Source of the DNA: Deltaproteobacteria bacterium
GTDB lineage: Bacteria; Desulfobacterota; Binatia; UTPRO1
Direction of reading: 5' to 3'
DNA length: 64,000 bases
Assembly: GCA_020852955.1 (NCBI GenBank)
Contig: JADYZW010000022.1
Coordinates: 10,468-74,467 of the forward strand
In this document: piece after piece, positions 1 through 64,000 of the stretch
How positions within the stretch are numbered: position 1 is the first letter of the stretch
Layout of the letters: every line of letters starts with the position of its first letter
Made by a program: the position numbers and the translations under genes
Notes under the pieces: generated by a model
What the model was told of the DNA's origin: nothing
What the model saw: the letters and a program-made list of their open reading frames with translations, nothing else
The model's database searches: none

Positions 1-80
1 TCGGCCTCGTCGCCTCCGACCTTCCCGCGGAGCTCCCGGCCACGATGCGCGACCTGCTGCGTCTGGCGGCGGACGCGTGA
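1..80 (+). CDS. 3' end of an upstream CDS running off the window edge (product unknown)
   Basis: Open frame from nt 3 (...GLVASDLPAELPATMRDLLRLAADA*). Its TGA at 78-80 overlaps the GTG start of tsaE (GTGA), the same coupling style as the rest of the array. Confidence 0.3.
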   Translation, partial: GLVASDLPAELPATMRDLLRLAADA

Positions 81-553
81 CCGGGATCGCCACCCTCGCG
101 CTCACGGCCGACACGGTCGAGGCGACGGAGGCGATCGGCCGCCGCCTCGGTCGCCTCGTCGCGCCCGGAGATGCCGTGGCCCTCGTCGGAGACCTCGGCG
201 CCGGCAAGACGGCCTTCGTCCGCGGTCTCGCCGCCGGGCTCGACGTGCCGCCCCACATGGTCGCGAGCCCGACCTTCACCATGATCGCGGAGTACCAGGG
301 CGGCCGGCTGCCGCTCTTCCACATCGATCTGTACCGCCTCGAGCCTGGGGCTCCCGACCTGCCGGTCCTCGAGGAGTACGTCCACGGCGCCGGAGTCACG
401 GCGATCGAGTGGGCCGACCGGCTGCCGCCCGGCGCGCTGGATGCCGGGCTCTCGGTTCGGATAGAGTACGTCGATCCGGGGCGCCGGCTGACCTTCGATG
501 GGCAGGGAATCCGCGCCGCAACGCTGGTCGCCGCGCTCGCCTCCGGGACCTGA
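77..553 (+). CDS. tsaE: tRNA t6A37 biosynthesis ATPase TsaE (YjeE family)
   Basis: 158 aa. P-loop GDLGAGKT, then ASPTFT..EY and HIDLYRL blocks. Size and motifs are typical of TsaE. Confidence 0.9.
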   Translation: MTGIATLALTADTVEATEAIGRRLGRLVAPGDAVALVGDLGAGKTAFVRGLAAGLDVPPHMVASPTFTMIAEYQGGRLPLFHIDLYRLEPGAPDLPVLEEYVHGAGVTAIEWADRLPPGALDAGLSVRIEYVDPGRRLTFDGQGIRAATLVAALASGT

Positions 554-556
554 CTC

Positions 557-1783
557 ATGAGCCTGATCGTCCAGAAATACGGCGGCACTTCCGTCGCCGA
601 TGTCGAGCGAATTCGCAATGTTGGGCGCCGCGTGGCGGCGACCAGACAGGGCGGGAACGACGTCGTGGTGGTGGTCTCGGCGATGGCCGGCGAGACCAAC
701 CGGCTCCTCGCCCTGGCCAAGGCCATGTGCACCGACCCCGACCGCCGCGAGTCCGACGTGCTGGTCTCGACCGGCGAACAGGTGACGACGGCGCTCCTCG
801 CCATGTGTCTCAACCACGGCGGCGCACCCGCCGTCTCGCTCCAGGGCCACCAGATCCGCATCCTGACCGACCGAGCCTACGGCAAGGCGCGTATCCGGAG
901 CATCGACGACGGTCGCATCCGGACCGAGCTCGCGGCCGGGCGCGTCGTCGTTATCGCTGGCTTCCAGGGCGTCGACGGAGAGGACAACATCACGACCCTC
1001 GGCCGCGGCGGCTCCGACACGAGCGCCGTCGCGCTCGCAGCGGCGTTGAACGCCGACAGTTGCGAGATCTACACCGACGTCGACGGCGTCTACACGAGCG
1101 ACCCGCGCATCGTCCCGGACGCGCGCAAGCTCCATCGCGTCTCCTACGACGAGATGCTCGAGCTCGCGAGCCTCGGCGCCAAGGTACTGCAGATCCGCTC
1201 CGTCGAGTTCGCGAAGCGCTATGCCGTCCCCGTGCACGTGCGGTCGAGCTTCACCGACACGGAAGGCACGTGGGTCGTCGCAGAGGAGGCGAGCATGGAA
1301 AACGTCCTGGTGTCCGGAGTGACCTCCGATCGCGACGAGGCGAAGATCACGCTGGTGGGAGTGCCCGATCAGCCCGGCCTCGCCGCCCGCGTCTTCGGCC
1401 CGATCGCCGACGCGAACATCGTCGTCGACATGATCATCCAGAACGCGAGCGCCTCCGGCGCCACGGACCTCACCTTCACCGTCCCGAAGGCCGATTTCCG
1501 TCAGGCGATGGACCTCGTCGAGACGCTGGCGAGGGAGGTCGGCGCGGCGGGCGTTCGCACCGCCGAGGACGTCGCCAAGGTTTCCATCGTCGGACTCGGT
1601 ATGCGGAGCCACGCCGGCGTCGCCGCCAAGATGTTCCGCACCCTCGCCGACGTCGGTATCAATATCCAGATGATCGCGACCTCGGAGATCAAGACCTCGG
1701 TCGTCGTCGACGCCAAGTACGTCGAGCTCGCCGTGCGCGTGTTGCACGACGCCTTCATCGCGCCGAAGGAGCCGGCGGCATGA
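557..1783 (+). CDS. lysC: aspartate kinase
   Basis: 408 aa. N-terminal [10 protein letters not shown] kinase motif, GRGGSDTSA block, C-terminal ACT-like repeats. ATG lies 3 nt after the tsaE stop. Confidence 0.95.
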
Positions 1784-3414
1784 CGGCGATCCAGGTCTAC
1801 GACACCACCCTCCGCGACGGCTGCCAGGCCGAGGACATCACCTTCACCCTCGACGACAAGCTGCGGATCGCGGAGCGCCTCGACGCCTTCGGGATCCACT
1901 ACGTCGAGGGCGGGTGGCCGGGGTCGAATCCGCGCGACGCCGCGTTCTTCGCGGAGGCAAAGAAGCTCCGCCTGACGCACGCCAGGATCGCGGCGTTCGG
2001 ATCGACGCGGCGCTACGGCGTCACCTGCGACGTCGACCCGAACGTCCGCATGCTCCTCGCCGCCGAGACGCCGGTCGTGACGATCGTCGGCCGCACCTGG
2101 GACGTGCCGGTCGAGCACGATCTCCGCGTGCCCCTGGACGCGAACCTCGAGATCATCGACGACACCGTTCGCCACCTGCGCGCGCGCGTCGACGAAGTGA
2201 TCTTCGACGCCGAGCACTTCTTCGACGGCTACCGCTCCAACCCCGGGTACGCGCTCGCGTGCCTGCGGACAGCGGCCGAGGCGGGCGCGACGCTGCTCTG
2301 TCTATGCGACACACGCGGGGGCAGCGTACCGACCTTCGTCGGCGCGGCGACGCGCGCCGCGCGGTCCGCCGTCGCCGCCCCGCTCGGCATTCACTGCCAC
2401 AACGACGCCGAGCTCGCGGTCGCGAACTCGCTGGCCGCGGTGGAGGCGGGCGCCGTGCAGGTCCAGGGCGTGATCAACGGCTTCGGGGAGCGTTGCGGAA
2501 ACGCCAATCTCTGCTCCATCATCGCCAACCTCCAGCTGAAACTCGGGCATACGTGCGTTCCCGCCGGATCGCTCGCGACGCTCCAACAGCTCTCGCACTT
2601 CATCGACGAGCTCGCGAACCGCGAGCCCGATAAGCGCCAGGCGTACGTCGGCCTCTCGGCCTTCGCGCACAAGGGCGGCCTGCACGTCGCGGCCGTGCAG
2701 CGCCGGCGCGACATCTACGAGCACATCGATCCCGCGCTCGTCGGGAACCACCAGCGCGTGCTGCTCTCCGATCTCTCGGGCCGCAGCAACATCGTCTACA
2801 AGGCGCGCGAGTTCGGCATCGACCTCGACAGCCGCGATCCCGCGATCGTGCAGCTGCTCGCCGACCTCAAAGATCTCGAGAGCCGCGGCTATCAATACGA
2901 GGGCGCCGAGGCGAGCTTCGAGCTCCTCATGCAACGGGCGCTGCACGGCTACGAGCGCCGCTTCCGCCTGATCGGCTTCCGCGTGATCGACGAGAAGCGC
3001 CTCGAGAACGAGCCGCCGCTCTCCGAAGCGACCATCATGCTCGCCGGCCCCGACGGGAAGATGGAGCACACGGCCGCGACCGGCAACGGTCCGGTCCAGG
3101 CGCTCGACGGCGCGCTCCGCAAAGCTCTGATCCAGTTCTTCCCGGAGATCCAGGAGGTCGCGCTCCACGACTTCAAGGTGCGCGTGCTCGGCAGCGACGG
3201 CGGCGTCGGGGCGATCGTCCGCGTGCTGATCGAGTCGGGCGACGCGCACGACCGTTGGGGCACGGTCGGTGTGTCCCACAACCTCATCGAAGCGAGCTGG
3301 CAGGCCCTCGTCGATGCGCTCGACTACAAGCTCTACAAGGACTGCAAGCAGACGACGGCCTCCGACCGGGCGGGAGCACCCGAGCCCCGGCGCGCCGCCC
3401 GGGCCGAGGCCTGA
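1780..3414 (+). CDS. cimA: (R)-citramalate synthase (LeuA/CimA family)
   Basis: Inner ATG of the 409..3414 ORF, overlapping the lysC stop (ATGA). 544 aa. [15 protein letters not shown]-like barrel plus a C-terminal LeuA-type regulatory domain. Length and overall sequence fit the long bacterial CimA type, but CimA and LeuA cannot be fully separated by eye. Confidence 0.8.
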
Positions 3415-4157
3415 TGCCGAGCACCACCTGGGAGCGCATCAAGGAGGACGTGCGGGTCGTCTTCGACCGCGATCCCGCCGCACGCTCGACCCTCGAGATC
3501 CTGCTGACCTACCCGGGCGTGCACGCGCTCTTCTTCTACCGTGTCGCGCACTGGCTCTGGCGGCGCGACGCGAAGCTCCTCGCCCGCTTCCTTTCCAACG
3601 TCGGGCGCTTCTTCACCGGCATCGACATCCATCCCGGCGCCACCATCGGCCGCCGCCTCTTCATCGACCACGGCATGGGCACCGTCATCGGCGAGACCAC
3701 CGACATCGCCGATGACGTCACGCTCTACCAGGGCGTCACCCTCGGCGGCACGAGCCTCAACAAGGGGAAGCGGCACCCCACGATCGAGGATCACGTCGTC
3801 ATCACGACCGGCGCCACCGTCCTCGGTCCGGTGACGATCGGTTCGCGCAGCCGCATCGGCGCGGGCTCGGTCGTGATCCACGCCGTGCCGCCCGACGCGA
3901 CCGTCGTCGGCATCCCGGGGCGCGTCGTCCGTCGCGACGGGTTCGCGCGCACCCCTGGCCTCGAGCTCGTCGACCTCGACCACGGCGACCTTCCCGATCC
4001 GGTCGCGCGCGCCATCTCGATCCTCGTGAGCCACGTCGAGAAGCTCGAGCGCACGCTCGAGGAGCACCTGGCGCGCACCCAGGGCGCCGCCGATCAGCGC
4101 CCGAGCCCCGACGACGAGGACCTCGAACGCGTAAAGGCGTTCTTGAGCGAAGGATGA
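3414..4157 (+). CDS. cysE: serine O-acetyltransferase
   Basis: Inner ATG at 3414 overlaps the cimA TGA. 247 aa. SAT N-terminal helices (YRVAHWLW) and hexapeptide core [28 protein letters not shown]. Confidence 0.9.
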
Positions 4158-5320
4158 CGGCCGTCTACGCGGACTACGCCGCGGCCGCGCCCCTCCGTCC
4201 GGAAGCGCACGCCGCCGTGCTCGAAGCCCTCGACGCCGGGCTCGGCAATCCGTCGAGCGCGCACGACGCCGGGCGCCGGGCGCGCGCGCGGCTCGAAGCC
4301 GCGCGCGAGGAGGTCGCGGCGGCGCTCGGCGCCCACCCGCTCGAGATCGTATTCACGAGCGGCGCGACCGAAGCGAACAACCTCGCGCTCGCCGGGGTCG
4401 CGGCGGCGCGCGCGCTACCGATCCGCATCGCCGTCCCGGCGACCGAGCACGCGTCCGTCCTGGCGCCCGCCCGCGCGCTCGCGGCCCGCGACCACGTGCT
4501 GATCGCGCTCCCCGTGGACGCAACCGGCCGCACCGCGCCGGCGGCGGTCGCGACGGCCCGTCCGGATCTGGTTTCGGCCGCGCTGGTGAACGCGGAGACA
4601 GGCGTCGTCCAGGACGTCGCCGCCTTCGCGGCCGCGGCCCGGGCGCACGGCGCCGTCGTCCACGTCGATGCCGCGCAGGCGCCGGCCTTCGTGCCGGTCA
4701 CGGTCGCAGCGCTCGGCGCCGACCTCGTCACCCTCTCGAGCGTGAAGCTCGGCGGGCCGGCCGGCGCCGGCGCACTCTGGATCCGGCGCGGCACGGCCGT
4801 CGTGCCCCTGGCGCACGGCGGCCCGCAGGAGCAGCGGCTCCGCGCCGGCGGCGAGAACGTGGTCGCGGTCACCGGCTTCGCCACGGCGCTGGCATTGGCC
4901 GTCGCCGAACGCGAACGCGAGGTCGCGCGGCTCGGCACCCTCCGAACGCGGCTCAGGGCCGGCATCGCGGCGGCCTGGCCTGGCGCGCGCTTCACGCTCG
5001 CGCCCGACGTCCCGTCGACGCCCCACGTCGTGAGCGTCGTGCTCCCGGGGATCGTCGGCGAGGACGTCGTCGCCGCGCTCGACCTCGAAGGCATCGCGGC
5101 GTCGACGGGCGCCGCCTGCGCGGCCGGCGCCGCCGAGCCGTCGCACGTCCTCGTCGCCATGGGCCGCACGGCCGAAGAAGCGCGCGGCGCGCTGCGTTTG
5201 AGCCTCGGTTGGGCCAGCACCGCCCACGACGTCGACGCCATCGTCGCAGCCCTCGGCCGGCTCCGCGCCCGCGTCGCCCGACGATCCGAGGAGGCGGCAT
5301 GGCCGGCCCTCGGATCGTAG
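4154..5320 (+). CDS. cysteine desulfurase (NifS/IscS/YrvO-like, class V aminotransferase)
   Basis: 388 aa. [18 protein letters not shown]-lysine context SSVKLGGP, catalytic Cys loop [13 protein letters not shown] overlap with cysE. Confidence 0.85.
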
Positions 5321-6381
5321 TCGCCATGAGCGGCGGCGTGGACAGCTCCGTCGCCGCGGCGCTCCTGAAAGCCCAGGGCTTCGACGTCATCGGCGTCTCG
5401 ATGCAGCTCTCCGCCACCCCTGCGGCCACGGTGCGGGCGGGGCAGGGCTGCTGCTCGCTCGAGGACTTCCGCGACGCCCGCCGCGTCGCCGAGCGTCTCG
5501 CCATCCCGTACTACGTCTGGAACCTCACCGATACCTTCCGCGCCCGCGTGACCGACGTCTTCGCCTCCGAGTACGTCCGCGGCCGGACGCCGAATCCGTG
5601 CGTCCTCTGCAACCGCGACCTCAAGTTTGACGAGCTCCGCACGCGCGCGGGCGCGCTCGGCGCCGCCCTGGTCGCGACCGGCCACTACGCGCGCATCCTC
5701 CGGGAGGACGACGGGCGCTTCCGGCTGCTGCGCGCCCGCGACGAGCGCAAGGACCAGTCGTACTTTCTGTTCAGCCTCGCCCAGGAGGAGTTGGCGCGGA
5801 CGCGCTTCCCGCTCGGCGACCTCACCAAGGAGGAGGTGCGTCGCCACGCGCGAGCGCTCGGCCTGCCGGTCGCCGAGAAGCCGGAGAGCCAGGAGATCTG
5901 CTTCGTCCCCGACCGCGACTACGCGGGTTGGGTCGAGCGCCACGCGCTCGCCGGCGACCTCAAGCCCGGCGCGATCAAGGACGCCGACGGCCGCACCCTC
6001 GCCGTGCACGGCGGCGTGCACCGCTTCACGGTCGGCCAGCGCCGCCGTCTCGGCATCGGCGACGGCGTCGCGCGCTGGGTGACGCGCATCGACGGCGCGA
6101 CCGGCACGGTGCACGTCGGCGGCCGGGACGCGCTCGCGAACCGCGGCCTCGTCGCCGAGCAGGTGCGATGGACGGCGGGCGCGCCGGTCACGGACGGCGA
6201 CGTCCGGGTGCGCATCCGCCATCGCCACGCGCCCGTCGCGGCGCGCCTCCGCCATACGGCCGACGACCGCGTCGAGGCCTGGTTCGACGAACCGGCGACC
6301 GCCGTGACGCCGGGACAGGCGGCGGTCTTCTACCGCGGCGAGGAAGTGCTCGGCGGCGGCTGGATCGCGGAGGCCCTGTGA
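5299..6381 (+). CDS. mnmA: tRNA 2-thiouridine(34) synthase MnmA
   Basis: Inner ATG at 5299. 360 aa. PP-loop [25 protein letters not shown], and the KDQSYFL block typical of MnmA/TrmU. Confidence 0.93.
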   Translation: MAGPRIVVAMSGGVDSSVAAALLKAQGFDVIGVSMQLSATPAATVRAGQGCCSLEDFRDARRVAERLAIPYYVWNLTDTFRARVTDVFASEYVRGRTPNPCVLCNRDLKFDELRTRAGALGAALVATGHYARILREDDGRFRLLRARDERKDQSYFLFSLAQEELARTRFPLGDLTKEEVRRHARALGLPVAEKPESQEICFVPDRDYAGWVERHALAGDLKPGAIKDADGRTLAVHGGVHRFTVGQRRRLGIGDGVARWVTRIDGATGTVHVGGRDALANRGLVAEQVRWTAGAPVTDGDVRVRIRHRHAPVAARLRHTADDRVEAWFDEPATAVTPGQAAVFYRGEEVLGGGWIAEAL

Positions 6382-7181
6382 GCACGCCGCCCCACACCCA
6401 CCCGATCGAGGAGCGGCTCGGCTACGCGTTCCGCAGCCGGGATCTCCTCGACACCGCGCTCACCCACCGCTCCTTCTCCGCGACCCGCGGAGCGCGCAAC
6501 AACGAGAAGCTCGAGTTCCTCGGCGACGCGGTGCTGGAGCTCGCCGTCAGCGACCTCCTGATGAAGCACTCGCCCCAGCACCACGAGGGTGAGCTCTCGA
6601 AGCTCCGCGCCTCGCTGGTGAACGCACGCGTCCTCGCACAGAAGGCCGTCGCCCTCGGACTCGGCGATCTCGTCAAGCTCGGCAAGGGCGAAGAGAAATC
6701 CGGCGGCCGCAGCAAGGAGTCGATCCTCGCCGCGGCCTTCGAGGCCTTGATCGGCGCCATCTACCTCGACCGCGGGTTCGTCACCGCGCGACGCATCCTC
6801 GCGCGCCAGTTCGCGACCGACATCCGGTCGCGCAGCCCGAGCGCCGTCGAGGACTGCAAGACCAGGCTCCAGGAGATCACCCAGAAGCTCTTCAAGACGA
6901 CGCCGACGTACACGCTCGTCATGGAGACCGGGCCGGACCACGCGAAGCACTTCGTCAGCCAGATCTCGGTCGGCGCCCGCACCTTCGGGCGCGGCGAGGG
7001 TCGGAGCAAGAAGAGCGCGGAGCAGGCGGCGGCCATGGAGGCCCTCGAAGCGCTGCGCGTGGAAGCGCAGGCGGTGGTGCCCCGGCGGGCGAACGTGAGC
7101 GAGACGGGAGGACGCGCGGGCGATGACGGCGCCGGCACGTCACGAGCGGCATCGTCCTCCGGAACGAGAGGTCAGCGATGA
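6378..7181 (+). CDS. rnc: ribonuclease III
   Basis: GTG at 6378 overlaps the mnmA stop (GTGA). 267 aa. RNase III signature NEKLEFLGDAVLEL, C-terminal dsRBD (DHAKHF...GRSKKSAEQAAA), and a roughly 35-aa low-complexity tail. Confidence 0.92.
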   Translation: MSTPPHTHPIEERLGYAFRSRDLLDTALTHRSFSATRGARNNEKLEFLGDAVLELAVSDLLMKHSPQHHEGELSKLRASLVNARVLAQKAVALGLGDLVKLGKGEEKSGGRSKESILAAAFEALIGAIYLDRGFVTARRILARQFATDIRSRSPSAVEDCKTRLQEITQKLFKTTPTYTLVMETGPDHAKHFVSQISVGARTFGRGEGRSKKSAEQAAAMEALEALRVEAQAVVPRRANVSETGGRAGDDGAGTSRAASSSGTRGQR

Positions 7182-8317
7182 TTCCTGTTCCCGCGATTCG
7201 TGTCCGACAGTTCGGCGTCGACTTCTACCAGGCCGTCCTCACCGGCACCGACGTACAGAAGCTCGTCCGCTTCGAGGTGCTCTCCTACGACGCCGGCGTC
7301 GTCGACGCCGGGGTGGCGCAGGGCAAAGGCAAAAAGAAGAAGGTCGCCGCCATCAATTGGGAGCTGCTCGAGAAGCGCATCGCGCGCAGCGCCGAGGCGT
7401 ACCAGCGCCCCGTCATCCGGAAGAAGATCGTCGAGCTGATCGAGTACTACAACCAGTGCGCGGAGGCGGGAAACCTGCCCGCGATCCCCGGCGCCGTGCT
7501 CCTCGTCTCGGAGAAGCGCCTCGACTTCAACGCACTCGGTGGAAACCGCGCCCTCGGCATCCTCCACGTGCCCACCGAGGCGGGCATGTTGCGCGCCCTC
7601 GACGGCCAGCACCGCCTGCTCGCGCTGCACCAGCTCGCCGAAACGCGCCCGATCGGCGACGTGCAGGTGCCCGCCGTCATCTTCGACCGGCTAGCGCCCG
7701 ACCAGGCCGTCGAGATGTTCGTCACGATCAACGCCAAGCACACGAAGCTGAACCCGTCGCACCTCATCAGCCTGGCGGGACGGCGGCTCTACCCCGACAA
7801 GACCCTCGCGACCAGCCACGACATCATCCGCGCGCTCTCCGAGGACGCGGGTTCGCCGCTGCACGGCGAGATCAAGCTCTTCGGCGTCGGCAAGGGCCGG
7901 GTCGCGCAGGCACCCCTCGCCGAGGAGCTCAAGAACATCTTCACCTCGGTGCAGGCCCTCGGCGGCCGCGACGCCGAGCGCTTCCTCGACCAGGCGAAGC
8001 GCTTCTTCCTCAACTACTTCAAGCAGATCTCGCACGTCTTCGCGGCGGCGTGGAACGGGCGGAAGTATTCCATCAAGACCGGCATGGCGCTGCGCGCCTT
8101 CCTGCGCGTCGTCCCGGACGTGATCGCAGCCGCGAAGGCGAATCGCCACGACCCGGCGGACGCCAACGCGATCCGCGAGGTCATCGCACCCTGGGGCGAG
8201 ACGATCGGCGACGCGCGCTTCGAGACCGAAGGGGAGTGGCGCCAGAAGCTCGCCGGCGGTACGAGCAGCACCGTCGATCAGCTCGCGCGCGAGCTACGGG
8301 GAGCCCTGCGGCGTTGA
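7178..8317 (+). CDS. DGQHR domain protein (DndB-like, ParB/sulfiredoxin fold), orphan
   Basis: 379 aa. Ordered family blocks FYQAVLTGTDV, YQRPVIRKKIVELIEYY, LDGQHRLLAL, MFVTINAKHTKLNPSHL. ATG overlaps the rnc stop and the stop overlaps the era start. Confidence 0.8.
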   Translation: MIPVPAIRVRQFGVDFYQAVLTGTDVQKLVRFEVLSYDAGVVDAGVAQGKGKKKKVAAINWELLEKRIARSAEAYQRPVIRKKIVELIEYYNQCAEAGNLPAIPGAVLLVSEKRLDFNALGGNRALGILHVPTEAGMLRALDGQHRLLALHQLAETRPIGDVQVPAVIFDRLAPDQAVEMFVTINAKHTKLNPSHLISLAGRRLYPDKTLATSHDIIRALSEDAGSPLHGEIKLFGVGKGRVAQAPLAEELKNIFTSVQALGGRDAERFLDQAKRFFLNYFKQISHVFAAAWNGRKYSIKTGMALRAFLRVVPDVIAAAKANRHDPADANAIREVIAPWGETIGDARFETEGEWRQKLAGGTSSTVDQLARELRGALRR

Positions 8318-9213
8318 GCGATCCCGCGACACAGAACCGGCGGGCGGGCTTCATCGCGCTCGTCGGACGCCCGAACGTCGGGAAGTCCACCTTGCTGAAC
8401 CAGGTCGTCGGAACGACGCTCGCCGCCGTCGCCAACAAGCCGCAGACGACCCGCAACCGCATCGTCGGCATCCTGCACCGGGAGCGGGCGCAGCTCGTCT
8501 TCGTCGACACGCCCGGCATCCACCATCCCAAGACGCCGATGAACGCCCGCCTCGTCAGCACCGCGCGCCAGGCGCTCGGAGACGCCGACGTGGTCGTCCT
8601 CGTCCTCGATGCCGCGGCCGGCGTCACCGCAGCCGATCGCCACGTCGCGGCCGACGTCCGGGGGCGGCCCCGGACGGTGATCGCGCTCACCAAGGCCGAC
8701 CTCGTCTCGCGGAACGCGCTCATCCCCGCGTGCGCCGCGGCCCAGGCCCTCCTGCCGGACGCCGAGCTCGTCCCGGTCAGCGGCAAGACCGGCGACAACG
8801 TGGAGCGCCTGCTCGAGGTGCTGACGGCGAAGCTCCCCACGGGGCCGCCGCTCTACCCGCCGGATCAGGTGACCGAGCAGAGCGAGCGCTTCCTCGCCGC
8901 CGAGATCGTCCGCGAGAAGGTCATCGCCCAGACACGCGACGAGGTTCCCTACACGACGGCGGTCGTCGTCGAGGCGTTCCGCGAGGAGCCCGCGCGCCAC
9001 CTCGTCGTCATCACCGCCAGCGTGATCGTCGAGCGCGACAGCCAGAAGGGCATCGTCATCGGCGAGCGCGGGCAGCGGATCCGCGACATCGGGAAGGCCG
9101 CACGCCTCTCGCTGGAACGGCGCTTCGGCTGCCGGATCTATCTCGAGCTGCACGTGAAGGTCGTGCCGGAGTGGAGCCGCAACCCGAGGATGCTGGGTGA
9201 GCTCGGGATCTGA
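8314..9213 (+). CDS. era: GTPase Era
   Basis: TTG start at 8314, in frame within the 7123..9213 ORF. 299 aa. G1 GRPNVGKST, DTPG, TKAD, C-terminal KH domain. Confidence 0.92.
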   Translation: MSDPATQNRRAGFIALVGRPNVGKSTLLNQVVGTTLAAVANKPQTTRNRIVGILHRERAQLVFVDTPGIHHPKTPMNARLVSTARQALGDADVVVLVLDAAAGVTAADRHVAADVRGRPRTVIALTKADLVSRNALIPACAAAQALLPDAELVPVSGKTGDNVERLLEVLTAKLPTGPPLYPPDQVTEQSERFLAAEIVREKVIAQTRDEVPYTTAVVVEAFREEPARHLVVITASVIVERDSQKGIVIGERGQRIRDIGKAARLSLERRFGCRIYLELHVKVVPEWSRNPRMLGELGI

Positions 9214-9234
9214 CGCGCGCGCGGCGGATCCGCG

Positions 9235-10827
9235 ATGAGGGGACGGGCGCATCTCGGATCCGCGAAGCGCGCGACCGAGCGGAAGCGCGAGCGGCGCCGT
9301 GGCGGAAAGCCGCCGGCCGCGAAGCCGCGGCCGCCGAAGGCGCCGCGGTCTGTCTCCGCGGGGCGACCGCGGCGCGTGGTCGACGGCGCGGCGCCGAGCG
9401 CACCGGGAGCGGAACGGCCGCGGCGCGCGCCGCGGCCCGAGCGGGTCCCGCGCCCCGAGATCGCCCCCGGCGGCGTCGCGGCCCGGGCGCTCCCGCGAGT
9501 CGTTCTCGCGGGCCGGCCGAACGCCGGAAAGTCCTCGCTCTTCAATCGCCTCCTCCGCCGTCGGAAGGCCGTCGTCGATCCGACGCCCGGGGTCACGCGC
9601 GACGTCGTCGAGGCCGTCGCCACCTTCGGCGACCGCGCCGTACTGCTCGTCGACACCGGCGGCTTCGAGGGCGACCAGCGCACGGACGCCGCCGCCGAGC
9701 CGAACACGGACCGCCTCGACCGCGCCGTCCGCGACACCAGCCTCTCCGCGGTCGAGCGCGCGGTCCTCGTCGTCTATGTGCTCGACGGCAAGGCGGGGCT
9801 CTCGGCCGCCGACGAAGCTGCCGCCGCCGCGCTCCGCCGCCGGAACGTCCCCGTGCTCTTCGTCGTCAACAAGCTCGATTCGCCGGGGCGGCTCGCGCAG
9901 GGCTCGGAGTTCTACCGGCTCGGCGCCGACGAGCTCATCCCGGTGTCGGCTGCCCACGGCCACGGCATCCCGGAGCTCGTCGATCGCATCCTCGCCGCGA
10001 CCCCCGGCGCCGCCCTGGAAGGAGGGGCGGCCGCCGACGCCGACGCCGTCCGGGTCGCGATCGTCGGCCGCCCGAACGCGGGCAAGTCGTCGCTCGTGAA
10101 CCGCCTCCTCGGCTACGAGCGCGCGATCGTCGACGCTACCGCCGGGACCACGCGCGACGCGCTCGACACGATGCTCGAGGCGGACGGCGGGCGCTACGTA
10201 CTCGTCGACACCGCCGGCATCCGCCGCCGGAGCCGGGTCCACGATCCGCTCGAGCGCTCGTCGGTCGCAAGCGCCCTCGAGGCGCTCGGCCGCGCCGACG
10301 TCGCCCTCCTGGTGATCGACGCCGTCGAAGGGCTCACCACCCAGGACCAGAAGCTCGCCGCGCTCGCGTGGAACGAGGGACGGGGGCTCGTGCTCGTCGT
10401 CAACAAATGGGACCTCCGCCGCGACGAGAAGCCCGCGACCTACCTCGCGAATCTCGCGCACCTCATGCCGGCGCTCGCGGGCTTCCCCATGCTCACGATC
10501 TCCGCGAGGACCGGGGCCGGCGTCGAGACCGTGCTGCCGACGGTGCAACGCGTCGCCGCGGCGCACGCGGCCGAACTCCGGACCGCGCGTCTCAACCAGG
10601 TGGTGATGGACGCGTTCCGGGCGAAGGAGCCGCCGGCGGTGCAAGGACGCCGCCCACGCCTCTATTACGCGGCCCAGGTGGGGCGGCGGCCTCCCACGAT
10701 CGTCGTCTTCTCCAGCATCCCCGGAGGCATCCACCCGAGCTACCACCGCTACCTTTCGAACCAGATCGCGAACGCCTTCCGCTTGAAGGGCACGCCGCTC
10801 CGCGTGAGCTTCCGGGCGCGCCACTGA
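9235..10827 (+). CDS. der: ribosome-associated GTPase Der (EngA) with basic N-terminal extension
   Basis: 530 aa. Tandem GTPase domains (GRPNAGKSS twice, DTGG/DTAG, NKLD/NKWD) plus a KH-like C-terminus. The exact start is uncertain, but no in-frame start codon lies closer than about 45 codons to the first G domain. Confidence 0.9.
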   Translation: MRGRAHLGSAKRATERKRERRRGGKPPAAKPRPPKAPRSVSAGRPRRVVDGAAPSAPGAERPRRAPRPERVPRPEIAPGGVAARALPRVVLAGRPNAGKSSLFNRLLRRRKAVVDPTPGVTRDVVEAVATFGDRAVLLVDTGGFEGDQRTDAAAEPNTDRLDRAVRDTSLSAVERAVLVVYVLDGKAGLSAADEAAAAALRRRNVPVLFVVNKLDSPGRLAQGSEFYRLGADELIPVSAAHGHGIPELVDRILAATPGAALEGGAAADADAVRVAIVGRPNAGKSSLVNRLLGYERAIVDATAGTTRDALDTMLEADGGRYVLVDTAGIRRRSRVHDPLERSSVASALEALGRADVALLVIDAVEGLTTQDQKLAALAWNEGRGLVLVVNKWDLRRDEKPATYLANLAHLMPALAGFPMLTISARTGAGVETVLPTVQRVAAAHAAELRTARLNQVVMDAFRAKEPPAVQGRRPRLYYAAQVGRRPPTIVVFSSIPGGIHPSYHRYLSNQIANAFRLKGTPLRVSFRARH

Positions 10828-10838
10828 CTTCGTCACCC

Positions 10839-11744
10839 ATGCCGCCCCGCGAGACCCTCAGCGATACCGACCCGTCCGAGAACACCTCGTCCGCCGCGCG
10901 CTCGTTCGCGACCCTCGCGCTCGCGCTCCGCAACGCAGCGCAACGCTTCTACGCCGACGGATGCCCGACGCTCGCCGCCGCGATCTCGTTCTACGCGCTC
11001 CTGTCGCTGATCCCGGTCCTGTTCCTCGTGATCGCGGTCGCCGGGTACGTGATCGGGTCGTCGCAGGACACCTATGGCGCCGTCCTCCGATGGGTCCGCG
11101 AGTTCATCCCGCACCTGAGCGACGACTTCACCCGCAACCTCGAATCGGTGGTGCAGAACCGCGGCCGCCTCTCCTGGCTCGGCCTCGGCGCGCTGATCAT
11201 CGCCGCGAGCCTCGTCTTCCAGGCGATCGAGTTCGCGCTCGACCGCGTCTTCACCGTCGACCGCCGGCGCGGCTTCTGGCGGTCGCGCTTCCTCTCGCTG
11301 GGCGTCGTCGTCGGGATGGGGATCGCCATGCTCTTCTCGTTCTACGTCGGCATCCTGATCCACGCGCTCCGCGCCGACCCGACCCTCGCGCCGCTCGGTC
11401 ACGATCTCTTCGTGCCGCTCGCGAAGGGGCTCCGGGTCCAGTACCTCACGTCGGTCGCGCTCGTCGTAGGGGCCTTCACGCTCTCCCTGCGCGTCTTTCC
11501 GCACGCTCACGTCGGCTGGCGCGAGGCCTTCACCGGCGGCTGCGTCGGCGCCGGGCTCTGGGAGGTGGGACGGCGCATCTTCCTCTGGTACCTGGCGAAC
11601 CTGGCGCAGTTCTACGTCGTCTACGGCTCGCTCGGTGCGCTCGTGGCCGTGATGGTGTGGATCTACATGTCCGCGACGATCTTCCTCTACGCGGCCGAGG
11701 TCGTGGTCGCGCTGCAACGCGCGGAGCGCGCGCCCCGCGTCTGA
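10839..11744 (+). CDS. YihY/BrkB (ribonuclease BN-like) family membrane protein
   Basis: Inner ATG at 10839. 301 aa, multi-pass membrane protein with the AAAISFYALLSLIPVL block typical of the family. Confidence 0.8.
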   Translation: MPPRETLSDTDPSENTSSAARSFATLALALRNAAQRFYADGCPTLAAAISFYALLSLIPVLFLVIAVAGYVIGSSQDTYGAVLRWVREFIPHLSDDFTRNLESVVQNRGRLSWLGLGALIIAASLVFQAIEFALDRVFTVDRRRGFWRSRFLSLGVVVGMGIAMLFSFYVGILIHALRADPTLAPLGHDLFVPLAKGLRVQYLTSVALVVGAFTLSLRVFPHAHVGWREAFTGGCVGAGLWEVGRRIFLWYLANLAQFYVVYGSLGALVAVMVWIYMSATIFLYAAEVVVALQRAERAPRV

Positions 11745-11763
11745 CTCGCGAACCGCGCGCGGT

Positions 11764-12282
11764 TCAGGTGATGCCGGCGGCGCGGTACTCGGCGGCGTAG
11801 CCGACGTAGTTCGCCGCTGACGCCAGGAGCGACGCGCGCTCGTCCGCGCGGAGCTCGCGCACGACGCGCGCCGGGTTTCCGACCACGAGCCGTCCCGGCG
11901 GCACCTTCGTTCCCGGCGTCACGAGCGCCCCGGCGGCGACCAGGCAGTCGGCCCCGATCTCGACGCCGTCGAGCACGATCGCCCCCAGGCCGACGAGCAC
12001 GCGGTGGCCGAGCGTGCAGCCGTGGACGATCGCGCCGTGACCGATCGTCACGTCGTCGCCGATCGTCGCGCCGTACGCGCCGCCGACGACGTGCACCGTC
12101 ACGTGGTCCTGGACGTTCGTCCGCGCACCGATGCGGATCGGCCCGACGTCGCCGCGCACCACCGTGTGGAACCAGAGGCTCGATTCCGGCCCGACGCCGA
12201 CGTCGCCGATCACGACCGCGCTCGCGGCGACGAAGGCCGTCGGCTCGATGCGCGGCGCCGCGCCGCGAAACGGGGCGATCAT
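11764..12282 (-). CDS. gamma-class carbonic anhydrase-like hexapeptide-repeat protein (YrdA/PaaY family)
   Basis: 172 aa from the inner ATG (MIAPFRG...). Left-handed beta-helix repeats and a ...RIGARTNVQDHVTVH... block. Confidence 0.8.
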   Translation of the reverse strand: MIAPFRGAAPRIEPTAFVAASAVVIGDVGVGPESSLWFHTVVRGDVGPIRIGARTNVQDHVTVHVVGGAYGATIGDDVTIGHGAIVHGCTLGHRVLVGLGAIVLDGVEIGADCLVAAGALVTPGTKVPPGRLVVGNPARVVRELRADERASLLASAANYVGYAAEYRAAGIT

Positions 12283-12514
12283 GCTACGCCGCTCCGTAGC
12301 ACGGGAGGCGCGCCGTCCCAATCGCCGCGGATCGGCGCGCGGCGCGGCCGCCGCGCTTGTCTGCGCGGAGGGCCCTTGTTAGGAAGGGACATGGAAGTCC
12401 TCTCCATCGTTCTCCCGCCGCCGCGAAGCCCCGTACGCGCCCGTCCGCGCCCGGGGCTTTCGCGCGCCTCGGGCCGCGGCTCCGCCGCCGTCCCCGCCGC
12501 CCACGGAGGCCGCC

Positions 12515-13975
12515 ATGGATTGGCGTGAGCTCGAGGAAGGCCTCACCTTCGACGACGTGCTCCTGGTCCCCGCCGAGAGCGAGACCATCCCGCGCGACGC
12601 GGTCGTCACGACCAAGCTCTCGCGTCGCATCACGCTCAACATCCCGCTCGCGTCGGCCGCGATGGACACGGTCACCGAGTCGCGGATGGCGATCAGCATG
12701 GCGCAGGAGGGCGGCATCGGGTTCGTCCACCGCAACATGCCGGTCGAGGCGCAGGCGCGCGAGGTCGAGAAGGTGAAGAAGTCGGAGAGCGGCATGATCG
12801 CCGATCCGGTCACCGTCCACCCCGATCAGCGGATCTCGGATGCCCTCGAGGTGATGAAGCAGTTCTCGATCTCGGGCCTCCCGGTCACGCGCGATGGCCG
12901 CCTGGTCGGCATCCTCACGCACCGCGACCTCCGCTTCGAGAAGCGGCTCGACCGTCCCGTCTCGGAGGTGATGACCAAGGACAATCTCGTCACCGCCAAG
13001 CCTGGCATCAGCCTCGAGCAGGCCAAGGACATCCTGCACGCGAACCGCATCGAGAAGCTGTTGGTCGTCGACGACGAGCTGCGGCTCCGCGGCCTCATCA
13101 CCGTGAAGGACATCCAGAAGACGACCGACTACCCGAACGCGTGCAAGGACGGCCGTGGGCGCCTGCGGGTCGGCGGCGCGGTCGGGGTCGGGCCGGATCG
13201 CGAGGCGCGCGTCGAGGCCCTCATCCGGGCCGGGGTCGACGTGCTGGCGGTCGACACCGCGCACGGACACTCGAGGAACGTCCTCGACACGGTCCGCGAG
13301 GTCAAGCGCCAATGGCCGGACGTGGACGTCGTCGCCGGCAACGTCGGCACGGAAGAAGGCGCGCGCGCCCTCCTGAAAGCGGGCGCCGACGGCGTCAAGG
13401 TCGGCATGGGCGTCGGCTCGATCTGCACCACGCGCATCATCTCCGGCGTCGGCATGCCGCAGCTCACCGCCGTCCTCGGGGCCGCCCGCGCCGTCACGGG
13501 CACCGACGTCCCGCTCATCGCCGACGGCGGCGTCCGCTTCTCCGGCGACATCACCAAGGCGATCGCCGCCGGCGCCCACACGATCATGATCGGGAGCCTC
13601 TTCGCCGGCACCGAGGAGAGCCCCGGCGAGACGATCCTCTTCCAGGGCCGCACCTACAAGCTCTACCGCGGCATGGGCTCGATCGAGGCGATGAAGGATG
13701 GCAGTCGCGACCGCTACTTCCAGGGCGACGAGCCCGACATGAAGCTCGTCCCGGAGGGCATCGAGGGCCGCGTCTCCTACAAGGGCAGCCTCGCCTTCAA
13801 CATTCACCAGCTGGTCGGCGGCCTGAAGGCCGGCATGGGCTACTGCGGCTGCCGCACGCTCGACGAGCTCCGCACCAAGACGCGGTTCATGAAGATCAGC
13901 GCCGCGGGCATGCGCGAGAGCCACGCGCACGACGTGGTCATCACCAAGGAAGCACCGAACTATCGCTTGGAGTAG
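12515..13975 (+). CDS. guaB: IMP dehydrogenase
   Basis: 486 aa. CBS pair, catalytic loop [14 protein letters not shown] lies 6 nt upstream of the ATG. Confidence 0.97.
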
Positions 13976-14069
13976 GCGGCGCGCGCGCAGCGCCCTGACG
14001 GCGCGGCGCCGCGCCAACGGCATTTCCGGCGGCGAGGCGACGCGGACGCGTCGGCTCGATGAGGGGTTC

Positions 14070-15605
<1,536 letters not shown>

Positions 15606-15812
15606 CCGCTGCGCCGACACGGGTTCCGTCCATGACCGACCACCGCGTCCATCGCCCCGAACGTCCGCCAGAGATGACGGACCGTGCAACGCCTCGCGGA
15701 GCTTGTCCATGGTCATCGGTCCGCGCGACGGAGGTCGCGACATGAGCTCCACGACGGCGGAGCGGGCGCGACGGATAGCGGACGCGCGGGGTGACACGGG
15801 GGTTCGGCGCTC

Positions 15813-16205
15813 GTGAAGGCACTTCTCGTCCTGGTGCTCGCCTACGTCGCGGTCGTCGCCGCCTTCGAGTCCCTGATTGGCGTCGTCCAGCCGGCCGGCG
15901 GCGCGACGCTCGTCCTCACGACCTTCGACCCCGACGGCACCGCACACGACCGCGTGCTCGCGCGCCTCGACACCGACGGAAAGGTGTACGTCTCCGCGAA
16001 CCACTGGCCGCGAGCCTGGTACCGGCGCGCGCTCGCGCACCCGGAGGTGCAGGCGACGATGGACGGGCGGAAAGGAACCTACCGCGTCGTCGCCGTCGCG
16101 GGCGCGGAAGCCGAACGCGTGGAGCGCGAGCACCCGCACAGCGTCTGGTTCCGCATCGTCACCGGGTTCCCGCCGCGCGACGTCGTCCGGCTGGACCCAC
16201 GCTGA
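15813..16205 (+). CDS. membrane-anchored DUF385-like (deazaflavin-dependent nitroreductase-like) family protein
   Basis: 130 aa. N-terminal TM helix, then an LVLTTFDPDG...VYVSAN...AWYRRALAHPEVQ pattern resembling the split-barrel DUF385 family. Assignment made by eye only. Confidence 0.5.
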   Translation: MKALLVLVLAYVAVVAAFESLIGVVQPAGGATLVLTTFDPDGTAHDRVLARLDTDGKVYVSANHWPRAWYRRALAHPEVQATMDGRKGTYRVVAVAGAEAERVEREHPHSVWFRIVTGFPPRDVVRLDPR

Positions 16206-16209
16206 TCCC

Positions 16210-16914
16210 GTGCTGATCACCTTCGATGATCGCCCCTCCGACTCGCCCGTCGTCGAGCGCGTGTGGCGTAGCCGGAGCGACCACGCGGGCGCCTTCCACT
16301 CGATGGCCTCGTGCAACTGGGCGATGGTGGTCACGCGCCTCGCCGGTCGAACCTTCATGACCGTACGCGGTCCCGAGACCCGAGCCAGTTCCGCCGAGTG
16401 TCCCCCGCACGGCGACTGGGTCGGCATCAACTTCGGGCTCGGCACGTCGCTGCCCATGCTGCCGCCGGCGACGCTCCGCGATCGCCACGACGTGACGTTG
16501 CCGGCGGCATCGCCCAGGGCGTTCGTGCTCGACGGCGCGACATGGGAATACCCGACCTTCGAGAACGCGGAAGCCTTCGTCGCGCGGCTCGTGCGGGCCG
16601 GGCTCGTCGCGACCGATCCGCACGTCGCGGACGTCCTGCGCGGCGACGGCAGTCGCTCCCGCCGCACCGATCAACGCCGCGTGCGCTGCGCCACCGGCAT
16701 GACCCACGCGACCATCCGCCAGATCCGGCGCGCCCGGCGTGCCGCCATCTTGCTCCGGCGCGGCGTCCCGATCGCCGACGTCGTCTACGACGCCGGCTAC
16801 TACGACCAGCCGCACCTCGCGCGTGCGTTGCGGCGCTTCATCGGCCTGCCCCCCGCGCAAGTCGCCGCCGACCGCGAGCAGCTGTCGCTTTTGTACAAGA
16901 CACCGGACGACTGA
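16210..16914 (+). CDS. AraC-family transcriptional regulator
   Basis: GTG at 16210, in frame in the 15877..16914 ORF. 234 aa. C-terminal AraC double HTH (IADVVYDAGYYDQPHLARALRRFIGLPP). Confidence 0.75.
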   Translation: MLITFDDRPSDSPVVERVWRSRSDHAGAFHSMASCNWAMVVTRLAGRTFMTVRGPETRASSAECPPHGDWVGINFGLGTSLPMLPPATLRDRHDVTLPAASPRAFVLDGATWEYPTFENAEAFVARLVRAGLVATDPHVADVLRGDGSRSRRTDQRRVRCATGMTHATIRQIRRARRAAILLRRGVPIADVVYDAGYYDQPHLARALRRFIGLPPAQVAADREQLSLLYKTPDD

Positions 16915-16949
16915 CCCGGTAGAGCCTGCCGCGTTCGAAAGGAGTCGGC

Positions 16950-17342
16950 ATGGCGATGGAAGGTGCTTCGCGCGGGCTCGTCCGCTCGGGCTGGATCTTG
17001 AGCGGTCTGGTCATCGCGTTCCTGGTCTTCGACGGCGGGACGAAGGTGCTGAAGGTCCAGCCGGTCCTCGAGGCGTGCGCGCGCTTGGGCCTCGCGCCCG
17101 ACCGGGTCGTGGCGATCGGGGCACTGCTGCTCGCGTGCACGGCGCTCTACGCCGCGCCGGGGACGCGCGTCCTCGGCGCGATCCTCCTGACCGGCTACCT
17201 CGGCGGCGCCGTCGCGACCCACGTCCGCGGCGGCAGCGGCCCCTTGGAGACCGCCTTCCCGATCGCCGTCGGCGCCCTCGCGTGGCTCGGCCTCGCGCTC
17301 CGCGACCCGCTCGTCGTCAGAGCGATCCTCCTGCGAGCATGA
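16950..17342 (+). CDS. DoxX-like family membrane protein
   Basis: 130 aa with four predicted TM helices. TGYLGGAVATH block typical of DoxX-like proteins. Confidence 0.7.
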   Translation: MAMEGASRGLVRSGWILSGLVIAFLVFDGGTKVLKVQPVLEACARLGLAPDRVVAIGALLLACTALYAAPGTRVLGAILLTGYLGGAVATHVRGGSGPLETAFPIAVGALAWLGLALRDPLVVRAILLRA

Positions 17343-17346
17343 CCGC

Positions 17347-17808
17347 TCAGCACTCCCGGTAGCGCTTGCTCCGCGCTTTCACCGGCGCCAGCAGCGAGAG
17401 ATCGTTCTCCGCGACGGTGTATCCCTTCGGATGCGGCGGCCGCGGCTCCATGCCGATCGCCTCCAGCACGGCGTCCTGCTGGTAGTAGCCGACATACGTG
17501 TGCGGAACGAGCGCGTACCCGAAACCCTGCGCCGCGACGAGGGCCGCGCGCTCGCCCTCGCCGCACGCGACGAACGGCCGGCCGTGCTGGGCACGGGCCT
17601 GGACGTCCAGGTCGCGCAGGCCGTCAACGACCATCGCGCGCAGGTCGGGCAGAGTGCGGAGCGTGCGCTCCACATGGGTGGCGACGCCGGCCGCGCCGGC
17701 GCCGGGCAGGCGGCCGTCCGGGCTCGGCGGGACGAGCGCGTCGAGCACGCACGCGAGGGCGCGACGCTGGTCCGCGCTCAGATCGGCGGCGGCGGGGATG
17801 TCGGTCAT
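17347..17808 (-). CDS. gluconate 2-dehydrogenase subunit 3-family protein (small subunit of a GMC dehydrogenase)
   Basis: Only the last 153 aa of the 17347..19449 ORF, from MTDIPAAADLSADQRRAL, look genuine. It lies directly downstream of the GMC flavoprotein gene. Confidence 0.7.
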   Translation of the reverse strand: MTDIPAAADLSADQRRALACVLDALVPPSPDGRLPGAGAAGVATHVERTLRTLPDLRAMVVDGLRDLDVQARAQHGRPFVACGEGERAALVAAQGFGYALVPHTYVGYYQQDAVLEAIGMEPRPPHPKGYTVAENDLSLLAPVKARSKRYREC

Positions 17809-17819
17809 GGGGCGTGCCC

Positions 17820-19427
17820 TCAGTCGAACAGGTTCGCCAGGTTCTTCTTCATCGTGTCGGCGACGTGGAGCGCGACCGCCTGGATGGTGTTGGTCGGATT
17901 CACACCGGCCGACGTCGGGAAGACGCTGCCGTCGATGACGAAGAGGTTCTTCACATCGTGGGCGCGGCCCCATTCGTTCACGACCGAGGTCGCTGGATCG
18001 ATGCCCATGCGGGCCGTGCCCATGAGGTGCCAGCCAGCGAAGGGGAGGGGCGCCTGCACCATGGTGTCGGTCGCGCCCGAGGCCGCCAGCACCTCCGCAC
18101 CGCGCGCGACGGCATGGTCGAGCATCGCGCGGCTGTTCTCCGAGAGCCGATACGTGATCCTCGGCGCCGGGACGCCGTCGGAATCCCCGAGCTCCGGATC
18201 GAGGGTGACGGTATTCCGCTCGTCCGGCAGGTCTTCGCAGATCGCCACCATGCCCGCGTTCCGATCCCAGAGCTGGTCGAACGCGCGATGGTGGTCGGCG
18301 CCGTGCGGCATACGGCCCGCCGAGAGTCCGATCATCGCGGTCGAGACGGGGCCGAAGCCGCGCAGCATCTCGAACGAGTATCCACGCAAGAAGCCGCGCG
18401 CCCGGTCGGTCTCGTAGAACTCCTGGCTTATGATGCAGCAGCCGGAAGGACCCTTGTAGCCTTCCAGGCGCTCGGGGAAGATGCCGGTCACCAGCGCGTA
18501 GGGGTGGAACATGAGGCGCTTCCCCACGAGGCCGCTCCGGTTGGCGAGGCCGTCCGGAAAGTGTTTCGACCGCGAGTTGAGCAGGAGCCGCGGCGTCCCG
18601 ACGCCGTTGCACGCGACCACGACCACGTGCGCGCGCTGCCGGCGCTCCGTGCCGACCGCGTCGTAGTAGATCACGCCGTCCGCCATGCCGCGCTCGTCGA
18701 CGGTGATCTCGCGCACCCGGCAGTGCGCCTCGACGCGCACGCCCTTGCGGATCGCGAGCGGCCAGTAGGTCACGTCGCTCGAGGCCTTGGCGCCCTGCGG
18801 GCAGCCGAGGAGGCAGGTGCCGGCATTGATGCAGGCGGCCCGTCCCTCGTATTCGGCGGTCGTGATCGCGCTGTCGGAGGGCCACCAGTGCCAGCCGAGC
18901 GCGTTGAAGCCGCGCGCCAGCATCTCGCCGAGCTTGCCGAGCGGCACGGGCGGCAGCGGCACGCGCTTGTCGGGCGGATACATCGGGTCGCCGGTCAGCC
19001 CCGAGACGCCCATCATGCGCGCGTTGAGGTCGTACCAGGGGGCGAGGGTCGCGTAGTCGATCGGCCAGTCGTCGCCGACGCCGTCGAGCGTCCGCACGCG
19101 GAAGTCCGACGGATGGAAGCGCGGAAAGTGCGCCGCGTAGAGGATGGTGCTGCCGCCGACCGCGTTGAAGTTCGAGATCTGGATCGGCGAGCCGCCGTCG
19201 TTGATCGGGTAGTCCTCGCGCCGGCCACGGACGTTCGGCGAGAACGCGAAATCCCCGAACTGGCGCGCCTCCCAGTCGGCGCGGAGGCCCGGATAGTCGT
19301 CGGTCTTCACCCAGCCGCCCTGCTCCAGGCAGAGGATGTTCATCCTGGTCTCCGCCATGCTCCAGGCGAACGCCGCGCCGGCGGCGCCGGCACCGATGAT
19401 GAGGACGTCGACGGACTCGGACGACAT
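17820..19427 (-). CDS. GMC-family FAD oxidoreductase
   Basis: 535 aa from the inner ATG (MSSESVDVLIIGAGAAG, FAD fold). C-terminal GMC block (GTARMG...VIDGSVFPT). Confidence 0.88.
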   Translation of the reverse strand: MSSESVDVLIIGAGAAGAAFAWSMAETRMNILCLEQGGWVKTDDYPGLRADWEARQFGDFAFSPNVRGRREDYPINDGGSPIQISNFNAVGGSTILYAAHFPRFHPSDFRVRTLDGVGDDWPIDYATLAPWYDLNARMMGVSGLTGDPMYPPDKRVPLPPVPLGKLGEMLARGFNALGWHWWPSDSAITTAEYEGRAACINAGTCLLGCPQGAKASSDVTYWPLAIRKGVRVEAHCRVREITVDERGMADGVIYYDAVGTERRQRAHVVVVACNGVGTPRLLLNSRSKHFPDGLANRSGLVGKRLMFHPYALVTGIFPERLEGYKGPSGCCIISQEFYETDRARGFLRGYSFEMLRGFGPVSTAMIGLSAGRMPHGADHHRAFDQLWDRNAGMVAICEDLPDERNTVTLDPELGDSDGVPAPRITYRLSENSRAMLDHAVARGAEVLAASGATDTMVQAPLPFAGWHLMGTARMGIDPATSVVNEWGRAHDVKNLFVIDGSVFPTSAGVNPTNTIQAVALHVADTMKKNLANLFD

Positions 19428-19582
19428 GGAGGGCCCGTCCATGTAGCACGCGGCGCCCTCAGCGACCACCGCGACGAGGAGAGGGCGCCGGCCGGGTCTC
19501 GGCGAGTTCGACCGCGACGGCGACCGCGGACGAACCGAGGGGCTCAACTCGCGGGTGCGGCTCTGCTACACGCGTCGCTTCC

Positions 19583-20266
19583 GTGACCGCGACGCCGTCC
19601 CTCACCGCCCTCGTCCTCGACATGGACGGGCTCATGCTCGACACCGAGCCCATCTACCGCGCGTCGTGGCAACGCACCGCGGCGGAGCTCGGCTGGGAGA
19701 TCACGGACGAGGGGTACGAGGCCTTTCTCGGACGGCGCACGGAAGACGCCGAGGCGGAGCTCGTCCGCATCTTCGGCCCGAGGTTCCCGATCGACCGCTT
19801 CCATGACCGCTGGCCCGTCCTCTGGCACGAGATCGCCGCCTCCGGCCTCAGGGTGAAGCGCGGCCTGCGGACGCTCCTCGACCTCGCCGCGGAGCACCGG
19901 CTGCCGCTCGGGCTCGCGACCTCGACCGAGCGCAGCCTCGCCGCGCGCACGCTCGGGTACGGCGGCCTCACGACGGATCCCTTCCGCGTCATCGTGACGG
20001 GCGACGAGATCGCGCACGGGAAGCCGGCGCCCGACATCTACCTGGAAGCCGCGCGCCGGCTCGGCGTCGCGCCCGAGCGCTGCGCCGCTTTCGAGGACTC
20101 CGACGCGGGCACGTTGTCAGCGAGCCGCGCCGGCATGACGACCTTCCAGGTTCCCGACATGAAACCGCCGTCGCCGGAGGCGCGCGCGGCGGCGTATCGC
20201 GTCCTCACGTCCCTCGAGGAGGCGCCTCCACTCCTCGTTCCTCTCATCGAAAGGAGAACATCATGA
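19583..20266 (+). CDS. HAD-superfamily hydrolase (beta-phosphoglucomutase-like subfamily IA)
   Basis: 227 aa. Motif I LVLDMDGLMLDTE, GKPAPDIY, FEDSDAG. Confidence 0.85.
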   Translation: MTATPSLTALVLDMDGLMLDTEPIYRASWQRTAAELGWEITDEGYEAFLGRRTEDAEAELVRIFGPRFPIDRFHDRWPVLWHEIAASGLRVKRGLRTLLDLAAEHRLPLGLATSTERSLAARTLGYGGLTTDPFRVIVTGDEIAHGKPAPDIYLEAARRLGVAPERCAAFEDSDAGTLSASRAGMTTFQVPDMKPPSPEARAAAYRVLTSLEEAPPLLVPLIERRTS

Positions 20267-20631
20267 TCGGATACGTCACCCTCGGCACCAACGACCTCCA
20301 GCGCGCCGCCATGTTCTACGACGCGCTCCTCGGCGAGCTCGGCGCGAAGCGCGCCATGGAGATGGAGAGCTTCATCGCGTGGGCGACCGCCCCGAACACG
20401 CCGATGATCGCGGTCATCAAGCCCTTCGACAAGAAGCCGGCGACCGTCGGGAACGGCGTCATGGTCGCCATCATGGTGGACGCGAAGGACAAGGTGCACG
20501 CCCTCCACGCCAAGGCGCTCGCGCTCGGCGGCACGGACGAAGGCGCCCCCGGCCCGCGCGGCCCGGCCTTCTACGCTGGCTACTTCCGCGACCTCGACGG
20601 CAACAAGCTGAACGCGTTCTTCCTCGGCTGA
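20263..20631 (+). CDS. VOC (glyoxalase/bleomycin-resistance) family protein
   Basis: 122 aa. GYVTLGTNDL...FYDALL and ...YFRDLDGNKL blocks. ATGA overlap with the HAD gene. Confidence 0.8.
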   Translation: MIGYVTLGTNDLQRAAMFYDALLGELGAKRAMEMESFIAWATAPNTPMIAVIKPFDKKPATVGNGVMVAIMVDAKDKVHALHAKALALGGTDEGAPGPRGPAFYAGYFRDLDGNKLNAFFLG

Positions 20632-20644
20632 GCCACGCGCTCGA

Positions 20645-20682
20645 CTGCGGCGCGGCGACATTCGCCGCGCCGCAGTTTGCGC
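20645..20682 (+). terminator. intrinsic terminator after the VOC gene
   Basis: Perfect 13-bp stem (ctgcggcgcggcg / cgccgcgccgcag), 5-nt loop, followed by tttgcgctt. Confidence 0.6.
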
Positions 20683-20765
20683 TTGCGCGTCGCCTCGACG
20701 AGGCGCATGCTCCCCCTCCCATCGCGAAGCCCGGTGCGGCGTGACCAAGGAGGGTAGGGCGGTTC

Positions 20766-23700
20766 ATGAGCTTCGTTCATCTCCACTTGCACACCCAGTA
20801 CAGTCTCCTCGACGGTGCCAACAAGATCGCGAAGCTGATCCCGCAGGTGAAGGCGCTCGGGATGCCCGCGGTCGCCATGACCGATCACGGCAACATGTTC
20901 GGCGCCATCGAGTTCTACAAGACGTGCGTCGCGAACGCGGTGCAGCCGATCATCGGCTGCGAGGTCTATCTCGCCCCGCGCGGCCGCACCGAGCGCGCCC
21001 AGCAGCAACGCTCCGACGACTACGAGGCCGGCGGCAACTTCCACATGATCCTGCTCGCCATGAACATGCAGGGCTACAAGAACCTCTGCAAGATGGTGAG
21101 CCTCTCCTACCAGGAGGGCTTCTACTTCAAGCCGCGCATCGACAAGGATCTCCTGCGCGAGCTGAACGGCGGACTGATCGCGACGAGCGGCTGCCTCTCG
21201 GGCGAGATCAATCGCGCCTTCGCGGCCGACAACTACGCCAGGGGTCGCGAGATCGCGACCGAGTATCTGCGAATCTTCGGCGACCGCTACTACCTCGAGA
21301 TCCAGGACAACCACATCCCCGTCCAGAACACGTGCAACCAGATGCTGAAGGAGCTCGGAAAGGATCTCGGCATTCCGCTGCTCGCCACCAACGACTGTCA
21401 CTACCTCACCAAGGAGGACGCCCGCGCCCACGAGGTGCTGCTCTGCATCCAGACCGGGAAAACGCTGAACGACCCGGCGCGCTGGAGGTTCGACACCGAC
21501 CAGCTCTACGTGAAGGGACTCGACGATCTGCGCGAGGCGTTCGCGGACGTCCCGGAGGCCATCGCGAACACCCTCGCGGTCGCGAAGCGCTGTGATCTCG
21601 AACTCAAGAGTCACGACTACGAATTCCCGGCCTACCGGACGGATCCGGGCGAGTCGCTCGAGCAGCGGCTCGACAGAGCGGCGCGCGCGGGGCTGGAGGA
21701 GCGGCTCGCCGCCGGCTGCGGAACGAGCCAGAACCCGATCACGGGGGAGGCGGCGCAGCCCTATTGGGATCGGCTCGAGTTCGAGCTCGCGAGCATCAAC
21801 AAGCTGCAGTTCGCAGGCTATTTCCTGATCGTCTCCGACTTCATCACGTGGGCGAAGGGCCAGGGCATCCCGGTGGGGCCCGGTCGAGGATCCGCGGCGG
21901 GCTCGCTCGTCGCGTATGCGCTCCGGATCACGGACCTCGATCCGCTCCCCTACAAGCTGATCTTCGAGCGCTTCCTGAATCCGGGCCGCAAGTCGATGCC
22001 CGACATCGACGTCGACTTCTGCTACGAGCGCCGCGAGGAAGTCATCCGCTACGTGCGCGAGAAGTACGGCGAGGACCGCGTCGCCGGCATCATCACGTTC
22101 GGAACCCTCAAGGGAAAGGCCGCCATCAAGGACGTCGGGCGAGTCCTCGAGTTCTCGTACGGCGAGACCGATAAGATGGCGAAGCTCTACCCGGCGCCGG
22201 CGCAAGGCAAGGACCACCCGCTCGAGAAGGCGCTCGAGATCGAGCCGAAGCTCCGCGAGATGCGCGACCGCGGCACCGATCGCGAGCGCGAACTCTTCGA
22301 CTACGCGTTCCGCCTCGAAGGGCTGATGCGGCACGCGTCGCGCCACGCGGCGGGCATCGTCATCGCGAACCGTCCGCTCTCCGAGTATCTGCCGCTCTTC
22401 GTCGACAAGGAAGGGGCCGTCCTCACGCAATACTCGATGAACGACGTCGAGTGGATCGGGCTCATCAAGTTCGACTTTCTCGGCCTCAAGACCCTGACCT
22501 TCCTCGCCGACGCCGTGGCGATCATCCGCGCCCGCCGCCCCGAGGCGCGGGACCTCGACCTCGCGAAGCTCCCGCTCGACGACGCCAAGACCTACAAGCT
22601 TCTCGCGAAGGGCGACACCGTCGGCATCTTCCAGATGGAATCGGGCGGCATGCGGAAGATGATCACGCAGCTCCGCCCGAGCCGCTTCGAGGACCTGATC
22701 GCCGCGCTGGCGCTCTTCCGACCTGGTCCGCTCGACAGCGGCATGGACCAGGATTTCATCAAGCGGAAGCACGGCAAGGAGAAGATCGTCTACGACCACC
22801 CGCTGCTCGAGGGCGTGCTGAACGAGACCTACGGCACGATGATCTACCAAGAACAAGTCATGCAGATCGCCCAGACGCTCGCGGGCTACTCGCTCGAGGA
22901 CGCCGATAACCTTCGCAAGGCGATGGGAAAGAAGCGACCGGAGGAGATGGACAAGGAGCGCGACCGCTTCCAGAAGGGCGCAGTCGGGCAAGGCATCAAG
23001 GCCGAGCTCGCGACACGCATCTTCGAGCAGATGGAGAAGTTCGCGTCGTACGGCTTCAACAAGTCCCACAGCGCCGCTTACGCGCTGATCTCCTTCCAGA
23101 CCGCGTACCTCAAGGCGCACTATCCGACGGAGTTCATGGCGGCGCTGCTCTCGCTGGAGATGGGCGACACCGACAGCACCTACAAGAACATCGCCGAATG
23201 CCGCGCCCACGGGATCGCGATTCTGCCGCCGGACATCAACGAGAGCGGCGAGCGATTCACCGTGGCCGCGGCGCAAGGCGCCACGAGCAAGGGAATCCGC
23301 TTCGGGCTCGGCGCAGTGAAAGGCGTCGGCTCGAAAGCGATCGAGATCATCCAGCGGGCGCGTGACGAGGGCGGTCCGTACAGGGATCTCTCGGACTTCT
23401 GCCACCGGGTTCGCGGCCAGCAGATCAACCGCCGCGTGCTCGAGTCGCTGATCAAATGCGGTGCCTTCGACTCCCTGCATCCGTCGCGCGCGATGCTGCT
23501 CTCGGAGGGCGAGATGGGTGCGACCGCCCATCTCGACCGCGTCCTGCAGTGGGCCGCGACCGCCGGCGAGTCGGCGGGGCAGATCACGCTCTTCAAGCTC
23601 GAGAGCGTCGCGCCGCCGAAGCCGCCCGTCAACGTGGCGGAGTGGAGCGACAAGCAGCGGCTCTCGGCCGAGAAGGAGACCGTCGGCTTCTACATCACGG

Positions 23701-24275
23701 GCCATCCGCTCGACCGCTACGACCACGACCTGCGCCGCCTCGTCAGCGCGGCCATCACGGACCTCGGGGGCCGGCAGAACGGCGAGCAGATCAAGGCGGG
23801 CGGTGTCGTCCACACGCTCAAGCTCAAGAACAACAAGAAGGGCGACCGCTACGCGACCTTCAACCTCGAGGACAAGAGCGGCACGATCGAGGTCATCGTG
23901 TGGCCCGAGGCCTTCCGCAAGTACGAGCCCCGCATCGTCTCCGACGAGCCGATCTACGTCGCCGGCAAGCTCGAGGTCGGAGAGGACCGCTGCCAGATCA
24001 TCGCCGACGAGATCGGCATGCTCGCCGACATGCGCTTCAAGCACGCGAAGGAGGTGTGCCTGGTCTTCCAGGAGGGCCTCACGCCCGAGCGCGCTCAGGC
24101 GTTGTCGCGAGCGCTCCAGGCGCACCCGGGCACCCGCGCCGTCTCGCTCCAGGTCACGGACGACGACCAGAGCATCGTCGCCAATGTGCGCCTGCCGAAG
24201 TTCAAGGTCTCGCCGAACGAGAAGCTCGCCGACGCGGTCGAGCGGCTCGGAGCCCGCATCAACTACATCCAGTAG
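20766..24275 (+). CDS. dnaE: DNA polymerase III alpha subunit
   Basis: 1169 aa. PHP domain FVHLHLHTQYSLLDG, polymerase core, OB fold. Full length. Confidence 0.98.
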   Translation: MSFVHLHLHTQYSLLDGANKIAKLIPQVKALGMPAVAMTDHGNMFGAIEFYKTCVANAVQPIIGCEVYLAPRGRTERAQQQRSDDYEAGGNFHMILLAMNMQGYKNLCKMVSLSYQEGFYFKPRIDKDLLRELNGGLIATSGCLSGEINRAFAADNYARGREIATEYLRIFGDRYYLEIQDNHIPVQNTCNQMLKELGKDLGIPLLATNDCHYLTKEDARAHEVLLCIQTGKTLNDPARWRFDTDQLYVKGLDDLREAFADVPEAIANTLAVAKRCDLELKSHDYEFPAYRTDPGESLEQRLDRAARAGLEERLAAGCGTSQNPITGEAAQPYWDRLEFELASINKLQFAGYFLIVSDFITWAKGQGIPVGPGRGSAAGSLVAYALRITDLDPLPYKLIFERFLNPGRKSMPDIDVDFCYERREEVIRYVREKYGEDRVAGIITFGTLKGKAAIKDVGRVLEFSYGETDKMAKLYPAPAQGKDHPLEKALEIEPKLREMRDRGTDRERELFDYAFRLEGLMRHASRHAAGIVIANRPLSEYLPLFVDKEGAVLTQYSMNDVEWIGLIKFDFLGLKTLTFLADAVAIIRARRPEARDLDLAKLPLDDAKTYKLLAKGDTVGIFQMESGGMRKMITQLRPSRFEDLIAALALFRPGPLDSGMDQDFIKRKHGKEKIVYDHPLLEGVLNETYGTMIYQEQVMQIAQTLAGYSLEDADNLRKAMGKKRPEEMDKERDRFQKGAVGQGIKAELATRIFEQMEKFASYGFNKSHSAAYALISFQTAYLKAHYPTEFMAALLSLEMGDTDSTYKNIAECRAHGIAILPPDINESGERFTVAAAQGATSKGIRFGLGAVKGVGSKAIEIIQRARDEGGPYRDLSDFCHRVRGQQINRRVLESLIKCGAFDSLHPSRAMLLSEGEMGATAHLDRVLQWAATAGESAGQITLFKLESVAPPKPPVNVAEWSDKQRLSAEKETVGFYITGHPLDRYDHDLRRLVSAAITDLGGRQNGEQIKAGGVVHTLKLKNNKKGDRYATFNLEDKSGTIEVIVWPEAFRKYEPRIVSDEPIYVAGKLEVGEDRCQIIADEIGMLADMRFKHAKEVCLVFQEGLTPERAQALSRALQAHPGTRAVSLQVTDDDQSIVANVRLPKFKVSPNEKLADAVERLGARINYIQ

Positions 24276-24287
24276 GCGCTCCCGCCG

Positions 24288-25046
24288 GTGGCGATCGACA
24301 CCGTCTTCCTCGACGCCGGCGGCGTCCTGGTCTTCCCGAACTGGCATCGCGTCGCCGCGGCGCTCGCGCGTCACGGCCTCACGACGACCGCCGAGGCCTT
24401 GGCCGCGGTCGAGTGGCGCGCCAAGCACGAGGTCGACACCGGCGCGGCGGGGCAGTCCGACCTCGTGCGCGGCTGGCTCGTGTTCGGCCGCGTGTTCGCG
24501 CGTGCGGGCGTGACCGGGAGCGACGCGGCCGGCCGCCCGCCCACGCGCCGTGCCGCGGCCCGGCACCCGGACGACTCCGCAACCGCCGACGCCGTCGATC
24601 GGGCGATCGGCGACCTGCAGCGCTACCACGCGGACCACAACCTCTGGGAGCGCGTGCCGCCCGACGTCATCCCCGCGCTCCGCCGGCTGCGCGGCGCCGG
24701 TAGGAAGCTCGTCGTCGTCTCCAACGCCAACGGCCGCATGCGGGCGGCGCTCGATCGGGTCGGCCTCGGACCGCACATCGACCTCGTGGTCGACTCGTTC
24801 GAGGAGGGCGTCGAGAAGCCGAATCCGCAGATCTTCGCGCGCGCCCTTGAACGCATCGGGGCGCGCCCGACGACGACGCTGCACGTCGGCGACCTGTTCC
24901 ATACCGACGTCGTCGGCGCGCGCGCCGCCGGGCTCCGGGCCGTCCTCCTCGACATGGCCGATCTCTACGGCGGCTTCGAGTGCGAGCGCGTACGCTCCCT
25001 CGCCGAGCTCGCCGACCGCCTCGACGGCGTGTCGGGAGATTCCTGA
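24288..25046 (+). CDS. HAD-superfamily hydrolase
   Basis: 252 aa, GTG start. Motif I VFLDAGGVL, VVSNANG, KPNPQIF, VGDLFHTDVVGA. Confidence 0.75.
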   Translation: MAIDTVFLDAGGVLVFPNWHRVAAALARHGLTTTAEALAAVEWRAKHEVDTGAAGQSDLVRGWLVFGRVFARAGVTGSDAAGRPPTRRAAARHPDDSATADAVDRAIGDLQRYHADHNLWERVPPDVIPALRRLRGAGRKLVVVSNANGRMRAALDRVGLGPHIDLVVDSFEEGVEKPNPQIFARALERIGARPTTTLHVGDLFHTDVVGARAAGLRAVLLDMADLYGGFECERVRSLAELADRLDGVSGDS

Positions 25047-25177
25047 GAGAGCGCCTCTGCGGCGGGCATTCGCCGCGGCGCGGACGAAGCACCGACGAAC
25101 GCCGCCTCCGATCGCGGCGGCCGCCCACGCGAGGTCATGGACGCGCGGGCTTCGTTTCGCGCGGACCCTGTGTCAGG

Positions 25178-26515
25178 ATGGCCCCGATGAAGGGTGGCAT
25201 GCGGGACGTCGGACAGCCGATCGAGCGCGCGGTGCTCGTCGGAATCGACACCGGCGGCCCGCGTCAGGACGGCGCGAGCATCGGCGCGGAGGAGTCCCTG
25301 CGCGAGCTCGAGCGGCTCGCCCGGACGGCCGGCGTCGAGCCGGTCGCGACCCTGCACCAGAGCATCCGCCAGATCAGCCCGGCGACCTACATCGGCAAGG
25401 GCAAGGTCGAGGAGCTGACCGAACGCGCCAAAGCGCTCGGCGCGTCGGCCGTCCTGATCGACGAAAACCTGTCTCCCGGCCAACAGCGGACACTCACCGA
25501 GCGCATCGGCGTGAAGGTTCTCGACCGCAGCCAGCTCATCCTCGACATCTTCGCGGCCCGTGCGCGCAGTCTCGAAGGCAAGCTGCAGGTGGAGCTCGCG
25601 CAGCTCGAGTACATGCTGCCGCGGCTGACGCGCGCCTGGACACACCTCTCCCGCCTCGGCGGCGGCGGCGTCGGCACGCGCGGCCCCGGCGAGACGCAGC
25701 TCGAGGTCGATCGGCGGCGCGTGCGCGAGAAGATCGTGCGCTTGAAGCGGCGGATCGCGGAGGTAGAGCGAACCCGCGAGCTCCACCGCAAGGAGCGTGC
25801 CGACGTGCCCTACGTGACGATCGCACTCGTCGGCTACACCAACGCAGGAAAGTCGACGCTCATGAACGCGCTCACGGACGCCGGCGTACTGGTCGAGGAC
25901 AAGCTCTTCGCGACCCTCGATCCGACGATACGGCGGCTCGACCTTCCGGGCGGTGCGCGCGCCCTCCTGGTCGACACGGTGGGCTTCATCCACCGCCTGC
26001 CGCACCAGCTGATCGAGGCCTTCAAAAGCACCCTCGAAGAGGTCCGGCGCGCCGACCTCCTGCTACACGTCGTCGACGCGACGAACCCGGAAGCCGCGCA
26101 GCAGATCGCGATCGTCGAACGGGTCCTCGAGGAGATCGGCGCCGGCGCGACGCCGACGATCCTCGCCTGGAACAAGATCGACCGCACGGGGGAGAGCGAA
26201 GCGCCGCCGCGGGATGTGACAACGCATCCTCGGATCGTCGACGTCGCCGCCATCTCGGCCGCGACCGGGCGGGGCCTTCACGAGCTTCTCGGCACGATCG
26301 AACGCTGGCTCGATCGCGAGCGGGTGCGGATCGAGGTGACGATCCCCGCGAGCCGCGGCGATCTGCTCGCGTGGGTGCATCGCGCCGCCAAGGTGGTGGA
26401 CGAACGGTACGAGGACGGCGTGGCGCGGGTGACGGCGCTTGCGAGCCCGAAGCTCGCGGGACAGCTCCGGAAGCGGCTCGAGGTGACGGCGTGCTCAACG
26501 TTCCCAACGTCCTGA
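25178..26515 (+). CDS. hflX: GTPase HflX
   Basis: Inner ATG, about 445 aa, start approximate. HflX N-domain (LSPGQQRTLTERIGVKVLDRSQLILDIF), G domain GYTNAGKSTL / DTVGF / NKID. Confidence 0.9.
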   Translation: MAPMKGGMRDVGQPIERAVLVGIDTGGPRQDGASIGAEESLRELERLARTAGVEPVATLHQSIRQISPATYIGKGKVEELTERAKALGASAVLIDENLSPGQQRTLTERIGVKVLDRSQLILDIFAARARSLEGKLQVELAQLEYMLPRLTRAWTHLSRLGGGGVGTRGPGETQLEVDRRRVREKIVRLKRRIAEVERTRELHRKERADVPYVTIALVGYTNAGKSTLMNALTDAGVLVEDKLFATLDPTIRRLDLPGGARALLVDTVGFIHRLPHQLIEAFKSTLEEVRRADLLLHVVDATNPEAAQQIAIVERVLEEIGAGATPTILAWNKIDRTGESEAPPRDVTTHPRIVDVAAISAATGRGLHELLGTIERWLDRERVRIEVTIPASRGDLLAWVHRAAKVVDERYEDGVARVTALASPKLAGQLRKRLEVTACSTFPTS

Positions 26516-27045
26516 CCCTCATCCGCATCCTCACGATCCCCGCGTTCCTCATCCTGCTCACGAGCGGACGGCCCGGAATCGCGCTCGCGATCTTCGTCGC
26601 GGGCGGCGTCACCGACGCGCTCGACGGCGCGATCGCGCGCCTCACCGACACCAAGACCGAGCTCGGCGCCATCCTCGACCCGCTCGCCGACAAGCTCCTC
26701 CTGCTGAGCTCGTTCTGCGTGCTCGCCCTCATGGACCTCGTGCCGAACTGGCTGACCGTGCTCGTGCTCTTCCGGGACACTCTCCTCCTCGTCGGCTACT
26801 TCTTCCTCTTCGTGTTCACCGGCGAGTGGATCGAGGTGCGGCCGAGCGTCATCGGCAAGGTGACGACGTTCTTCCAGCTGGCCTCGGTCACGCTCGTGCT
26901 CGTGAGCGTCTCCTGGCCCGACGCGATCCCTCCGCCCGTTCGGCTCACGCTCTTCGCCGGCGCCGCGACGTTCACCGCGCTCTCGGGCCTCCAGTACATG
27001 GCGCGCGGCCTACGCTGGCTGAGCGTCCGCGACGGCGGGACCTGA
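26491..27045 (+). CDS. CDP-alcohol phosphatidyltransferase (PgsA-like)
   Basis: GTG at 26491, in frame in the 24550..27045 ORF. 184 aa. Signature DALDGAIARLTDTKTELGAILDPLADK. Overlaps the hflX end by 25 nt. Confidence 0.85.
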   Translation: MLNVPNVLTLIRILTIPAFLILLTSGRPGIALAIFVAGGVTDALDGAIARLTDTKTELGAILDPLADKLLLLSSFCVLALMDLVPNWLTVLVLFRDTLLLVGYFFLFVFTGEWIEVRPSVIGKVTTFFQLASVTLVLVSVSWPDAIPPPVRLTLFAGAATFTALSGLQYMARGLRWLSVRDGGT

Positions 27046-27101
27046 TCGCACTTCGCGCCGCGCCGAGGCTCAGGTATGGTTTCCGTGTGCCTCGTCCCGC
27101 G

Positions 27102-27857
27102 ATGCAGACGTTGCTGCCGACCGTCATCGAGGCCGGCGAGCTCGCGCGGAGCTTCTTCCGCAACGTCGCCGCCGAGCGCAAGACCGACCAGACGCTGGTG
27201 ACGGCCGCCGACCGCGCCGTCGAAGCCTTCCTGACGCCGCGGCTGTCGGCGCTCCTGCCCGGCGCACGGATCCTCGGCGAGGAGTTCGGCGCGACGGGCG
27301 CCACCGACGCCGAGTACACCCTCACGCTCGATCCGATCGACGGCACCGCCGCCTTCGTCTCCGGGCTGCCGACCTGGTGCATCGCGCTCGGGCTCCTGCG
27401 CCGCGGGGTGCCGGTCGGCGGCGTCACCTATCTCCCGATGACGGGGGAGACCTACCTCGCGGACGAGGACGTCGCGCAGTGGAACGGCCGCTCGCTCGCG
27501 CGGCCGGCCGGCGCCGCGGGAGAGGGCGACCTCTTCATGCTGACGCACTCGGAGTACCATCGCGGCGAGGCGCGACGATTTCCCGGCAAAATCCGCTCGC
27601 TCGGCTCGACGGCCTACCACATGGCGCTGGTGGCACGCGGCGCCGCGGTCGCCGCGATCCTCGGCCGACCCAGACTCTGGGACGTCGCGGCGGGCGCCGC
27701 GATGTTGCGCGCGATCGGCGGCGAGCTGCGGTACCGCTCGGGAGCGGCCGCCGACCTCCGCGCGCTCCTCGGCGGCGAGCGGGCGCCGGATCAGCTGGTC
27801 GCCGCGGCGCCCGGGATGATCGACGAGATCCTGACGCTGGTCGGTCCGACGCCATGA
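27102..27857 (+). CDS. inositol monophosphatase-family protein (SuhB/CysQ-like)
   Basis: 251 aa from the inner ATG. LGEEFG, LDPIDGTAAF, WDVAAGAAM motifs. Confidence 0.85.
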   Translation: MQTLLPTVIEAGELARSFFRNVAAERKTDQTLVTAADRAVEAFLTPRLSALLPGARILGEEFGATGATDAEYTLTLDPIDGTAAFVSGLPTWCIALGLLRRGVPVGGVTYLPMTGETYLADEDVAQWNGRSLARPAGAAGEGDLFMLTHSEYHRGEARRFPGKIRSLGSTAYHMALVARGAAVAAILGRPRLWDVAAGAAMLRAIGGELRYRSGAAADLRALLGGERAPDQLVAAAPGMIDEILTLVGPTP

Positions 27858-28588
27858 ATCCCTCCGGGCGAACGGCCCTCGTGACCGGCGCCGCGCGCCG
27901 CCTCGGCCGCGCCATCGCCGAGGACCTGGCCGCCGCGGGGGCGCGCGTCGCCGTCTGTCACCGCACGTCGACGGCCGAGGCCCAGGCGGTGATCGCCGGC
28001 ATCCGCGCGCGCGGCGGGGTCGCTGAGGCCTTCACGGCGGACCTCGCCGACCCGGGCGCGGTCGAGCGCCTCGCCGCCGACGTGACCGACCGCATGGGGC
28101 CGGTCGACGTGCTCGTCAACAACGCCTCGGTATTCTACCCGACGCCGCTCGACACCCTCGACGTCGAGGCGTGGGACGCGGTGATGGCGGTGAACCTCAC
28201 GGCGCCCTTCCTGCTCGCGCTCCTGCTCGGACGCGCCATGCGCGCCCGGGGGGCCGGCAAGATCGTGAACCTCGCCGACATCGCCGCCGAGCGCCCGCAC
28301 CCCGGCTATCTGCCGTACGGCATCTCGAAAGCGGGGATCGTGGCCCTCACGCGCGGACTCGCGCTCGAGCTCGCTCCAGCGGTGCAGGTGAACTGCGTCG
28401 CGCCCGGTCCGATCCTCGCGCCGATCGACGCCACGCCCGCGTCGACCGCCGCGCTCGTGCGGGGCACGCCGCTCGGCCGGCTCGGCGACGCGCGCGACGT
28501 CGCCGCGGCGGTGCGCTTCCTCGTGACCGGAAGCGACTTCGTGACCGGCACGACGGTCGTCGTCGACGGGGGCCGGGCGCTCGCCTGA
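27854..28588 (+). CDS. SDR-family oxidoreductase (pteridine-reductase-like)
   Basis: 244 aa. TGAARRLG Rossmann motif, NNAS, catalytic Y..SK (YGISKAG). ATGA overlap with the upstream gene. Confidence 0.85.
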   Translation: MNPSGRTALVTGAARRLGRAIAEDLAAAGARVAVCHRTSTAEAQAVIAGIRARGGVAEAFTADLADPGAVERLAADVTDRMGPVDVLVNNASVFYPTPLDTLDVEAWDAVMAVNLTAPFLLALLLGRAMRARGAGKIVNLADIAAERPHPGYLPYGISKAGIVALTRGLALELAPAVQVNCVAPGPILAPIDATPASTAALVRGTPLGRLGDARDVAAAVRFLVTGSDFVTGTTVVVDGGRALA

Positions 28589-28604
28589 GCGCCTCCGACC
28601 GCGC

Positions 28605-29522
28605 GTGCGTTATCTGATCGGCCGCCTCGCCTGGGCGCTCGTCATCCTCCTCTGCGCCACCTGGATCACCTTCGGGATCGTCTTTCTCGTCCCCGGCGAT
28701 CCCGCACGCGTCGTCGCCGGACCGCGCGCCGACGCCGCGACGCTCGCGGCCATCCGTCATGAGCTCGGGCTCGACCGCTCGTTGCCGGCGCAGTACGGCC
28801 GCTACCTCTGGCGGCTCGCGCGCGGCGACCTCGGCCGCTCCTACGCCAATCGACAGCCGGTCGCGGCCACGCTCGCCCGCTGCCTGCCGGCGACCGCGAC
28901 GCTCGCCGCCGCCAGCCTCGCGATCGCGCTCGTCGTGGGGCTCGCGGGCGGCCTCGCGACTGCGCCGTTCGCCGGACGTTTCGTCGACCGGGCGGCGCTC
29001 GTCTGCTCGCTCGCGATCCTGTCGGCCCCCGTCTTCTGGTTCGGCATGATCGCGCTCTACTGGCTCGGCTTCCGCTGGCGGCTCGTCCCGCTCGGTGGCG
29101 CCGGAACTCTCCGGCACCTCCTGCTCCCGGCGCTCGTCCTCGGCGTCGGCACCGGCGTGTACTATGCGCGCCTCCTCCACACGAGCCTGCGGGACGTGCT
29201 CACGCTCGACTACATGCGCGCCGCGCGCGCCCGCGGCGTCGGTCCGGTGCGCCTGCTGGCCGTGCACGCGCTCCGGAACGCCGCCTTGCCCCTCCTCACC
29301 ATCGTCGGCCTCGACTTCGCGGCGCTCATGAACGGCGTCGTCCTCACCGAGACCGTCTTCCACTGGCCCGGGCTCGGCCGGCTGGCCTTCGACGCCGTGC
29401 TCGCCCTCGACGTCCCGATCATCATGGGCACGGTGCTGCTCGGCGCCGCATTCGTGGTCGTCACGAATCTCGTCGTCGATCTCCTCTACCGGATCGTCGA
29501 TCCGCGCATCCGTCTCGGATGA
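28605..29522 (+). CDS. ABC transporter permease (DppB/OppB type)
   Basis: 305 aa, GTG start, six TM helices. Start sequence RYLIGRLAWAL and the YMRAARARG EAA-loop region are typical of peptide/nickel permeases. Confidence 0.88.
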   Translation: MRYLIGRLAWALVILLCATWITFGIVFLVPGDPARVVAGPRADAATLAAIRHELGLDRSLPAQYGRYLWRLARGDLGRSYANRQPVAATLARCLPATATLAAASLAIALVVGLAGGLATAPFAGRFVDRAALVCSLAILSAPVFWFGMIALYWLGFRWRLVPLGGAGTLRHLLLPALVLGVGTGVYYARLLHTSLRDVLTLDYMRAARARGVGPVRLLAVHALRNAALPLLTIVGLDFAALMNGVVLTETVFHWPGLGRLAFDAVLALDVPIIMGTVLLGAAFVVVTNLVVDLLYRIVDPRIRLG

Positions 29523-30337
29523 TCCCCGGGACACGACACGGGCTCCTCGGAGTCGGACTCGCGATGGGCGCGCTGCTCGTCGCGATCGCGATCATGGGGC
29601 CGGCGCTCGCCCCCTACGATCCGACGGCGCCCGTCGCGCCCCGGCTCGCGGAGCCCTCGCCGCCGGGCGCGCCCTTCTGGCTCGGCACCGACGATCTCGG
29701 CCGCGACGTGCTCTCGCGCCTCCTTCATGGGGCGCGCATCTCGCTCCTGGTCGGCCTCGTCGCGATGGTCGTGACGATGACGATCGGCACCGCCATCGGG
29801 CTCACCGCGGGCTACTTCGGAGGTGTCGTCGACGTCCTCTTGATGCGGCTCACGGACGTGATGCTGGCGTTTCCCGGCCTGCTGCTCGCGGTTGCGCTCG
29901 TCGCCGTTATGCGGCCGAGCGTGTGGACGATCTTCGTGGTGATCGGGCTCGTCAGCTGGACCGGGGTGGCGCGCGTCGTCCGGAGCGAAGCCTTGTCGCT
30001 CCGCGAGCGCGACTTCGTGCTCGCGGCGCGCGCGCTCGGCGCGAGCCACGCGCGCATCGTCGCACGCCACGTCCTGCCCAACGTCGCGCCCACGCTCGTC
30101 GCGATCGCGGCCCTCAGCACTTCGGGAACGATCCTCCTCGATGCCGGCCTGAGCTTCCTCGGCATCGGCGTTCCGCCGCCGACGCCGACCTGGGGACGCA
30201 TGATCCAGGAAGCCTCGGCGTACTACCGGGTCGCACCCTGGCTGATGGCCTTTCCAGGCCTCGCCGTGCTCTACGCGGTGCTAGCGTTCAACCTGGTCGC
30301 GTACGGGCTCGCGGATCGCGGGACGTCCGCGCGATGA
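29519..30337 (+). CDS. ABC transporter permease (DppC/OppC type)
   Basis: 272 aa. LGTDDLGRDVLSRLLHG and FVLAARALGAS blocks. ATGA overlap. Confidence 0.88.
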   Translation: MIPGTRHGLLGVGLAMGALLVAIAIMGPALAPYDPTAPVAPRLAEPSPPGAPFWLGTDDLGRDVLSRLLHGARISLLVGLVAMVVTMTIGTAIGLTAGYFGGVVDVLLMRLTDVMLAFPGLLLAVALVAVMRPSVWTIFVVIGLVSWTGVARVVRSEALSLRERDFVLAARALGASHARIVARHVLPNVAPTLVAIAALSTSGTILLDAGLSFLGIGVPPPTPTWGRMIQEASAYYRVAPWLMAFPGLAVLYAVLAFNLVAYGLADRGTSAR

Positions 30338-30347
30338 GCCGGCGGCG

Positions 30348-31985
30348 ATGAGCCCACGGCGTGCCCTCGCGCCGCTCCTCGGGCTCGTCGCGCTCGCCGC
30401 GTGCCTCCGCGATCCGCCCCTCGCCTGGCCGCCGCGCGCCCCCGGGTCGCAACGCGGCGGCGTGCTGCGGCTCGCAGCGCCCGACGACGTTCCGACGCTC
30501 GATCCCGCGCTCGGCTACGATTCGCGCTCGTGGACGTACGAGCAGCACCTCTTCGAGACGCTCGTCACCTACGACGACCAGAGCCGTCTCGTCCCCGAGC
30601 TCGCCGAGGGTTGGAGCATCGCGGACGACGGCCGGACCTATCGCTTCCGCCTGCACGCCGGCGTGACGTTCTCCGACGGAACGCCGCTCACCGCCGCCGA
30701 CGCGGTCGGCAGCCTCGAGCGCGTCCTCGATCCCCGGACGCGCTCGCAGGGCGCCGAATACTACCGCGAGATCGTCGGCGCCGCCGACTATGTGGAGGGC
30801 AGGGCACCGCACGTCGCCGGCCTCACGGCCCCGGACGCGACGACGCTCGCGATCGTCCTGCGGGAACCGGATCCGCTCTTCCTCCACAAGATGGCGCTCC
30901 TGTTCGCCGCGGTCGTACCCGCGGAGTACGCGCGCCGCCTCGGCGACGACTTCACGGACCGTCCGATCGGCAGCGGGCCGTTCCTCTTGCGCGAGTGGCG
31001 GCGCGGCGAGCGCCTCGTACTCGCGCGCAACCCCCGCTACCGGCGCGCCGACCGTCCGTTCCTCGACGGCATCGTCGAGCAGTCCGGCGTCAACGGCGAG
31101 CTCGCCTGGCTGAAGTTCCTGAACGACGAGATCGACGTGTCCGGGATCCCGCCCGCGGACTTTCCCTCGGTCCGCCGGGCCACCGACGTCGAGCGCCCCG
31201 GGCGGCTCGTGAGCGGCCTCACCCTCGTCACGAACTATCTGGGCTTCAACTGCCGGATGCCTCCCTTCGAGGATCGCCGGGTACGCCAGGCCCTGAACTA
31301 CGCCGTCAACAAGGAGGGCCTCATCGCCCTCCTGAACGGCCGCGGGACCGTCGCGCAGGGCATCGTTCCGCCCGGCATGCCGGGATACGCGAGCGCCGCG
31401 ACCGGCTACCCGTACGATCGCGAACGCGCCCGTGCGCTGCTCCGGGAGGCCGGGCAGGGCGCGGGCTTCGCGACCGAGCTCTGGACGCAGAGCAGCGACC
31501 TCGATCTCAAGATGAGCCAGAAAGTCCAGCACGACCTCGCGGCCGTCGGCGTGACGATGGAGATCAGGCAGGTCGCCTGGAGCTCGTTCCTCGAAGCGAT
31601 CCGTCGGCCGAACACCGTGCCGCTCTTCGATCTCGCGTGGTCGGCCGATTTCCCCGATCCCAGCAACTTCCTCGACGTGCTCTTCCGGTCGAGCCGCGTC
31701 GATGCGAACAACCACACCTTCTACGCCAACCCGACGTTCGACGGGCTCCTGACGCGCGCCGAGCGGCTCCGCGATCCGGCGGCGCGCACGCTCGCCTATG
31801 CGGAGGCCGAGCGCCTTCTCGTCGACGATGCGCCCGTGATCTTCCTCTACCATCCGATCGCGTACGTGATGACGCAGCGCCGCGTGCACGGCTACGCGAT
31901 CCACCCGCTCCTGCCGTCGCGCTTCACCGACGTCTGGCTGGCGCCCGAGCCGACCGGAGCTCAGGGCACGAGCGCCGGCTCGTAG
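30348..31985 (+). CDS. ABC transporter substrate-binding protein, family 5 (peptide/nickel)
   Basis: 545 aa. Lipoprotein-type signal (LGLVALAAC). Family-5 SBP layout (LVTYDD...PELAEGW, GPF.L.EW). Confidence 0.88.
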   Translation: MSPRRALAPLLGLVALAACLRDPPLAWPPRAPGSQRGGVLRLAAPDDVPTLDPALGYDSRSWTYEQHLFETLVTYDDQSRLVPELAEGWSIADDGRTYRFRLHAGVTFSDGTPLTAADAVGSLERVLDPRTRSQGAEYYREIVGAADYVEGRAPHVAGLTAPDATTLAIVLREPDPLFLHKMALLFAAVVPAEYARRLGDDFTDRPIGSGPFLLREWRRGERLVLARNPRYRRADRPFLDGIVEQSGVNGELAWLKFLNDEIDVSGIPPADFPSVRRATDVERPGRLVSGLTLVTNYLGFNCRMPPFEDRRVRQALNYAVNKEGLIALLNGRGTVAQGIVPPGMPGYASAATGYPYDRERARALLREAGQGAGFATELWTQSSDLDLKMSQKVQHDLAAVGVTMEIRQVAWSSFLEAIRRPNTVPLFDLAWSADFPDPSNFLDVLFRSSRVDANNHTFYANPTFDGLLTRAERLRDPAARTLAYAEAERLLVDDAPVIFLYHPIAYVMTQRRVHGYAIHPLLPSRFTDVWLAPEPTGAQGTSAGS

Positions 31986-32713
31986 CGGCGCGCGCAGGGC
32001 GGCCCGTCCGCGAACCAATGCTCCCAGCGGCCGGCGTCGTCGAGCAGCAGCAGCGACGACGAGCGCGTGCCGAACGGACCCGCATGGACGCAGATCGCGC
32101 CGAGCGCGTCCGGAAGGCGCGGATCGAGCGCCAGCGCGTGGTCGGCCACGATCGCGTGCAGCGCGGTGCGCAAGGCCACGACGTCCCGCACCCGCACGAA
32201 GGCTTCGCCGGCGGCGGCGAAGCGAACGTGCGAGCGCGCGAGCTTCGGACAGGTCGGATCGTCGACGTCGAGGTTGCTCACGAGGTGCAGGCCTGGCGCG
32301 AGCCGCGTGACCCGCATGTCGTCGCCGTGGTTCTGCGCAACCCAGGCCTCCTCACGATCCGCGACCAGGAGGTTGAAGGCGTTGTACGCGTCGGCGCGAA
32401 GCGCCCCGATCACCGGGCGCGCCGCGCCGGCGGACCCCGCCGCCAACGCCGCGAGCGGCAGCTCGCCGCGCGAACGCCTGGTCGGGACCGGCCAGTCCCC
32501 GGTGCGGCGATTGAGGATTCCCGCCACGACGCCGTCGGCGGAGATGGCGAGCCACGTGCCACCGGCGCGGAGATCCCGCCCCCCCACCGCGCGCGGCGCG
32601 GTCGCGAGCAGCGCCGGCCCCGTCGCCTCGCGATCGAGGAACTCGTCGCGGTTGGCGGCGATCACGAGTGGAAAGCCCGGGAGCGATCGCACGTAGATCG
32701 CGAGCGTGCACAT
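31961..32713 (-). CDS. NRDE-family protein (TANGO2/DUF833-like)
   Basis: 250 aa from the inner ATG. Begins MCTLAIY and carries the AANRDEF motif. The 3' end overlaps the SBP gene by 25 nt. Confidence 0.8.
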   Translation of the reverse strand: MCTLAIYVRSLPGFPLVIAANRDEFLDREATGPALLATAPRAVGGRDLRAGGTWLAISADGVVAGILNRRTGDWPVPTRRSRGELPLAALAAGSAGAARPVIGALRADAYNAFNLLVADREEAWVAQNHGDDMRVTRLAPGLHLVSNLDVDDPTCPKLARSHVRFAAAGEAFVRVRDVVALRTALHAIVADHALALDPRLPDALGAICVHAGPFGTRSSSLLLLDDAGRWEHWFADGPPCARRYEPALVP

Positions 32714-32751
32714 GACGGGTCCGTATACACAATTGTCCGGGCAAAAACCCC

Positions 32752-33735
32752 ATGGTAGCGTTCGCATTCATGTTCGCTTCGATCGAGGACGTCATCGGGC
32801 GCTTCGCGGCGCAGCACTATATCTGCCATCGCACCATCGCGACCGTCGTCTACCTGGCGAGTCGCCTCCGGAAGCCGATCCTGGTGGAAGGCCCCGCCGG
32901 CGTCGGCAAGACCGAACTCGCCAAGGTGCTCGCAGGCGCTCTCGACCACGAGCTCATCCGCCTCCAGTGCTACGAAGGCCTCGACGAGTCGAAGGCGCTC
33001 TACGAGTGGGAATACGCGAAGCAGCTCCTCTACACCCAGATCCTGAAGGACAAGATCGGCGAGGTGATCGCAGGCGCGCCCGGCTTGAAGGAGGCGGTGG
33101 AGCGGGTCGCGCGCCAGGACGACGTCTTCTTCTCCGAGCGCTTCATCGTGCCGCGGCCGCTGCTGCGCGCCATTACCTCGCCGACCCCCGTCGTGCTGCT
33201 GATCGACGAGATCGACAAGGCCGACACCGAGTTCGAAGCCTTCCTCCTCGAGGTGCTCTCCGACTTCCAGGTGAGCGTGCCCGAGCTCGGCACGATCAAG
33301 GCGAAGCACGTGCCGCTGGTCGTCCTCACCAGCAACAACGCCCGCGAGATGTCCGACGCGCTCAAGCGCCGCTGCCTGCACCTCTACATCGACTTTCCCG
33401 ACAAGGAGCAGGAGCGCGCGATCATCCTCCTCAAAGTGCCGGGCGTCGCAGAGCGGCTCGCGCAGGAGGTCGTCGACGCGGTGCAAGCACTCCGCAAGCT
33501 CGACCTCAAGAAGACCCCGAGCATCAGCGAGACCCTCGACTGGACCCGCGCGCTCACGCTCCTCAACGTCGCCACGCTCGACGCGGCGCTGGTCGACGAC
33601 ACGCTCAGCACCCTCCTCAAGTACGAGGGCGACATCCGGAAAGCGCAGGCCGAGCTGAGGGAGCACGTCGCGAAAGCTCGCGCCAAGGCGTCGGCGGCGC
33701 CGGCCGTCGCGGCCGACAAGGACGTGCTCCACTAG
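32752..33735 (+). CDS. MoxR-family AAA+ ATPase (CoxD-like)
   Basis: 327 aa. Walker A GPAGVGKT, Walker B VLLIDEIDKAD, MoxR-like sensor regions. Confidence 0.88.
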   Translation: MVAFAFMFASIEDVIGRFAAQHYICHRTIATVVYLASRLRKPILVEGPAGVGKTELAKVLAGALDHELIRLQCYEGLDESKALYEWEYAKQLLYTQILKDKIGEVIAGAPGLKEAVERVARQDDVFFSERFIVPRPLLRAITSPTPVVLLIDEIDKADTEFEAFLLEVLSDFQVSVPELGTIKAKHVPLVVLTSNNAREMSDALKRRCLHLYIDFPDKEQERAIILLKVPGVAERLAQEVVDAVQALRKLDLKKTPSISETLDWTRALTLLNVATLDAALVDDTLSTLLKYEGDIRKAQAELREHVAKARAKASAAPAVAADKDVLH

Positions 33736-33757
33736 ACCGCGGGAGGGCAGGGCGCGC

Positions 33758-35167
33758 GTGGACGACACGATCATCGCCTTCGTCGCCCTGCTGCGCCGCA
33801 ACGGCGTCCGAGTCTCGTTCGCCGAGAGCATGGACACGTTCCGCGCGCTCGACCTGGTCGGCCTCGGGTCGCGGGCCGGCGTGAAGGACGTGCTGCGCGC
33901 GACGCTCGTGAAGCGGGCGGTCGACCACCCGACCTACGACCACCTCTTCGATCTCTACTTCTCCGGGGTCGGCGAGATCGTGAAGGACGCCGAATCGCGC
34001 GCGATGGAGGGGCTCGATCTCGATCCCGCCGAGTACCAGCGGCTCCTCGAGGACCTCGCGCGGTTCCTCGAGGCGCAGGGCATCGGGACGTCCGAGCTGA
34101 CGCGGGCGCTCCTCCGTCAGGATACCGCGCGCCTCGAGCGGCTGCTCCGCGAGGCGTCGCAGCGCGCCGGCGTCCAGCGCATCGAGCGCACCTTCCAGGA
34201 AGGGCAGTTCGCGCAGGGCCTGCAGCAGACCCTCGGCGTCGCCGAGGTCGCGCGCGAGCTCCAGGGGATCAGCGACGCGCTCGGCGCCGGGGATCCGGAT
34301 CCCCGGCGCCGGCAGATGGGTCGCCTCGTCGACCGCCGGCTCCAGGACCTCCAGGAGATGATCCGCCGGATGGTGCGGGGCGAGCTCGAGCAGCACGACG
34401 TTGGCCAGCGCGACGCCGCCCGTATGCAGCAACTCGCCGAGAAGAGCTTCTACTACCTCTCGGAGGACGAGATCCGCCGCATGAAGGACGCGGTGACCAA
34501 GCTCGCGCAGCGGCTCAAGAACGCGCTGGCCGTGAAGCGGCGCAGCGCCAGGAAGGGGGCGTTCGACGTCAAGGACACGCTCCGCAAGAACCTCCAGTAC
34601 GGCGGCGTACCCTTCAAGATCCGCTTCGATCGGCGCAAGCGCGTGAAGCCGCAAATCGTCGTGCTGTGCGACGTCTCCGACTCGGTCCGCAACGTCTCGC
34701 GCTTCATGCTGCAGTTCGTCTACTCGCTCCAGGACCTCTATGCGAAGGTGCGCTCGTTCGTCTTCGTGAGCGACGTCGGCGAGATCACGAAGCTCTTCGA
34801 GGAAAACGAGATCCACCAGGCGATCGACCAGGCGATCCGCGGCAACGTCATCAACGTGTACGCGCACTCGGACTTCGGGCGCGCCTTCCGCATGTTCCAC
34901 CGCGAGCATCTGGCGGCGATCACGCGCCACACCACGGTGATCGTCCTGGGCGACGCGCGCAACAACTACAACCTGCCGCACGAATGGGTCCTCAAGGAGA
35001 TCAAGCAGCGCGCGAAGCGCCTCATCTGGCTCAATCCCGAGAACCGCATGACGTGGGGATTCGGCGACAGCGAGATGGATCGGTACCAACCCTACTGCGA
35101 CGTCGTCGAGGAGTGCCGCAACTTGCGCCAGCTCTACCGCGTCGTGGACCGCATGGTGGTCGGATGA
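33758..35167 (+). CDS. VWA domain protein (CoxE-like)
   Basis: 469 aa, GTG start. C-terminal VWA domain with MIDAS-like VVLCDVSDS. Partner position directly after the MoxR ATPase gene. Confidence 0.85.
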   Translation: MDDTIIAFVALLRRNGVRVSFAESMDTFRALDLVGLGSRAGVKDVLRATLVKRAVDHPTYDHLFDLYFSGVGEIVKDAESRAMEGLDLDPAEYQRLLEDLARFLEAQGIGTSELTRALLRQDTARLERLLREASQRAGVQRIERTFQEGQFAQGLQQTLGVAEVARELQGISDALGAGDPDPRRRQMGRLVDRRLQDLQEMIRRMVRGELEQHDVGQRDAARMQQLAEKSFYYLSEDEIRRMKDAVTKLAQRLKNALAVKRRSARKGAFDVKDTLRKNLQYGGVPFKIRFDRRKRVKPQIVVLCDVSDSVRNVSRFMLQFVYSLQDLYAKVRSFVFVSDVGEITKLFEENEIHQAIDQAIRGNVINVYAHSDFGRAFRMFHREHLAAITRHTTVIVLGDARNNYNLPHEWVLKEIKQRAKRLIWLNPENRMTWGFGDSEMDRYQPYCDVVEECRNLRQLYRVVDRMVVG

Positions 35168-35249
35168 GCACTCGGCGCGCGCCCGCGAGCGCGTCCGGGG
35201 ATTGACGTTCCAGACCCCTTTTGGCAACAATGCCTCGTTCGAGCGAGGC

Positions 35250-35765
35250 ATGAGCCGCGATAACTTCATCCAGATGACGGTCGGCGGCCTCACGCTCGAT
35301 CCCGTCACCAAGACGCCCATCGTCATCCTCAAAGATCCCGACAACAAGCTGAACCTGCCCATTTGGATCGGCCTGCTCGAGGCCACCGCCATGGCCACGG
35401 AGCTCGAAGGCATCAAGATGGCGCGTCCGATGACCCACGATCTGCTGAAGCGGATCATCGGCGACCTCGACGCCACCGTCGAGCGCATCGAGGTCACCGA
35501 CCTCAAAGACAACACCTACTTCGCGTTGATCTACCTCCACATCGGCGACCGTGAGGTCACCATCGACTCGCGCCCGAGCGACGCCATCTCGCTCGCGCTG
35601 CGAACCAAGAGCCCGATCTGGGTCGCGAAGAAGGTGCTCGAGGCCTCCAGCGTCCTGCAGCAGATGGAGGAGGGGAAGGAACAGAACCTCTCCAACGTCT
35701 CGCGCGACAAATGGGCAGAGATCCTCGAGAAGATGGCCCCGGAAGACTTCAAGTACAAAATGTAG
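35250..35765 (+). CDS. bifunctional nuclease family protein (BFN/DUF151) with UVR-like tail
   Basis: 171 aa from the inner ATG. LPIWIGLLEATAMA...RPMTHDL and DSRPSDAISLALR blocks. Confidence 0.8.
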   Translation: MSRDNFIQMTVGGLTLDPVTKTPIVILKDPDNKLNLPIWIGLLEATAMATELEGIKMARPMTHDLLKRIIGDLDATVERIEVTDLKDNTYFALIYLHIGDREVTIDSRPSDAISLALRTKSPIWVAKKVLEASSVLQQMEEGKEQNLSNVSRDKWAEILEKMAPEDFKYKM

Positions 35766-35828
35766 TGACCGCGAGCGCACGGCGCGTCCGCCCGAGAGAC
35801 GCTCCGGCGCTTCGCCGATCGGAGACCC

Positions 35829-36554
35829 GTGGCGCGCACCGAACAACGACTCACCCGCAAGGATCTGCGTCAACCCGACGAGTTCCAGACGCTCAGCCGT
35901 CAGGCGCTCGAGTTCGTCGAGGCCAACCGCACGGCGGTCATGGCGGCGCTCGGCGCCCTCATCGTCCTGCTGCTCGCAATCGTCGCGTACCGCATGATCA
36001 GCCAGAGCCGTGATGCCAGCGCCTCGGCGGCCTACACCGAGGCCCGCGCGCTCCTGACCGACAAGAAGTACGGCGACGCCGCGGTCAAGTTCGAGGCCGT
36101 CGCGAGTCGCTACGGACGCTCGAGTTACGGCCAGCTCGCGATCCTCGAACGCGCCAACGCGCTCTTGCTCGCCGACCAGGCCGCCGACGCCGCCGCCGCG
36201 TACGAGAAGTTCCTCCGGAGCTCGCCGCCGACCGACTACCTCCGCCAGCTGGCGAACACGCGGCTCGGCTACGCCCATGAGAAGCTCGGAAAGCCGGCCG
36301 ACGCCGAGCGCGCATTCGCGACCGCGGCCTCCGAGCCCGGACCATTCGTGGCCGAGGCGCTCTTCGGCGCGGCCCGGAACGCCGAGGCCGCCGGCAACGG
36401 CGACAAGGCGAAGGATCTGTACACGCAGCTCCTCGAGAAGCACCCGACGTCCGAGTACCGCGACGTCGCGAGCGCGCACCTGATCGCGCTCGGCGGCGCC
36501 GTCCCGGCGCCGACGGCCGCTCCGGGCGGCGCGACCGTCGTCCGTACCGAGTAG
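35829..36554 (+). CDS. membrane-anchored TPR-like protein (YfgM-like)
   Basis: 241 aa, GTG start. Basic N-terminus, single TM helix (AVMAALGALIVLLLAIVAY), then TPR-like helical repeats. Confidence 0.65.
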   Translation: MARTEQRLTRKDLRQPDEFQTLSRQALEFVEANRTAVMAALGALIVLLLAIVAYRMISQSRDASASAAYTEARALLTDKKYGDAAVKFEAVASRYGRSSYGQLAILERANALLLADQAADAAAAYEKFLRSSPPTDYLRQLANTRLGYAHEKLGKPADAERAFATAASEPGPFVAEALFGAARNAEAAGNGDKAKDLYTQLLEKHPTSEYRDVASAHLIALGGAVPAPTAAPGGATVVRTE

Positions 36555-36815
36555 GCCTGACGCCCGCGCAGCCCGTTCCGGTGAGCTTCGGATTGGCGAG
36601 GCGCTCGGCGTCCCGCTGCTGTTGGGTGGCGATCCAGGCGAACGCGCCGTCGAGATGCTTGTGGTCGACGACGGTACCCGGGTCGAACGCGTCGTGGTCT
36701 CCGGCAAAGCGCCGGGCCGCCAGCACGGCCTTTTGTGTCCGATAAGCAGGATTATGTTGCCTCGGCGATCCGTGCCGCTGATCCCCCGGAGCCGCCGTCA
36801 GGGCCGCACGACCGC

Positions 36816-37337
36816 TCACGTCCCTGCGCTCCTCTCGTGATCGAGCAGCCATCGCTTGCGAGCGATCCCGCCGCCGTATCCGGTGAGCGTTCCGTCGGCG
36901 CCGATCACGCGATGGCACGGCACGACGATCGCGATCGGATTCGCGCCGTTGGCGACTCCTACGGCCCGGCTCGCCGACGGGGCTCCGATCGCCGCGGCGA
37001 GCTCGCCGTAGCTGCGAGTGCGCCCGGCCGGAATCTCCCGCAAGGCCTCCCAGACGCGTCGTTGGAAGCTCGTGCCGTTGGTTGCGACCCGCAGCCCCTC
37101 GATCGCGCCGAGATCCCCCGCGAAGAACGCGGCGAGCGGCTCGACGAGCCCCCACGGCGCGGTGGCCTCCGCGAGCGCCGTCTCCCCGTAGTGCCGCCCA
37201 AGCAAACGCTGGAGACGGGCCTCATGATCCTCGAAATCGAGCGCGCGCAAGACGTCGTCGTCGTCCCACACCAGGCTGAGGGCGCCGATCGGCGACGCGA
37301 GGCGCGCGCGTCGAAACGACGTCGACCGGCTGCTCAT
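36816..37337 (-). CDS. ogt: methylated-DNA-protein-cysteine methyltransferase
   Basis: 173 aa from the inner ATG. Active site IVVPCHRVIG. The ATG overlaps the stop of the ada-alkA gene (ATGA). Confidence 0.9.
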   Translation of the reverse strand: MSSRSTSFRRARLASPIGALSLVWDDDDVLRALDFEDHEARLQRLLGRHYGETALAEATAPWGLVEPLAAFFAGDLGAIEGLRVATNGTSFQRRVWEALREIPAGRTRSYGELAAAIGAPSASRAVGVANGANPIAIVVPCHRVIGADGTLTGYGGGIARKRWLLDHERSAGT

Positions 37338-38845
37338 GCGACGGCCTCCTCCGCTGTCACGGCCGGCCCCGCGGCGGGCGCCGACGTCCAGAGATGCTGC
37401 GCCGCGTAGGCGCGCCACGGTCGCCACGCCTCCGCGCGCGCCGCCAACGCCCGGGCGGTCGGACGCCGTTCAGCCGTCCCCACGGCGCGGAGCAACCCGA
37501 CGTCCGACGCCGGGAACGCGTCGGGCTCCCGCATGGCGCGCATCGCGACGTACTGCGCGGTCCAGTCTCCGACCCCGGGCAGCGCGCGCAAGCGCGCGAT
37601 CGCCGCGTCGAGATCCGGCGCCCGCTCGAAGAGCCGCGGATCGGCCGCGGCGGTGGCGGCCAGCCTGCCGAGCGCGGCGGCGCGCGCCCGCGGCATTCCG
37701 AGCGCCGCGAGGTCGGCGCGCGCGAGACGCTCCGCCGACGGGAACAGGCTCGTCAGACCGTCCGCCGTCCCGGCTACGACGTCCGGTAGCCGCGCGCCGT
37801 ACGCCGCCACCACCTTCCCCGCCAGGCGCCGCGCGCCCGACACCGTGATCTGCTGCCCGAGCGTGGCGCGGACGACGAGCTCGAAGGCGTCCCAGGCTCC
37901 CGGCACCCGGAGGCCGGGACGCGCGCGCACCAGCGGCGCGAGATCGGGATCGCGCGCGAGTTCGGCGTCGATCGCCGCGACGTCCGCGCCGACGTCGAAC
38001 ATGCGGCGGACGCGCGCAATGATCGCCGGCAGGACCCGGACGCTCGGAAAGCGCACGGTGACCGCCAGCGCATCGCGACCGGAGAGCGGCGCGACCTCGA
38101 CCGTGCCGCAGGCGCCATCGAGCGCGATCGTCCGCCGGTAGCGCCGCGGCTCGACCACCTCGACTCCCGCGATCGCTCGCGCCGCGAAGAAGGCGATCAT
38201 GGCCTCCCAATCGTAGGGTCCCGCGTATCCGATCTTGAGGGTGATCGGCGCGACCGGCTCGCGCACGGCGGCGCTTCCGGGTGCGAGCCGGCGGAGCGCC
38301 GAGGGCGAGGTCCCGTAGAGACCGCGGAACGTCGCGTTGAACCGCCGCACGCTGCCGAATCCCGCCGCCTCGGCGACCGCCGTCATGCTCATCCGCGTCT
38401 CGTGGATCAGCTGCTTGGCGAATAGGATCCGCCGCGTCTGTCCGACCACGATCGGCGAGGCGCCGAGATGGCGGGTGAAGAGCCGGCGCAGTTGCCGCGG
38501 GCCGATCCCGAGCCGGTCGGCGAGCCTTCCGACGTCGGCATCGTCACCGTCCAGCGCACCCTCGGCGATCAGTCCGAGCGCGCGCGCCACCGTGCTCGAG
38601 GTGCCGTGCCACGCCGCCAGGTCCGGCGAGCACTCGGGCCGGCAGCGCAGACACGGACGGAAACCCGCCGCCTGCGCCGCGGCGGCGCTCGGAAGGAAGT
38701 CGATGTTCTCGAGCTTCGGCGTCCGTGCCGGACAGATCGGCCGACAATAGATGCCGGTGGTGTGGACGGCGACGAAGATGCGGCCGTCGAAGCGCGTGTC
38801 GCGCGTCTGGAGCGCCCGATAGGCGGCGGCGCGATCGATCGACAT
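37334..38845 (-). CDS. Ada N-terminal Zn domain / AraC HTH / AlkA DNA-3-methyladenine glycosylase II fusion
   Basis: 503 aa from the inner ATG (MSIDRAAAY). Ada Cys4 cluster (YCRPICPAR...CLRCRP), an AraC-type HTH, and a HhH-GPD glycosylase C-terminal half. Confidence 0.88.
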   Translation of the reverse strand: MSIDRAAAYRALQTRDTRFDGRIFVAVHTTGIYCRPICPARTPKLENIDFLPSAAAAQAAGFRPCLRCRPECSPDLAAWHGTSSTVARALGLIAEGALDGDDADVGRLADRLGIGPRQLRRLFTRHLGASPIVVGQTRRILFAKQLIHETRMSMTAVAEAAGFGSVRRFNATFRGLYGTSPSALRRLAPGSAAVREPVAPITLKIGYAGPYDWEAMIAFFAARAIAGVEVVEPRRYRRTIALDGACGTVEVAPLSGRDALAVTVRFPSVRVLPAIIARVRRMFDVGADVAAIDAELARDPDLAPLVRARPGLRVPGAWDAFELVVRATLGQQITVSGARRLAGKVVAAYGARLPDVVAGTADGLTSLFPSAERLARADLAALGMPRARAAALGRLAATAAADPRLFERAPDLDAAIARLRALPGVGDWTAQYVAMRAMREPDAFPASDVGLLRAVGTAERRPTARALAARAEAWRPWRAYAAQHLWTSAPAAGPAVTAEEAVA

Positions 38846-38958
38846 GGGCGCAACTATGCCACTCGCGCGCGGCAAAGGTCTGGCCGTTTTCGGACCCGAA
38901 TGTCGCTCCGCGGCGGCGTGCCGCCGCCGGCCACCGCCGCCCCGACGCCGGCCGGCGC

Positions 38959-39567
38959 TCAGCGTGGCCGCCGCGGCGGCTCCGGCGACCCGTCGGGCGT
39001 ACGGAACTTCCGGGTCATGCGCTCGCGCAGTTGCTCGAGGGCGTCCCGCGCCGCATCGTCCTTCGGATTCGCGGCCGCAGCGCGCTCGTAGTACGCGAGC
39101 GCGCTCGGCTCGCGGCCTTCGTTCAGCGCGATCATCCCGAGGGCCTTCAGCGCCTCCCCGTCCTCCCGCAACACCTCGTTGGCACGCACGAAGAATCCGC
39201 TCGCGCCCGCGAAGTCGCCGCGCCGGTAGCACGCCCGTCCGAGCCCCTTCAATGCCGCACCGTTCAGTGGGAAGATCCTGAGCGCCTCCTCGAGTTGGCC
39301 GAGCGCCGCGCCCGGCCGCGCGCGGCCGGAGAGATCGCGAGCGAGGCGGACCAGGTTGTCGCTCTCGGCCTGGAAGTCGGGGAGCTCCACCCGCACGCGC
39401 AGCCGCTGCCCTTCGACGGCGGCGGCCTTCACCGTGACCTTCGGCCCGAGATACTCGCGGAGGCTGCGGCGCAACTCGCGCTCGTCCTCGGGATCCAGGA
39501 ACAGCCGACCGAGGCCGTCGTGCTTGTGGTCTTCGAGGTGAATCAGGAGGTCGAGCACCTTCTTCAT
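38959..39567 (-). CDS. TPR-repeat protein
   Basis: 202 aa. C-terminal TPR-like repeats (ALKGLGRACYRRGDFAGA..., ALAYYERAAAANPKD). Confidence 0.65.
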   Translation of the reverse strand: MKKVLDLLIHLEDHKHDGLGRLFLDPEDERELRRSLREYLGPKVTVKAAAVEGQRLRVRVELPDFQAESDNLVRLARDLSGRARPGAALGQLEEALRIFPLNGAALKGLGRACYRRGDFAGASGFFVRANEVLREDGEALKALGMIALNEGREPSALAYYERAAAANPKDDAARDALEQLRERMTRKFRTPDGSPEPPRRPR

Positions 39568-39577
39568 CGGCGACCCT

Positions 39578-40741
39578 TCACACCCGCTCGTCCGGATCGA
39601 AGAGCTTACGATACTCGTCGAATGCGAAACGGTCGGTCATACCGGCGATGTAGTCGGCGACGACGCGCGCCTTCGGATCGGCGACCTCGACGCGCCGGCA
39701 CACGTGGGGCGGCATCTGCTGCGGCTCCTCCATGTAGGTCTGAAAGAGCGCGGTCATCACCCGTTGCGCCTTCACGGTCATGCGCGTGACGCGGTGGTGC
39801 CGGTAGAGGCGGTCGAAGAGCACGCGCTTGAGCTCGAGGTTGCGCTCGGCCATGCCGGCGCTCAATCCCGCGAGGCGCACGGGACAAGCGCGAACGTCGG
39901 CGAGCGTGCGAATGCCGTGCTCCGCGATGCGACCGAAGATCGCGGCGATCATGTCCGTGACCAAGCGGTCGATGATGCGGCGCACCGTCTGGTAGCGCTG
40001 GATGCTCTCGCTCGCCTCGCCGTGCTCGCGGCGGACGATCTCGCGAGCCTCGGTCCACAGGGCCACGGGCGCGAGGTCGCGCGCCTCGAGCATGCCCGAC
40101 TTCAGGCCGTCGTCGATGTCGTGCGAGTTGTAGGCGATCTCGTCCGCGAAATCGACGATCTGCGCCTCCAGGACCGGCTGTACGCCGGGCGCGAACCGTT
40201 GCACGAGCGGCCGATCATACTCGGACGAGTGCTTCACGATTCCCTCGCGCACCTCCCAGCTGAGGTTGAGGCCGGGAAATCCCGGATAGCGCTCCTCCAG
40301 AAGATCAACGATCCGCAGGCTCTGCGCATTGTGCTCGAAGCCACCGTACGGCTCCATGAGCTTGTCGAGTACGCGCTCCCCCGCATGGCCGAAGGGCGTG
40401 TGGCCGAGATCGTGGGAGAGCGCGACGGCCTCGCCGAGATCCTCGTTCAAGCCGAGCACGCGGCAGAGCGTCCGGGTGATCTGCCCCGCCTCGATCGAGT
40501 GGGTGAGTCGCGTCCGGTAGTAGTCGCCCTCGTGGTTGACGAAGACCTGCGTCTTGTACTCGAGGCGGCGAAACGCCGTGCTGTGGATGATGCGGTCGCG
40601 GTCGCGCTGGAACGGCAAGCGGAACGGATGCTCCGGTTCCGGATGCACCCGCCCCCGGGTGTCGCTGCTGCGGGTCGCGTACGAGGCGAGGCTTTCGCCC
40701 TCCCGGCGCCGCAGCTCGTCGCGCAGACTGTCGAGATTCAT
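39578..40741 (-). CDS. dgt: dGTP triphosphohydrolase-like HD-domain protein
   Basis: 387 aa. FQRDRDRIIHS, RLTHSIE, HDLGHTPFGH blocks of the dGTPase family. Confidence 0.9.
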   Translation of the reverse strand: MNLDSLRDELRRREGESLASYATRSSDTRGRVHPEPEHPFRLPFQRDRDRIIHSTAFRRLEYKTQVFVNHEGDYYRTRLTHSIEAGQITRTLCRVLGLNEDLGEAVALSHDLGHTPFGHAGERVLDKLMEPYGGFEHNAQSLRIVDLLEERYPGFPGLNLSWEVREGIVKHSSEYDRPLVQRFAPGVQPVLEAQIVDFADEIAYNSHDIDDGLKSGMLEARDLAPVALWTEAREIVRREHGEASESIQRYQTVRRIIDRLVTDMIAAIFGRIAEHGIRTLADVRACPVRLAGLSAGMAERNLELKRVLFDRLYRHHRVTRMTVKAQRVMTALFQTYMEEPQQMPPHVCRRVEVADPKARVVADYIAGMTDRFAFDEYRKLFDPDERV

Positions 40742-40845
40742 GAAGGGCTCGGAAGGCGACCACCCTACACCAGCCCTCCGCGCGGGTTCAACGAACGTTC
40801 CGGGAGCCGTGGCGGCGCGAAAGATCCTGACACGCCGGACGTCCT

Positions 40846-41142
40846 GTGTTACCGACGACCGTGCCTCCGGTGAGCCGGCCCGCCCATGCCCTCCTCCTCG
40901 CGCTCGCGTGTGCCGCGCTCGCGGGCCCGGGAGCGGCGCGCGAGCGCACCGAGATCCAGATCGACCACCTCGACGGCAGCGGCACGAAGACCATCGTCGA
41001 CGTGCAGCCGAGCGTCCCCGGAGTCGCGGACTTTATCCGCGCGACGCCCGGACCGATCCCGGCGCCGGGGGAGCTCCTCCTACCCGCGACCGCCACCCCG
41101 ACGCGCACCGTGGCGCCGACGCCCGTTCCGCGGCGCTACTGA
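40846..41142 (+). CDS. small exported hypothetical protein
   Basis: 98 aa, GTG start. Signal-like ALLLALACAALAGPGAA and strong third-position G+C. No recognisable domain. Overlaps the bcp 3' end by 7 nt. Confidence 0.45.
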   Translation: MLPTTVPPVSRPAHALLLALACAALAGPGAARERTEIQIDHLDGSGTKTIVDVQPSVPGVADFIRATPGPIPAPGELLLPATATPTRTVAPTPVPRRY

Positions 41143-41684
41143 CATCGGCCGGCCAGCACCGCGAAGACTTCCGGCACCGTGTCCTTGGGGCTCACGCCGT
41201 ACCACGCCCCCTCGATCCTCCCCTTCTCGTCGATCAGGAAGGCGGAACGCACGATCCCCATGTACCTGCGCCCGTACATCGATTTCTCGCCCCAGACGCC
41301 GAACGCCGAGGCGACGGCGTGGTCTTCGTCGGCGAGCAGCGGAAACCCGAGCCCGTACTTGGCGTCGAACTTCTGCTGGGCCGACGGCTTGTCCGGGCTG
41401 ATCCCGATCGCGTCGACCGCTCGCTTCCCGAGCGCGGCGCGTGCGTCGCGGACGCTGCACGACTGCACCGTACACCCGGGCGTGTCGGCCTTCGGGTAGA
41501 AGTACACGAGCACCTTCCGCCCCCTGTGGTCGGCGAGATTGTACAGCACGCCGGTCTGATCGGTCAGCGCAAAGGCCGGCGCCTTGTCGCCCGGCGCGAG
41601 CGCTCCCCGGGTCGCCGCCCTGGCCTTCGGCTTCTTCGCGGCGGCGCGCGCGCGCTTCTTCTCTGGACCCTTCTTCGTCGCCAT
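41136..41684 (-). CDS. bcp: thiol peroxidase Bcp (peroxiredoxin) with Lys-rich N-terminal tail
   Basis: 182 aa. GDKAPAFAL..., and the peroxidatic Cys in YFYPKADTPGCT. Confidence 0.9.
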   Translation of the reverse strand: MATKKGPEKKRARAAAKKPKARAATRGALAPGDKAPAFALTDQTGVLYNLADHRGRKVLVYFYPKADTPGCTVQSCSVRDARAALGKRAVDAIGISPDKPSAQQKFDAKYGLGFPLLADEDHAVASAFGVWGEKSMYGRRYMGIVRSAFLIDEKGRIEGAWYGVSPKDTVPEVFAVLAGRCQ

Positions 41685-41806
41685 TCCCTCGCTCCTCTGC
41701 CTACGATCCGCGTCGTCGCATGCCGTGCGCTACGTGTAGCATCGGGATCCTGATCGGCAAGCGGAAGCCGGGTTGACTCGTCGGACAGGGCGCGTAGCCT
41801 CGGTGC

Positions 41807-42124
41807 GTGCGGTCACCCCGACGTGCGATCGTCGTCGCGGGGCTCGTCGCCTCGCTGCTCGGCGTCTGGACCCTCGACCTCGCGGCGCACCACGCGCGCG
41901 TCGAAAGCGGCGGCGCGAGCCGGACCGACGGCGTCTCGACCTGGATCGCCGGCGACGCCGGCATCCTCCTGCGCCTCGTTCGGATATGCCCGCCGAGCCC
42001 GACGGTCGCCGCCGTGGCCGCGCCCCCTCCCTGCGGCGCCGATGCCCCCTGGCGTGCGACCGCGATCGCGCCGCCGCGCGGCGGTCCGCCGCTCTACAGG
42101 CTCCTGCGCGTGTACCGGCTGTAG
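41807..42124 (+). CDS. hypothetical small membrane/exported protein
   Basis: 105 aa, GTG start. One hydrophobic helix (AIVVAGLVASLLGVW). Codon third positions are mostly G/C. No homology recognised. Confidence 0.35.
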   Translation: MRSPRRAIVVAGLVASLLGVWTLDLAAHHARVESGGASRTDGVSTWIAGDAGILLRLVRICPPSPTVAAVAAPPPCGADAPWRATAIAPPRGGPPLYRLLRVYRL

Positions 42125-42196
42125 CCCCGGCGCTCCCCCGGCCGTCGTCACGTCCGGCGCCGCCCACGCGCGCGCCACCAGGGAGGAAGAGCCGCC

Positions 42197-42388
42197 ATGT
42201 CCGGTAGCCCGAAGGATCGCCATGCGCCCGTCGATCGCCCGCTTGCGGCGCCGGTGGACGCGATTCTCCTGAACGTCGTCTGGATCGTCGACCATCTCGA
42301 TCGCCGGGCGCTCGCCGAGCTCGGCGAGGTGCCGGTCCTCGAGCTCGCCAAGCACGTGTCGATCACCCGCACGCGGCGCGCGCCCTGA
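42197..42388 (+). CDS. hypothetical 63-aa protein with a possible HTH segment
   Basis: GGGAGGA lies 9 nt upstream of the ATG and GC3 is high. The segment LGEVPVLELAKHVSITRTR resembles a winged-helix recognition region. Confidence 0.35.
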   Translation: MSGSPKDRHAPVDRPLAAPVDAILLNVVWIVDHLDRRALAELGEVPVLELAKHVSITRTRRAP

Positions 42389-42491
42389 CGGCCGGGACGG
42401 CACCCCTCCGGGCCGTGATCGTCCTCCGGGCGCACCCGTGAGCGGCCCCCGGACAGGCGACGCGCGCCCCAGCGGCCGATAGTATCCCCGC

Positions 42492-44552
42492 ATGCACGAT
42501 GCCCACGAGTTCCTGCGCTCCCTGACCGTCGTCCTGGGGGTCGCCGCGGTGACGACCGTCGTCTTCCAGCGCCTGCGTCAGCCGGTCGTGCTCGGGTACA
42601 TCGTCGCAGGCCTCATCGTCGGGCCACACGTCTCCATCCCCCTCGTGGCCGACCGCGCCGTCGTGCAGGCGCTCTCCGAGCTCGGCGTCATCCTGCTGAT
42701 GTTCTCGCTCGGACTCGAGTTCAGCCTCGGCAAGCTGGCGCGCGTCGGTCCGACGGCGGGCGTCACCGCGGTCCTCCAGTCGGGACTCATGGCGTGGCTC
42801 GGCTTCCTCGTCGGACGCTTCTTCGGCTGGACGGTGCTCGAAAGCATCTTCATCGGCGCGGCGATCGCGATCTCCAGCACGACGATCATCGCCAAGGTGT
42901 TCGACGAGCGCGGCATCGGTGGGCGGCAACGCGAGCTCGTCGTCGGCATCCTGCTGATCCAGGATCTGGTCGCGATCGTGTTCATGGCCGCCCTGACGGC
43001 GATCGCCACGGGGGCGGGGCTCTCCGCGACGGCCCTCGTCGCCACCGTCGGCAAGCTCGCGGCCTTCCTCCTCGCGCTCCTGGTCGTCGGCATGGCGACG
43101 ATCCCGCGGTTCGTACGCCTGGTGATCGGACTCGAACGCGACGAGACGACGCTCGTCGCCAGCATCGGTATCTGCTTCCTGACCGCGTGGGTGGCGCACG
43201 CCTTCGGCTATTCCGTCGCGCTCGGCGCGTTCCTCGCCGGATCGCTCGTCGCGGAGTCCGGCCACGCCGAACCGATCGAGCGCCTGGTCCGCCCGGTGAG
43301 GGACATGTTCGCCGCCGTGTTCTTCGTGTCGGTCGGCATCCTGATCGACCCGGCCATGGTGCTCGCGAACACGAGCGCGGTCGCCGTGCTCACCACGGTC
43401 GTGATCGTGGGCAACATCGTCGGGGTCACGACCGGCGCGTTCCTCACGGGGAGCAGCACGCGAACCGCGATCCAGGCCGGAATGAGCCTGGCGCAGATCG
43501 GCGAGTTTTCCTTCATCATCGCCGGGCTCGGACTGACGCTCGGCGCCACCCGCGAGTTCGTCTACCCGGTCGCAGTCGCCGTATCCGCGATCACGACCCT
43601 CACCACCCCCTGGCTCATCACCGCCGCCGAGCCGGCCGCCGACTGGGTCGATCGGAAGCTGCCCGCGCCGCTCCAGACGTTCACCACCTTCTACGGCACC
43701 TGGCTGGAGCGCATGCGCGAATCGTCGGCCCGGCGGTCGGGGAGCGAACTGCGCGGGCTCCTGCGCCTGATCGCGGTCGACGCCGCGCTCCTCTGCGGGC
43801 TCATCGTGGCGACCGCGCTCTGGATCGACGACGGGGCCGAGTTCCTGGGCCGCTGGCTCGGCCTCGACGCCGCAGCCGCCGCCCGCGTCGAGATCGGGGC
43901 GGCCATCGCCGCCTCCCTGCCATTCGTGGTCGGCATCGGCCGATTGTCCCGGCGACTCGCCGGATCGCTCGCGGAGTCGGCGCTCCCGCGCGGCCAGAGC
44001 ACCCTCGATCTCGACGCCGCGCCCCGACGCGCGCTCATCGTGACCCTGCAGCTCGGCATCCTTCTCGGCGCGGCCGTCGTGGTGATCACGGTCACGCAGC
44101 CCTTCCTGCCGAGCTATCCGGGTCCGATCCTGCTGCTCACGCTGCTCGCCGCCTTCGGCCTCGCCCTCTGGCAGAGCGCCACCAACCTCCAGGGCCACGT
44201 CCGCGCCGGCGCGCAGGCGATCGTCGAGGCGCTCACGAGCTATGCCCGCCGCAGCGGCGGTGCCACGACGGCTCCGCCCGCCCTCACCAACATCCACGCC
44301 ATGCTGGCCGGGCTCGGCGAGCCGGTCGCCGTGCGCCTCGACGACGTGAGCCCCGGCGTCGGCCGAACCCTCGCGGAATTGAACCTGCGTGGCCGGACCG
44401 GCGCCTCGGTGCTGGTCATCATGCGCGCCGGCCTCCCGGTCGTGCCGACCGCGAGCGAGCGACTCGCATCCGGCGACGTCCTCGCCGTCGCCGGCACCCG
44501 TGGCGCCATCGCGAGCGCGACCACGATGCTGCGCGGAGAGGCGACCCGCTAG
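42492..44552 (+). CDS. cation:proton antiporter (CPA2/Kef-type) with C-terminal RCK_C (TrkA-C) domain
   Basis: 686 aa, about 12 TM helices (LGYIVAGLIVGP...). C-terminal LAELNLRGRTGASVLVI...GDVLAVAG. Confidence 0.88.
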   Translation: MHDAHEFLRSLTVVLGVAAVTTVVFQRLRQPVVLGYIVAGLIVGPHVSIPLVADRAVVQALSELGVILLMFSLGLEFSLGKLARVGPTAGVTAVLQSGLMAWLGFLVGRFFGWTVLESIFIGAAIAISSTTIIAKVFDERGIGGRQRELVVGILLIQDLVAIVFMAALTAIATGAGLSATALVATVGKLAAFLLALLVVGMATIPRFVRLVIGLERDETTLVASIGICFLTAWVAHAFGYSVALGAFLAGSLVAESGHAEPIERLVRPVRDMFAAVFFVSVGILIDPAMVLANTSAVAVLTTVVIVGNIVGVTTGAFLTGSSTRTAIQAGMSLAQIGEFSFIIAGLGLTLGATREFVYPVAVAVSAITTLTTPWLITAAEPAADWVDRKLPAPLQTFTTFYGTWLERMRESSARRSGSELRGLLRLIAVDAALLCGLIVATALWIDDGAEFLGRWLGLDAAAAARVEIGAAIAASLPFVVGIGRLSRRLAGSLAESALPRGQSTLDLDAAPRRALIVTLQLGILLGAAVVVITVTQPFLPSYPGPILLLTLLAAFGLALWQSATNLQGHVRAGAQAIVEALTSYARRSGGATTAPPALTNIHAMLAGLGEPVAVRLDDVSPGVGRTLAELNLRGRTGASVLVIMRAGLPVVPTASERLASGDVLAVAGTRGAIASATTMLRGEATR

Positions 44553-44570
44553 CCCACGGTCCGGGCCCGG

Positions 44571-46373
44571 TCAGATCTCGTAGTACACCGCCCGCGGCAG
44601 CGGAGCGCCGAGCCGCTTCGGACACGTCGGGCAAAAATCGGTGATGTGCCCGTACGCGTGGCGAATCGCGAGCACGGTGCTGGTCTGCCGCACCGGCTGT
44701 TCGAGGAAGAGGTTCTCGCGTCCGAGTTTTTCCGCCAGACCGCAGTTGTCGAGGCAGGCCTGCATGCCGGGGCGGATGCCGCACAGGACGACGAGGATCC
44801 CGCGTGCCCGCCAAGCGTCCACGGCCCGCTCGAGGAGCGCCATGCCGACGGCGTCAGGGTTGCGCGCCCGCTTCAGGCGCAGCACGACGGCCTGGGTGTC
44901 GGCGTCCACGCGATCGCCGATGCTGTCGAGATGGCGTTCGAGACTCGAACTCGCGCCGAAAAACATCTCGCCTTCGAGCCCGAAGATGAGCATGCGACTG
45001 CATGCGGCGTCGCCCCGCTGACGCTCGTGGACGGTCCGCTCGGGCCCTACCACGAACTCCGTCAACAGCATGTTGCCGGTTCGCGGAACCGCCAGCAGGA
45101 ACGACATGAAGACGCCGATCAACACGCAGAACTCGATCGAGATCGCGAAGGCGGAGATCGCGGTCACGGCGACGATCGCCGCATCGAAGCGCGAGGTTCG
45201 CACATGGTAGCGGAGGTCGTGGAGGTTCACCATGCGCGCCGCGGTCAGCATCAGAAGGGCCGCCAGGGCCGAGCGCGGGATGAAGCGCGCGTACGGCGCG
45301 AACGCCACCATGATCAGCGCCACGGCCCCGGCCGACACCACCCCCGACCACTGCGTCCGCGCGCCGGCTTGCTGGTTGATCGCGGAACGCGTGAGTGATC
45401 CCGAGCCCGGCATGCACTGGAAGAAGCTGCCGGTGAAATTGGCGAGTCCCTCGCTGAGACACTGCTGGTTGAGGTCGAGCCGCTGGCCCGTCACCGCCGC
45501 GATGGCCTTGGCCATCGCGATCGCTTCGAGGAGCCCGAGGAGCGCGATCGCGAGCGCGCTCTCCGCGAGGTCGCGAAGGTACGGCGTCGACACCCGCGGA
45601 ACGTCGAACGAGGGCAGCGAGGCCGGGATGTCGCCGACCACGGCCACTCCCTGCGCGGCCAGATCGAAGCGCGCCGTCACCGCCGCCATTGCGATCACCA
45701 CGATCAGGAACTCTGGCAGCAGCGTCCAGCCGAGCTTCGCCTTGGCCCAGCGGAGCAGGAGCACCGTCACGATCGATGCGGCGCCGAGCGCAAACGTCAG
45801 CGCGTGGACCGGACCGCCGTCCGCCATCGTCTGCAAAAAACGCACGAGGAAATGGTCGTGCACGCCGCCGACCACCCGCAGGCCGAGCAGGTTCTTCATC
45901 TGATCGAGCACCAGGAGGACGCTCGCCCCAGCGGTGAAGCCGACGATCACGGAGTGCGAGATGTATCGGGTGAGGTCGCCGAGCCGCAGGAAGCTGATGA
46001 CCAGCTGGATCGAGCCCACGAGGAACGCCACCAGGACCGCGGCCTGGATCCGCTCGTCCTGACCCGCGATGGAACCGATCGCGCTCAGCAAGGCGATCGA
46101 GATCGCGTTGGTCGGACCGTTGATGAGCTGGCGCGACGAGTCCAGAACGGCGCCAACCGCGGTCATCACCACCGCCGTGTAGAGACCGTACTCGGCGGGA
46201 AGGCCCGCGATCATCGCATAGGCCATGGCCTGCGGAACGGCGACCGCGGCCACGGACAGGCCCGCCACCACGTCGACGCGCAGATCGCCCCAGCCATAGG
46301 CGCGCAGCGAGTCGAGCGCTGGCACACGCCGCAAGAGCAGCGACAGCCATGGGGAAGTCGTGGCGACGGTCAA
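44571..46373 (-). CDS. SulP-family anion transporter with STAS domain
   Basis: 600 aa. VAAVAVPQAMAYAMIAGLP signature, C-terminal STAS domain (MLIFGLEGEMFFGA). Confidence 0.9.
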   Translation of the reverse strand: MTVATTSPWLSLLLRRVPALDSLRAYGWGDLRVDVVAGLSVAAVAVPQAMAYAMIAGLPAEYGLYTAVVMTAVGAVLDSSRQLINGPTNAISIALLSAIGSIAGQDERIQAAVLVAFLVGSIQLVISFLRLGDLTRYISHSVIVGFTAGASVLLVLDQMKNLLGLRVVGGVHDHFLVRFLQTMADGGPVHALTFALGAASIVTVLLLRWAKAKLGWTLLPEFLIVVIAMAAVTARFDLAAQGVAVVGDIPASLPSFDVPRVSTPYLRDLAESALAIALLGLLEAIAMAKAIAAVTGQRLDLNQQCLSEGLANFTGSFFQCMPGSGSLTRSAINQQAGARTQWSGVVSAGAVALIMVAFAPYARFIPRSALAALLMLTAARMVNLHDLRYHVRTSRFDAAIVAVTAISAFAISIEFCVLIGVFMSFLLAVPRTGNMLLTEFVVGPERTVHERQRGDAACSRMLIFGLEGEMFFGASSSLERHLDSIGDRVDADTQAVVLRLKRARNPDAVGMALLERAVDAWRARGILVVLCGIRPGMQACLDNCGLAEKLGRENLFLEQPVRQTSTVLAIRHAYGHITDFCPTCPKRLGAPLPRAVYYEI

Positions 46374-46482
46374 AGGGCTTCGCGTCCGCGTGGGGTGCTA
46401 GCAGATTTGACCCGACGAGCGAAGGCGTCGCGACCGACGGCGCGGGAGAGCGGCCCCCGGTCGGAAGCCGCACCCCCCAACG

Positions 46483-47010
46483 TCAATAGATCTCCGTCGA
46501 TCCGGACGCCGGCGGCAGATCTTCGTCCCGGAAGCGCTCCTGCCGCGGCCGCTCGATCGGCTCGCGCCGCGTCGCGCGCATGATGGTGAAGCGGCCGAAG
46601 GCGAACCCGAGGTCGATGCCGTTCCCCGTCCCCGAAAGGGCGAGCGAGACCGATCCCCTCGTCACGATCTGTGCCCCGGAGGAGATCCCCATTCCCGCGT
46701 GCGCCTCCGCCGCCGCATAGTCGCCGAACACCTCGCCGATGTCGGCCACCGGCGAGAAGTCCCCCGTTCCGCCGACGATCTTGGAGCGCCCGAACGTGAG
46801 GCCCCCACCCCGCGTCTCGAGGCGTACGCGGACCTCTTGCCCGTTGTCGCACCGCACGATGCCGCTGCCGTCCGCCGCCTTGTAGAAGACGGACCATCCC
46901 TCCAGCGTGAAGGTCAGATCGCACGCCGTGAGAGCCGCGGCCGGGTCCGCCGCCGTCATCACGACGAGGACCGCCAGCGGCCCGCTCCAGCCTCCCAAGC
47001 CGATCCTCAT
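46483..47010 (-). CDS. exported hypothetical protein
   Basis: 175 aa. Signal-like N-terminus (PLAVLVVMTAADPAAA) and a Gly-rich beta-type sequence. No domain recognised. Confidence 0.5.
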   Translation of the reverse strand: MRIGLGGWSGPLAVLVVMTAADPAAALTACDLTFTLEGWSVFYKAADGSGIVRCDNGQEVRVRLETRGGGLTFGRSKIVGGTGDFSPVADIGEVFGDYAAAEAHAGMGISSGAQIVTRGSVSLALSGTGNGIDLGFAFGRFTIMRATRREPIERPRQERFRDEDLPPASGSTEIY

Positions 47011-47092
47011 CGTCGCCTCCTCGACGGCCTACCCGCCTGCTGCGATCGCCGTCGAGCCGATCGCCTCGCCAATCCATCCCTCCCGAGAGAAG

Positions 47093-47166
47093 TGCCCCCG
47101 GCGCGATTCGAACGCACGGCCCCAGGATTAGGAATCCTGTGCTCTATCCACCTGAGCTACGGGGGC
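47093..47166 (-). tRNA. tRNA-Arg (anticodon CCT)
   Basis: Minus-strand read GCCCCCG-TA-GCTC-AGGTGGATA-GAGC-A-CAGGA-TTCCTAA-TCCTG-GGGCC-GTGCG-TTCGAAT-CGCGC-CGGGGGC-A folds as a canonical cloverleaf. CCA is not encoded. Confidence 0.93.
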
Positions 47167-47167
47167 G
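47128..47167. repeat. attL core (inside the intact tRNA, anticodon loop to 5' end plus 1 nt)
   Basis: ttaggaatcctgtgctctatccacctgagctacgggggcg, identical to 52760-52799. Confidence 0.9.
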
Positions 47168-47177
47168 AATAAGGAAG

Positions 47178-48278
47178 TCAGACGGTTACCGATTGCTGAG
47201 GAGCTTGTCCAGGATCGACTGTAGCGGAATCTGTAGCAGCAGAGGACCGGAAGGCCGCATTCAGCCTGGCAGCCGCCTCACGCAGATCGCCCTCCGCGAC
47301 GATGTGGTACCGATCGAACACCGAGCGCGTCTTGTGGCCTGACATCTGCATCGCGACTCGTTCCGGGATGCCTGCCCGGATCATGTTTCGGACTGCCGTC
47401 CTTCTGAAATCGTGCGGAATTCGGTCGGGTACCCCGGCGTCACCGCACGCTTCACGGAACCGCCCGTGGAAGGTCTTGATAACCTTTCCGTCTCGGTGAA
47501 ACACGAGATCGCATTGCGGATAGCGGCTGGCGATGTCCAGCTGGCCCTGCAGCAGCGCCGCCAGTTCGTCCGTAGCGAAGATCACTCGCCCGTCCTTGTT
47601 CTTCGTGGTGCCAGGTTCCAGCCTGACTACTCCAGCGTCCAAGTCCACGTTGCTCCACTTCAACTGTAGAACTTCGTCGCGCATGCGCCATCCCGTGTGG
47701 TAAGCGAACGTTACTGGCGCTCTTAGCCATTCTGGGAGTTTTGCCAACACCGACTCGAACTGGCTGCGCTCGAAAAACCCGGTACGTACGTTGTTCTCTT
47801 CCAACGTCGGAACGTGCGGTGCCCTCGCAAGAACACCGATTCGGATCGCAAGGTTGTACATCCTTCGAAGCGCAGCCAGCTCTCGATTGATCGTCGAGTT
47901 CCTAGCCCCTTCCGACTTTCGCTTCGCAATGTAACCCTGCACGTCTGCGCTCGTGATTTCCTGTGCCCTTCGTCCCCGAAAATGCGGGTCCAGATGCTTG
48001 TCGATACGGCGCTGGGCATCAGCGAGCGAACTGCGATCGTTGACGCGGTAGTCGTCTAGCAGCAACTTCTCCAACCTTTCGAACGTCACGCGATTCGCTC
48101 CGAGCAGAAGTTTTCCCTCTTCCACCGCAGCGAGCCTCAGCTTCAGGAGACTACGCGCTTCAGTAACGTCTTTCGTGTGCGCGGACTCCTGCTCTCGTTT
48201 CGTCGGACCTGGGTACGCAATCCACCAGATTCGACCCCTGCGGTACACTGATCCACTTCCTCGTCGATACTTAGGCAT
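47178..48278 (-). CDS. int: tyrosine-type site-specific integrase
   Basis: 366 aa. Catalytic set R (TGWRMRDE), HDFRRT, SGHK, DRYHIV. The stop codon lies 11 nt upstream of the tRNA 5' end. Confidence 0.93.
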   Translation of the reverse strand: MPKYRRGSGSVYRRGRIWWIAYPGPTKREQESAHTKDVTEARSLLKLRLAAVEEGKLLLGANRVTFERLEKLLLDDYRVNDRSSLADAQRRIDKHLDPHFRGRRAQEITSADVQGYIAKRKSEGARNSTINRELAALRRMYNLAIRIGVLARAPHVPTLEENNVRTGFFERSQFESVLAKLPEWLRAPVTFAYHTGWRMRDEVLQLKWSNVDLDAGVVRLEPGTTKNKDGRVIFATDELAALLQGQLDIASRYPQCDLVFHRDGKVIKTFHGRFREACGDAGVPDRIPHDFRRTAVRNMIRAGIPERVAMQMSGHKTRSVFDRYHIVAEGDLREAAARLNAAFRSSAATDSATVDPGQAPQQSVTV

Positions 48279-48852
48279 TCTCGCCTCTCCTTTCGCGCAG
48301 CGCCTTCTTCTTGAGACGCGGTCGATACTTGGTCTTCATGTAATCTTTCATGTATTTGCGTTTCTTATCCTTGTGCTTAATCTGTTGCTCTTTCGCGAGA
48401 CAATTGGTCGAACAGTACAGTTGCCTTCGCGTACTGATCACCGCGAATACACGGCGGCAGTGCGGACATCGCCGGTAAGGAAATGGATCGTCACGGATCG
48501 TGTTCAGCAGCAACACCGTCGCGTACTGCGGGTCCGCGACATACCGATCCGGATAGTCGACCCGCACAGTTTCCCGAACGCGATCGAGGCGAAGCTGCGC
48601 GCTGTTGGCTGGTGCCGCGAGGATCACCGCTTCGCCGTCCAGCAGGCCATTCAAGACGTCGCTTACGATCTTGTGGACCGCCTCGAACCACCCGCGTGGT
48701 AGACGGATCGAGCCGGATGGCAGCGACGCGCGATAGGCGGTCTCCAGCCGTACGCGCTCCTCGTTGCTGAGCTGCTTCGTAGATTCGACCGACGCCAGGT
48801 CCGCTAGCAGCTCCACCGTCTCTTCACTCGCGTATCGAAACCATCTCGCCAT
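48271..48852 (-). CDS. element-encoded Zn-ribbon protein (CGNR-like CxxC...CxxxC), unknown function
   Basis: 193 aa. RCPHCRRVFAVISTRRQLYCSTNC followed by a Lys-rich tail. Overlaps the int start by 8 nt and is lower in G+C. Confidence 0.65.
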   Translation of the reverse strand: MARWFRYASEETVELLADLASVESTKQLSNEERVRLETAYRASLPSGSIRLPRGWFEAVHKIVSDVLNGLLDGEAVILAAPANSAQLRLDRVRETVRVDYPDRYVADPQYATVLLLNTIRDDPFPYRRCPHCRRVFAVISTRRQLYCSTNCLAKEQQIKHKDKKRKYMKDYMKTKYRPRLKKKALRERRGENA

Positions 48853-48876
48853 GTGACCTCCGTTAGCTCTTCCAAA

Positions 48877-48894
48877 ACCATCAGTCCTGATGGT
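48877..48894. promoter_or_regulatory. palindromic operator candidate in the element's divergent control region
   Basis: ACCATCAG-tc-CTGATGGT, perfect 8+8 palindrome. It lies 25 nt upstream of the 48852 start codon, between the divergent genes. Confidence 0.4.
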
Positions 48895-48975
48895 CGAAGA
48901 ATGTTAACCCGTACCATCTAGCCTTTCCAGGAGCTAACACGTATCGTCCCCGCACCACAAGGAGGACGAGACTCG

Positions 48976-49203
48976 ATGGAGAAACCACTACACACGGCGC
49001 GCGAGCTTGCAGCTCACCTCAAGATCGCGCTGTCGACGGTCAGGGCGTACACGCGGCTGACGGACATCCCCCGCCACCCGATCGGCCGCCTGATCCGTTT
49101 CAACCTGTCAGAGGTTCAGCAGTGGCTGCGGGACGGTGGATCGCTCGCACCCGGTCACCGCACGAAGACCGAGCGTGCGAGGGCGCGTGACGATGCAGCC
49201 TGA
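48976..49203 (+). CDS. AlpA/excisionase-family HTH DNA-binding protein
   Basis: 75 aa. AGGAGGA RBS. ARELAAHLKIALSTVRAYTR...IRFNLSEVQQWL matches the MerR-like excisionase/AlpA HTH pattern. Confidence 0.75.
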   Translation: MEKPLHTARELAAHLKIALSTVRAYTRLTDIPRHPIGRLIRFNLSEVQQWLRDGGSLAPGHRTKTERARARDDAA

Positions 49204-49708
49204 CCTCGCCCTGGTGTCCCCGTTGGACTGGGCACTGCACTACATCCAGCACGGCCTGTACGTGTTTCCGCTGCACACGCCTCGGGGCACGGGATGCTCG
49301 TGCGGGAAAGCGCCGTGCAAGGATGCAGGGAAGCACCCGCGAACCGAGCACGGATTCCATGACGCCACGATCGACCCTGGTCTCGTGCGGGAATGGTTTC
49401 ACTGCTGTTCTGACGCGAACGTAGGCATTGCGACCGGGCAGAAGAGCGGGATCATCGTGCTCGACGTCGACTTTCGCAGCGGCGGCGACGTCAGCATTGC
49501 GGAACTGATCGACCGCTTCGGGTGGTTCGACACTCCCGTCGTGAAAACTGGAGACGGGCGGCACCTCTACTTCAACCACCCCGGCGGTCAGGTGCCCTGC
49601 ACCCGTAGCCTCAGCGGTTATCCTGGGATCGATCTTCGGGGCGACGGTGGGTACGTCGTCGCACCCCCGAGTCTCCACCCCTCTGGAAGGCGCTATGTTT
49701 GGGATTAA
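49193..49708 (+). CDS. bifunctional DNA primase/polymerase (Prim-Pol) N-terminal domain protein
   Basis: 171 aa from the inner ATG. GLYVFPLH..., GIATGQKSGIIVLDVD, GRHLYF, GDGGYVVAPPSLHPSGRRYVW. Ends abruptly just after the conserved Y.W. Confidence 0.8.
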   Translation: MQPDLALVSPLDWALHYIQHGLYVFPLHTPRGTGCSCGKAPCKDAGKHPRTEHGFHDATIDPGLVREWFHCCSDANVGIATGQKSGIIVLDVDFRSGGDVSIAELIDRFGWFDTPVVKTGDGRHLYFNHPGGQVPCTRSLSGYPGIDLRGDGGYVVAPPSLHPSGRRYVWD

Positions 49709-50906
49709 GCCGCTTTCGAACATGCCTCCGGAGCTAGTGGAGCTTTTCCGGAAAAAGCCCCCTCGTCCCGTCGTCCCGGAGTCGTTCACGGTGGCTCGCG
49801 CGCTGTCACCTCGGATGCAGCGGCTGCTTCGGAGTGGGGACGTGGATCATGCGTACCGAAAGCGTGATGGCTCCGTGGACCAATCACGCATGATCGCGGC
49901 AGTGCTCCTCGAAATGGTGAACGCGGGGTGGACGGTCGAGGCTGCGTATGCGGCCCTGATGAACCCGCGCAATCCCGCAGGCCACAAGGTCCAAGAGCGA
50001 ACCAACAAGAGCGCGCGACAATACGTGCGACTGGCGTATCGGCGCGCACTCCATCGGGCACGCACTGATCCGGCCTTCCGCGATCGCAACGACGCTCTGG
50101 CTGTCCTGGCTCCCCTTCGCGATCAAGCCTTGACCATGACGTTGCCTCGCGGCGGCGGCGTTGCACGTCGCGCACTAGAGGCATCGTACTTCGCGATGCT
50201 GACTCTTGCGGAGAAGAAGGGCGGGCCCGTCTTCCCAGCGAGCTACCGCGAGATCGCGGAGACAGCGGGGCTTGGACTCCGCTCCACCTACAAGGCGGTT
50301 CGTGAACTGATCCGGCGGGAACTCGTCAAGGTCCGTCGGAAAGGAAGAGGGACGAAGGGGTCCACCTGGCGGCTGGTGCTGCGAAAGGAGGACCAACTGA
50401 CCACACTATCACCTAGAGATACAGATGGGCTAGATGATAGTGTGGTTCCTAGGGGAACTATTTACAACGACAGAACAATATGGGGAAACATCTCAAGATT
50501 CCACAACCACGATCTATTCCGGTACCGCGCGTTTGGCAAGACCGCAGGCATGATCACGGCTCACCTGTCGATCGACTGTCCGCTGACCCCGCGTGAGCTT
50601 GCGCAGCGGTGTCACTGCACGACCGCCACGGCCAAGCGAGTCTTGAAGAGACTGGCCGAGAACGGCATCGCGGTTCAGGCTCTTACAAAGAAGGAGTGGC
50701 TGCGGGGCTCTGCTTCCTTGGACGAGGTTGCCGTAACCACTGGGGCGGCGGGACGAGGCGAGAAGCAGAAGCGGCAGCATCAAGTCGAACGCGACCAGTA
50801 CGCGCGGTTGCTGCGACACTGGCGACGCGGACCGCTCAAGATGGTGCGAAAGAGAAGCAACGAGTGCCATCGTGAACCAACGAAGGAGACTAGGAAGGGA
50901 GGGTAA
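49695..50906 (+). CDS. replication protein C-terminal part (helical primase-associated region plus two winged-helix segments); possibly the frameshifted continuation of the Prim-Pol gene
   Basis: 403 aa from ATG 49695, in the +1 frame relative to 49193..49708 and overlapping it by 14 nt. wHTH-like REIAETAGLGLRSTYKAVRELI and RELAQRCHCTTATAKRVLKRL. Confidence 0.65.
   Translation: MFGIKPLSNMPPELVELFRKKPPRPVVPESFTVARALSPRMQRLLRSGDVDHAYRKRDGSVDQSRMIAAVLLEMVNAGWTVEAAYAALMNPRNPAGHKVQERTNKSARQYVRLAYRRALHRARTDPAFRDRNDALAVLAPLRDQALTMTLPRGGGVARRALEASYFAMLTLAEKKGGPVFPASYREIAETAGLGLRSTYKAVRELIRRELVKVRRKGRGTKGSTWRLVLRKEDQLTTLSPRDTDGLDDSVVPRGTIYNDRTIWGNISRFHNHDLFRYRAFGKTAGMITAHLSIDCPLTPRELAQRCHCTTATAKRVLKRLAENGIAVQALTKKEWLRGSASLDEVAVTTGAAGRGEKQKRQHQVERDQYARLLRHWRRGPLKMVRKRSNECHREPTKETRKGG
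50401..50445. repeat. inverted repeat inside an AT-rich patch of the rep ORF (candidate element ori)
   Basis: ccacactatcacctag - 13 nt - ctagatgatagtgtgg: 16-bp arms, 1 mismatch, inner 11 bp perfect. The surrounding 50401-50520 is about 43 % G+C by hand count. Confidence 0.6.
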
Positions 50907-51098
50907 ATCGGAGTATGCGTCCGTATTCGCGGGCTCGCTGGTTCCGAAGAGTCACGCATGGCCCCGAGGCGTGTGTCCCAGCTGCATTGTCGCCTGACGT
51001 GAGTCGCGGGAAGAGAGCAAAGTCCTCCCCACCCCAGCTGCGTTTCGTCGCCTTCGATAGCAGTAGCTACCCGACGCGTGTGAATCTGTTCGATGGTC

Positions 51099-51383
51099 TT
51101 ACGGCCAATCGACCATTCCGGCCTTGGTCTTGCAGGACACGGTATCGATACACTTCGGCCGCTTCGCGTGCTTTGCGAGAATCACCTTTGCGATGGCGAC
51201 GGCCTCATCCATGTTCCGACCGTTGAAGTTTTCGCTGTTCAACGGATTGAACATGGCGTCGCACTTCTGTGCGAGATAGCGACACTCCGCAGCCTCGTTG
51301 GGTAGCGCCGCCGCAATCTCTGGGCCTCCGGCCCAAACCATCGATGGTAGTACCACCACGACTAAGGCTGCCACTTTCCTCAT
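51099..51383 (-). CDS. small exported 4-Cys protein (ECRYL paralogue, short form)
   Basis: 94 aa from the inner ATG. Signal MRKVAALVVVVLPSMVWA. AAALPNEAAECRYLAQKCD and AKHAKRPKCIDTVSC are shared with the upstream paralogue. Confidence 0.6.
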   Translation of the reverse strand: MRKVAALVVVVLPSMVWAGGPEIAAALPNEAAECRYLAQKCDAMFNPLNSENFNGRNMDEAVAIAKVILAKHAKRPKCIDTVSCKTKAGMVDWP

Positions 51384-51433
51384 GATCGAAGCCCTTTCCA
51401 CGTCTGTTGCGTCGCGGGATCGAGGGGATGAGC

Positions 51434-51886
51434 CTACGGCTTCAGTTTTCCGTTCTCGTCGAGTTCGCTGCACTGCTTGAGGCATGCTGGCGGGGTCTGA
51501 TGCTTCGCTGCGATCACGTCAGCGGCTGATTTGATCTTCCTGCGCGCCAGACCCTGCCTGCTGCTCGCGATACGAGCCAGGCGTTGGGCATCGGTCGCAC
51601 GTTCCAGATCACTTGGGCTACGGCTCCGCTCAGTCGCCTCAATCGCGCTTCCCGCGTCCGCGATCGCACGGCTTGCTTCCGAACGAGCCGCTTCGGCGTC
51701 CTCGCACAACCTCAGCAGGTAACGACACTCTGACGCCTCGTCCGGAAGTGCAGCTGCCGTCGCTCCCGCTCCGTCATCACCCCCGATCAGCGGCTGTGCG
51801 TCGAGTACCGCCGCGAACAGGAGGACTGCACCGGTCGCGATGAGCACGGTGACTCTACGACGTGCCATCAACGCAGCCAACGTCAT
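51434..51886 (-). CDS. small exported 4-Cys protein (ECRYL paralogue, long form)
   Basis: Last 150 aa of the 51434..52645 ORF. Signal/TM VTVLIATGAVLLFAAVL. AAALPDEASECRYLLRLCED and AKHQTPPACLKQCSEL. The ATG overlaps the stop of the upstream gene (ATGA). Confidence 0.6.
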   Translation of the reverse strand: MTLAALMARRRVTVLIATGAVLLFAAVLDAQPLIGGDDGAGATAAALPDEASECRYLLRLCEDAEAARSEASRAIADAGSAIEATERSRSPSDLERATDAQRLARIASSRQGLARRKIKSAADVIAAKHQTPPACLKQCSELDENGKLKP

Positions 51887-52338
51887 TGCGGTATGCAGTT
51901 GCCCGAAGCACCGCAGTTGTGAGAGTCGCAGATGCCCCCGCACTCCGCGTCTGAACAATCGAGGCGACACTGCCCCGTTTCGCATCGCCCCACCCGTAGG
52001 GCGTTTCCTATCTTGCTGACTTCCGGATCGCCGCCCTGTCCGCAGTCCGGATTGAAGGGCGCACCAGGGCACTGGCAGAAGAAGAAGCGCCCGTCCTGTA
52101 GACAATCCGCACCATCGGCGCACTGGGCGTTCTCGCCTGGCGTCGCAGTTGGATTCGGAACGGGATTGCAGTTCAGTGTCGCGGGCAATCCAGCTGCGGC
52201 GCGAAGCACGTTCACTCCATCGGTCACGGTAACCCGACCGTCGCCGTTGACGTCTCCACAGACCTGAGCCATCCCGGATGTGGGAAGCGCGAGGGCAGCC
52301 AGTAGAAGGAAGTATCGAAACAAGAGCGGCGTTTTCAT
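51883..52338 (-). CDS. exported dockerin-like / cysteine-rich protein
   Basis: 151 aa from MKTPLLF. Signal peptide ending ...PTSGMA, a dockerin/EF-hand-like CGDVNGDGRVTVTDGVNVLR, then about 14 Cys in the last 95 residues. Confidence 0.65.
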   Translation of the reverse strand: MKTPLLFRYFLLLAALALPTSGMAQVCGDVNGDGRVTVTDGVNVLRAAAGLPATLNCNPVPNPTATPGENAQCADGADCLQDGRFFFCQCPGAPFNPDCGQGGDPEVSKIGNALRVGRCETGQCRLDCSDAECGGICDSHNCGASGNCIPQ

Positions 52339-52676
52339 GGCCGCGCCCATAGCGCGATCGGCGAGCGTTCTTCAAGGACGCGGATCGGAACGCGAGCACA
52401 CTCTGCGGCTGCAACACCGAATTTGGTTTCGCTACTCCCTTCGATCGAGGCCACACCGCGCTAGCTGACCTGCGTGGTGCGCGCGGAAGTTCTAGCCACC
52501 CACGCTCAAGACCAATGATCCGACGCGCTACGAGGCGATTCTGCGCGTTCTGAGGGCACTTCCAGCGAACGCGATGCGAGGAGTGCTCTACCCCTCCGAC
52601 CCGCCTGGCGCTGTGGCACGAAACGTAGCTGAGGCGCGGTGACAAGCGGCGATACTGAGAACGACCGAGGAGAGAA

Positions 52677-52714
52677 TCTCACGGAGCGAACGTTGTTGAT
52701 TCCGCTCCGTGAGA
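52677..52714 (-). terminator. strong hairpin just inside attR (possible insulator/terminator or attP arm structure)
   Basis: Perfect 12-bp stem tctcacggagcg / cgctccgtgaga with a 14-nt loop. On the minus strand it is followed by ttctctcc. Confidence 0.3.
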
Positions 52715-52759
52715 CTCGCTCTTGCTCGGTGTTTCTTGGTGCAGAGCACGCCTGGAGGT

Positions 52760-52799
52760 TTAGGAATCCTGTGCTCTATCCACCTGAGCTACGGGGGCG
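52760..52799. repeat. attR core (orphan copy of the tRNA-Arg 5' half)
   Basis: 40/40 identity with 47128-47167. The sequence on its 3' side (minus strand) does not continue the tRNA, so it is a fragment and not a gene. Confidence 0.9.
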
Positions 52800-52907
52800 G
52801 ATGCGATCTGAGTTACCGGCTCGCCGTCCAGGTGTCCAGGCAGCCCCGTCGCGGGCCCTCCCGATTTGCCGTCGACGAGACCGCCGGATAGCTAGAGCGG
52901 TCGCGCG

Positions 52908-53618
52908 ATGTCGTCACGATCCTTCGCACCCGCTCCGTCCGACCTGCGAGCGGCCATCCTGATTCCGGCGTACGACTGCGCCAGCACCGTCGGCGCCGTC
53001 GTCGCGGACGCGCGCGCTCACGGATTGCCCATCCTCGTCGTCGACGACGGCTCCCGCGACGCGACGGCAGCCGTCGCACGCGCCGCCGGAGCCGCGGTCG
53101 TACGCCACCCGTGCAATCGCGGGAAGGGCGCCGCGCTCGTGACCGGCATGCGGACGCTCGCGGAGCGCGGGTTCACGCACGCGCTCACCATGGACGGCGA
53201 CGGCCAGCATCTCTCACGGGAGATTCCCACACTGCTCGATGTGGCATCGGCGGATCCTTCGGCGATCGTGATCGGCATCCGACGGCGCGGCACCCAGGAG
53301 GTGGCGGGCATCAACCTCTTTGGCAATCGCTTCGCGAATCTCTGCGTCCGAAGCGCCGCAGGAGTGCCGCTGCTCGACACACAGTCCGGATTCCGCGTCT
53401 ACCCTCTCGCGGCGACGTTGGGTTTGCCACGGCAAGGCGAACATTTCGAATACGAATCAACGTCGCTCATCTTCGCCGCGCGCGCTCGTGTGCCGATTCG
53501 TTCGGTCGCGGTCGACGTCTACTACCCGCCCGTCGCCGAACGGCGCAGCCACTACCGCAAGGTCGTAGATACACTCCGCATCATCCGCGCAGTCGCTCCG
53601 CTCCTAGTGCGACGCTGA
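52908..53618 (+). CDS. family 2 glycosyltransferase
   Basis: 236 aa. LIPAYDC, VVDDGSRD, NRGKGAA, TMDGDGQH motifs. Confidence 0.85.
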   Translation: MSSRSFAPAPSDLRAAILIPAYDCASTVGAVVADARAHGLPILVVDDGSRDATAAVARAAGAAVVRHPCNRGKGAALVTGMRTLAERGFTHALTMDGDGQHLSREIPTLLDVASADPSAIVIGIRRRGTQEVAGINLFGNRFANLCVRSAAGVPLLDTQSGFRVYPLAATLGLPRQGEHFEYESTSLIFAARARVPIRSVAVDVYYPPVAERRSHYRKVVDTLRIIRAVAPLLVRR

Positions 53619-53694
53619 GGCAGCGTGTTGCTACTTTTGCGGCGGCGTCCGGGGCGTCATCGCCCGCAATCCGGCGTCCACACGGGCGGTCGCC

Positions 53695-53988
53695 GTGGCA
53701 TTCGTCTTGCTCCCCTCTCGGGTCGGAGGGCATGGACACGTGGATAGACTCGCACCCGTCATTCGTGACTTGAGAGGTCGCCTCGGCCTCACGCAAGAGG
53801 AGTTCGCACACGCGCTCGGCATCACGGTGAGCACCGTGAACCGGTGGGAGAAGGGGCATTCCGTCCCGAGCAAGCTCGCCCGCGCATCATTGGCGCGATT
53901 CGCCGGTCGTCGCGGAGTCGCGGTCGAGAGCCTTCTCGAAGAGCAAGCGGTCGAGGGCCTGCCGCCCCGCCCAGCCTCCGTGAATTGA
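53695..53988 (+). CDS. XRE-family helix-turn-helix protein
   Basis: LRGRLGLTQEEFAHALGITVSTVNRWEKGHSVPS is a classic Cro/C1 HTH. The start is uncertain; GTG at 53740 would give 82 aa. Confidence 0.7.
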   Translation: MAFVLLPSRVGGHGHVDRLAPVIRDLRGRLGLTQEEFAHALGITVSTVNRWEKGHSVPSKLARASLARFAGRRGVAVESLLEEQAVEGLPPRPASVN

Positions 53989-54120
53989 GGTGCTCGTCCC
54001 GGAGCCCGCCGCTCCGGGACGAGTCGTTCCGCGCGCATCGCGCTGCCCCGCCTCGCCGGGGTGGCCGGAACCTTCCCGCCCGAGCTTCTGTCGCGACCCC
54101 AGTCCCGGTAGAAGCTCCTC

Positions 54121-54624
54121 ATGGTTCGATTCCTGCTGTCCATGCTCGTCGCTGTCTGCGCCTGCACGAGCCCGCCCGCCCGTGATCCCGCGGTCGTCGA
54201 GGACGTCCTCGAATACGTTCAGAAGATCAAGAAGTGGGAGCCGGTCGAAGCGGAGACCCTGAAGGCCATCAAGGACGTCCGGACGAGCCAGTTCGTCGAC
54301 GACGAGTACGTGGTCGCGACGCTCGGCGCCGTCATGGACGACATGCAGCTCCACCTCACCGAGATCGACCGCTATCAGCCCCGGACCGCTCCCGTGACCG
54401 AAGTGCACGCGCGCTATCGCAAAGCCTGGAACGATCTTCGCGATGCCTTCACCTCGATCATCGACGCCATGCAACGCAAGGATTACGGCGCGCTCTCCAC
54501 GGGAACCGAACGCCTGCGAACCTCGCGCCAGGAGCTCCTCCTCGTCGCCGCCGCGCTCGACATCCTGCTCGAGGATTCCGGCCTGAAGGACCCGCAGGGC
54601 GCCGCCAAGCCCGCGAGCTCATGA
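54121..54624 (+). CDS. hypothetical all-helical lipoprotein
   Basis: 167 aa. Signal plus lipobox-like LVAVCAC. No recognisable domain. Confidence 0.55.
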   Translation: MVRFLLSMLVAVCACTSPPARDPAVVEDVLEYVQKIKKWEPVEAETLKAIKDVRTSQFVDDEYVVATLGAVMDDMQLHLTEIDRYQPRTAPVTEVHARYRKAWNDLRDAFTSIIDAMQRKDYGALSTGTERLRTSRQELLLVAAALDILLEDSGLKDPQGAAKPASS

Positions 54625-55436
54625 GCCGGGCGAAGCCGCCAGCCACCGACGTTCGCGACGATGCCGCCACGTTGATCGGCGAGGTAGGGCGCAGCGCCGA
54701 GGACGCCCGGCGCTATCGCGCCCTCGCCGCCACGGTGGCCGATCCCGTCTTCGATCGCGTCCTGACGATCGGCACGGACGTCCGTCGGGCCGCCCGCGAG
54801 GGCCGCTTCGGACCGATCGCGGCCGCGGTCGACGAGCTGCGCGAGCTGCTCCGACGCTGCGAGGATGGCGTACGCCGGGTGCGCGAGAGCCCGCCCTACC
54901 ACGAGATGCTCCGTGCCTACGGCACCGGCAGCGCGGTCCGTGCCGCCGAGCTCGCCGCCACGGTCTTCACCGACGTCGACCTCGCCTTGCCGACGCGAAC
55001 GCTGCACTGGACCATGCCGCTCACCGCCAGACTGGCGCCCGACCATTTCATTCCCCCGGAACAATGCGCGGAGGCGATCCGCGAGATCGCGGCAAACGGC
55101 CTCCCCGCGCCGGCCGACGTCCCCGACCTCGCAGGGGACGCGTCGATCCTCCCCATCCGCCTCCTGGAGACGATCGACGGCGCCGAAGGGCCGATCACGC
55201 TCGCCTATGGTTCCGGATCGCTGGCGGGGCCTCTGGGGCGACTGACCGAACGCAAGGTCTGGCTCTGGTACGCCCCGAAGCTCCGCAGCGCCTTTACGGT
55301 ATGCGCGACGGATACGGTCAGCGACGACTGGTGGCAGGTTCGCCCTTCCGCCTACGCCGCCTATCTCGAAGCGCTCCGCGAACACCTCGACGCCGTGGCG
55401 ATCCCTTTCGAGATCGCCCCGACGCCTCGGGATTGA
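54621..55436 (+). CDS. hypothetical protein
   Basis: 271 aa from the inner ATG, overlapping the upstream stop (ATGA). Good GC3 bias. No recognisable domain. Confidence 0.5.
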   Translation: MSRAKPPATDVRDDAATLIGEVGRSAEDARRYRALAATVADPVFDRVLTIGTDVRRAAREGRFGPIAAAVDELRELLRRCEDGVRRVRESPPYHEMLRAYGTGSAVRAAELAATVFTDVDLALPTRTLHWTMPLTARLAPDHFIPPEQCAEAIREIAANGLPAPADVPDLAGDASILPIRLLETIDGAEGPITLAYGSGSLAGPLGRLTERKVWLWYAPKLRSAFTVCATDTVSDDWWQVRPSAYAAYLEALREHLDAVAIPFEIAPTPRD

Positions 55437-55445
55437 TCACCGCGC

Positions 55446-56039
55446 TCAGCGATCGTCGGCGGCGTCTTCGAGCGCCGGCTCGGCCGGCGCCACTTCCACC
55501 GTACCCGCGGGCACCGTCTCGGCCTCGATCAAGGCGACGGGCTCTTCCTCCTCGTGCAAGACCACTTCGCGCCCCCGCAACGTGTGCTGCTCGCGGACGA
55601 TCGGATCGAAGTTGCCGAACTGATAGCGCTCGGTGCGATCGAGGTGATCCGGACGGATGTAATACGCGCCCTCGACGGTCGGCCGCCACATCGAGCGGGC
55701 CGTCCGGAGGTCTCCGCCCGTCAGCCAGCCTTCGACGCCGCCGAGTCCGGCGCCCACGACGCCGACCACGAGACGGACCGGGGCATAGAACACGCTCAAC
55801 ACGGTGGAGGCGACCCCCATACCCCATTCGGCGCCGGCGCTGTGGGATTCCTCCACGACGACGTCCCCGAACGGCGCGCGTTGATGCACCACCCTGTGCT
55901 CCCGGGCGACCGGCCCGGGCTCGACCGCCTCCTGCTCCGTCGCCGCGTGCGGCCGCGCCTCGAAGTCCTCGATGCTTCCCGCGTACGCCGGACCGCCCGT
56001 CACCACCACCAACGCCACCAAACCGACGAAGACTCGCAT
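55446..56039 (-). CDS. hypothetical exported/membrane protein
   Basis: 197 aa from the inner ATG. Signal MRVFVGLVALVVVTGGPAYA, a Gly-zipper-like hydrophobic segment (VVGVVGAGLGGVEGW), and an acidic C-terminus. Confidence 0.5.
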   Translation of the reverse strand: MRVFVGLVALVVVTGGPAYAGSIEDFEARPHAATEQEAVEPGPVAREHRVVHQRAPFGDVVVEESHSAGAEWGMGVASTVLSVFYAPVRLVVGVVGAGLGGVEGWLTGGDLRTARSMWRPTVEGAYYIRPDHLDRTERYQFGNFDPIVREQHTLRGREVVLHEEEEPVALIEAETVPAGTVEVAPAEPALEDAADDR

Positions 56040-56174
56040 CGACGTCACCTCCGCGGAGATTTCAAGGTATGTTGCCAGCCTTGCCTTCGAGGCGCAACGA
56101 CTATTCGTCGCCCCCCGAGGACCGGCGGCCGGTCCCCTCCCCTTCACGCTCGTCGCCGCCCCACGCCACCGCTC

Positions 56175-57485
56175 CTAGAGCCGTTCCTCCAGCGTCGTCA
56201 CCAGCCGCCGAACCTCGGGGTCGCCCGCACGCCGCGCATCGATGACCCGCACGGCGTGCAAGACGGTCGTATGGTCGCGCCCATAGCGCTCGCCGATGGC
56301 GGCAAGCGGCAGGCCGATCTGTTTCCGCATCAGGTACATGCTCACTTGCCTTGCGAAAACGAGGCGGGCGTTCCGCTGGTCGGAGACCAGGACGGCCGGA
56401 GGAACCCCGAGCACCTCGCTCACCAGCGATTCCACCCTCTCCATCGTCACCCGCTCCCGCGTCACCGGATAGAGGCGACCCACGGTCTCCTCTGCCAGCG
56501 CGAGGTCGATCTCCCGACCGACCAAGGTCGCCATCGCCTTCAGCCGCGTGAGGGCGCCTTCGAGCTCGCGAACGCTCGCAGCACGGACGCGGTCGGCAAG
56601 ATAGTCGAGCACCTCGCCGGAGAGCGCGATCCCCCGCTGCGTCGCCTTCAGGGTCAGGATGCGCCGGCGGGTGTCGCGATCGGGCCGCGTCACCTCGACC
56701 GTGAGCCCGCCCTCGAAACGATTGCGCAGCCCGACCTCCAGATTCGCGATGTCGCGCGGCGGCTTGTCCGAAGACAGCACGATCTGCTTCCCGGCCGCGC
56801 ACAGGAGGTTGAACGTGTGCAAGAACTCTTCCTGCGTCCGCTCCTTCCCGGCAATGAACTGGACGTCATCGACCATCAGCGTATCGACCTTCCGGAAGCG
56901 CTGGTGGAACCGTTCCATTTCCTGACGCCGCACGGAGCTCACCATCTCGTTGACGAAGAGCTCAGCGCCGATCGAAAGGACGCGATAGTTGCGAAAGCGC
57001 TGACGTACGGCATTGGCGATCGCGTACACGAGATGCGTCTTCCCGAGTCCAACTCCACCGTGGACGAACAACGGGTTGTAGACTCCTCCCGGATGCTCCA
57101 CGACGGCGCGCGCGCCGGCGTGAGCCAACTCGTTACATGGACCGACGACGAAGCTCTCGAACGTGAAGCCCTGATGCCCCGGCGCCGCGCTCTTCCGGAT
57201 GACCGGCGGTGACGATGCGGCGACGATCGGGTCGCGCACCGGGATGCCCGAGCCCACGGACAACGAGACGGCCACGGGATGCCCGGCGAGCTGGGTCGCG
57301 GTCGAACGGATCCTGTCGAGAAAGTGCTGCTGCACCCAATTGAGATGAAAGACGCTCGGCGCCTCGACCGTCAGCCCGTCGTCGGCGCCCCTGGCCGACC
57401 GGAGACACGCGATCCACGCCGTGAACTCCGGCAGCGGCAGCGAGGAACGCAATTCCGCCAACGTCTGGTTCCACAGGGATTCCAT
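56175..57485 (-). CDS. dnaA: chromosomal replication initiator protein DnaA
   Basis: 436 aa from MESLWNQ. AAA+ core (NPLFVHGGVGLGKTHL, MVDDVQF) and C-terminal DNA-binding domain (ARQVSMYLMR...IGERYGRDHTTVLHA). Confidence 0.96.
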   Translation of the reverse strand: MESLWNQTLAELRSSLPLPEFTAWIACLRSARGADDGLTVEAPSVFHLNWVQQHFLDRIRSTATQLAGHPVAVSLSVGSGIPVRDPIVAASSPPVIRKSAAPGHQGFTFESFVVGPCNELAHAGARAVVEHPGGVYNPLFVHGGVGLGKTHLVYAIANAVRQRFRNYRVLSIGAELFVNEMVSSVRRQEMERFHQRFRKVDTLMVDDVQFIAGKERTQEEFLHTFNLLCAAGKQIVLSSDKPPRDIANLEVGLRNRFEGGLTVEVTRPDRDTRRRILTLKATQRGIALSGEVLDYLADRVRAASVRELEGALTRLKAMATLVGREIDLALAEETVGRLYPVTRERVTMERVESLVSEVLGVPPAVLVSDQRNARLVFARQVSMYLMRKQIGLPLAAIGERYGRDHTTVLHAVRVIDARRAGDPEVRRLVTTLEERL

Positions 57486-57489
57486 CACC

Positions 57490-57933
57490 CCGATGCCTCC
57501 ATCGCCTACACGTCCTCGCGCGCCGCCTCCTCTCTCCACCCCGCCTCATGCGCCGCCCACTCCAACGTCACATCCGACACTGTCCACATCTGGGGATATT
57601 TCCCGCGGCCATGCGCGCTCAAGCAGTTGCGCGCGCCGCTCAGAGTCTCGTGCACAAGACCCGGGGATCGCCGGCGCCGCGCCTTCACTTCGGAGACGGC
57701 CGCGACGATCACTGATTAAAATCATCGATACTATTTTGTTATGAAATGAGTTCCGGCAGTTCGAAACCCGAGCGTGATACTCTCGACGCTCCACAAAGGC
57801 AAGCGAAAAACCCTCGTGGGTCAAAATTCCGCGCGGCCACCCGGCCCGATCCACCGGCGCGGCGTTTGCTTGACTTTGAATCCGATCTTCACGTATCGGG
57901 GGCCGTTCGCGGAACCCATACAGGAGGTGGCTG
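57490..57933. other. candidate oriC / dnaA control region
   Basis: Lies upstream of dnaA. 57711-57750 is 25 % G+C by hand count (actgattaaaatcatcgatactattttgttatgaaatgag). Degenerate DnaA-box-like cores: TGTCCACA 57581, GCTCCACA 57788, GATCCACC 57848. Confidence 0.35.
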
Positions 57934-58602
57934 ATGAAAGTCGGACTGCGTTTCACGGTCGCGTGCGGCGTGCTCGTCGCGTTCGCCGCCGGCTGCACGT
58001 GCATGCAGAAGCCGTGGGGGTACGGAGCTCTCGGAGGCGGCGTGGTCGGCGCAGTCGGTGGCGGCATCGCCACGGGTGCCGCCAGCAACAACACCGGCGC
58101 CTTCGACATCGGCAACGACAACGAGGACAAGGCGCTGGCCGTGGCGACCGGCGCGGTCGGTGGGGCGCTGCTCGGCGCCCTCATCGGCCACTGCCTCTGG
58201 GACCAGAGCGCCGCCGCGCCGCCGCCGCCGCCGCCCGCGCCGGCCGCCGCGCCGGTGGTGCAGAAGAAGATCGTACTCCGCGGGGTCAACTTCGACTTCG
58301 ACAAGGCCACCATCCGGGCCGACGCCGCACCGATCCTTCGGGAAGCCGCCAACCTCCTCAAGGAGAACGGCCATCTCAAGGTGTCGGTCGAGGGGCACAC
58401 CGATGCCAAGGGCAGCGACGACTACAACCTGAGGCTGTCGATGCGCCGGGCGGCGGCGGTGAAAGCCTTCCTCGTAAAGGAAGGCGTCGCCGAAGGCAGG
58501 TTGACGACGCGCGGTCTCGGCGAGTCGCAGCCGGTCGCGAGCAACGATACGGAGGACGGCCGCGCTCAGAACCGTCGCGTGGAGCTGAAGGTCCAGGAAT
58601 AG
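57934..58602 (+). CDS. OmpA-family peptidoglycan-binding lipoprotein
   Basis: 222 aa. AGGAGG RBS, lipobox AFAAGC, Gly-zipper, Pro/Ala linker, and an OmpA_C domain (VNFDFDKATI...GHTDAKGSDDYNLRLSMRRA...NRRVEL). Confidence 0.9.
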   Translation: MKVGLRFTVACGVLVAFAAGCTCMQKPWGYGALGGGVVGAVGGGIATGAASNNTGAFDIGNDNEDKALAVATGAVGGALLGALIGHCLWDQSAAAPPPPPPAPAAAPVVQKKIVLRGVNFDFDKATIRADAAPILREAANLLKENGHLKVSVEGHTDAKGSDDYNLRLSMRRAAAVKAFLVKEGVAEGRLTTRGLGESQPVASNDTEDGRAQNRRVELKVQE

Positions 58603-58629
58603 CCGAGCCACCAGGGCGCATGAGTGAGC

Positions 58630-58665
58630 GGGGCGGGATCCACGAGGGTCCCGCCCCGTTTTCTT
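58630..58665 (+). terminator. intrinsic terminator after the ompA-family gene
   Basis: 9-bp stem GGGGCGGGA / TCCCGCCCC, short loop, followed by GTTTTCTT. Confidence 0.7.
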
Positions 58666-59029
58666 GATCCACCCTCCGGCCGATCCCCCGAGCGAGCGCC
58701 CGGCTCGCTCCCACCCCAGGCCCCCGTCCGACATGGCAGTCTTCCTGCGTAATTTCTTGAGATCAATCGGAGGTGTACAGGTCCGGCGACCTACCCATGC
58801 ACGCGCGCAGAGTCGTGCACTTCTGCGAAGGCTTTCCTGTTTCCAAACGAATAGATCCACCGGCACATGTCTTGCTCAAGTTCGCCTCGTGCCGACGGAA
58901 TTCGCTCACTCGCCATCCGCCATCGGAGTCGACATCGCGTCCACCTGCTCCGAGATCACGGGGGCGATCGCAGCTGCTATCGAGCATCGCACGGCGGCTC
59001 CGTCGCGACGGCGAGCCGTCCGGGGCCGA

Positions 59030-62000
59030 GTGGGATCATGTTTTCTCGCGATGATCCTCTGCGCGATGGCGACCTCTCCTCCGGGAGCCCTCGCGGAGAC
59101 GCTTTCGTTCGATGGCCAGCGCGCCTACCCCGTAGGCGCCAATCCCAAAGGGCTCTCCGTCGGAGACTGTGACGGCGACGGTGTCCCCGACCTCGTCACC
59201 GCGGCACAGAACTCGAACGAGGTCGTGATCCTGCGAAACCCCGGCGACGGAAACCTCGAGTTCGGAGGGGGGAAGACCAACGTCTCGCAGCCGACGGGGG
59301 CGACCTGCGGCGACTTCAACGGGGACGGCTTGGTGGACCTGGCGGCGGTCAGCCGTCTCGGAGACATCGGGCTCTACTTCGGTGACGGGCTCGGGACGTT
59401 CACCCCGGGTGGTGCCCGCCCCGCCGGTGTCGCGCCCACCTCGCTGATCTCCGCCGACCTCAACGACGACGGATGGCTCGACCTCGTCGCGGTCGATTCG
59501 ACCTCCCAGGACATCACGATCCTGCTCGGCACGGGCACGAGCGCGCTGCCGCCGTTCGTGAGGGTCCGGACCCCCATCCAGAGCCCGCGGGCGGCGGCCG
59601 TCGCCGACTTCGACCTGGACGGCTATGCCGACATCGCGGTCGCCGGCGCCACGGCCCCGTACGTCGTGATCCTCTACGGAAACGGCGTCGGCTTTGCGAC
59701 GCGCACCAACACGATCCCGAACCCGTTCACCCAGACGCGCCGCCCAACCCGTGGTCGCGGCATCGCGGCCGCCGACATGAACCAGGATGGCTACCCGGAT
59801 CTCGCGCTCCTCTCGAGTGACGGCGTCATCACCCTGTTCCTCGGGAGCCCCTCCGGCCAGTTCGCCTTCTTCGACGCCTTCAGTGTGTCGTCGGACGCGG
59901 AAGCGATCGCGCTCCCCGACCTGAACGGCGACGGCTTGGTGGACCTGGCGCTGCTCGCCTCCGACACCAACAGCGCCCAGGTGTTCCTGGCGATCGGCCA
60001 GGGCCAGTTCGATCTGCCCACGATCGTCAGCGTCGAGTCGGTCAGCAACGGCTTCGGCCCGGTGGTCAGCCGAACGGTGCTCACCGATCCCACGGATCCC
60101 CTCACCAGCGTCACCCAGCTGATGGCGGCCGACGGTGTCAGCAAGATGATCCGGCTCGTCGAGCAGAGTGACCCGATGACCCTCGCGACGAGTCCCCTGG
60201 TCGCGATCTCCGACGTCCCCGTGGCCCTCGCCCTCGGAGACGTGACCGGCGACGGCATCGCGGACGCAGCGGTCCTCACGAAGGCGCCGCGCGGGCGCTC
60301 TCTCCAGCTCTCCATGCTGCTCGGGACCGTCGCGGGTCAGTACGACCCCCTACCGCCGGTGAGCCAGGGAACCTGCGGCAACGGCATTCTGGAGACCGGC
60401 GAGCAGTGCGACGACGGCAACCTGAAGGCGCGCGACGGCTGCAGCAAACTCTGCGCCGTCGAACTCGGCAAGCTGGTCCCGTCGCTCGCGTTCGCCGACC
60501 TCGACGGCGACACCAAGGACGACATCGTCCTCGCCAACGACCGCGGACAGGTTCTCGGGCTCATGGCCGACGGGCAGGGACGGTTCCGTGAGATCCGACT
60601 GCTCGGCACGGCGCGCAAGAAGACGGGTGCCGCGCTCGGCGATTTCACGGGCGATGGAACCCCGGACGTGGCGTTCGTTTCGAAGGCTTCCCGCGGCGGC
60701 GCGGTCACGCTCCTCAGCAACTTCGGAGACGGGACGTTCACGACCACGCCGCTGCCCGTCACGCTGCCCGTCGTTGGCCCCCTGCTCGCCGGAGACTTCG
60801 ACCGCAACGGACTGCCGGATCTCGCGGCCGGATACCGGGGCGGCTGGGCGGTGCTCTACAACGACGGGACGGGGCCGACTCGCCCGAGCGCGGTCGCCCT
60901 TCCGAAAGCCTACAAGCGCATCGCCCAGATGGCGGGCGCCGACTTCGACGAGGACGGCTGGCTCGACCTCTTCGCCAGCTTCGGATCGAAGAAGGTTCCG
61001 TCCCTCCTTTTTCGCGGCAGCGCGACCGGGTCGTTCTCCGCAGGCGAGATCGTCGGTTCGGCGAGCGATCCGCTGACCGACCCCTTCGCCGTCGATCTCG
61101 ATCAGGACGACCACCAGGACATCGTCAGCTGCTCGTCGGAGAACGGGCTGGCATGCCGGGTCTTCTACGGAGACGGAGCGGGTCAGTTCGGCGCGGCGGC
61201 CCTGCCCTCGTCCGTGGCCGTGGGACGCGAGCCGCGCTCGGCCGGAACGGCCGACTTCGATCAGGACGGCATCGCCGACGTCGTCGGCGTGAGTCGCAAC
61301 GACGACCGCGCGGTCGTGCTGTTCGGCGGCCCGTCCTCGCCGACCAGCCGCCTGGTGCTCTCGACCGGCTCGCGTCCTTCCGACGTCGAGGTCCTCGATC
61401 TCAACAACGACGGCTTCCTCGATTTCGTGATCGGCAACGAAGCGTCGCGCGACCTCAGCATCTTCGTCAACCAGACGAATCGCCAGTTCCTGGCGCTGGC
61501 CCCGGTTCGGCTGCCGTCGCTCCCGAACAGCGGCCTCGGCCTGATCGCGCTCGCTTCCGGCGACATCGACAGCGACGGCACCAACGACCTCGTGGCCGTC
61601 CAGGCTGGCGGTCAGGCCGGAGGCACCGTGACGCCGCTCATCAACGTCGAGGGTGTCGGCCTCGCCGTACTCGGCAGCTTCCCCGTGGGCAACCTCGCCT
61701 GGGGCGTCGCCGTCGGACGCCTGAACGACGACGGCGTGCTCGACATCGTCACGGCGAACCGCTCCGACAACACCTTCAGCGTCCTTCTGTCGCAGCCCGG
61801 GGGCGGCTACACCCGCAGCGACTACGACAGCGGCGGCGTGCGCGCGACGGACGTCGCGGTCGCCGACCTCGGCGGGGACGGCTTCGATGACGTCATCGTC
61901 ACCAACGAGATGATCGACGCCCAGACCACCAACTACGGGAACGTCGTCACATTCATGAACGACGGCGCCGGCGGCTTCTCCGCTGCGACCCTGAAACACG

Positions 62001-62272
62001 TGCGCGGGCGTGAGATCCCGCGCTCCGTATGCGCCGGCGACTTCGACAACGACGGACGGCGGGACGTCGCGGTGGCGAGCCTCGGCAGCAACGACGTCAT
62101 GGTGCTCTACGGTGCTGGGAACGGAACCTGGCGGAACGACGAACGCCTGTTCCCGGTCGGAGACGGGCCGCTCTCCGTCTCCTGCCGCGACTCCGATGGA
62201 GACGATCGCAGCGACATCGCGTTCGGTCGCCGCGGCGGCTCCGAAGTCGGCGTCATTCTCACCAATCAGTGA
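59030..62272 (+). CDS. very large exported FG-GAP/VCBS-repeat protein with a central Myxococcus-type cysteine-rich repeat
   Basis: About 1080 aa. The start is uncertain: GTG 59030 gives signal VGSCFLAMILCAMATSPPGALA, and ATG 59051 is the alternative. It has 19 D.[DN].DG..D[LIV] FG-GAP calcium-loop-like motifs. CGNGILETGEQCDDGNLKARDGCSKLC lies at about 60374-60460. Confidence 0.85.
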   Translation: MGSCFLAMILCAMATSPPGALAETLSFDGQRAYPVGANPKGLSVGDCDGDGVPDLVTAAQNSNEVVILRNPGDGNLEFGGGKTNVSQPTGATCGDFNGDGLVDLAAVSRLGDIGLYFGDGLGTFTPGGARPAGVAPTSLISADLNDDGWLDLVAVDSTSQDITILLGTGTSALPPFVRVRTPIQSPRAAAVADFDLDGYADIAVAGATAPYVVILYGNGVGFATRTNTIPNPFTQTRRPTRGRGIAAADMNQDGYPDLALLSSDGVITLFLGSPSGQFAFFDAFSVSSDAEAIALPDLNGDGLVDLALLASDTNSAQVFLAIGQGQFDLPTIVSVESVSNGFGPVVSRTVLTDPTDPLTSVTQLMAADGVSKMIRLVEQSDPMTLATSPLVAISDVPVALALGDVTGDGIADAAVLTKAPRGRSLQLSMLLGTVAGQYDPLPPVSQGTCGNGILETGEQCDDGNLKARDGCSKLCAVELGKLVPSLAFADLDGDTKDDIVLANDRGQVLGLMADGQGRFREIRLLGTARKKTGAALGDFTGDGTPDVAFVSKASRGGAVTLLSNFGDGTFTTTPLPVTLPVVGPLLAGDFDRNGLPDLAAGYRGGWAVLYNDGTGPTRPSAVALPKAYKRIAQMAGADFDEDGWLDLFASFGSKKVPSLLFRGSATGSFSAGEIVGSASDPLTDPFAVDLDQDDHQDIVSCSSENGLACRVFYGDGAGQFGAAALPSSVAVGREPRSAGTADFDQDGIADVVGVSRNDDRAVVLFGGPSSPTSRLVLSTGSRPSDVEVLDLNNDGFLDFVIGNEASRDLSIFVNQTNRQFLALAPVRLPSLPNSGLGLIALASGDIDSDGTNDLVAVQAGGQAGGTVTPLINVEGVGLAVLGSFPVGNLAWGVAVGRLNDDGVLDIVTANRSDNTFSVLLSQPGGGYTRSDYDSGGVRATDVAVADLGGDGFDDVIVTNEMIDAQTTNYGNVVTFMNDGAGGFSAATLKHVRGREIPRSVCAGDFDNDGRRDVAVASLGSNDVMVLYGAGNGTWRNDERLFPVGDGPLSVSCRDSDGDDRSDIAFGRRGGSEVGVILTNQ

Positions 62273-62303
62273 TCACGGATCCAGAAGCGTGGAGGTCTTG
62301 GAC

Positions 62304-64000
62304 ATGACGGATCGCCGTCGAGTGTGGACTCTCATCGCCGCGGCATCGCTCGTCGCCGCATTGGCCGGACCGCGGCTTTCCTTTGCGCTCCACGCGCAGT
62401 CCCCGCCCGTCACGCAGGTCACCCAGCAGACCAGCGGCACCGTCGGCGAGAGCGCAGTGTGGGGGAACAACTGGACCTTCGTCGCGAGCGGCGACTCCCT
62501 CGGCACCGGCAACGCCGCTCCCGAGCTCTTCTACTACGAGCACATCGAGCGCGTGCTCGGTGGAGCCCTCGGGCTTTCGCAGATCACCTGCGGCGGATTC
62601 GACCCGGCCCACCCGTCGATCTCCACTCCCTCGTCCGGCAACGTCATCGCCTTCGACGCGATCGGAACGTTGTGCGGCGATCCGCGCCACAACTGCCTTC
62701 CGCCCTTCGACGCGAGCTCCGTGAACCGTCAGGTCTTCGTGTACTACCCCGACACCCAACGCATCCGGCAGGTCACGCGCTGCAACGGCGACTGCGTCAA
62801 CCCGGACGTCAGCGAGAACGGACGGATGATCCTGTTCGAGTCGAACGCGGACGTTCTCGGAACGAACGGCGGCCTGCCGCTCCCGACGACCAATGTCTAT
62901 CAGGGGAGCCTCCGCTCGCTCGGGCAGACCTGTCCGTTCCTCCCGTGCTCCAGCGGACAGGCGAATCCCGGCCTGCGGAACCTGACGCCGATCGGCGGCG
63001 GCCGCAATGCGTCCCAGAACGCCGGCGGCAAGTACGTCGCCTACGAGTCCGACGGCGATCCGCTCGGCACCGGTGCGGTCGGCGTCCCCCACGTGTACCT
63101 GCTCGAGGTCAAGAGCGCCGCGCTCCAACAGATCCCGCCGGGCAACCCGGCTCCCGCTCGCAACCCGTCCCTGGATCAGGGTGGCAAGAAGGTGGCCTAC
63201 GAGATCGATACCGTCCGCGGCGCACCGAATCCCGGCGTCGTCACCGAGGTCTGGGTGTCGAAGATCCGCAAAAATCGCGCTCCGCTCACGATGTCGCTGA
63301 CGCCCAACGCTCCGGCAAGCAGCTTCAGGCCGGCGTTCGCCCCGGCGGGCAAGCGCGTGGCGTTCGTCTCCGACGCCGACCTCCTCAACTTCCAGGCACT
63401 CGGTCGCCAGCTCTACGTCTACACCCTGGTCGGCGGCTCGAAGTTCGACCGCAAGAATCTGTTGCAGGTCACCGCCACACCGGCCGGAACGGATTTCCCT
63501 ACCCAGTCCTCGTACGTCTTCACCGGCTTCTCGTCCGCGGGCGACTTCGTCGGCAACACCAACACGACGCCCCAGTTCTTCGTCGCGAACCTGTATCGTC
63601 GCGCTCCCGGGCAGCCGCCTCCGTACGCGGGCACACCGACGCCCAAACCCACTGCGACGCCGCATCCGACGGCCACGCCGGTCGTCGGGATCCCGCGCGC
63701 CATCGGCATGGCGGTAGTGACGAACCAGTCGATCAACAACGGCAACAACACCCTCACGACGGTGATCGCCGCGACGGTCTCGGACTTCTTCGGCAATCCG
63801 GTGCCCGATGGAACCGTCGTGGCCTTCAGCGTCGCGCCGCCGCCGAACGGCATCCTGATCGGGAACGGCGCGACGAATCAGGATCCGGACTGCGACCTGA
63901 CCACGTTCGAGCAAGCGACCGGCGTGGCGATCCAGAACCGCCCAGGTGTCGCTCACGTCTGCGTCACGTATCCCGGCGCCTTCGGCGGCACGTCGCGGCT
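62304..64000 (+). CDS. exported TolB-like (PD40 beta-propeller repeat) protein with Pro/Thr linker and Ig-like domain, 3'-truncated by window edge
   Basis: ATG 62304, with the frame open to the window edge (not in the supplied track, presumably because no stop is reached). Signal WTLIAAASLVAALAGP. Repeated G.[KR].[VI]A[FY].S..D units (GNVIAFDA, GRMILFESNAD, GKYVAYESDGD, GKKVAYEID, GKRVAFVSDAD), then TPTPKPTATPHPTATP and a Big-like ...VSDFFGNPVPDGTVVAF. Confidence 0.75.
   Translation, partial: MTDRRRVWTLIAAASLVAALAGPRLSFALHAQSPPVTQVTQQTSGTVGESAVWGNNWTFVASGDSLGTGNAAPELFYYEHIERVLGGALGLSQITCGGFDPAHPSISTPSSGNVIAFDAIGTLCGDPRHNCLPPFDASSVNRQVFVYYPDTQRIRQVTRCNGDCVNPDVSENGRMILFESNADVLGTNGGLPLPTTNVYQGSLRSLGQTCPFLPCSSGQANPGLRNLTPIGGGRNASQNAGGKYVAYESDGDPLGTGAVGVPHVYLLEVKSAALQQIPPGNPAPARNPSLDQGGKKVAYEIDTVRGAPNPGVVTEVWVSKIRKNRAPLTMSLTPNAPASSFRPAFAPAGKRVAFVSDADLLNFQALGRQLYVYTLVGGSKFDRKNLLQVTATPAGTDFPTQSSYVFTGFSSAGDFVGNTNTTPQFFVANLYRRAPGQPPPYAGTPTPKPTATPHPTATPVVGIPRAIGMAVVTNQSINNGNNTLTTVIAATVSDFFGNPVPDGTVVAFSVAPPPNGILIGNGATNQDPDCDLTTFEQATGVAIQNRPGVAHVCVTYPGAFGGTSR

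Follow-up and report, generated by a model that had tools for sequence, protein, structure and literature searches.

A solitary, strongly conserved DGQHR-domain gene inserted between rnc and era in one clade of Binatia

The window, that is the whole stretch of 64,000 nucleotides analysed here, contains a co-directional cluster in which a 379-aa ORF, read from the sequence at 7178..8317 on the plus strand, lies between the genes of RNase III and Era. The features of this region are as follows.

3414..4157, plus strand: cysE-like serine acetyltransferase gene opening the cluster (conserved position and hexapeptide sequence)
4154..5320, plus strand: IscS/NifS-like cysteine desulfurase, class V aminotransferase (Pfam Aminotran_5, 195.5 bits)
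5299..6381, plus strand: mnmA, tRNA 2-thiouridylase (Pfam tRNA_Me_trans HUP, PRC-barrel and beta-barrel domains)
6378..7181, plus strand: rnc, RNase III, 267 aa (TIGR02191, 248.6 bits)
about 7060-7178, plus strand: low-complexity, clade-specific C-terminal tail of RNase III, absent from the sister group
7166..7171, plus strand: Shine-Dalgarno-like GAGAGG for the DGQHR gene, 6 nt ahead of the ATG, in codons of the rnc tail
7178..8317, plus strand: gene for a stand-alone DGQHR-domain protein, 379 aa (profiles, alignment, dN/dS)
7178..7774, plus strand: N-terminal predicted ParB/Srx-fold (DGQHR/DUF262-like) putative NTP-binding domain, residues 1-199 (Pfam, AF2, Foldseek)
7274..7402, plus strand: variable K/R-rich loop, predicted disordered, residues 33-75 (pLDDT below 50)
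7403..7408, plus strand: QR pair, Q76 R77, invariant in 35 sequences, outgroup included
7601..7615, plus strand: DGQHR pentapeptide, D142-R146, invariant, read from the sequence
7718..7732, plus strand: FxxxN motif, F181-V-T-I-N185, with F181, I184 and N185 invariant
7775..8314, plus strand: predicted all-alpha C-terminal domain, residues 200-379 (modelled separately with AF2)
8314..9213, plus strand: era, encoding the 299-aa GTPase Era from a TTG start (NF000908, 343.9 bits, alignment beginning at residue 10)
9235..10827, plus strand: der, EngA GTPase (two MMR_HSR1 domains and KH_dom-like)

Aspartokinase, guaB, guaA, dnaE and hflX are among the housekeeping genes of the neighbourhood, and the single mobile element of the window is situated 40 kb from the DGQHR gene. 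Both junctions can be read directly: ATGA at 7178-7181 joins the start of the gene to the rnc stop, and TTGA at 8314-8317 joins its stop to the TTG start of era, TTG 8314 being the sole canonical start between the DGQHR stop and the Era G1 motif. The tight wedging described in the first-pass annotation, made from the letters of this DNA, is therefore present in the window. An independent gene caller returned the same gene calls on three other assemblies. Since three independent SRA assemblies carry the identical protein in the same rnc-X-era order (X being the DGQHR gene), the arrangement is not an assembly artefact. The GC content at the three codon positions (0.69/0.42/0.92) matches that of the neighbouring genes; the composition is host-like, as had been noticed. 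Likewise, the four signature blocks pointed out at first are all found in the translation: FYQAVLTGTDV (residues 16-26), YQRPVIRKKIVELIEYY (75-91), LDGQHRLLAL (141-150) and MFVTINAKHTKLNPSHL (180-196). Scans of positions 2800-11200 gave nothing promoter-like and a single terminator-like site, located in cysE and below shuffle expectation, both scans being uninformative at 69% GC.

By profile search the protein is a member of the DGQHR domain family, in agreement with the initial DGQHR/DndB assignment. It passes the cutoffs of NCBIfam TIGR03187 (DGQHR domain, E=3e-32, 112.5 bits versus 58.85, residues 6-315) and of Pfam PF14072 (DndB, 51.8 bits versus 29.1). The Pfam match is limited to profile positions 2-160 of 338, and the N-terminal half alone scores 53.9 bits with DndB, together with a partial GmrSD_N match. 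The best named model is that of DpdB in PADLOC (E=4e-14, residues 67-355), and more than 5,700 database relatives were found. A true DndB or DpdB was rejected because the equivalog scores fall far under their cutoffs (NF041060 DpdB, 47.7 bits for 300; TIGR03233 DndB, 16.4 for 328), as does that of DGQHR_dnd_1 (39.4 for 450). Sequence (phmmer) and profile searches of the PDB gave no relative even at E<=10.

The family is defined by the QR pair, the DGQHR pentapeptide and FxxxN (PMC4619093), and the role of the signature motif has been described in SspE, DndI and DpdB (PMC10164549, PMC11662687). The invariance of the three motifs was judged here on a 35-sequence alignment that includes an outgroup 33% identical. 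The pentapeptide is the counterpart of the ParB GxxR or DUF262 DGQQR NTP-binding motif. AF2 predicts a beta/alpha domain for residues 1-199. Foldseek against BFVD matches it to DndB-like, GmrSD_N, Noc and ParB models (E 3.6e-10 to 1e-3, five matches at E<=1e-3); the TM-scores of these fold matches are low, and ParB-N in the PDB (5k5d, E=0.5) is not significant. Loop 33-75 differs in length and sequence among orthologues and keeps its basic character. The C-terminal domain, modelled alone with a pLDDT of 84.2 and a pTM of 0.84, aligns to the PADLOC and NCBIfam DpdB models as far as residue 323-355, and its invariant positions are a GxGxG..QA loop (236-245), R306-x3-R310, W292 and W339. The full-length model is moderate (pLDDT 76.9, pTM 0.56) and Foldseek found nothing significant for it in the PDB (DndI 9jfl, E=1.1). 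For the C-terminal domain the best PDB match had E=1.4, with no HNH or HEPN fold among the 50 matches listed.

Several candidate identities were set aside. A HEPN-type C-terminus, a lead taken from Makarova 2013, shows no Rx4-6H motif, Pfam match or fold match, and an HNH/DUF1524 nuclease was discarded as no Pfam family covers residues 200-379 at E<=10. In a sulfiredoxin, the catalytic Cys of the FGGCHR motif would stand where an invariant Gln (Q144) is found. Finally, a ParB partition or Noc-type CTPase was dismissed: Pfam reports neither ParBc nor HTH in the protein, the GERRxRA box is missing and parA is not a neighbour.

The DGQHR gene is solitary in every locus examined. Among the 49 genes of the window, PADLOC detected no DndC, DndD or DndE, DpdA, DpdC, SspB-D or restriction component. 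Its DpdB and DndB models match the DGQHR gene itself and its DndA and SspA models a single gene, presumably the IscS-like desulfurase at 4154-5320; the others are dGTPase, GTPase (LeoA) and MotB-like (ZorB) models and weak single-member matches to PDC-M37B and DolB. This bears out the initial remark that dnd, dpdA, ssp and restriction genes are absent from the 64 kb, housekeeping-type matches apart. No dnd, dpd or ssp partner was present either among annotated neighbours in 80 genome loci or in the outgroup loci, so homologues do not always sit beside dnd or dpd genes, a case that had been envisaged. An origin in a DNA-modification island, the premise of the first-pass annotation, finds no support, given the failed DndB and DpdB cutoffs and an outgroup, about 35% identical, that is solitary too. 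A universal partner gene was sought across loci and the recurrent neighbours proved all lineage-restricted and absent from the window: a Syntrophaceae downstream ORF c5 (185 aa, no Pfam match), RmuC, Rieske, rubredoxin-reductase-type and DAO genes. Some of them display a redox theme (Rieske, GST, flavoprotein reductases), which is absent in the window clade, and oxidoreductases are common anyway. We also considered IscS, MnmA and the DGQHR protein as a Dnd-like thiolation trio, analogous to DndA, DndC and DndB; this was rejected, as sister loci keep iscS-mnmA without the DGQHR gene and orthologues elsewhere lack both iscS and mnmA.

Orthologues, at 55-100% identity, make up a compact group found in Binatia, Rokubacteria/Methylomirabilota and Syntrophia-like Desulfobacterota. 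The rnc-X-era order is limited to one Binatia clade, where 14 species-level genomes show it, along with 10 metagenome contigs and 3 SRA assemblies. The synteny seen in the window thus recurs across this clade and fails beyond it: 66 of the 80 species-level loci have their orthologue (59-71% identical, full length) away from rnc and era. It is found instead near RmuC/GST/Rieske genes, a rubredoxin-reductase-type gene, a DAO oxidoreductase/GreA or a CitMHS transporter, and in one other Binatia context about 400 nt downstream of a SpoU-type RNA methyltransferase gene. These stand-alone orthologues usually have their own conserved predicted sigma70-type promoter, and an operator search upstream of them revealed no motif common to groups. 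In the plasmid collection, relatives are just about 25% identical and occur in unrelated contexts.

The next-nearest rnc loci (52-59% identical, n=14) have era downstream of rnc in 12 cases and the DGQHR gene in none. As rnc is directly followed by era in these sister lineages, the cluster cysE-iscS-mnmA...rnc-era-der existed first and received the DGQHR gene by insertion in one Binatia clade; the position of the cysE-like gene is kept in clade loci and in DGQHR-less sister loci alike. The two new junctions behave differently. rnc is followed by X in 24/24 clade loci, AACG(A/G)GAGG..ATGA is kept in all 14 genome loci and the overlap also in the metagenome contigs of the clade. On the other side, a gap of 130-280 nt, or inserted genes spanning 1.5-5.7 kb, often parts X from era, the TTGA overlap being kept in the nearest subclade only. 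The RNase III tail (25-40 aa) is seen solely where the DGQHR gene comes next, whereas RNase III of the sister group stops 8-12 residues past the dsRBD.

The gene is under very strong purifying selection. In the comparison with locus L001 its dN/dS is 0.041, against 0.10 for rnc, 0.19 for era and 0.23 for der, and its dN is the lowest of the operon in 6 of 7 comparisons. The protein remains 82-86% identical where Era is 64-68% and Der 61-65% identical. Its clades track taxonomy, with 55-67% identity between phyla, which suggests that the orthologue group has been passed on largely vertically in its three lineages. Among 1.84 billion representatives searched, there is a handful of full-length clusters above 45% identity, then a drop to about 35%. 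Nearly all of about 110 loci keep an intact reading frame, the exception, L010, being probably an assembly error. In sum, the DGQHR gene behaves as a core housekeeping gene, unlike a component of a modification or defence island.

Finding the same protein in unrelated places in other lineages argues for a housekeeping-type nucleic-acid-binding protein and against a part in DNA modification or RNA processing. The reading that we prefer, with a probability of roughly 55%, is that of a housekeeping NTP-gated ParB-fold nucleic-acid-binding protein, by analogy with its relatives, whose coupling to rnc would be a lineage-specific arrangement of expression. Comparison with DpdB, DndB, SspE/DndI and ParB makes it probable that the protein is a homodimer. 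Its N-terminal domain probably binds and hydrolyses a nucleoside triphosphate, between ATP, GTP and CTP of which the sequence cannot discriminate. This nucleotide cycle would gate nucleic-acid binding by the basic loop and the all-alpha C-terminal domain, double-stranded DNA being the most likely target. Precedents exist: DpdB is a DNA-stimulated homodimeric ATPase with a two-domain layout (PMC10164549), DndB has been described as an ATP-modulated DNA-binding repressor (PMC4507180, PMC10853773) and in vitro binding of both ATP and GTP was observed with a DndB-like protein (bioRxiv 10.1101/2025.10.10.680097). In the insertion clade, the gene would have lost its own promoter and become coupled in translation to rnc, via the ATGA overlap and a Shine-Dalgarno inside the new RNase III tail. 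We suppose that the place behind rnc provides constitutive, growth-linked co-expression and indicates no dedicated role in RNA processing. The rnc-era-recO operon of E. coli offers a parallel, where recO, a DNA-metabolism gene, is co-transcribed with rnc and era and has no known role in RNA processing. As a counterpoint, the rnc-X overlap, perfect across the clade, exceeds what mere co-expression needs. In a second Binatia lineage, the DGQHR gene lies directly behind another nuclease gene, RmuC. These two facts together leave room for a functional tie to nucleases.

The first-pass annotation had suggested a co-option into RNA processing or ribosome biogenesis. Double-stranded RNA or pre-rRNA would be the target of the protein, which would work together with RNase III and perhaps Era; it may, for example, be an NTP-gated clamp recruiting or restraining RNase III. 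We hold this to be unlikely. The overlap and Shine-Dalgarno kept in 14/14 genome loci and in metagenome contigs, the tail gained by RNase III in this clade, an entire operon concerned with tRNA, rRNA and ribosome biogenesis and the SpoU-type gene upstream in one other context would all fit, but linkage to rnc exists in one Binatia clade only. Linkage to era is loose even there, and sister lineages have rnc-era without the gene. As full-length orthologues are unlinked in 66/80 loci, the conserved function cannot depend on linkage to rnc or era. Moreover, no RNA-binding or HEPN-type domain was detected with Pfam or Foldseek, and the characterised DGQHR/DUF262 relatives all act on DNA (PMC10164549, PMC4507180, PMC11662687).

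It is just as doubtful that the protein is an unlinked component of a DNA-modification system, either DpdB-like, as ATPase helper of a TGT-like DNA transglycosylase, or DndB-like. DpdB does top the named models, components of Dnd systems, DndA for one, are frequently encoded apart (PMC3632139, PMC10853773), and an IscS-like desulfurase and the PP-loop enzyme MnmA are encoded two genes and one gene upstream. Yet iscS-mnmA is the standard tRNA-thiolation pair, kept in sister loci that lack the DGQHR gene, the DpdB, DndB and DGQHR_dnd_1 cutoffs are missed by the wide distances given above, and no linked partner appeared in about 100 loci of three phyla nor in the outgroup. Conservation and vertical inheritance are also unlike those of mobile modification systems.

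We would give no better odds to a DndB-like transcription factor, i.e. an NTP-modulated, sequence-specific repressor, autoregulatory or global. DndB binds palindromes in its own promoter (PMC4507180), and a duplicated 14-bp palindrome, GCTAWGCGCWTAGC, precedes the gene by 30-90 nt in some Syntrophaceae but in no other of 171 loci. This restriction to one sublineage, with no operator-like motif common to groups, does not favour a shared regulatory role; the gene apparently lacks a promoter to autoregulate in the window clade, and Pfam detected no HTH domain.

More doubtful still is a housekeeping NTP-gated nucleic-acid clamp acting in trans alongside duplex-specific nucleases. In each of two Binatia lineages, independently, the gene has come to lie right after a nuclease gene (RNase III; RmuC), nearly or fully overlapping it. 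Were it true, the protein would be the core-genome equivalent, in split form, of the fused DUF262-HNH enzymes SspE, DndI and GmrSD, and could permit or hold back the cutting of dsRNA, R-loops or recombination intermediates.

A single-gene defence or abortive-infection effector of ParB/DUF262 type, acting for instance by nucleotide depletion or as a nuclease, is very improbable. Many ParB/DUF262 proteins are linked to defence (PMC3632139, PMC10853773) and the distant relatives at about 25% identity are on plasmids; against this stand a dN/dS as low as 0.04, clades congruent with taxonomy, a stable synteny particular to each lineage, host GC3, housekeeping neighbours, the remoteness of the sole mobile element and the lack of any nuclease domain in Pfam and Foldseek searches. 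Least probable of all is the functionless solitary remnant of a lost modification island, the other option of the first-pass annotation, which would explain the absent partner genes but is rejected by the lowest dN/dS of the operon (6/7 comparisons), by motifs that are all invariant, by the intact frames and by the thousands of relatives.

To our knowledge, DGQHR/DndB-like proteins are known almost only as accessories of mobile DNA-modification or defence systems. The subfamily described here is the opposite: solitary, vertically kept and under tighter constraint than Era and Der, its essential GTPase neighbours, which suggests that a putative ParB-fold nucleotide switch serves a core function so far unrecognised. 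It thereby adds to the recent view of the ParB fold as a general NTP-dependent switch beyond chromosome segregation. Its hosts are three poorly studied phylum-level groups, abundant in soil and sediment metagenomes and mostly uncultured. The rnc-X-era insertion is in itself a clean example of gene capture into a conserved operon, in which the incoming gene seemingly gave up its promoter, while a C-terminal tail bearing the new ribosome-binding site was added to the gene upstream.

Among known systems, the closest is DpdB, the ATPase of the Dpd 7-deazaguanine DNA-modification system (PMC10164549). Both proteins have a similar length (about 370-380 aa) and share the layout, predicted in the case of the DGQHR protein, of an N-terminal ParB-fold NTPase domain followed by an all-alpha C-terminus without HNH motif (PMC10164549), DpdB being also the best-scoring named model. 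They differ by the motif (DGQHR here, DGQQR in DpdB), by the score (47.7 versus 300), by the absence of dpdA and dpdC near the gene in any locus and by lifestyle, a vertically inherited core-like gene versus a mobile restriction-modification island. With DndB the protein shares the QR, DGQHR and FxxxN motifs and a Pfam match above cutoff over its N-terminal half, whereas the equivalog score is 16.4 versus 328, dndCDE are absent from the examined loci and Pfam and fold searches showed no sign of the HEPN-type C-terminus that PMC3632139 proposes for DndB. HEPN-fused ParB proteins are characterised by an Rx4-6H motif in an all-alpha four-helix domain; the alignment shows no conserved Rx4-6H here, its invariant residues being R306-x3-R310. 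SspE, DndI and GmrSD have a probably homologous N-terminal NTPase fold and the signature motif, echoed by the weak GmrSD_N Pfam match, but the DGQHR protein has neither their HNH/DUF1524 nuclease domain nor a defence context. RecO is an unrelated protein, encoded downstream of era and not between rnc and era. Lastly, ParB and Noc CTPase clamps probably share the superfamily fold, according to the BFVD matches to ParB/Spo0J and Noc-like models, and differ by the ParBc match, HTH, GERRxRA box and parA neighbour; they are likely, by analogy, the paradigm for nucleotide-gated dimerisation on DNA.

The ORF between rnc and era (X) is a real gene with a 379-aa product, and the four DGQHR/DndB-family blocks quoted in the first-pass annotation are all found in its translation. 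It belongs to a co-directional cluster in the order cysE, iscS-like gene, mnmA, rnc, X, era, der:

6378..7181, + strand: rnc, RNase III (TIGR02191, 248.6 bits)
7178..8317, + strand: X, DGQHR protein
8314..9213, + strand: era, Era (NF000908, 343.9 bits)

Both reported overlaps were recovered from the sequence: ATGA at 7178-7181 joins the rnc stop to the X start, with GAGAGG upstream at 7166-7171, and TTGA at 8314-8317 joins the X stop to the TTG start of era. Composition is indeed host-like, codon-position GC (0.69/0.42/0.92) matching the neighbours. On three independent SRA assemblies the X protein is identical, again lies between rnc and era, and its gene is called with the overlaps seen here; this arrangement is therefore no assembly artefact.

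The proposed family was borne out by profile searches. X exceeds the cutoffs of the DGQHR domain model TIGR03187 (E=3e-32, 112.5 bits, cutoff 58.85, residues 6-315) and of Pfam DndB PF14072 (51.8 bits, cutoff 29.1), and stays below those of the equivalogs for DpdB (NF041060, 47.7 versus 300), DndB (TIGR03233, 16.4 versus 328) and DGQHR_dnd_1 (39.4 versus 450): it passes domain-level models and fails all functional equivalogs tested. Three motifs define the domain, a QR pair, the DGQHR pentapeptide and FxxxN (PMC4619093); none of them varies across 35 aligned sequences, among them an outgroup of 33% identity. X is a new, solitary, core-like variant inside the DGQHR domain family, with a probable ParB fold. 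Sequence and profile searches found no related solved structure. In the AlphaFold2 model (pLDDT 76.9), a beta/alpha domain at the N-terminus and an all-alpha one at the C-terminus are accompanied by a disordered basic loop (residues 33-75). Foldseek gave nothing significant against the PDB, the top-ranked relevant hits being a ParB-N domain and DndI; among predicted viral structures it matched DndB-like, GmrSD-N, Noc and ParB/Spo0J models (E 3.6e-10 to 1e-3). Modelling the C-terminal domain by itself gave a confident prediction (pLDDT 84, pTM 0.84). A HEPN domain has been proposed for DndB (PMC3632139); in X such a C-terminus is unsupported, since this domain has no Pfam family or PDB fold match, and the Rx4-6H motif is not conserved in the 35 sequences.

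In a PADLOC scan of the 49 window genes, X matched the DpdB and DndB models and the scan turned up no DndC/D/E, DpdA/C, SspB-D or restriction component, in agreement with the claim that such genes are missing from the 64 kb. The DndA/SspA models had one member, presumably an IscS/NifS-like cysteine desulfurase (4154-5320). Other matches were to dGTPase, LeoA-type GTPase and MotB-like ZorB models, and weakly to PDC-M37B and DolB (a single member each). That X works with an unlinked DpdA- or Dnd-type partner is unlikely. It is surrounded by core housekeeping genes (aspartokinase, guaB, guaA, dnaE, hflX, a BrkB/YihY-like gene), and the sole mobile element of the window is a 5.5-kb integrase island, 40 kb from X:

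47092-47166, - strand: tRNA-Arg(CCT) gene
47178-48278, - strand: tyrosine integrase, in the low-GC stretch
49647-50906, + strand: double-HTH protein, in the low-GC stretch

The low-GC stretch that follows the tRNA gene (the two span window 47092-52700; GC of the stretch 54-65% versus 69% for the window), with three more ORFs lacking a Pfam match, looks like a small integrated element.

A species scan (one genome per GTDB species) found a relative in 237 species. Among the best 80 loci, 14 display rnc-X-era, all in one clade of UTPRO1-type Binatia (75-96% identity); in the other 66 the orthologue lies elsewhere (59-71% identity over full length). Using the window RNase III as query for metagenomes, we found X directly after rnc in 10 of 10 contigs with rnc at least 67% identical. 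A further 14 contigs, whose rnc is 52-59% identical, all lack the DGQHR gene; era follows rnc in 12 of them, mostly 8-140 nt apart, and several keep the order cysE-iscS-mnmA...rnc-era-der. As sister loci have rnc-era without X, this is the ancestral state and X was inserted in one clade. Every locus of this clade conserves the rnc-stop/X-start overlap and the Shine-Dalgarno sequence. Its RNase III carries, after the dsRBD, an extra 25-40-residue low-complexity Ser/Gly/Arg-rich tail ending ...SSGTRGQR or ...SGTGGER, the last codons of which supply the Shine-Dalgarno sequence of X; sister-group RNase III has no such tail:

Window 7060-7178; relative loci L001-L013, L059, L087-L096: RNase III tail

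The X-era junction overlaps in the nearest subclade only; the rest of the clade has 130-280 nt, or 1.5-5.7 kb of other genes, which makes this junction an insertion hot spot. Among the intervening genes are one for an FG-GAP repeat protein, one for a transglutaminase-like protein, which overlaps the X stop, and further ORFs:

L008 7301-8533: X-era insertion
L011 7125-12800: X-era insertion
L012 2452-4724: X-era insertion

In the long-read MAG locus L010 (5999-6167), X seems to carry a frameshift or indel close to its 5' end: the match begins at 6167, with the extrapolated start out of register. This is probably an assembly error. The rnc-era context is a clade-specific insertion and does not speak for a role in RNA processing; the co-option suggested at first is unsupported as stated, and an RNase III- or RNA-directed role is improbable.

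Contexts of the other orthologues, from neighbour clustering and Pfam annotation checked with an independent gene caller, are diverse: RmuC > X > GST > Rieske, SpoU...X > Rieske or CitMHS > X in other Binatia; X > rubredoxin-reductase-type flavoprotein > 185-aa ORF in Syntrophia-like genomes; DAO flavoprotein > X < GreA in Rokubacteria/Methylomirabilota. No neighbour is universal in the 80 loci, and none occurs in the window. Redox genes recur (L015-L040, L047-L080, L053-L079, L168-L171; none in the window). Downstream of the orthologue, 12 Binatia loci have a Rieske ferredoxin of 101 aa, often behind a GST gene, and 9 Syntrophaceae loci a rubredoxin/ferredoxin-reductase-type flavoprotein; 13 Rokubacteria loci have the DAO flavoprotein upstream. 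This recurrence may be chance. A strongly conserved sigma70-type promoter lies about 30-70 nt upstream of the orthologue in Rokubacteria (L053-L079, TTGACA-N17-TAnAGT) and other Binatia (L022-L044, CTTGACC-N17-TAGATT or TAGAGT); Rokubacteria leaders are short, without obvious Shine-Dalgarno sequence. In some Syntrophaceae the DGQHR start is preceded by a duplicated 14-bp palindrome, GCTAWGCGCWTAGC, at a distance of 30-90 nt:

L054 5909-5969: palindrome
L058 5923-5936: palindrome
L073 5942-5969: palindrome

Missing from the remainder of 171 loci, this palindrome may be an operator and recalls the autoregulation of DndB, which is described as a DNA-binding repressor modulated by ATP (PMC4507180; PMC10853773); that X is itself a DndB-like transcription factor has a low probability. 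Two Binatia lineages independently put X right behind a gene for a nuclease (rnc and rmuC, respectively); on this ground a trans-acting partnership with duplex-specific nucleases can be imagined, but it is quite doubtful.

Among 1.84 billion 50%-identity representatives, the X group is compact (few full-length clusters at 46-58% identity, next level about 35%), and its nearest outgroup, at about 35%, is also solitary amid unrelated genes. In the neighbour-joining tree the sequences cluster by taxon, and identity between phyla is 55-67%. No other protein of the operon is as conserved as X: at 82-86% identity for X, Era reaches 64-68%, Der 61-65%, MnmA about 70% and IscS 55-60%. Against the relative locus L001, its Nei-Gojobori dN/dS is 0.041, versus 0.10 for rnc, 0.14 for cysE, 0.19 for era and mnmA, 0.20 for iscS and 0.23 for der. 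Both dN and dN/dS are lowest for X in 6 of 7 comparisons, the exception being L002, where rnc is lower. This pattern is unlike that of defence genes, and a defence effector is very unlikely; the fixed solitary remnant, the alternative offered earlier, is rejected on the same values and hardly credible. The first description is confirmed for gene, family, overlaps and solitary status; its interpretation is supported in part, RNA-processing co-option finding no support as stated and the remnant being rejected. One DGQHR protein, P0084 (L013 2661-3797, on a contig of 4 kb only), is a mosaic: residues 1-186 share 90-97% identity with the window protein and residues 187-379 only 46-69%, this second part being equally distant (53-60%) from all groups sampled. 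Either the C-terminal domain was swapped, or the assembly is a chimera with its joint at the conserved FxxxN region.

Characterised relatives of X have in common a nucleotide-gated cycle on DNA. DpdB, of the same two-domain layout, is a homodimeric, DNA-stimulated ATPase whose predicted C-terminal domains surround a dsDNA-sized basic tunnel (PMC10164549). In SspE and DndI, a DGQQR motif serves NTP hydrolysis controlling an open/closed switch (PMC10164549, PMC11662687). A DndB-like protein bound ATP and GTP, specificity being unpredictable from sequence (bioRxiv 10.1101/2025.10.10.680097). Since all its nucleotide-site motifs are invariant, we infer that X would act as a nucleic-acid-binding switch, gated by NTP and probably dimeric, in a housekeeping role, a biochemical function that can be given in outline only. 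On this view its location behind rnc would be a matter of expression, as with recO in the E. coli rnc-era-recO operon.
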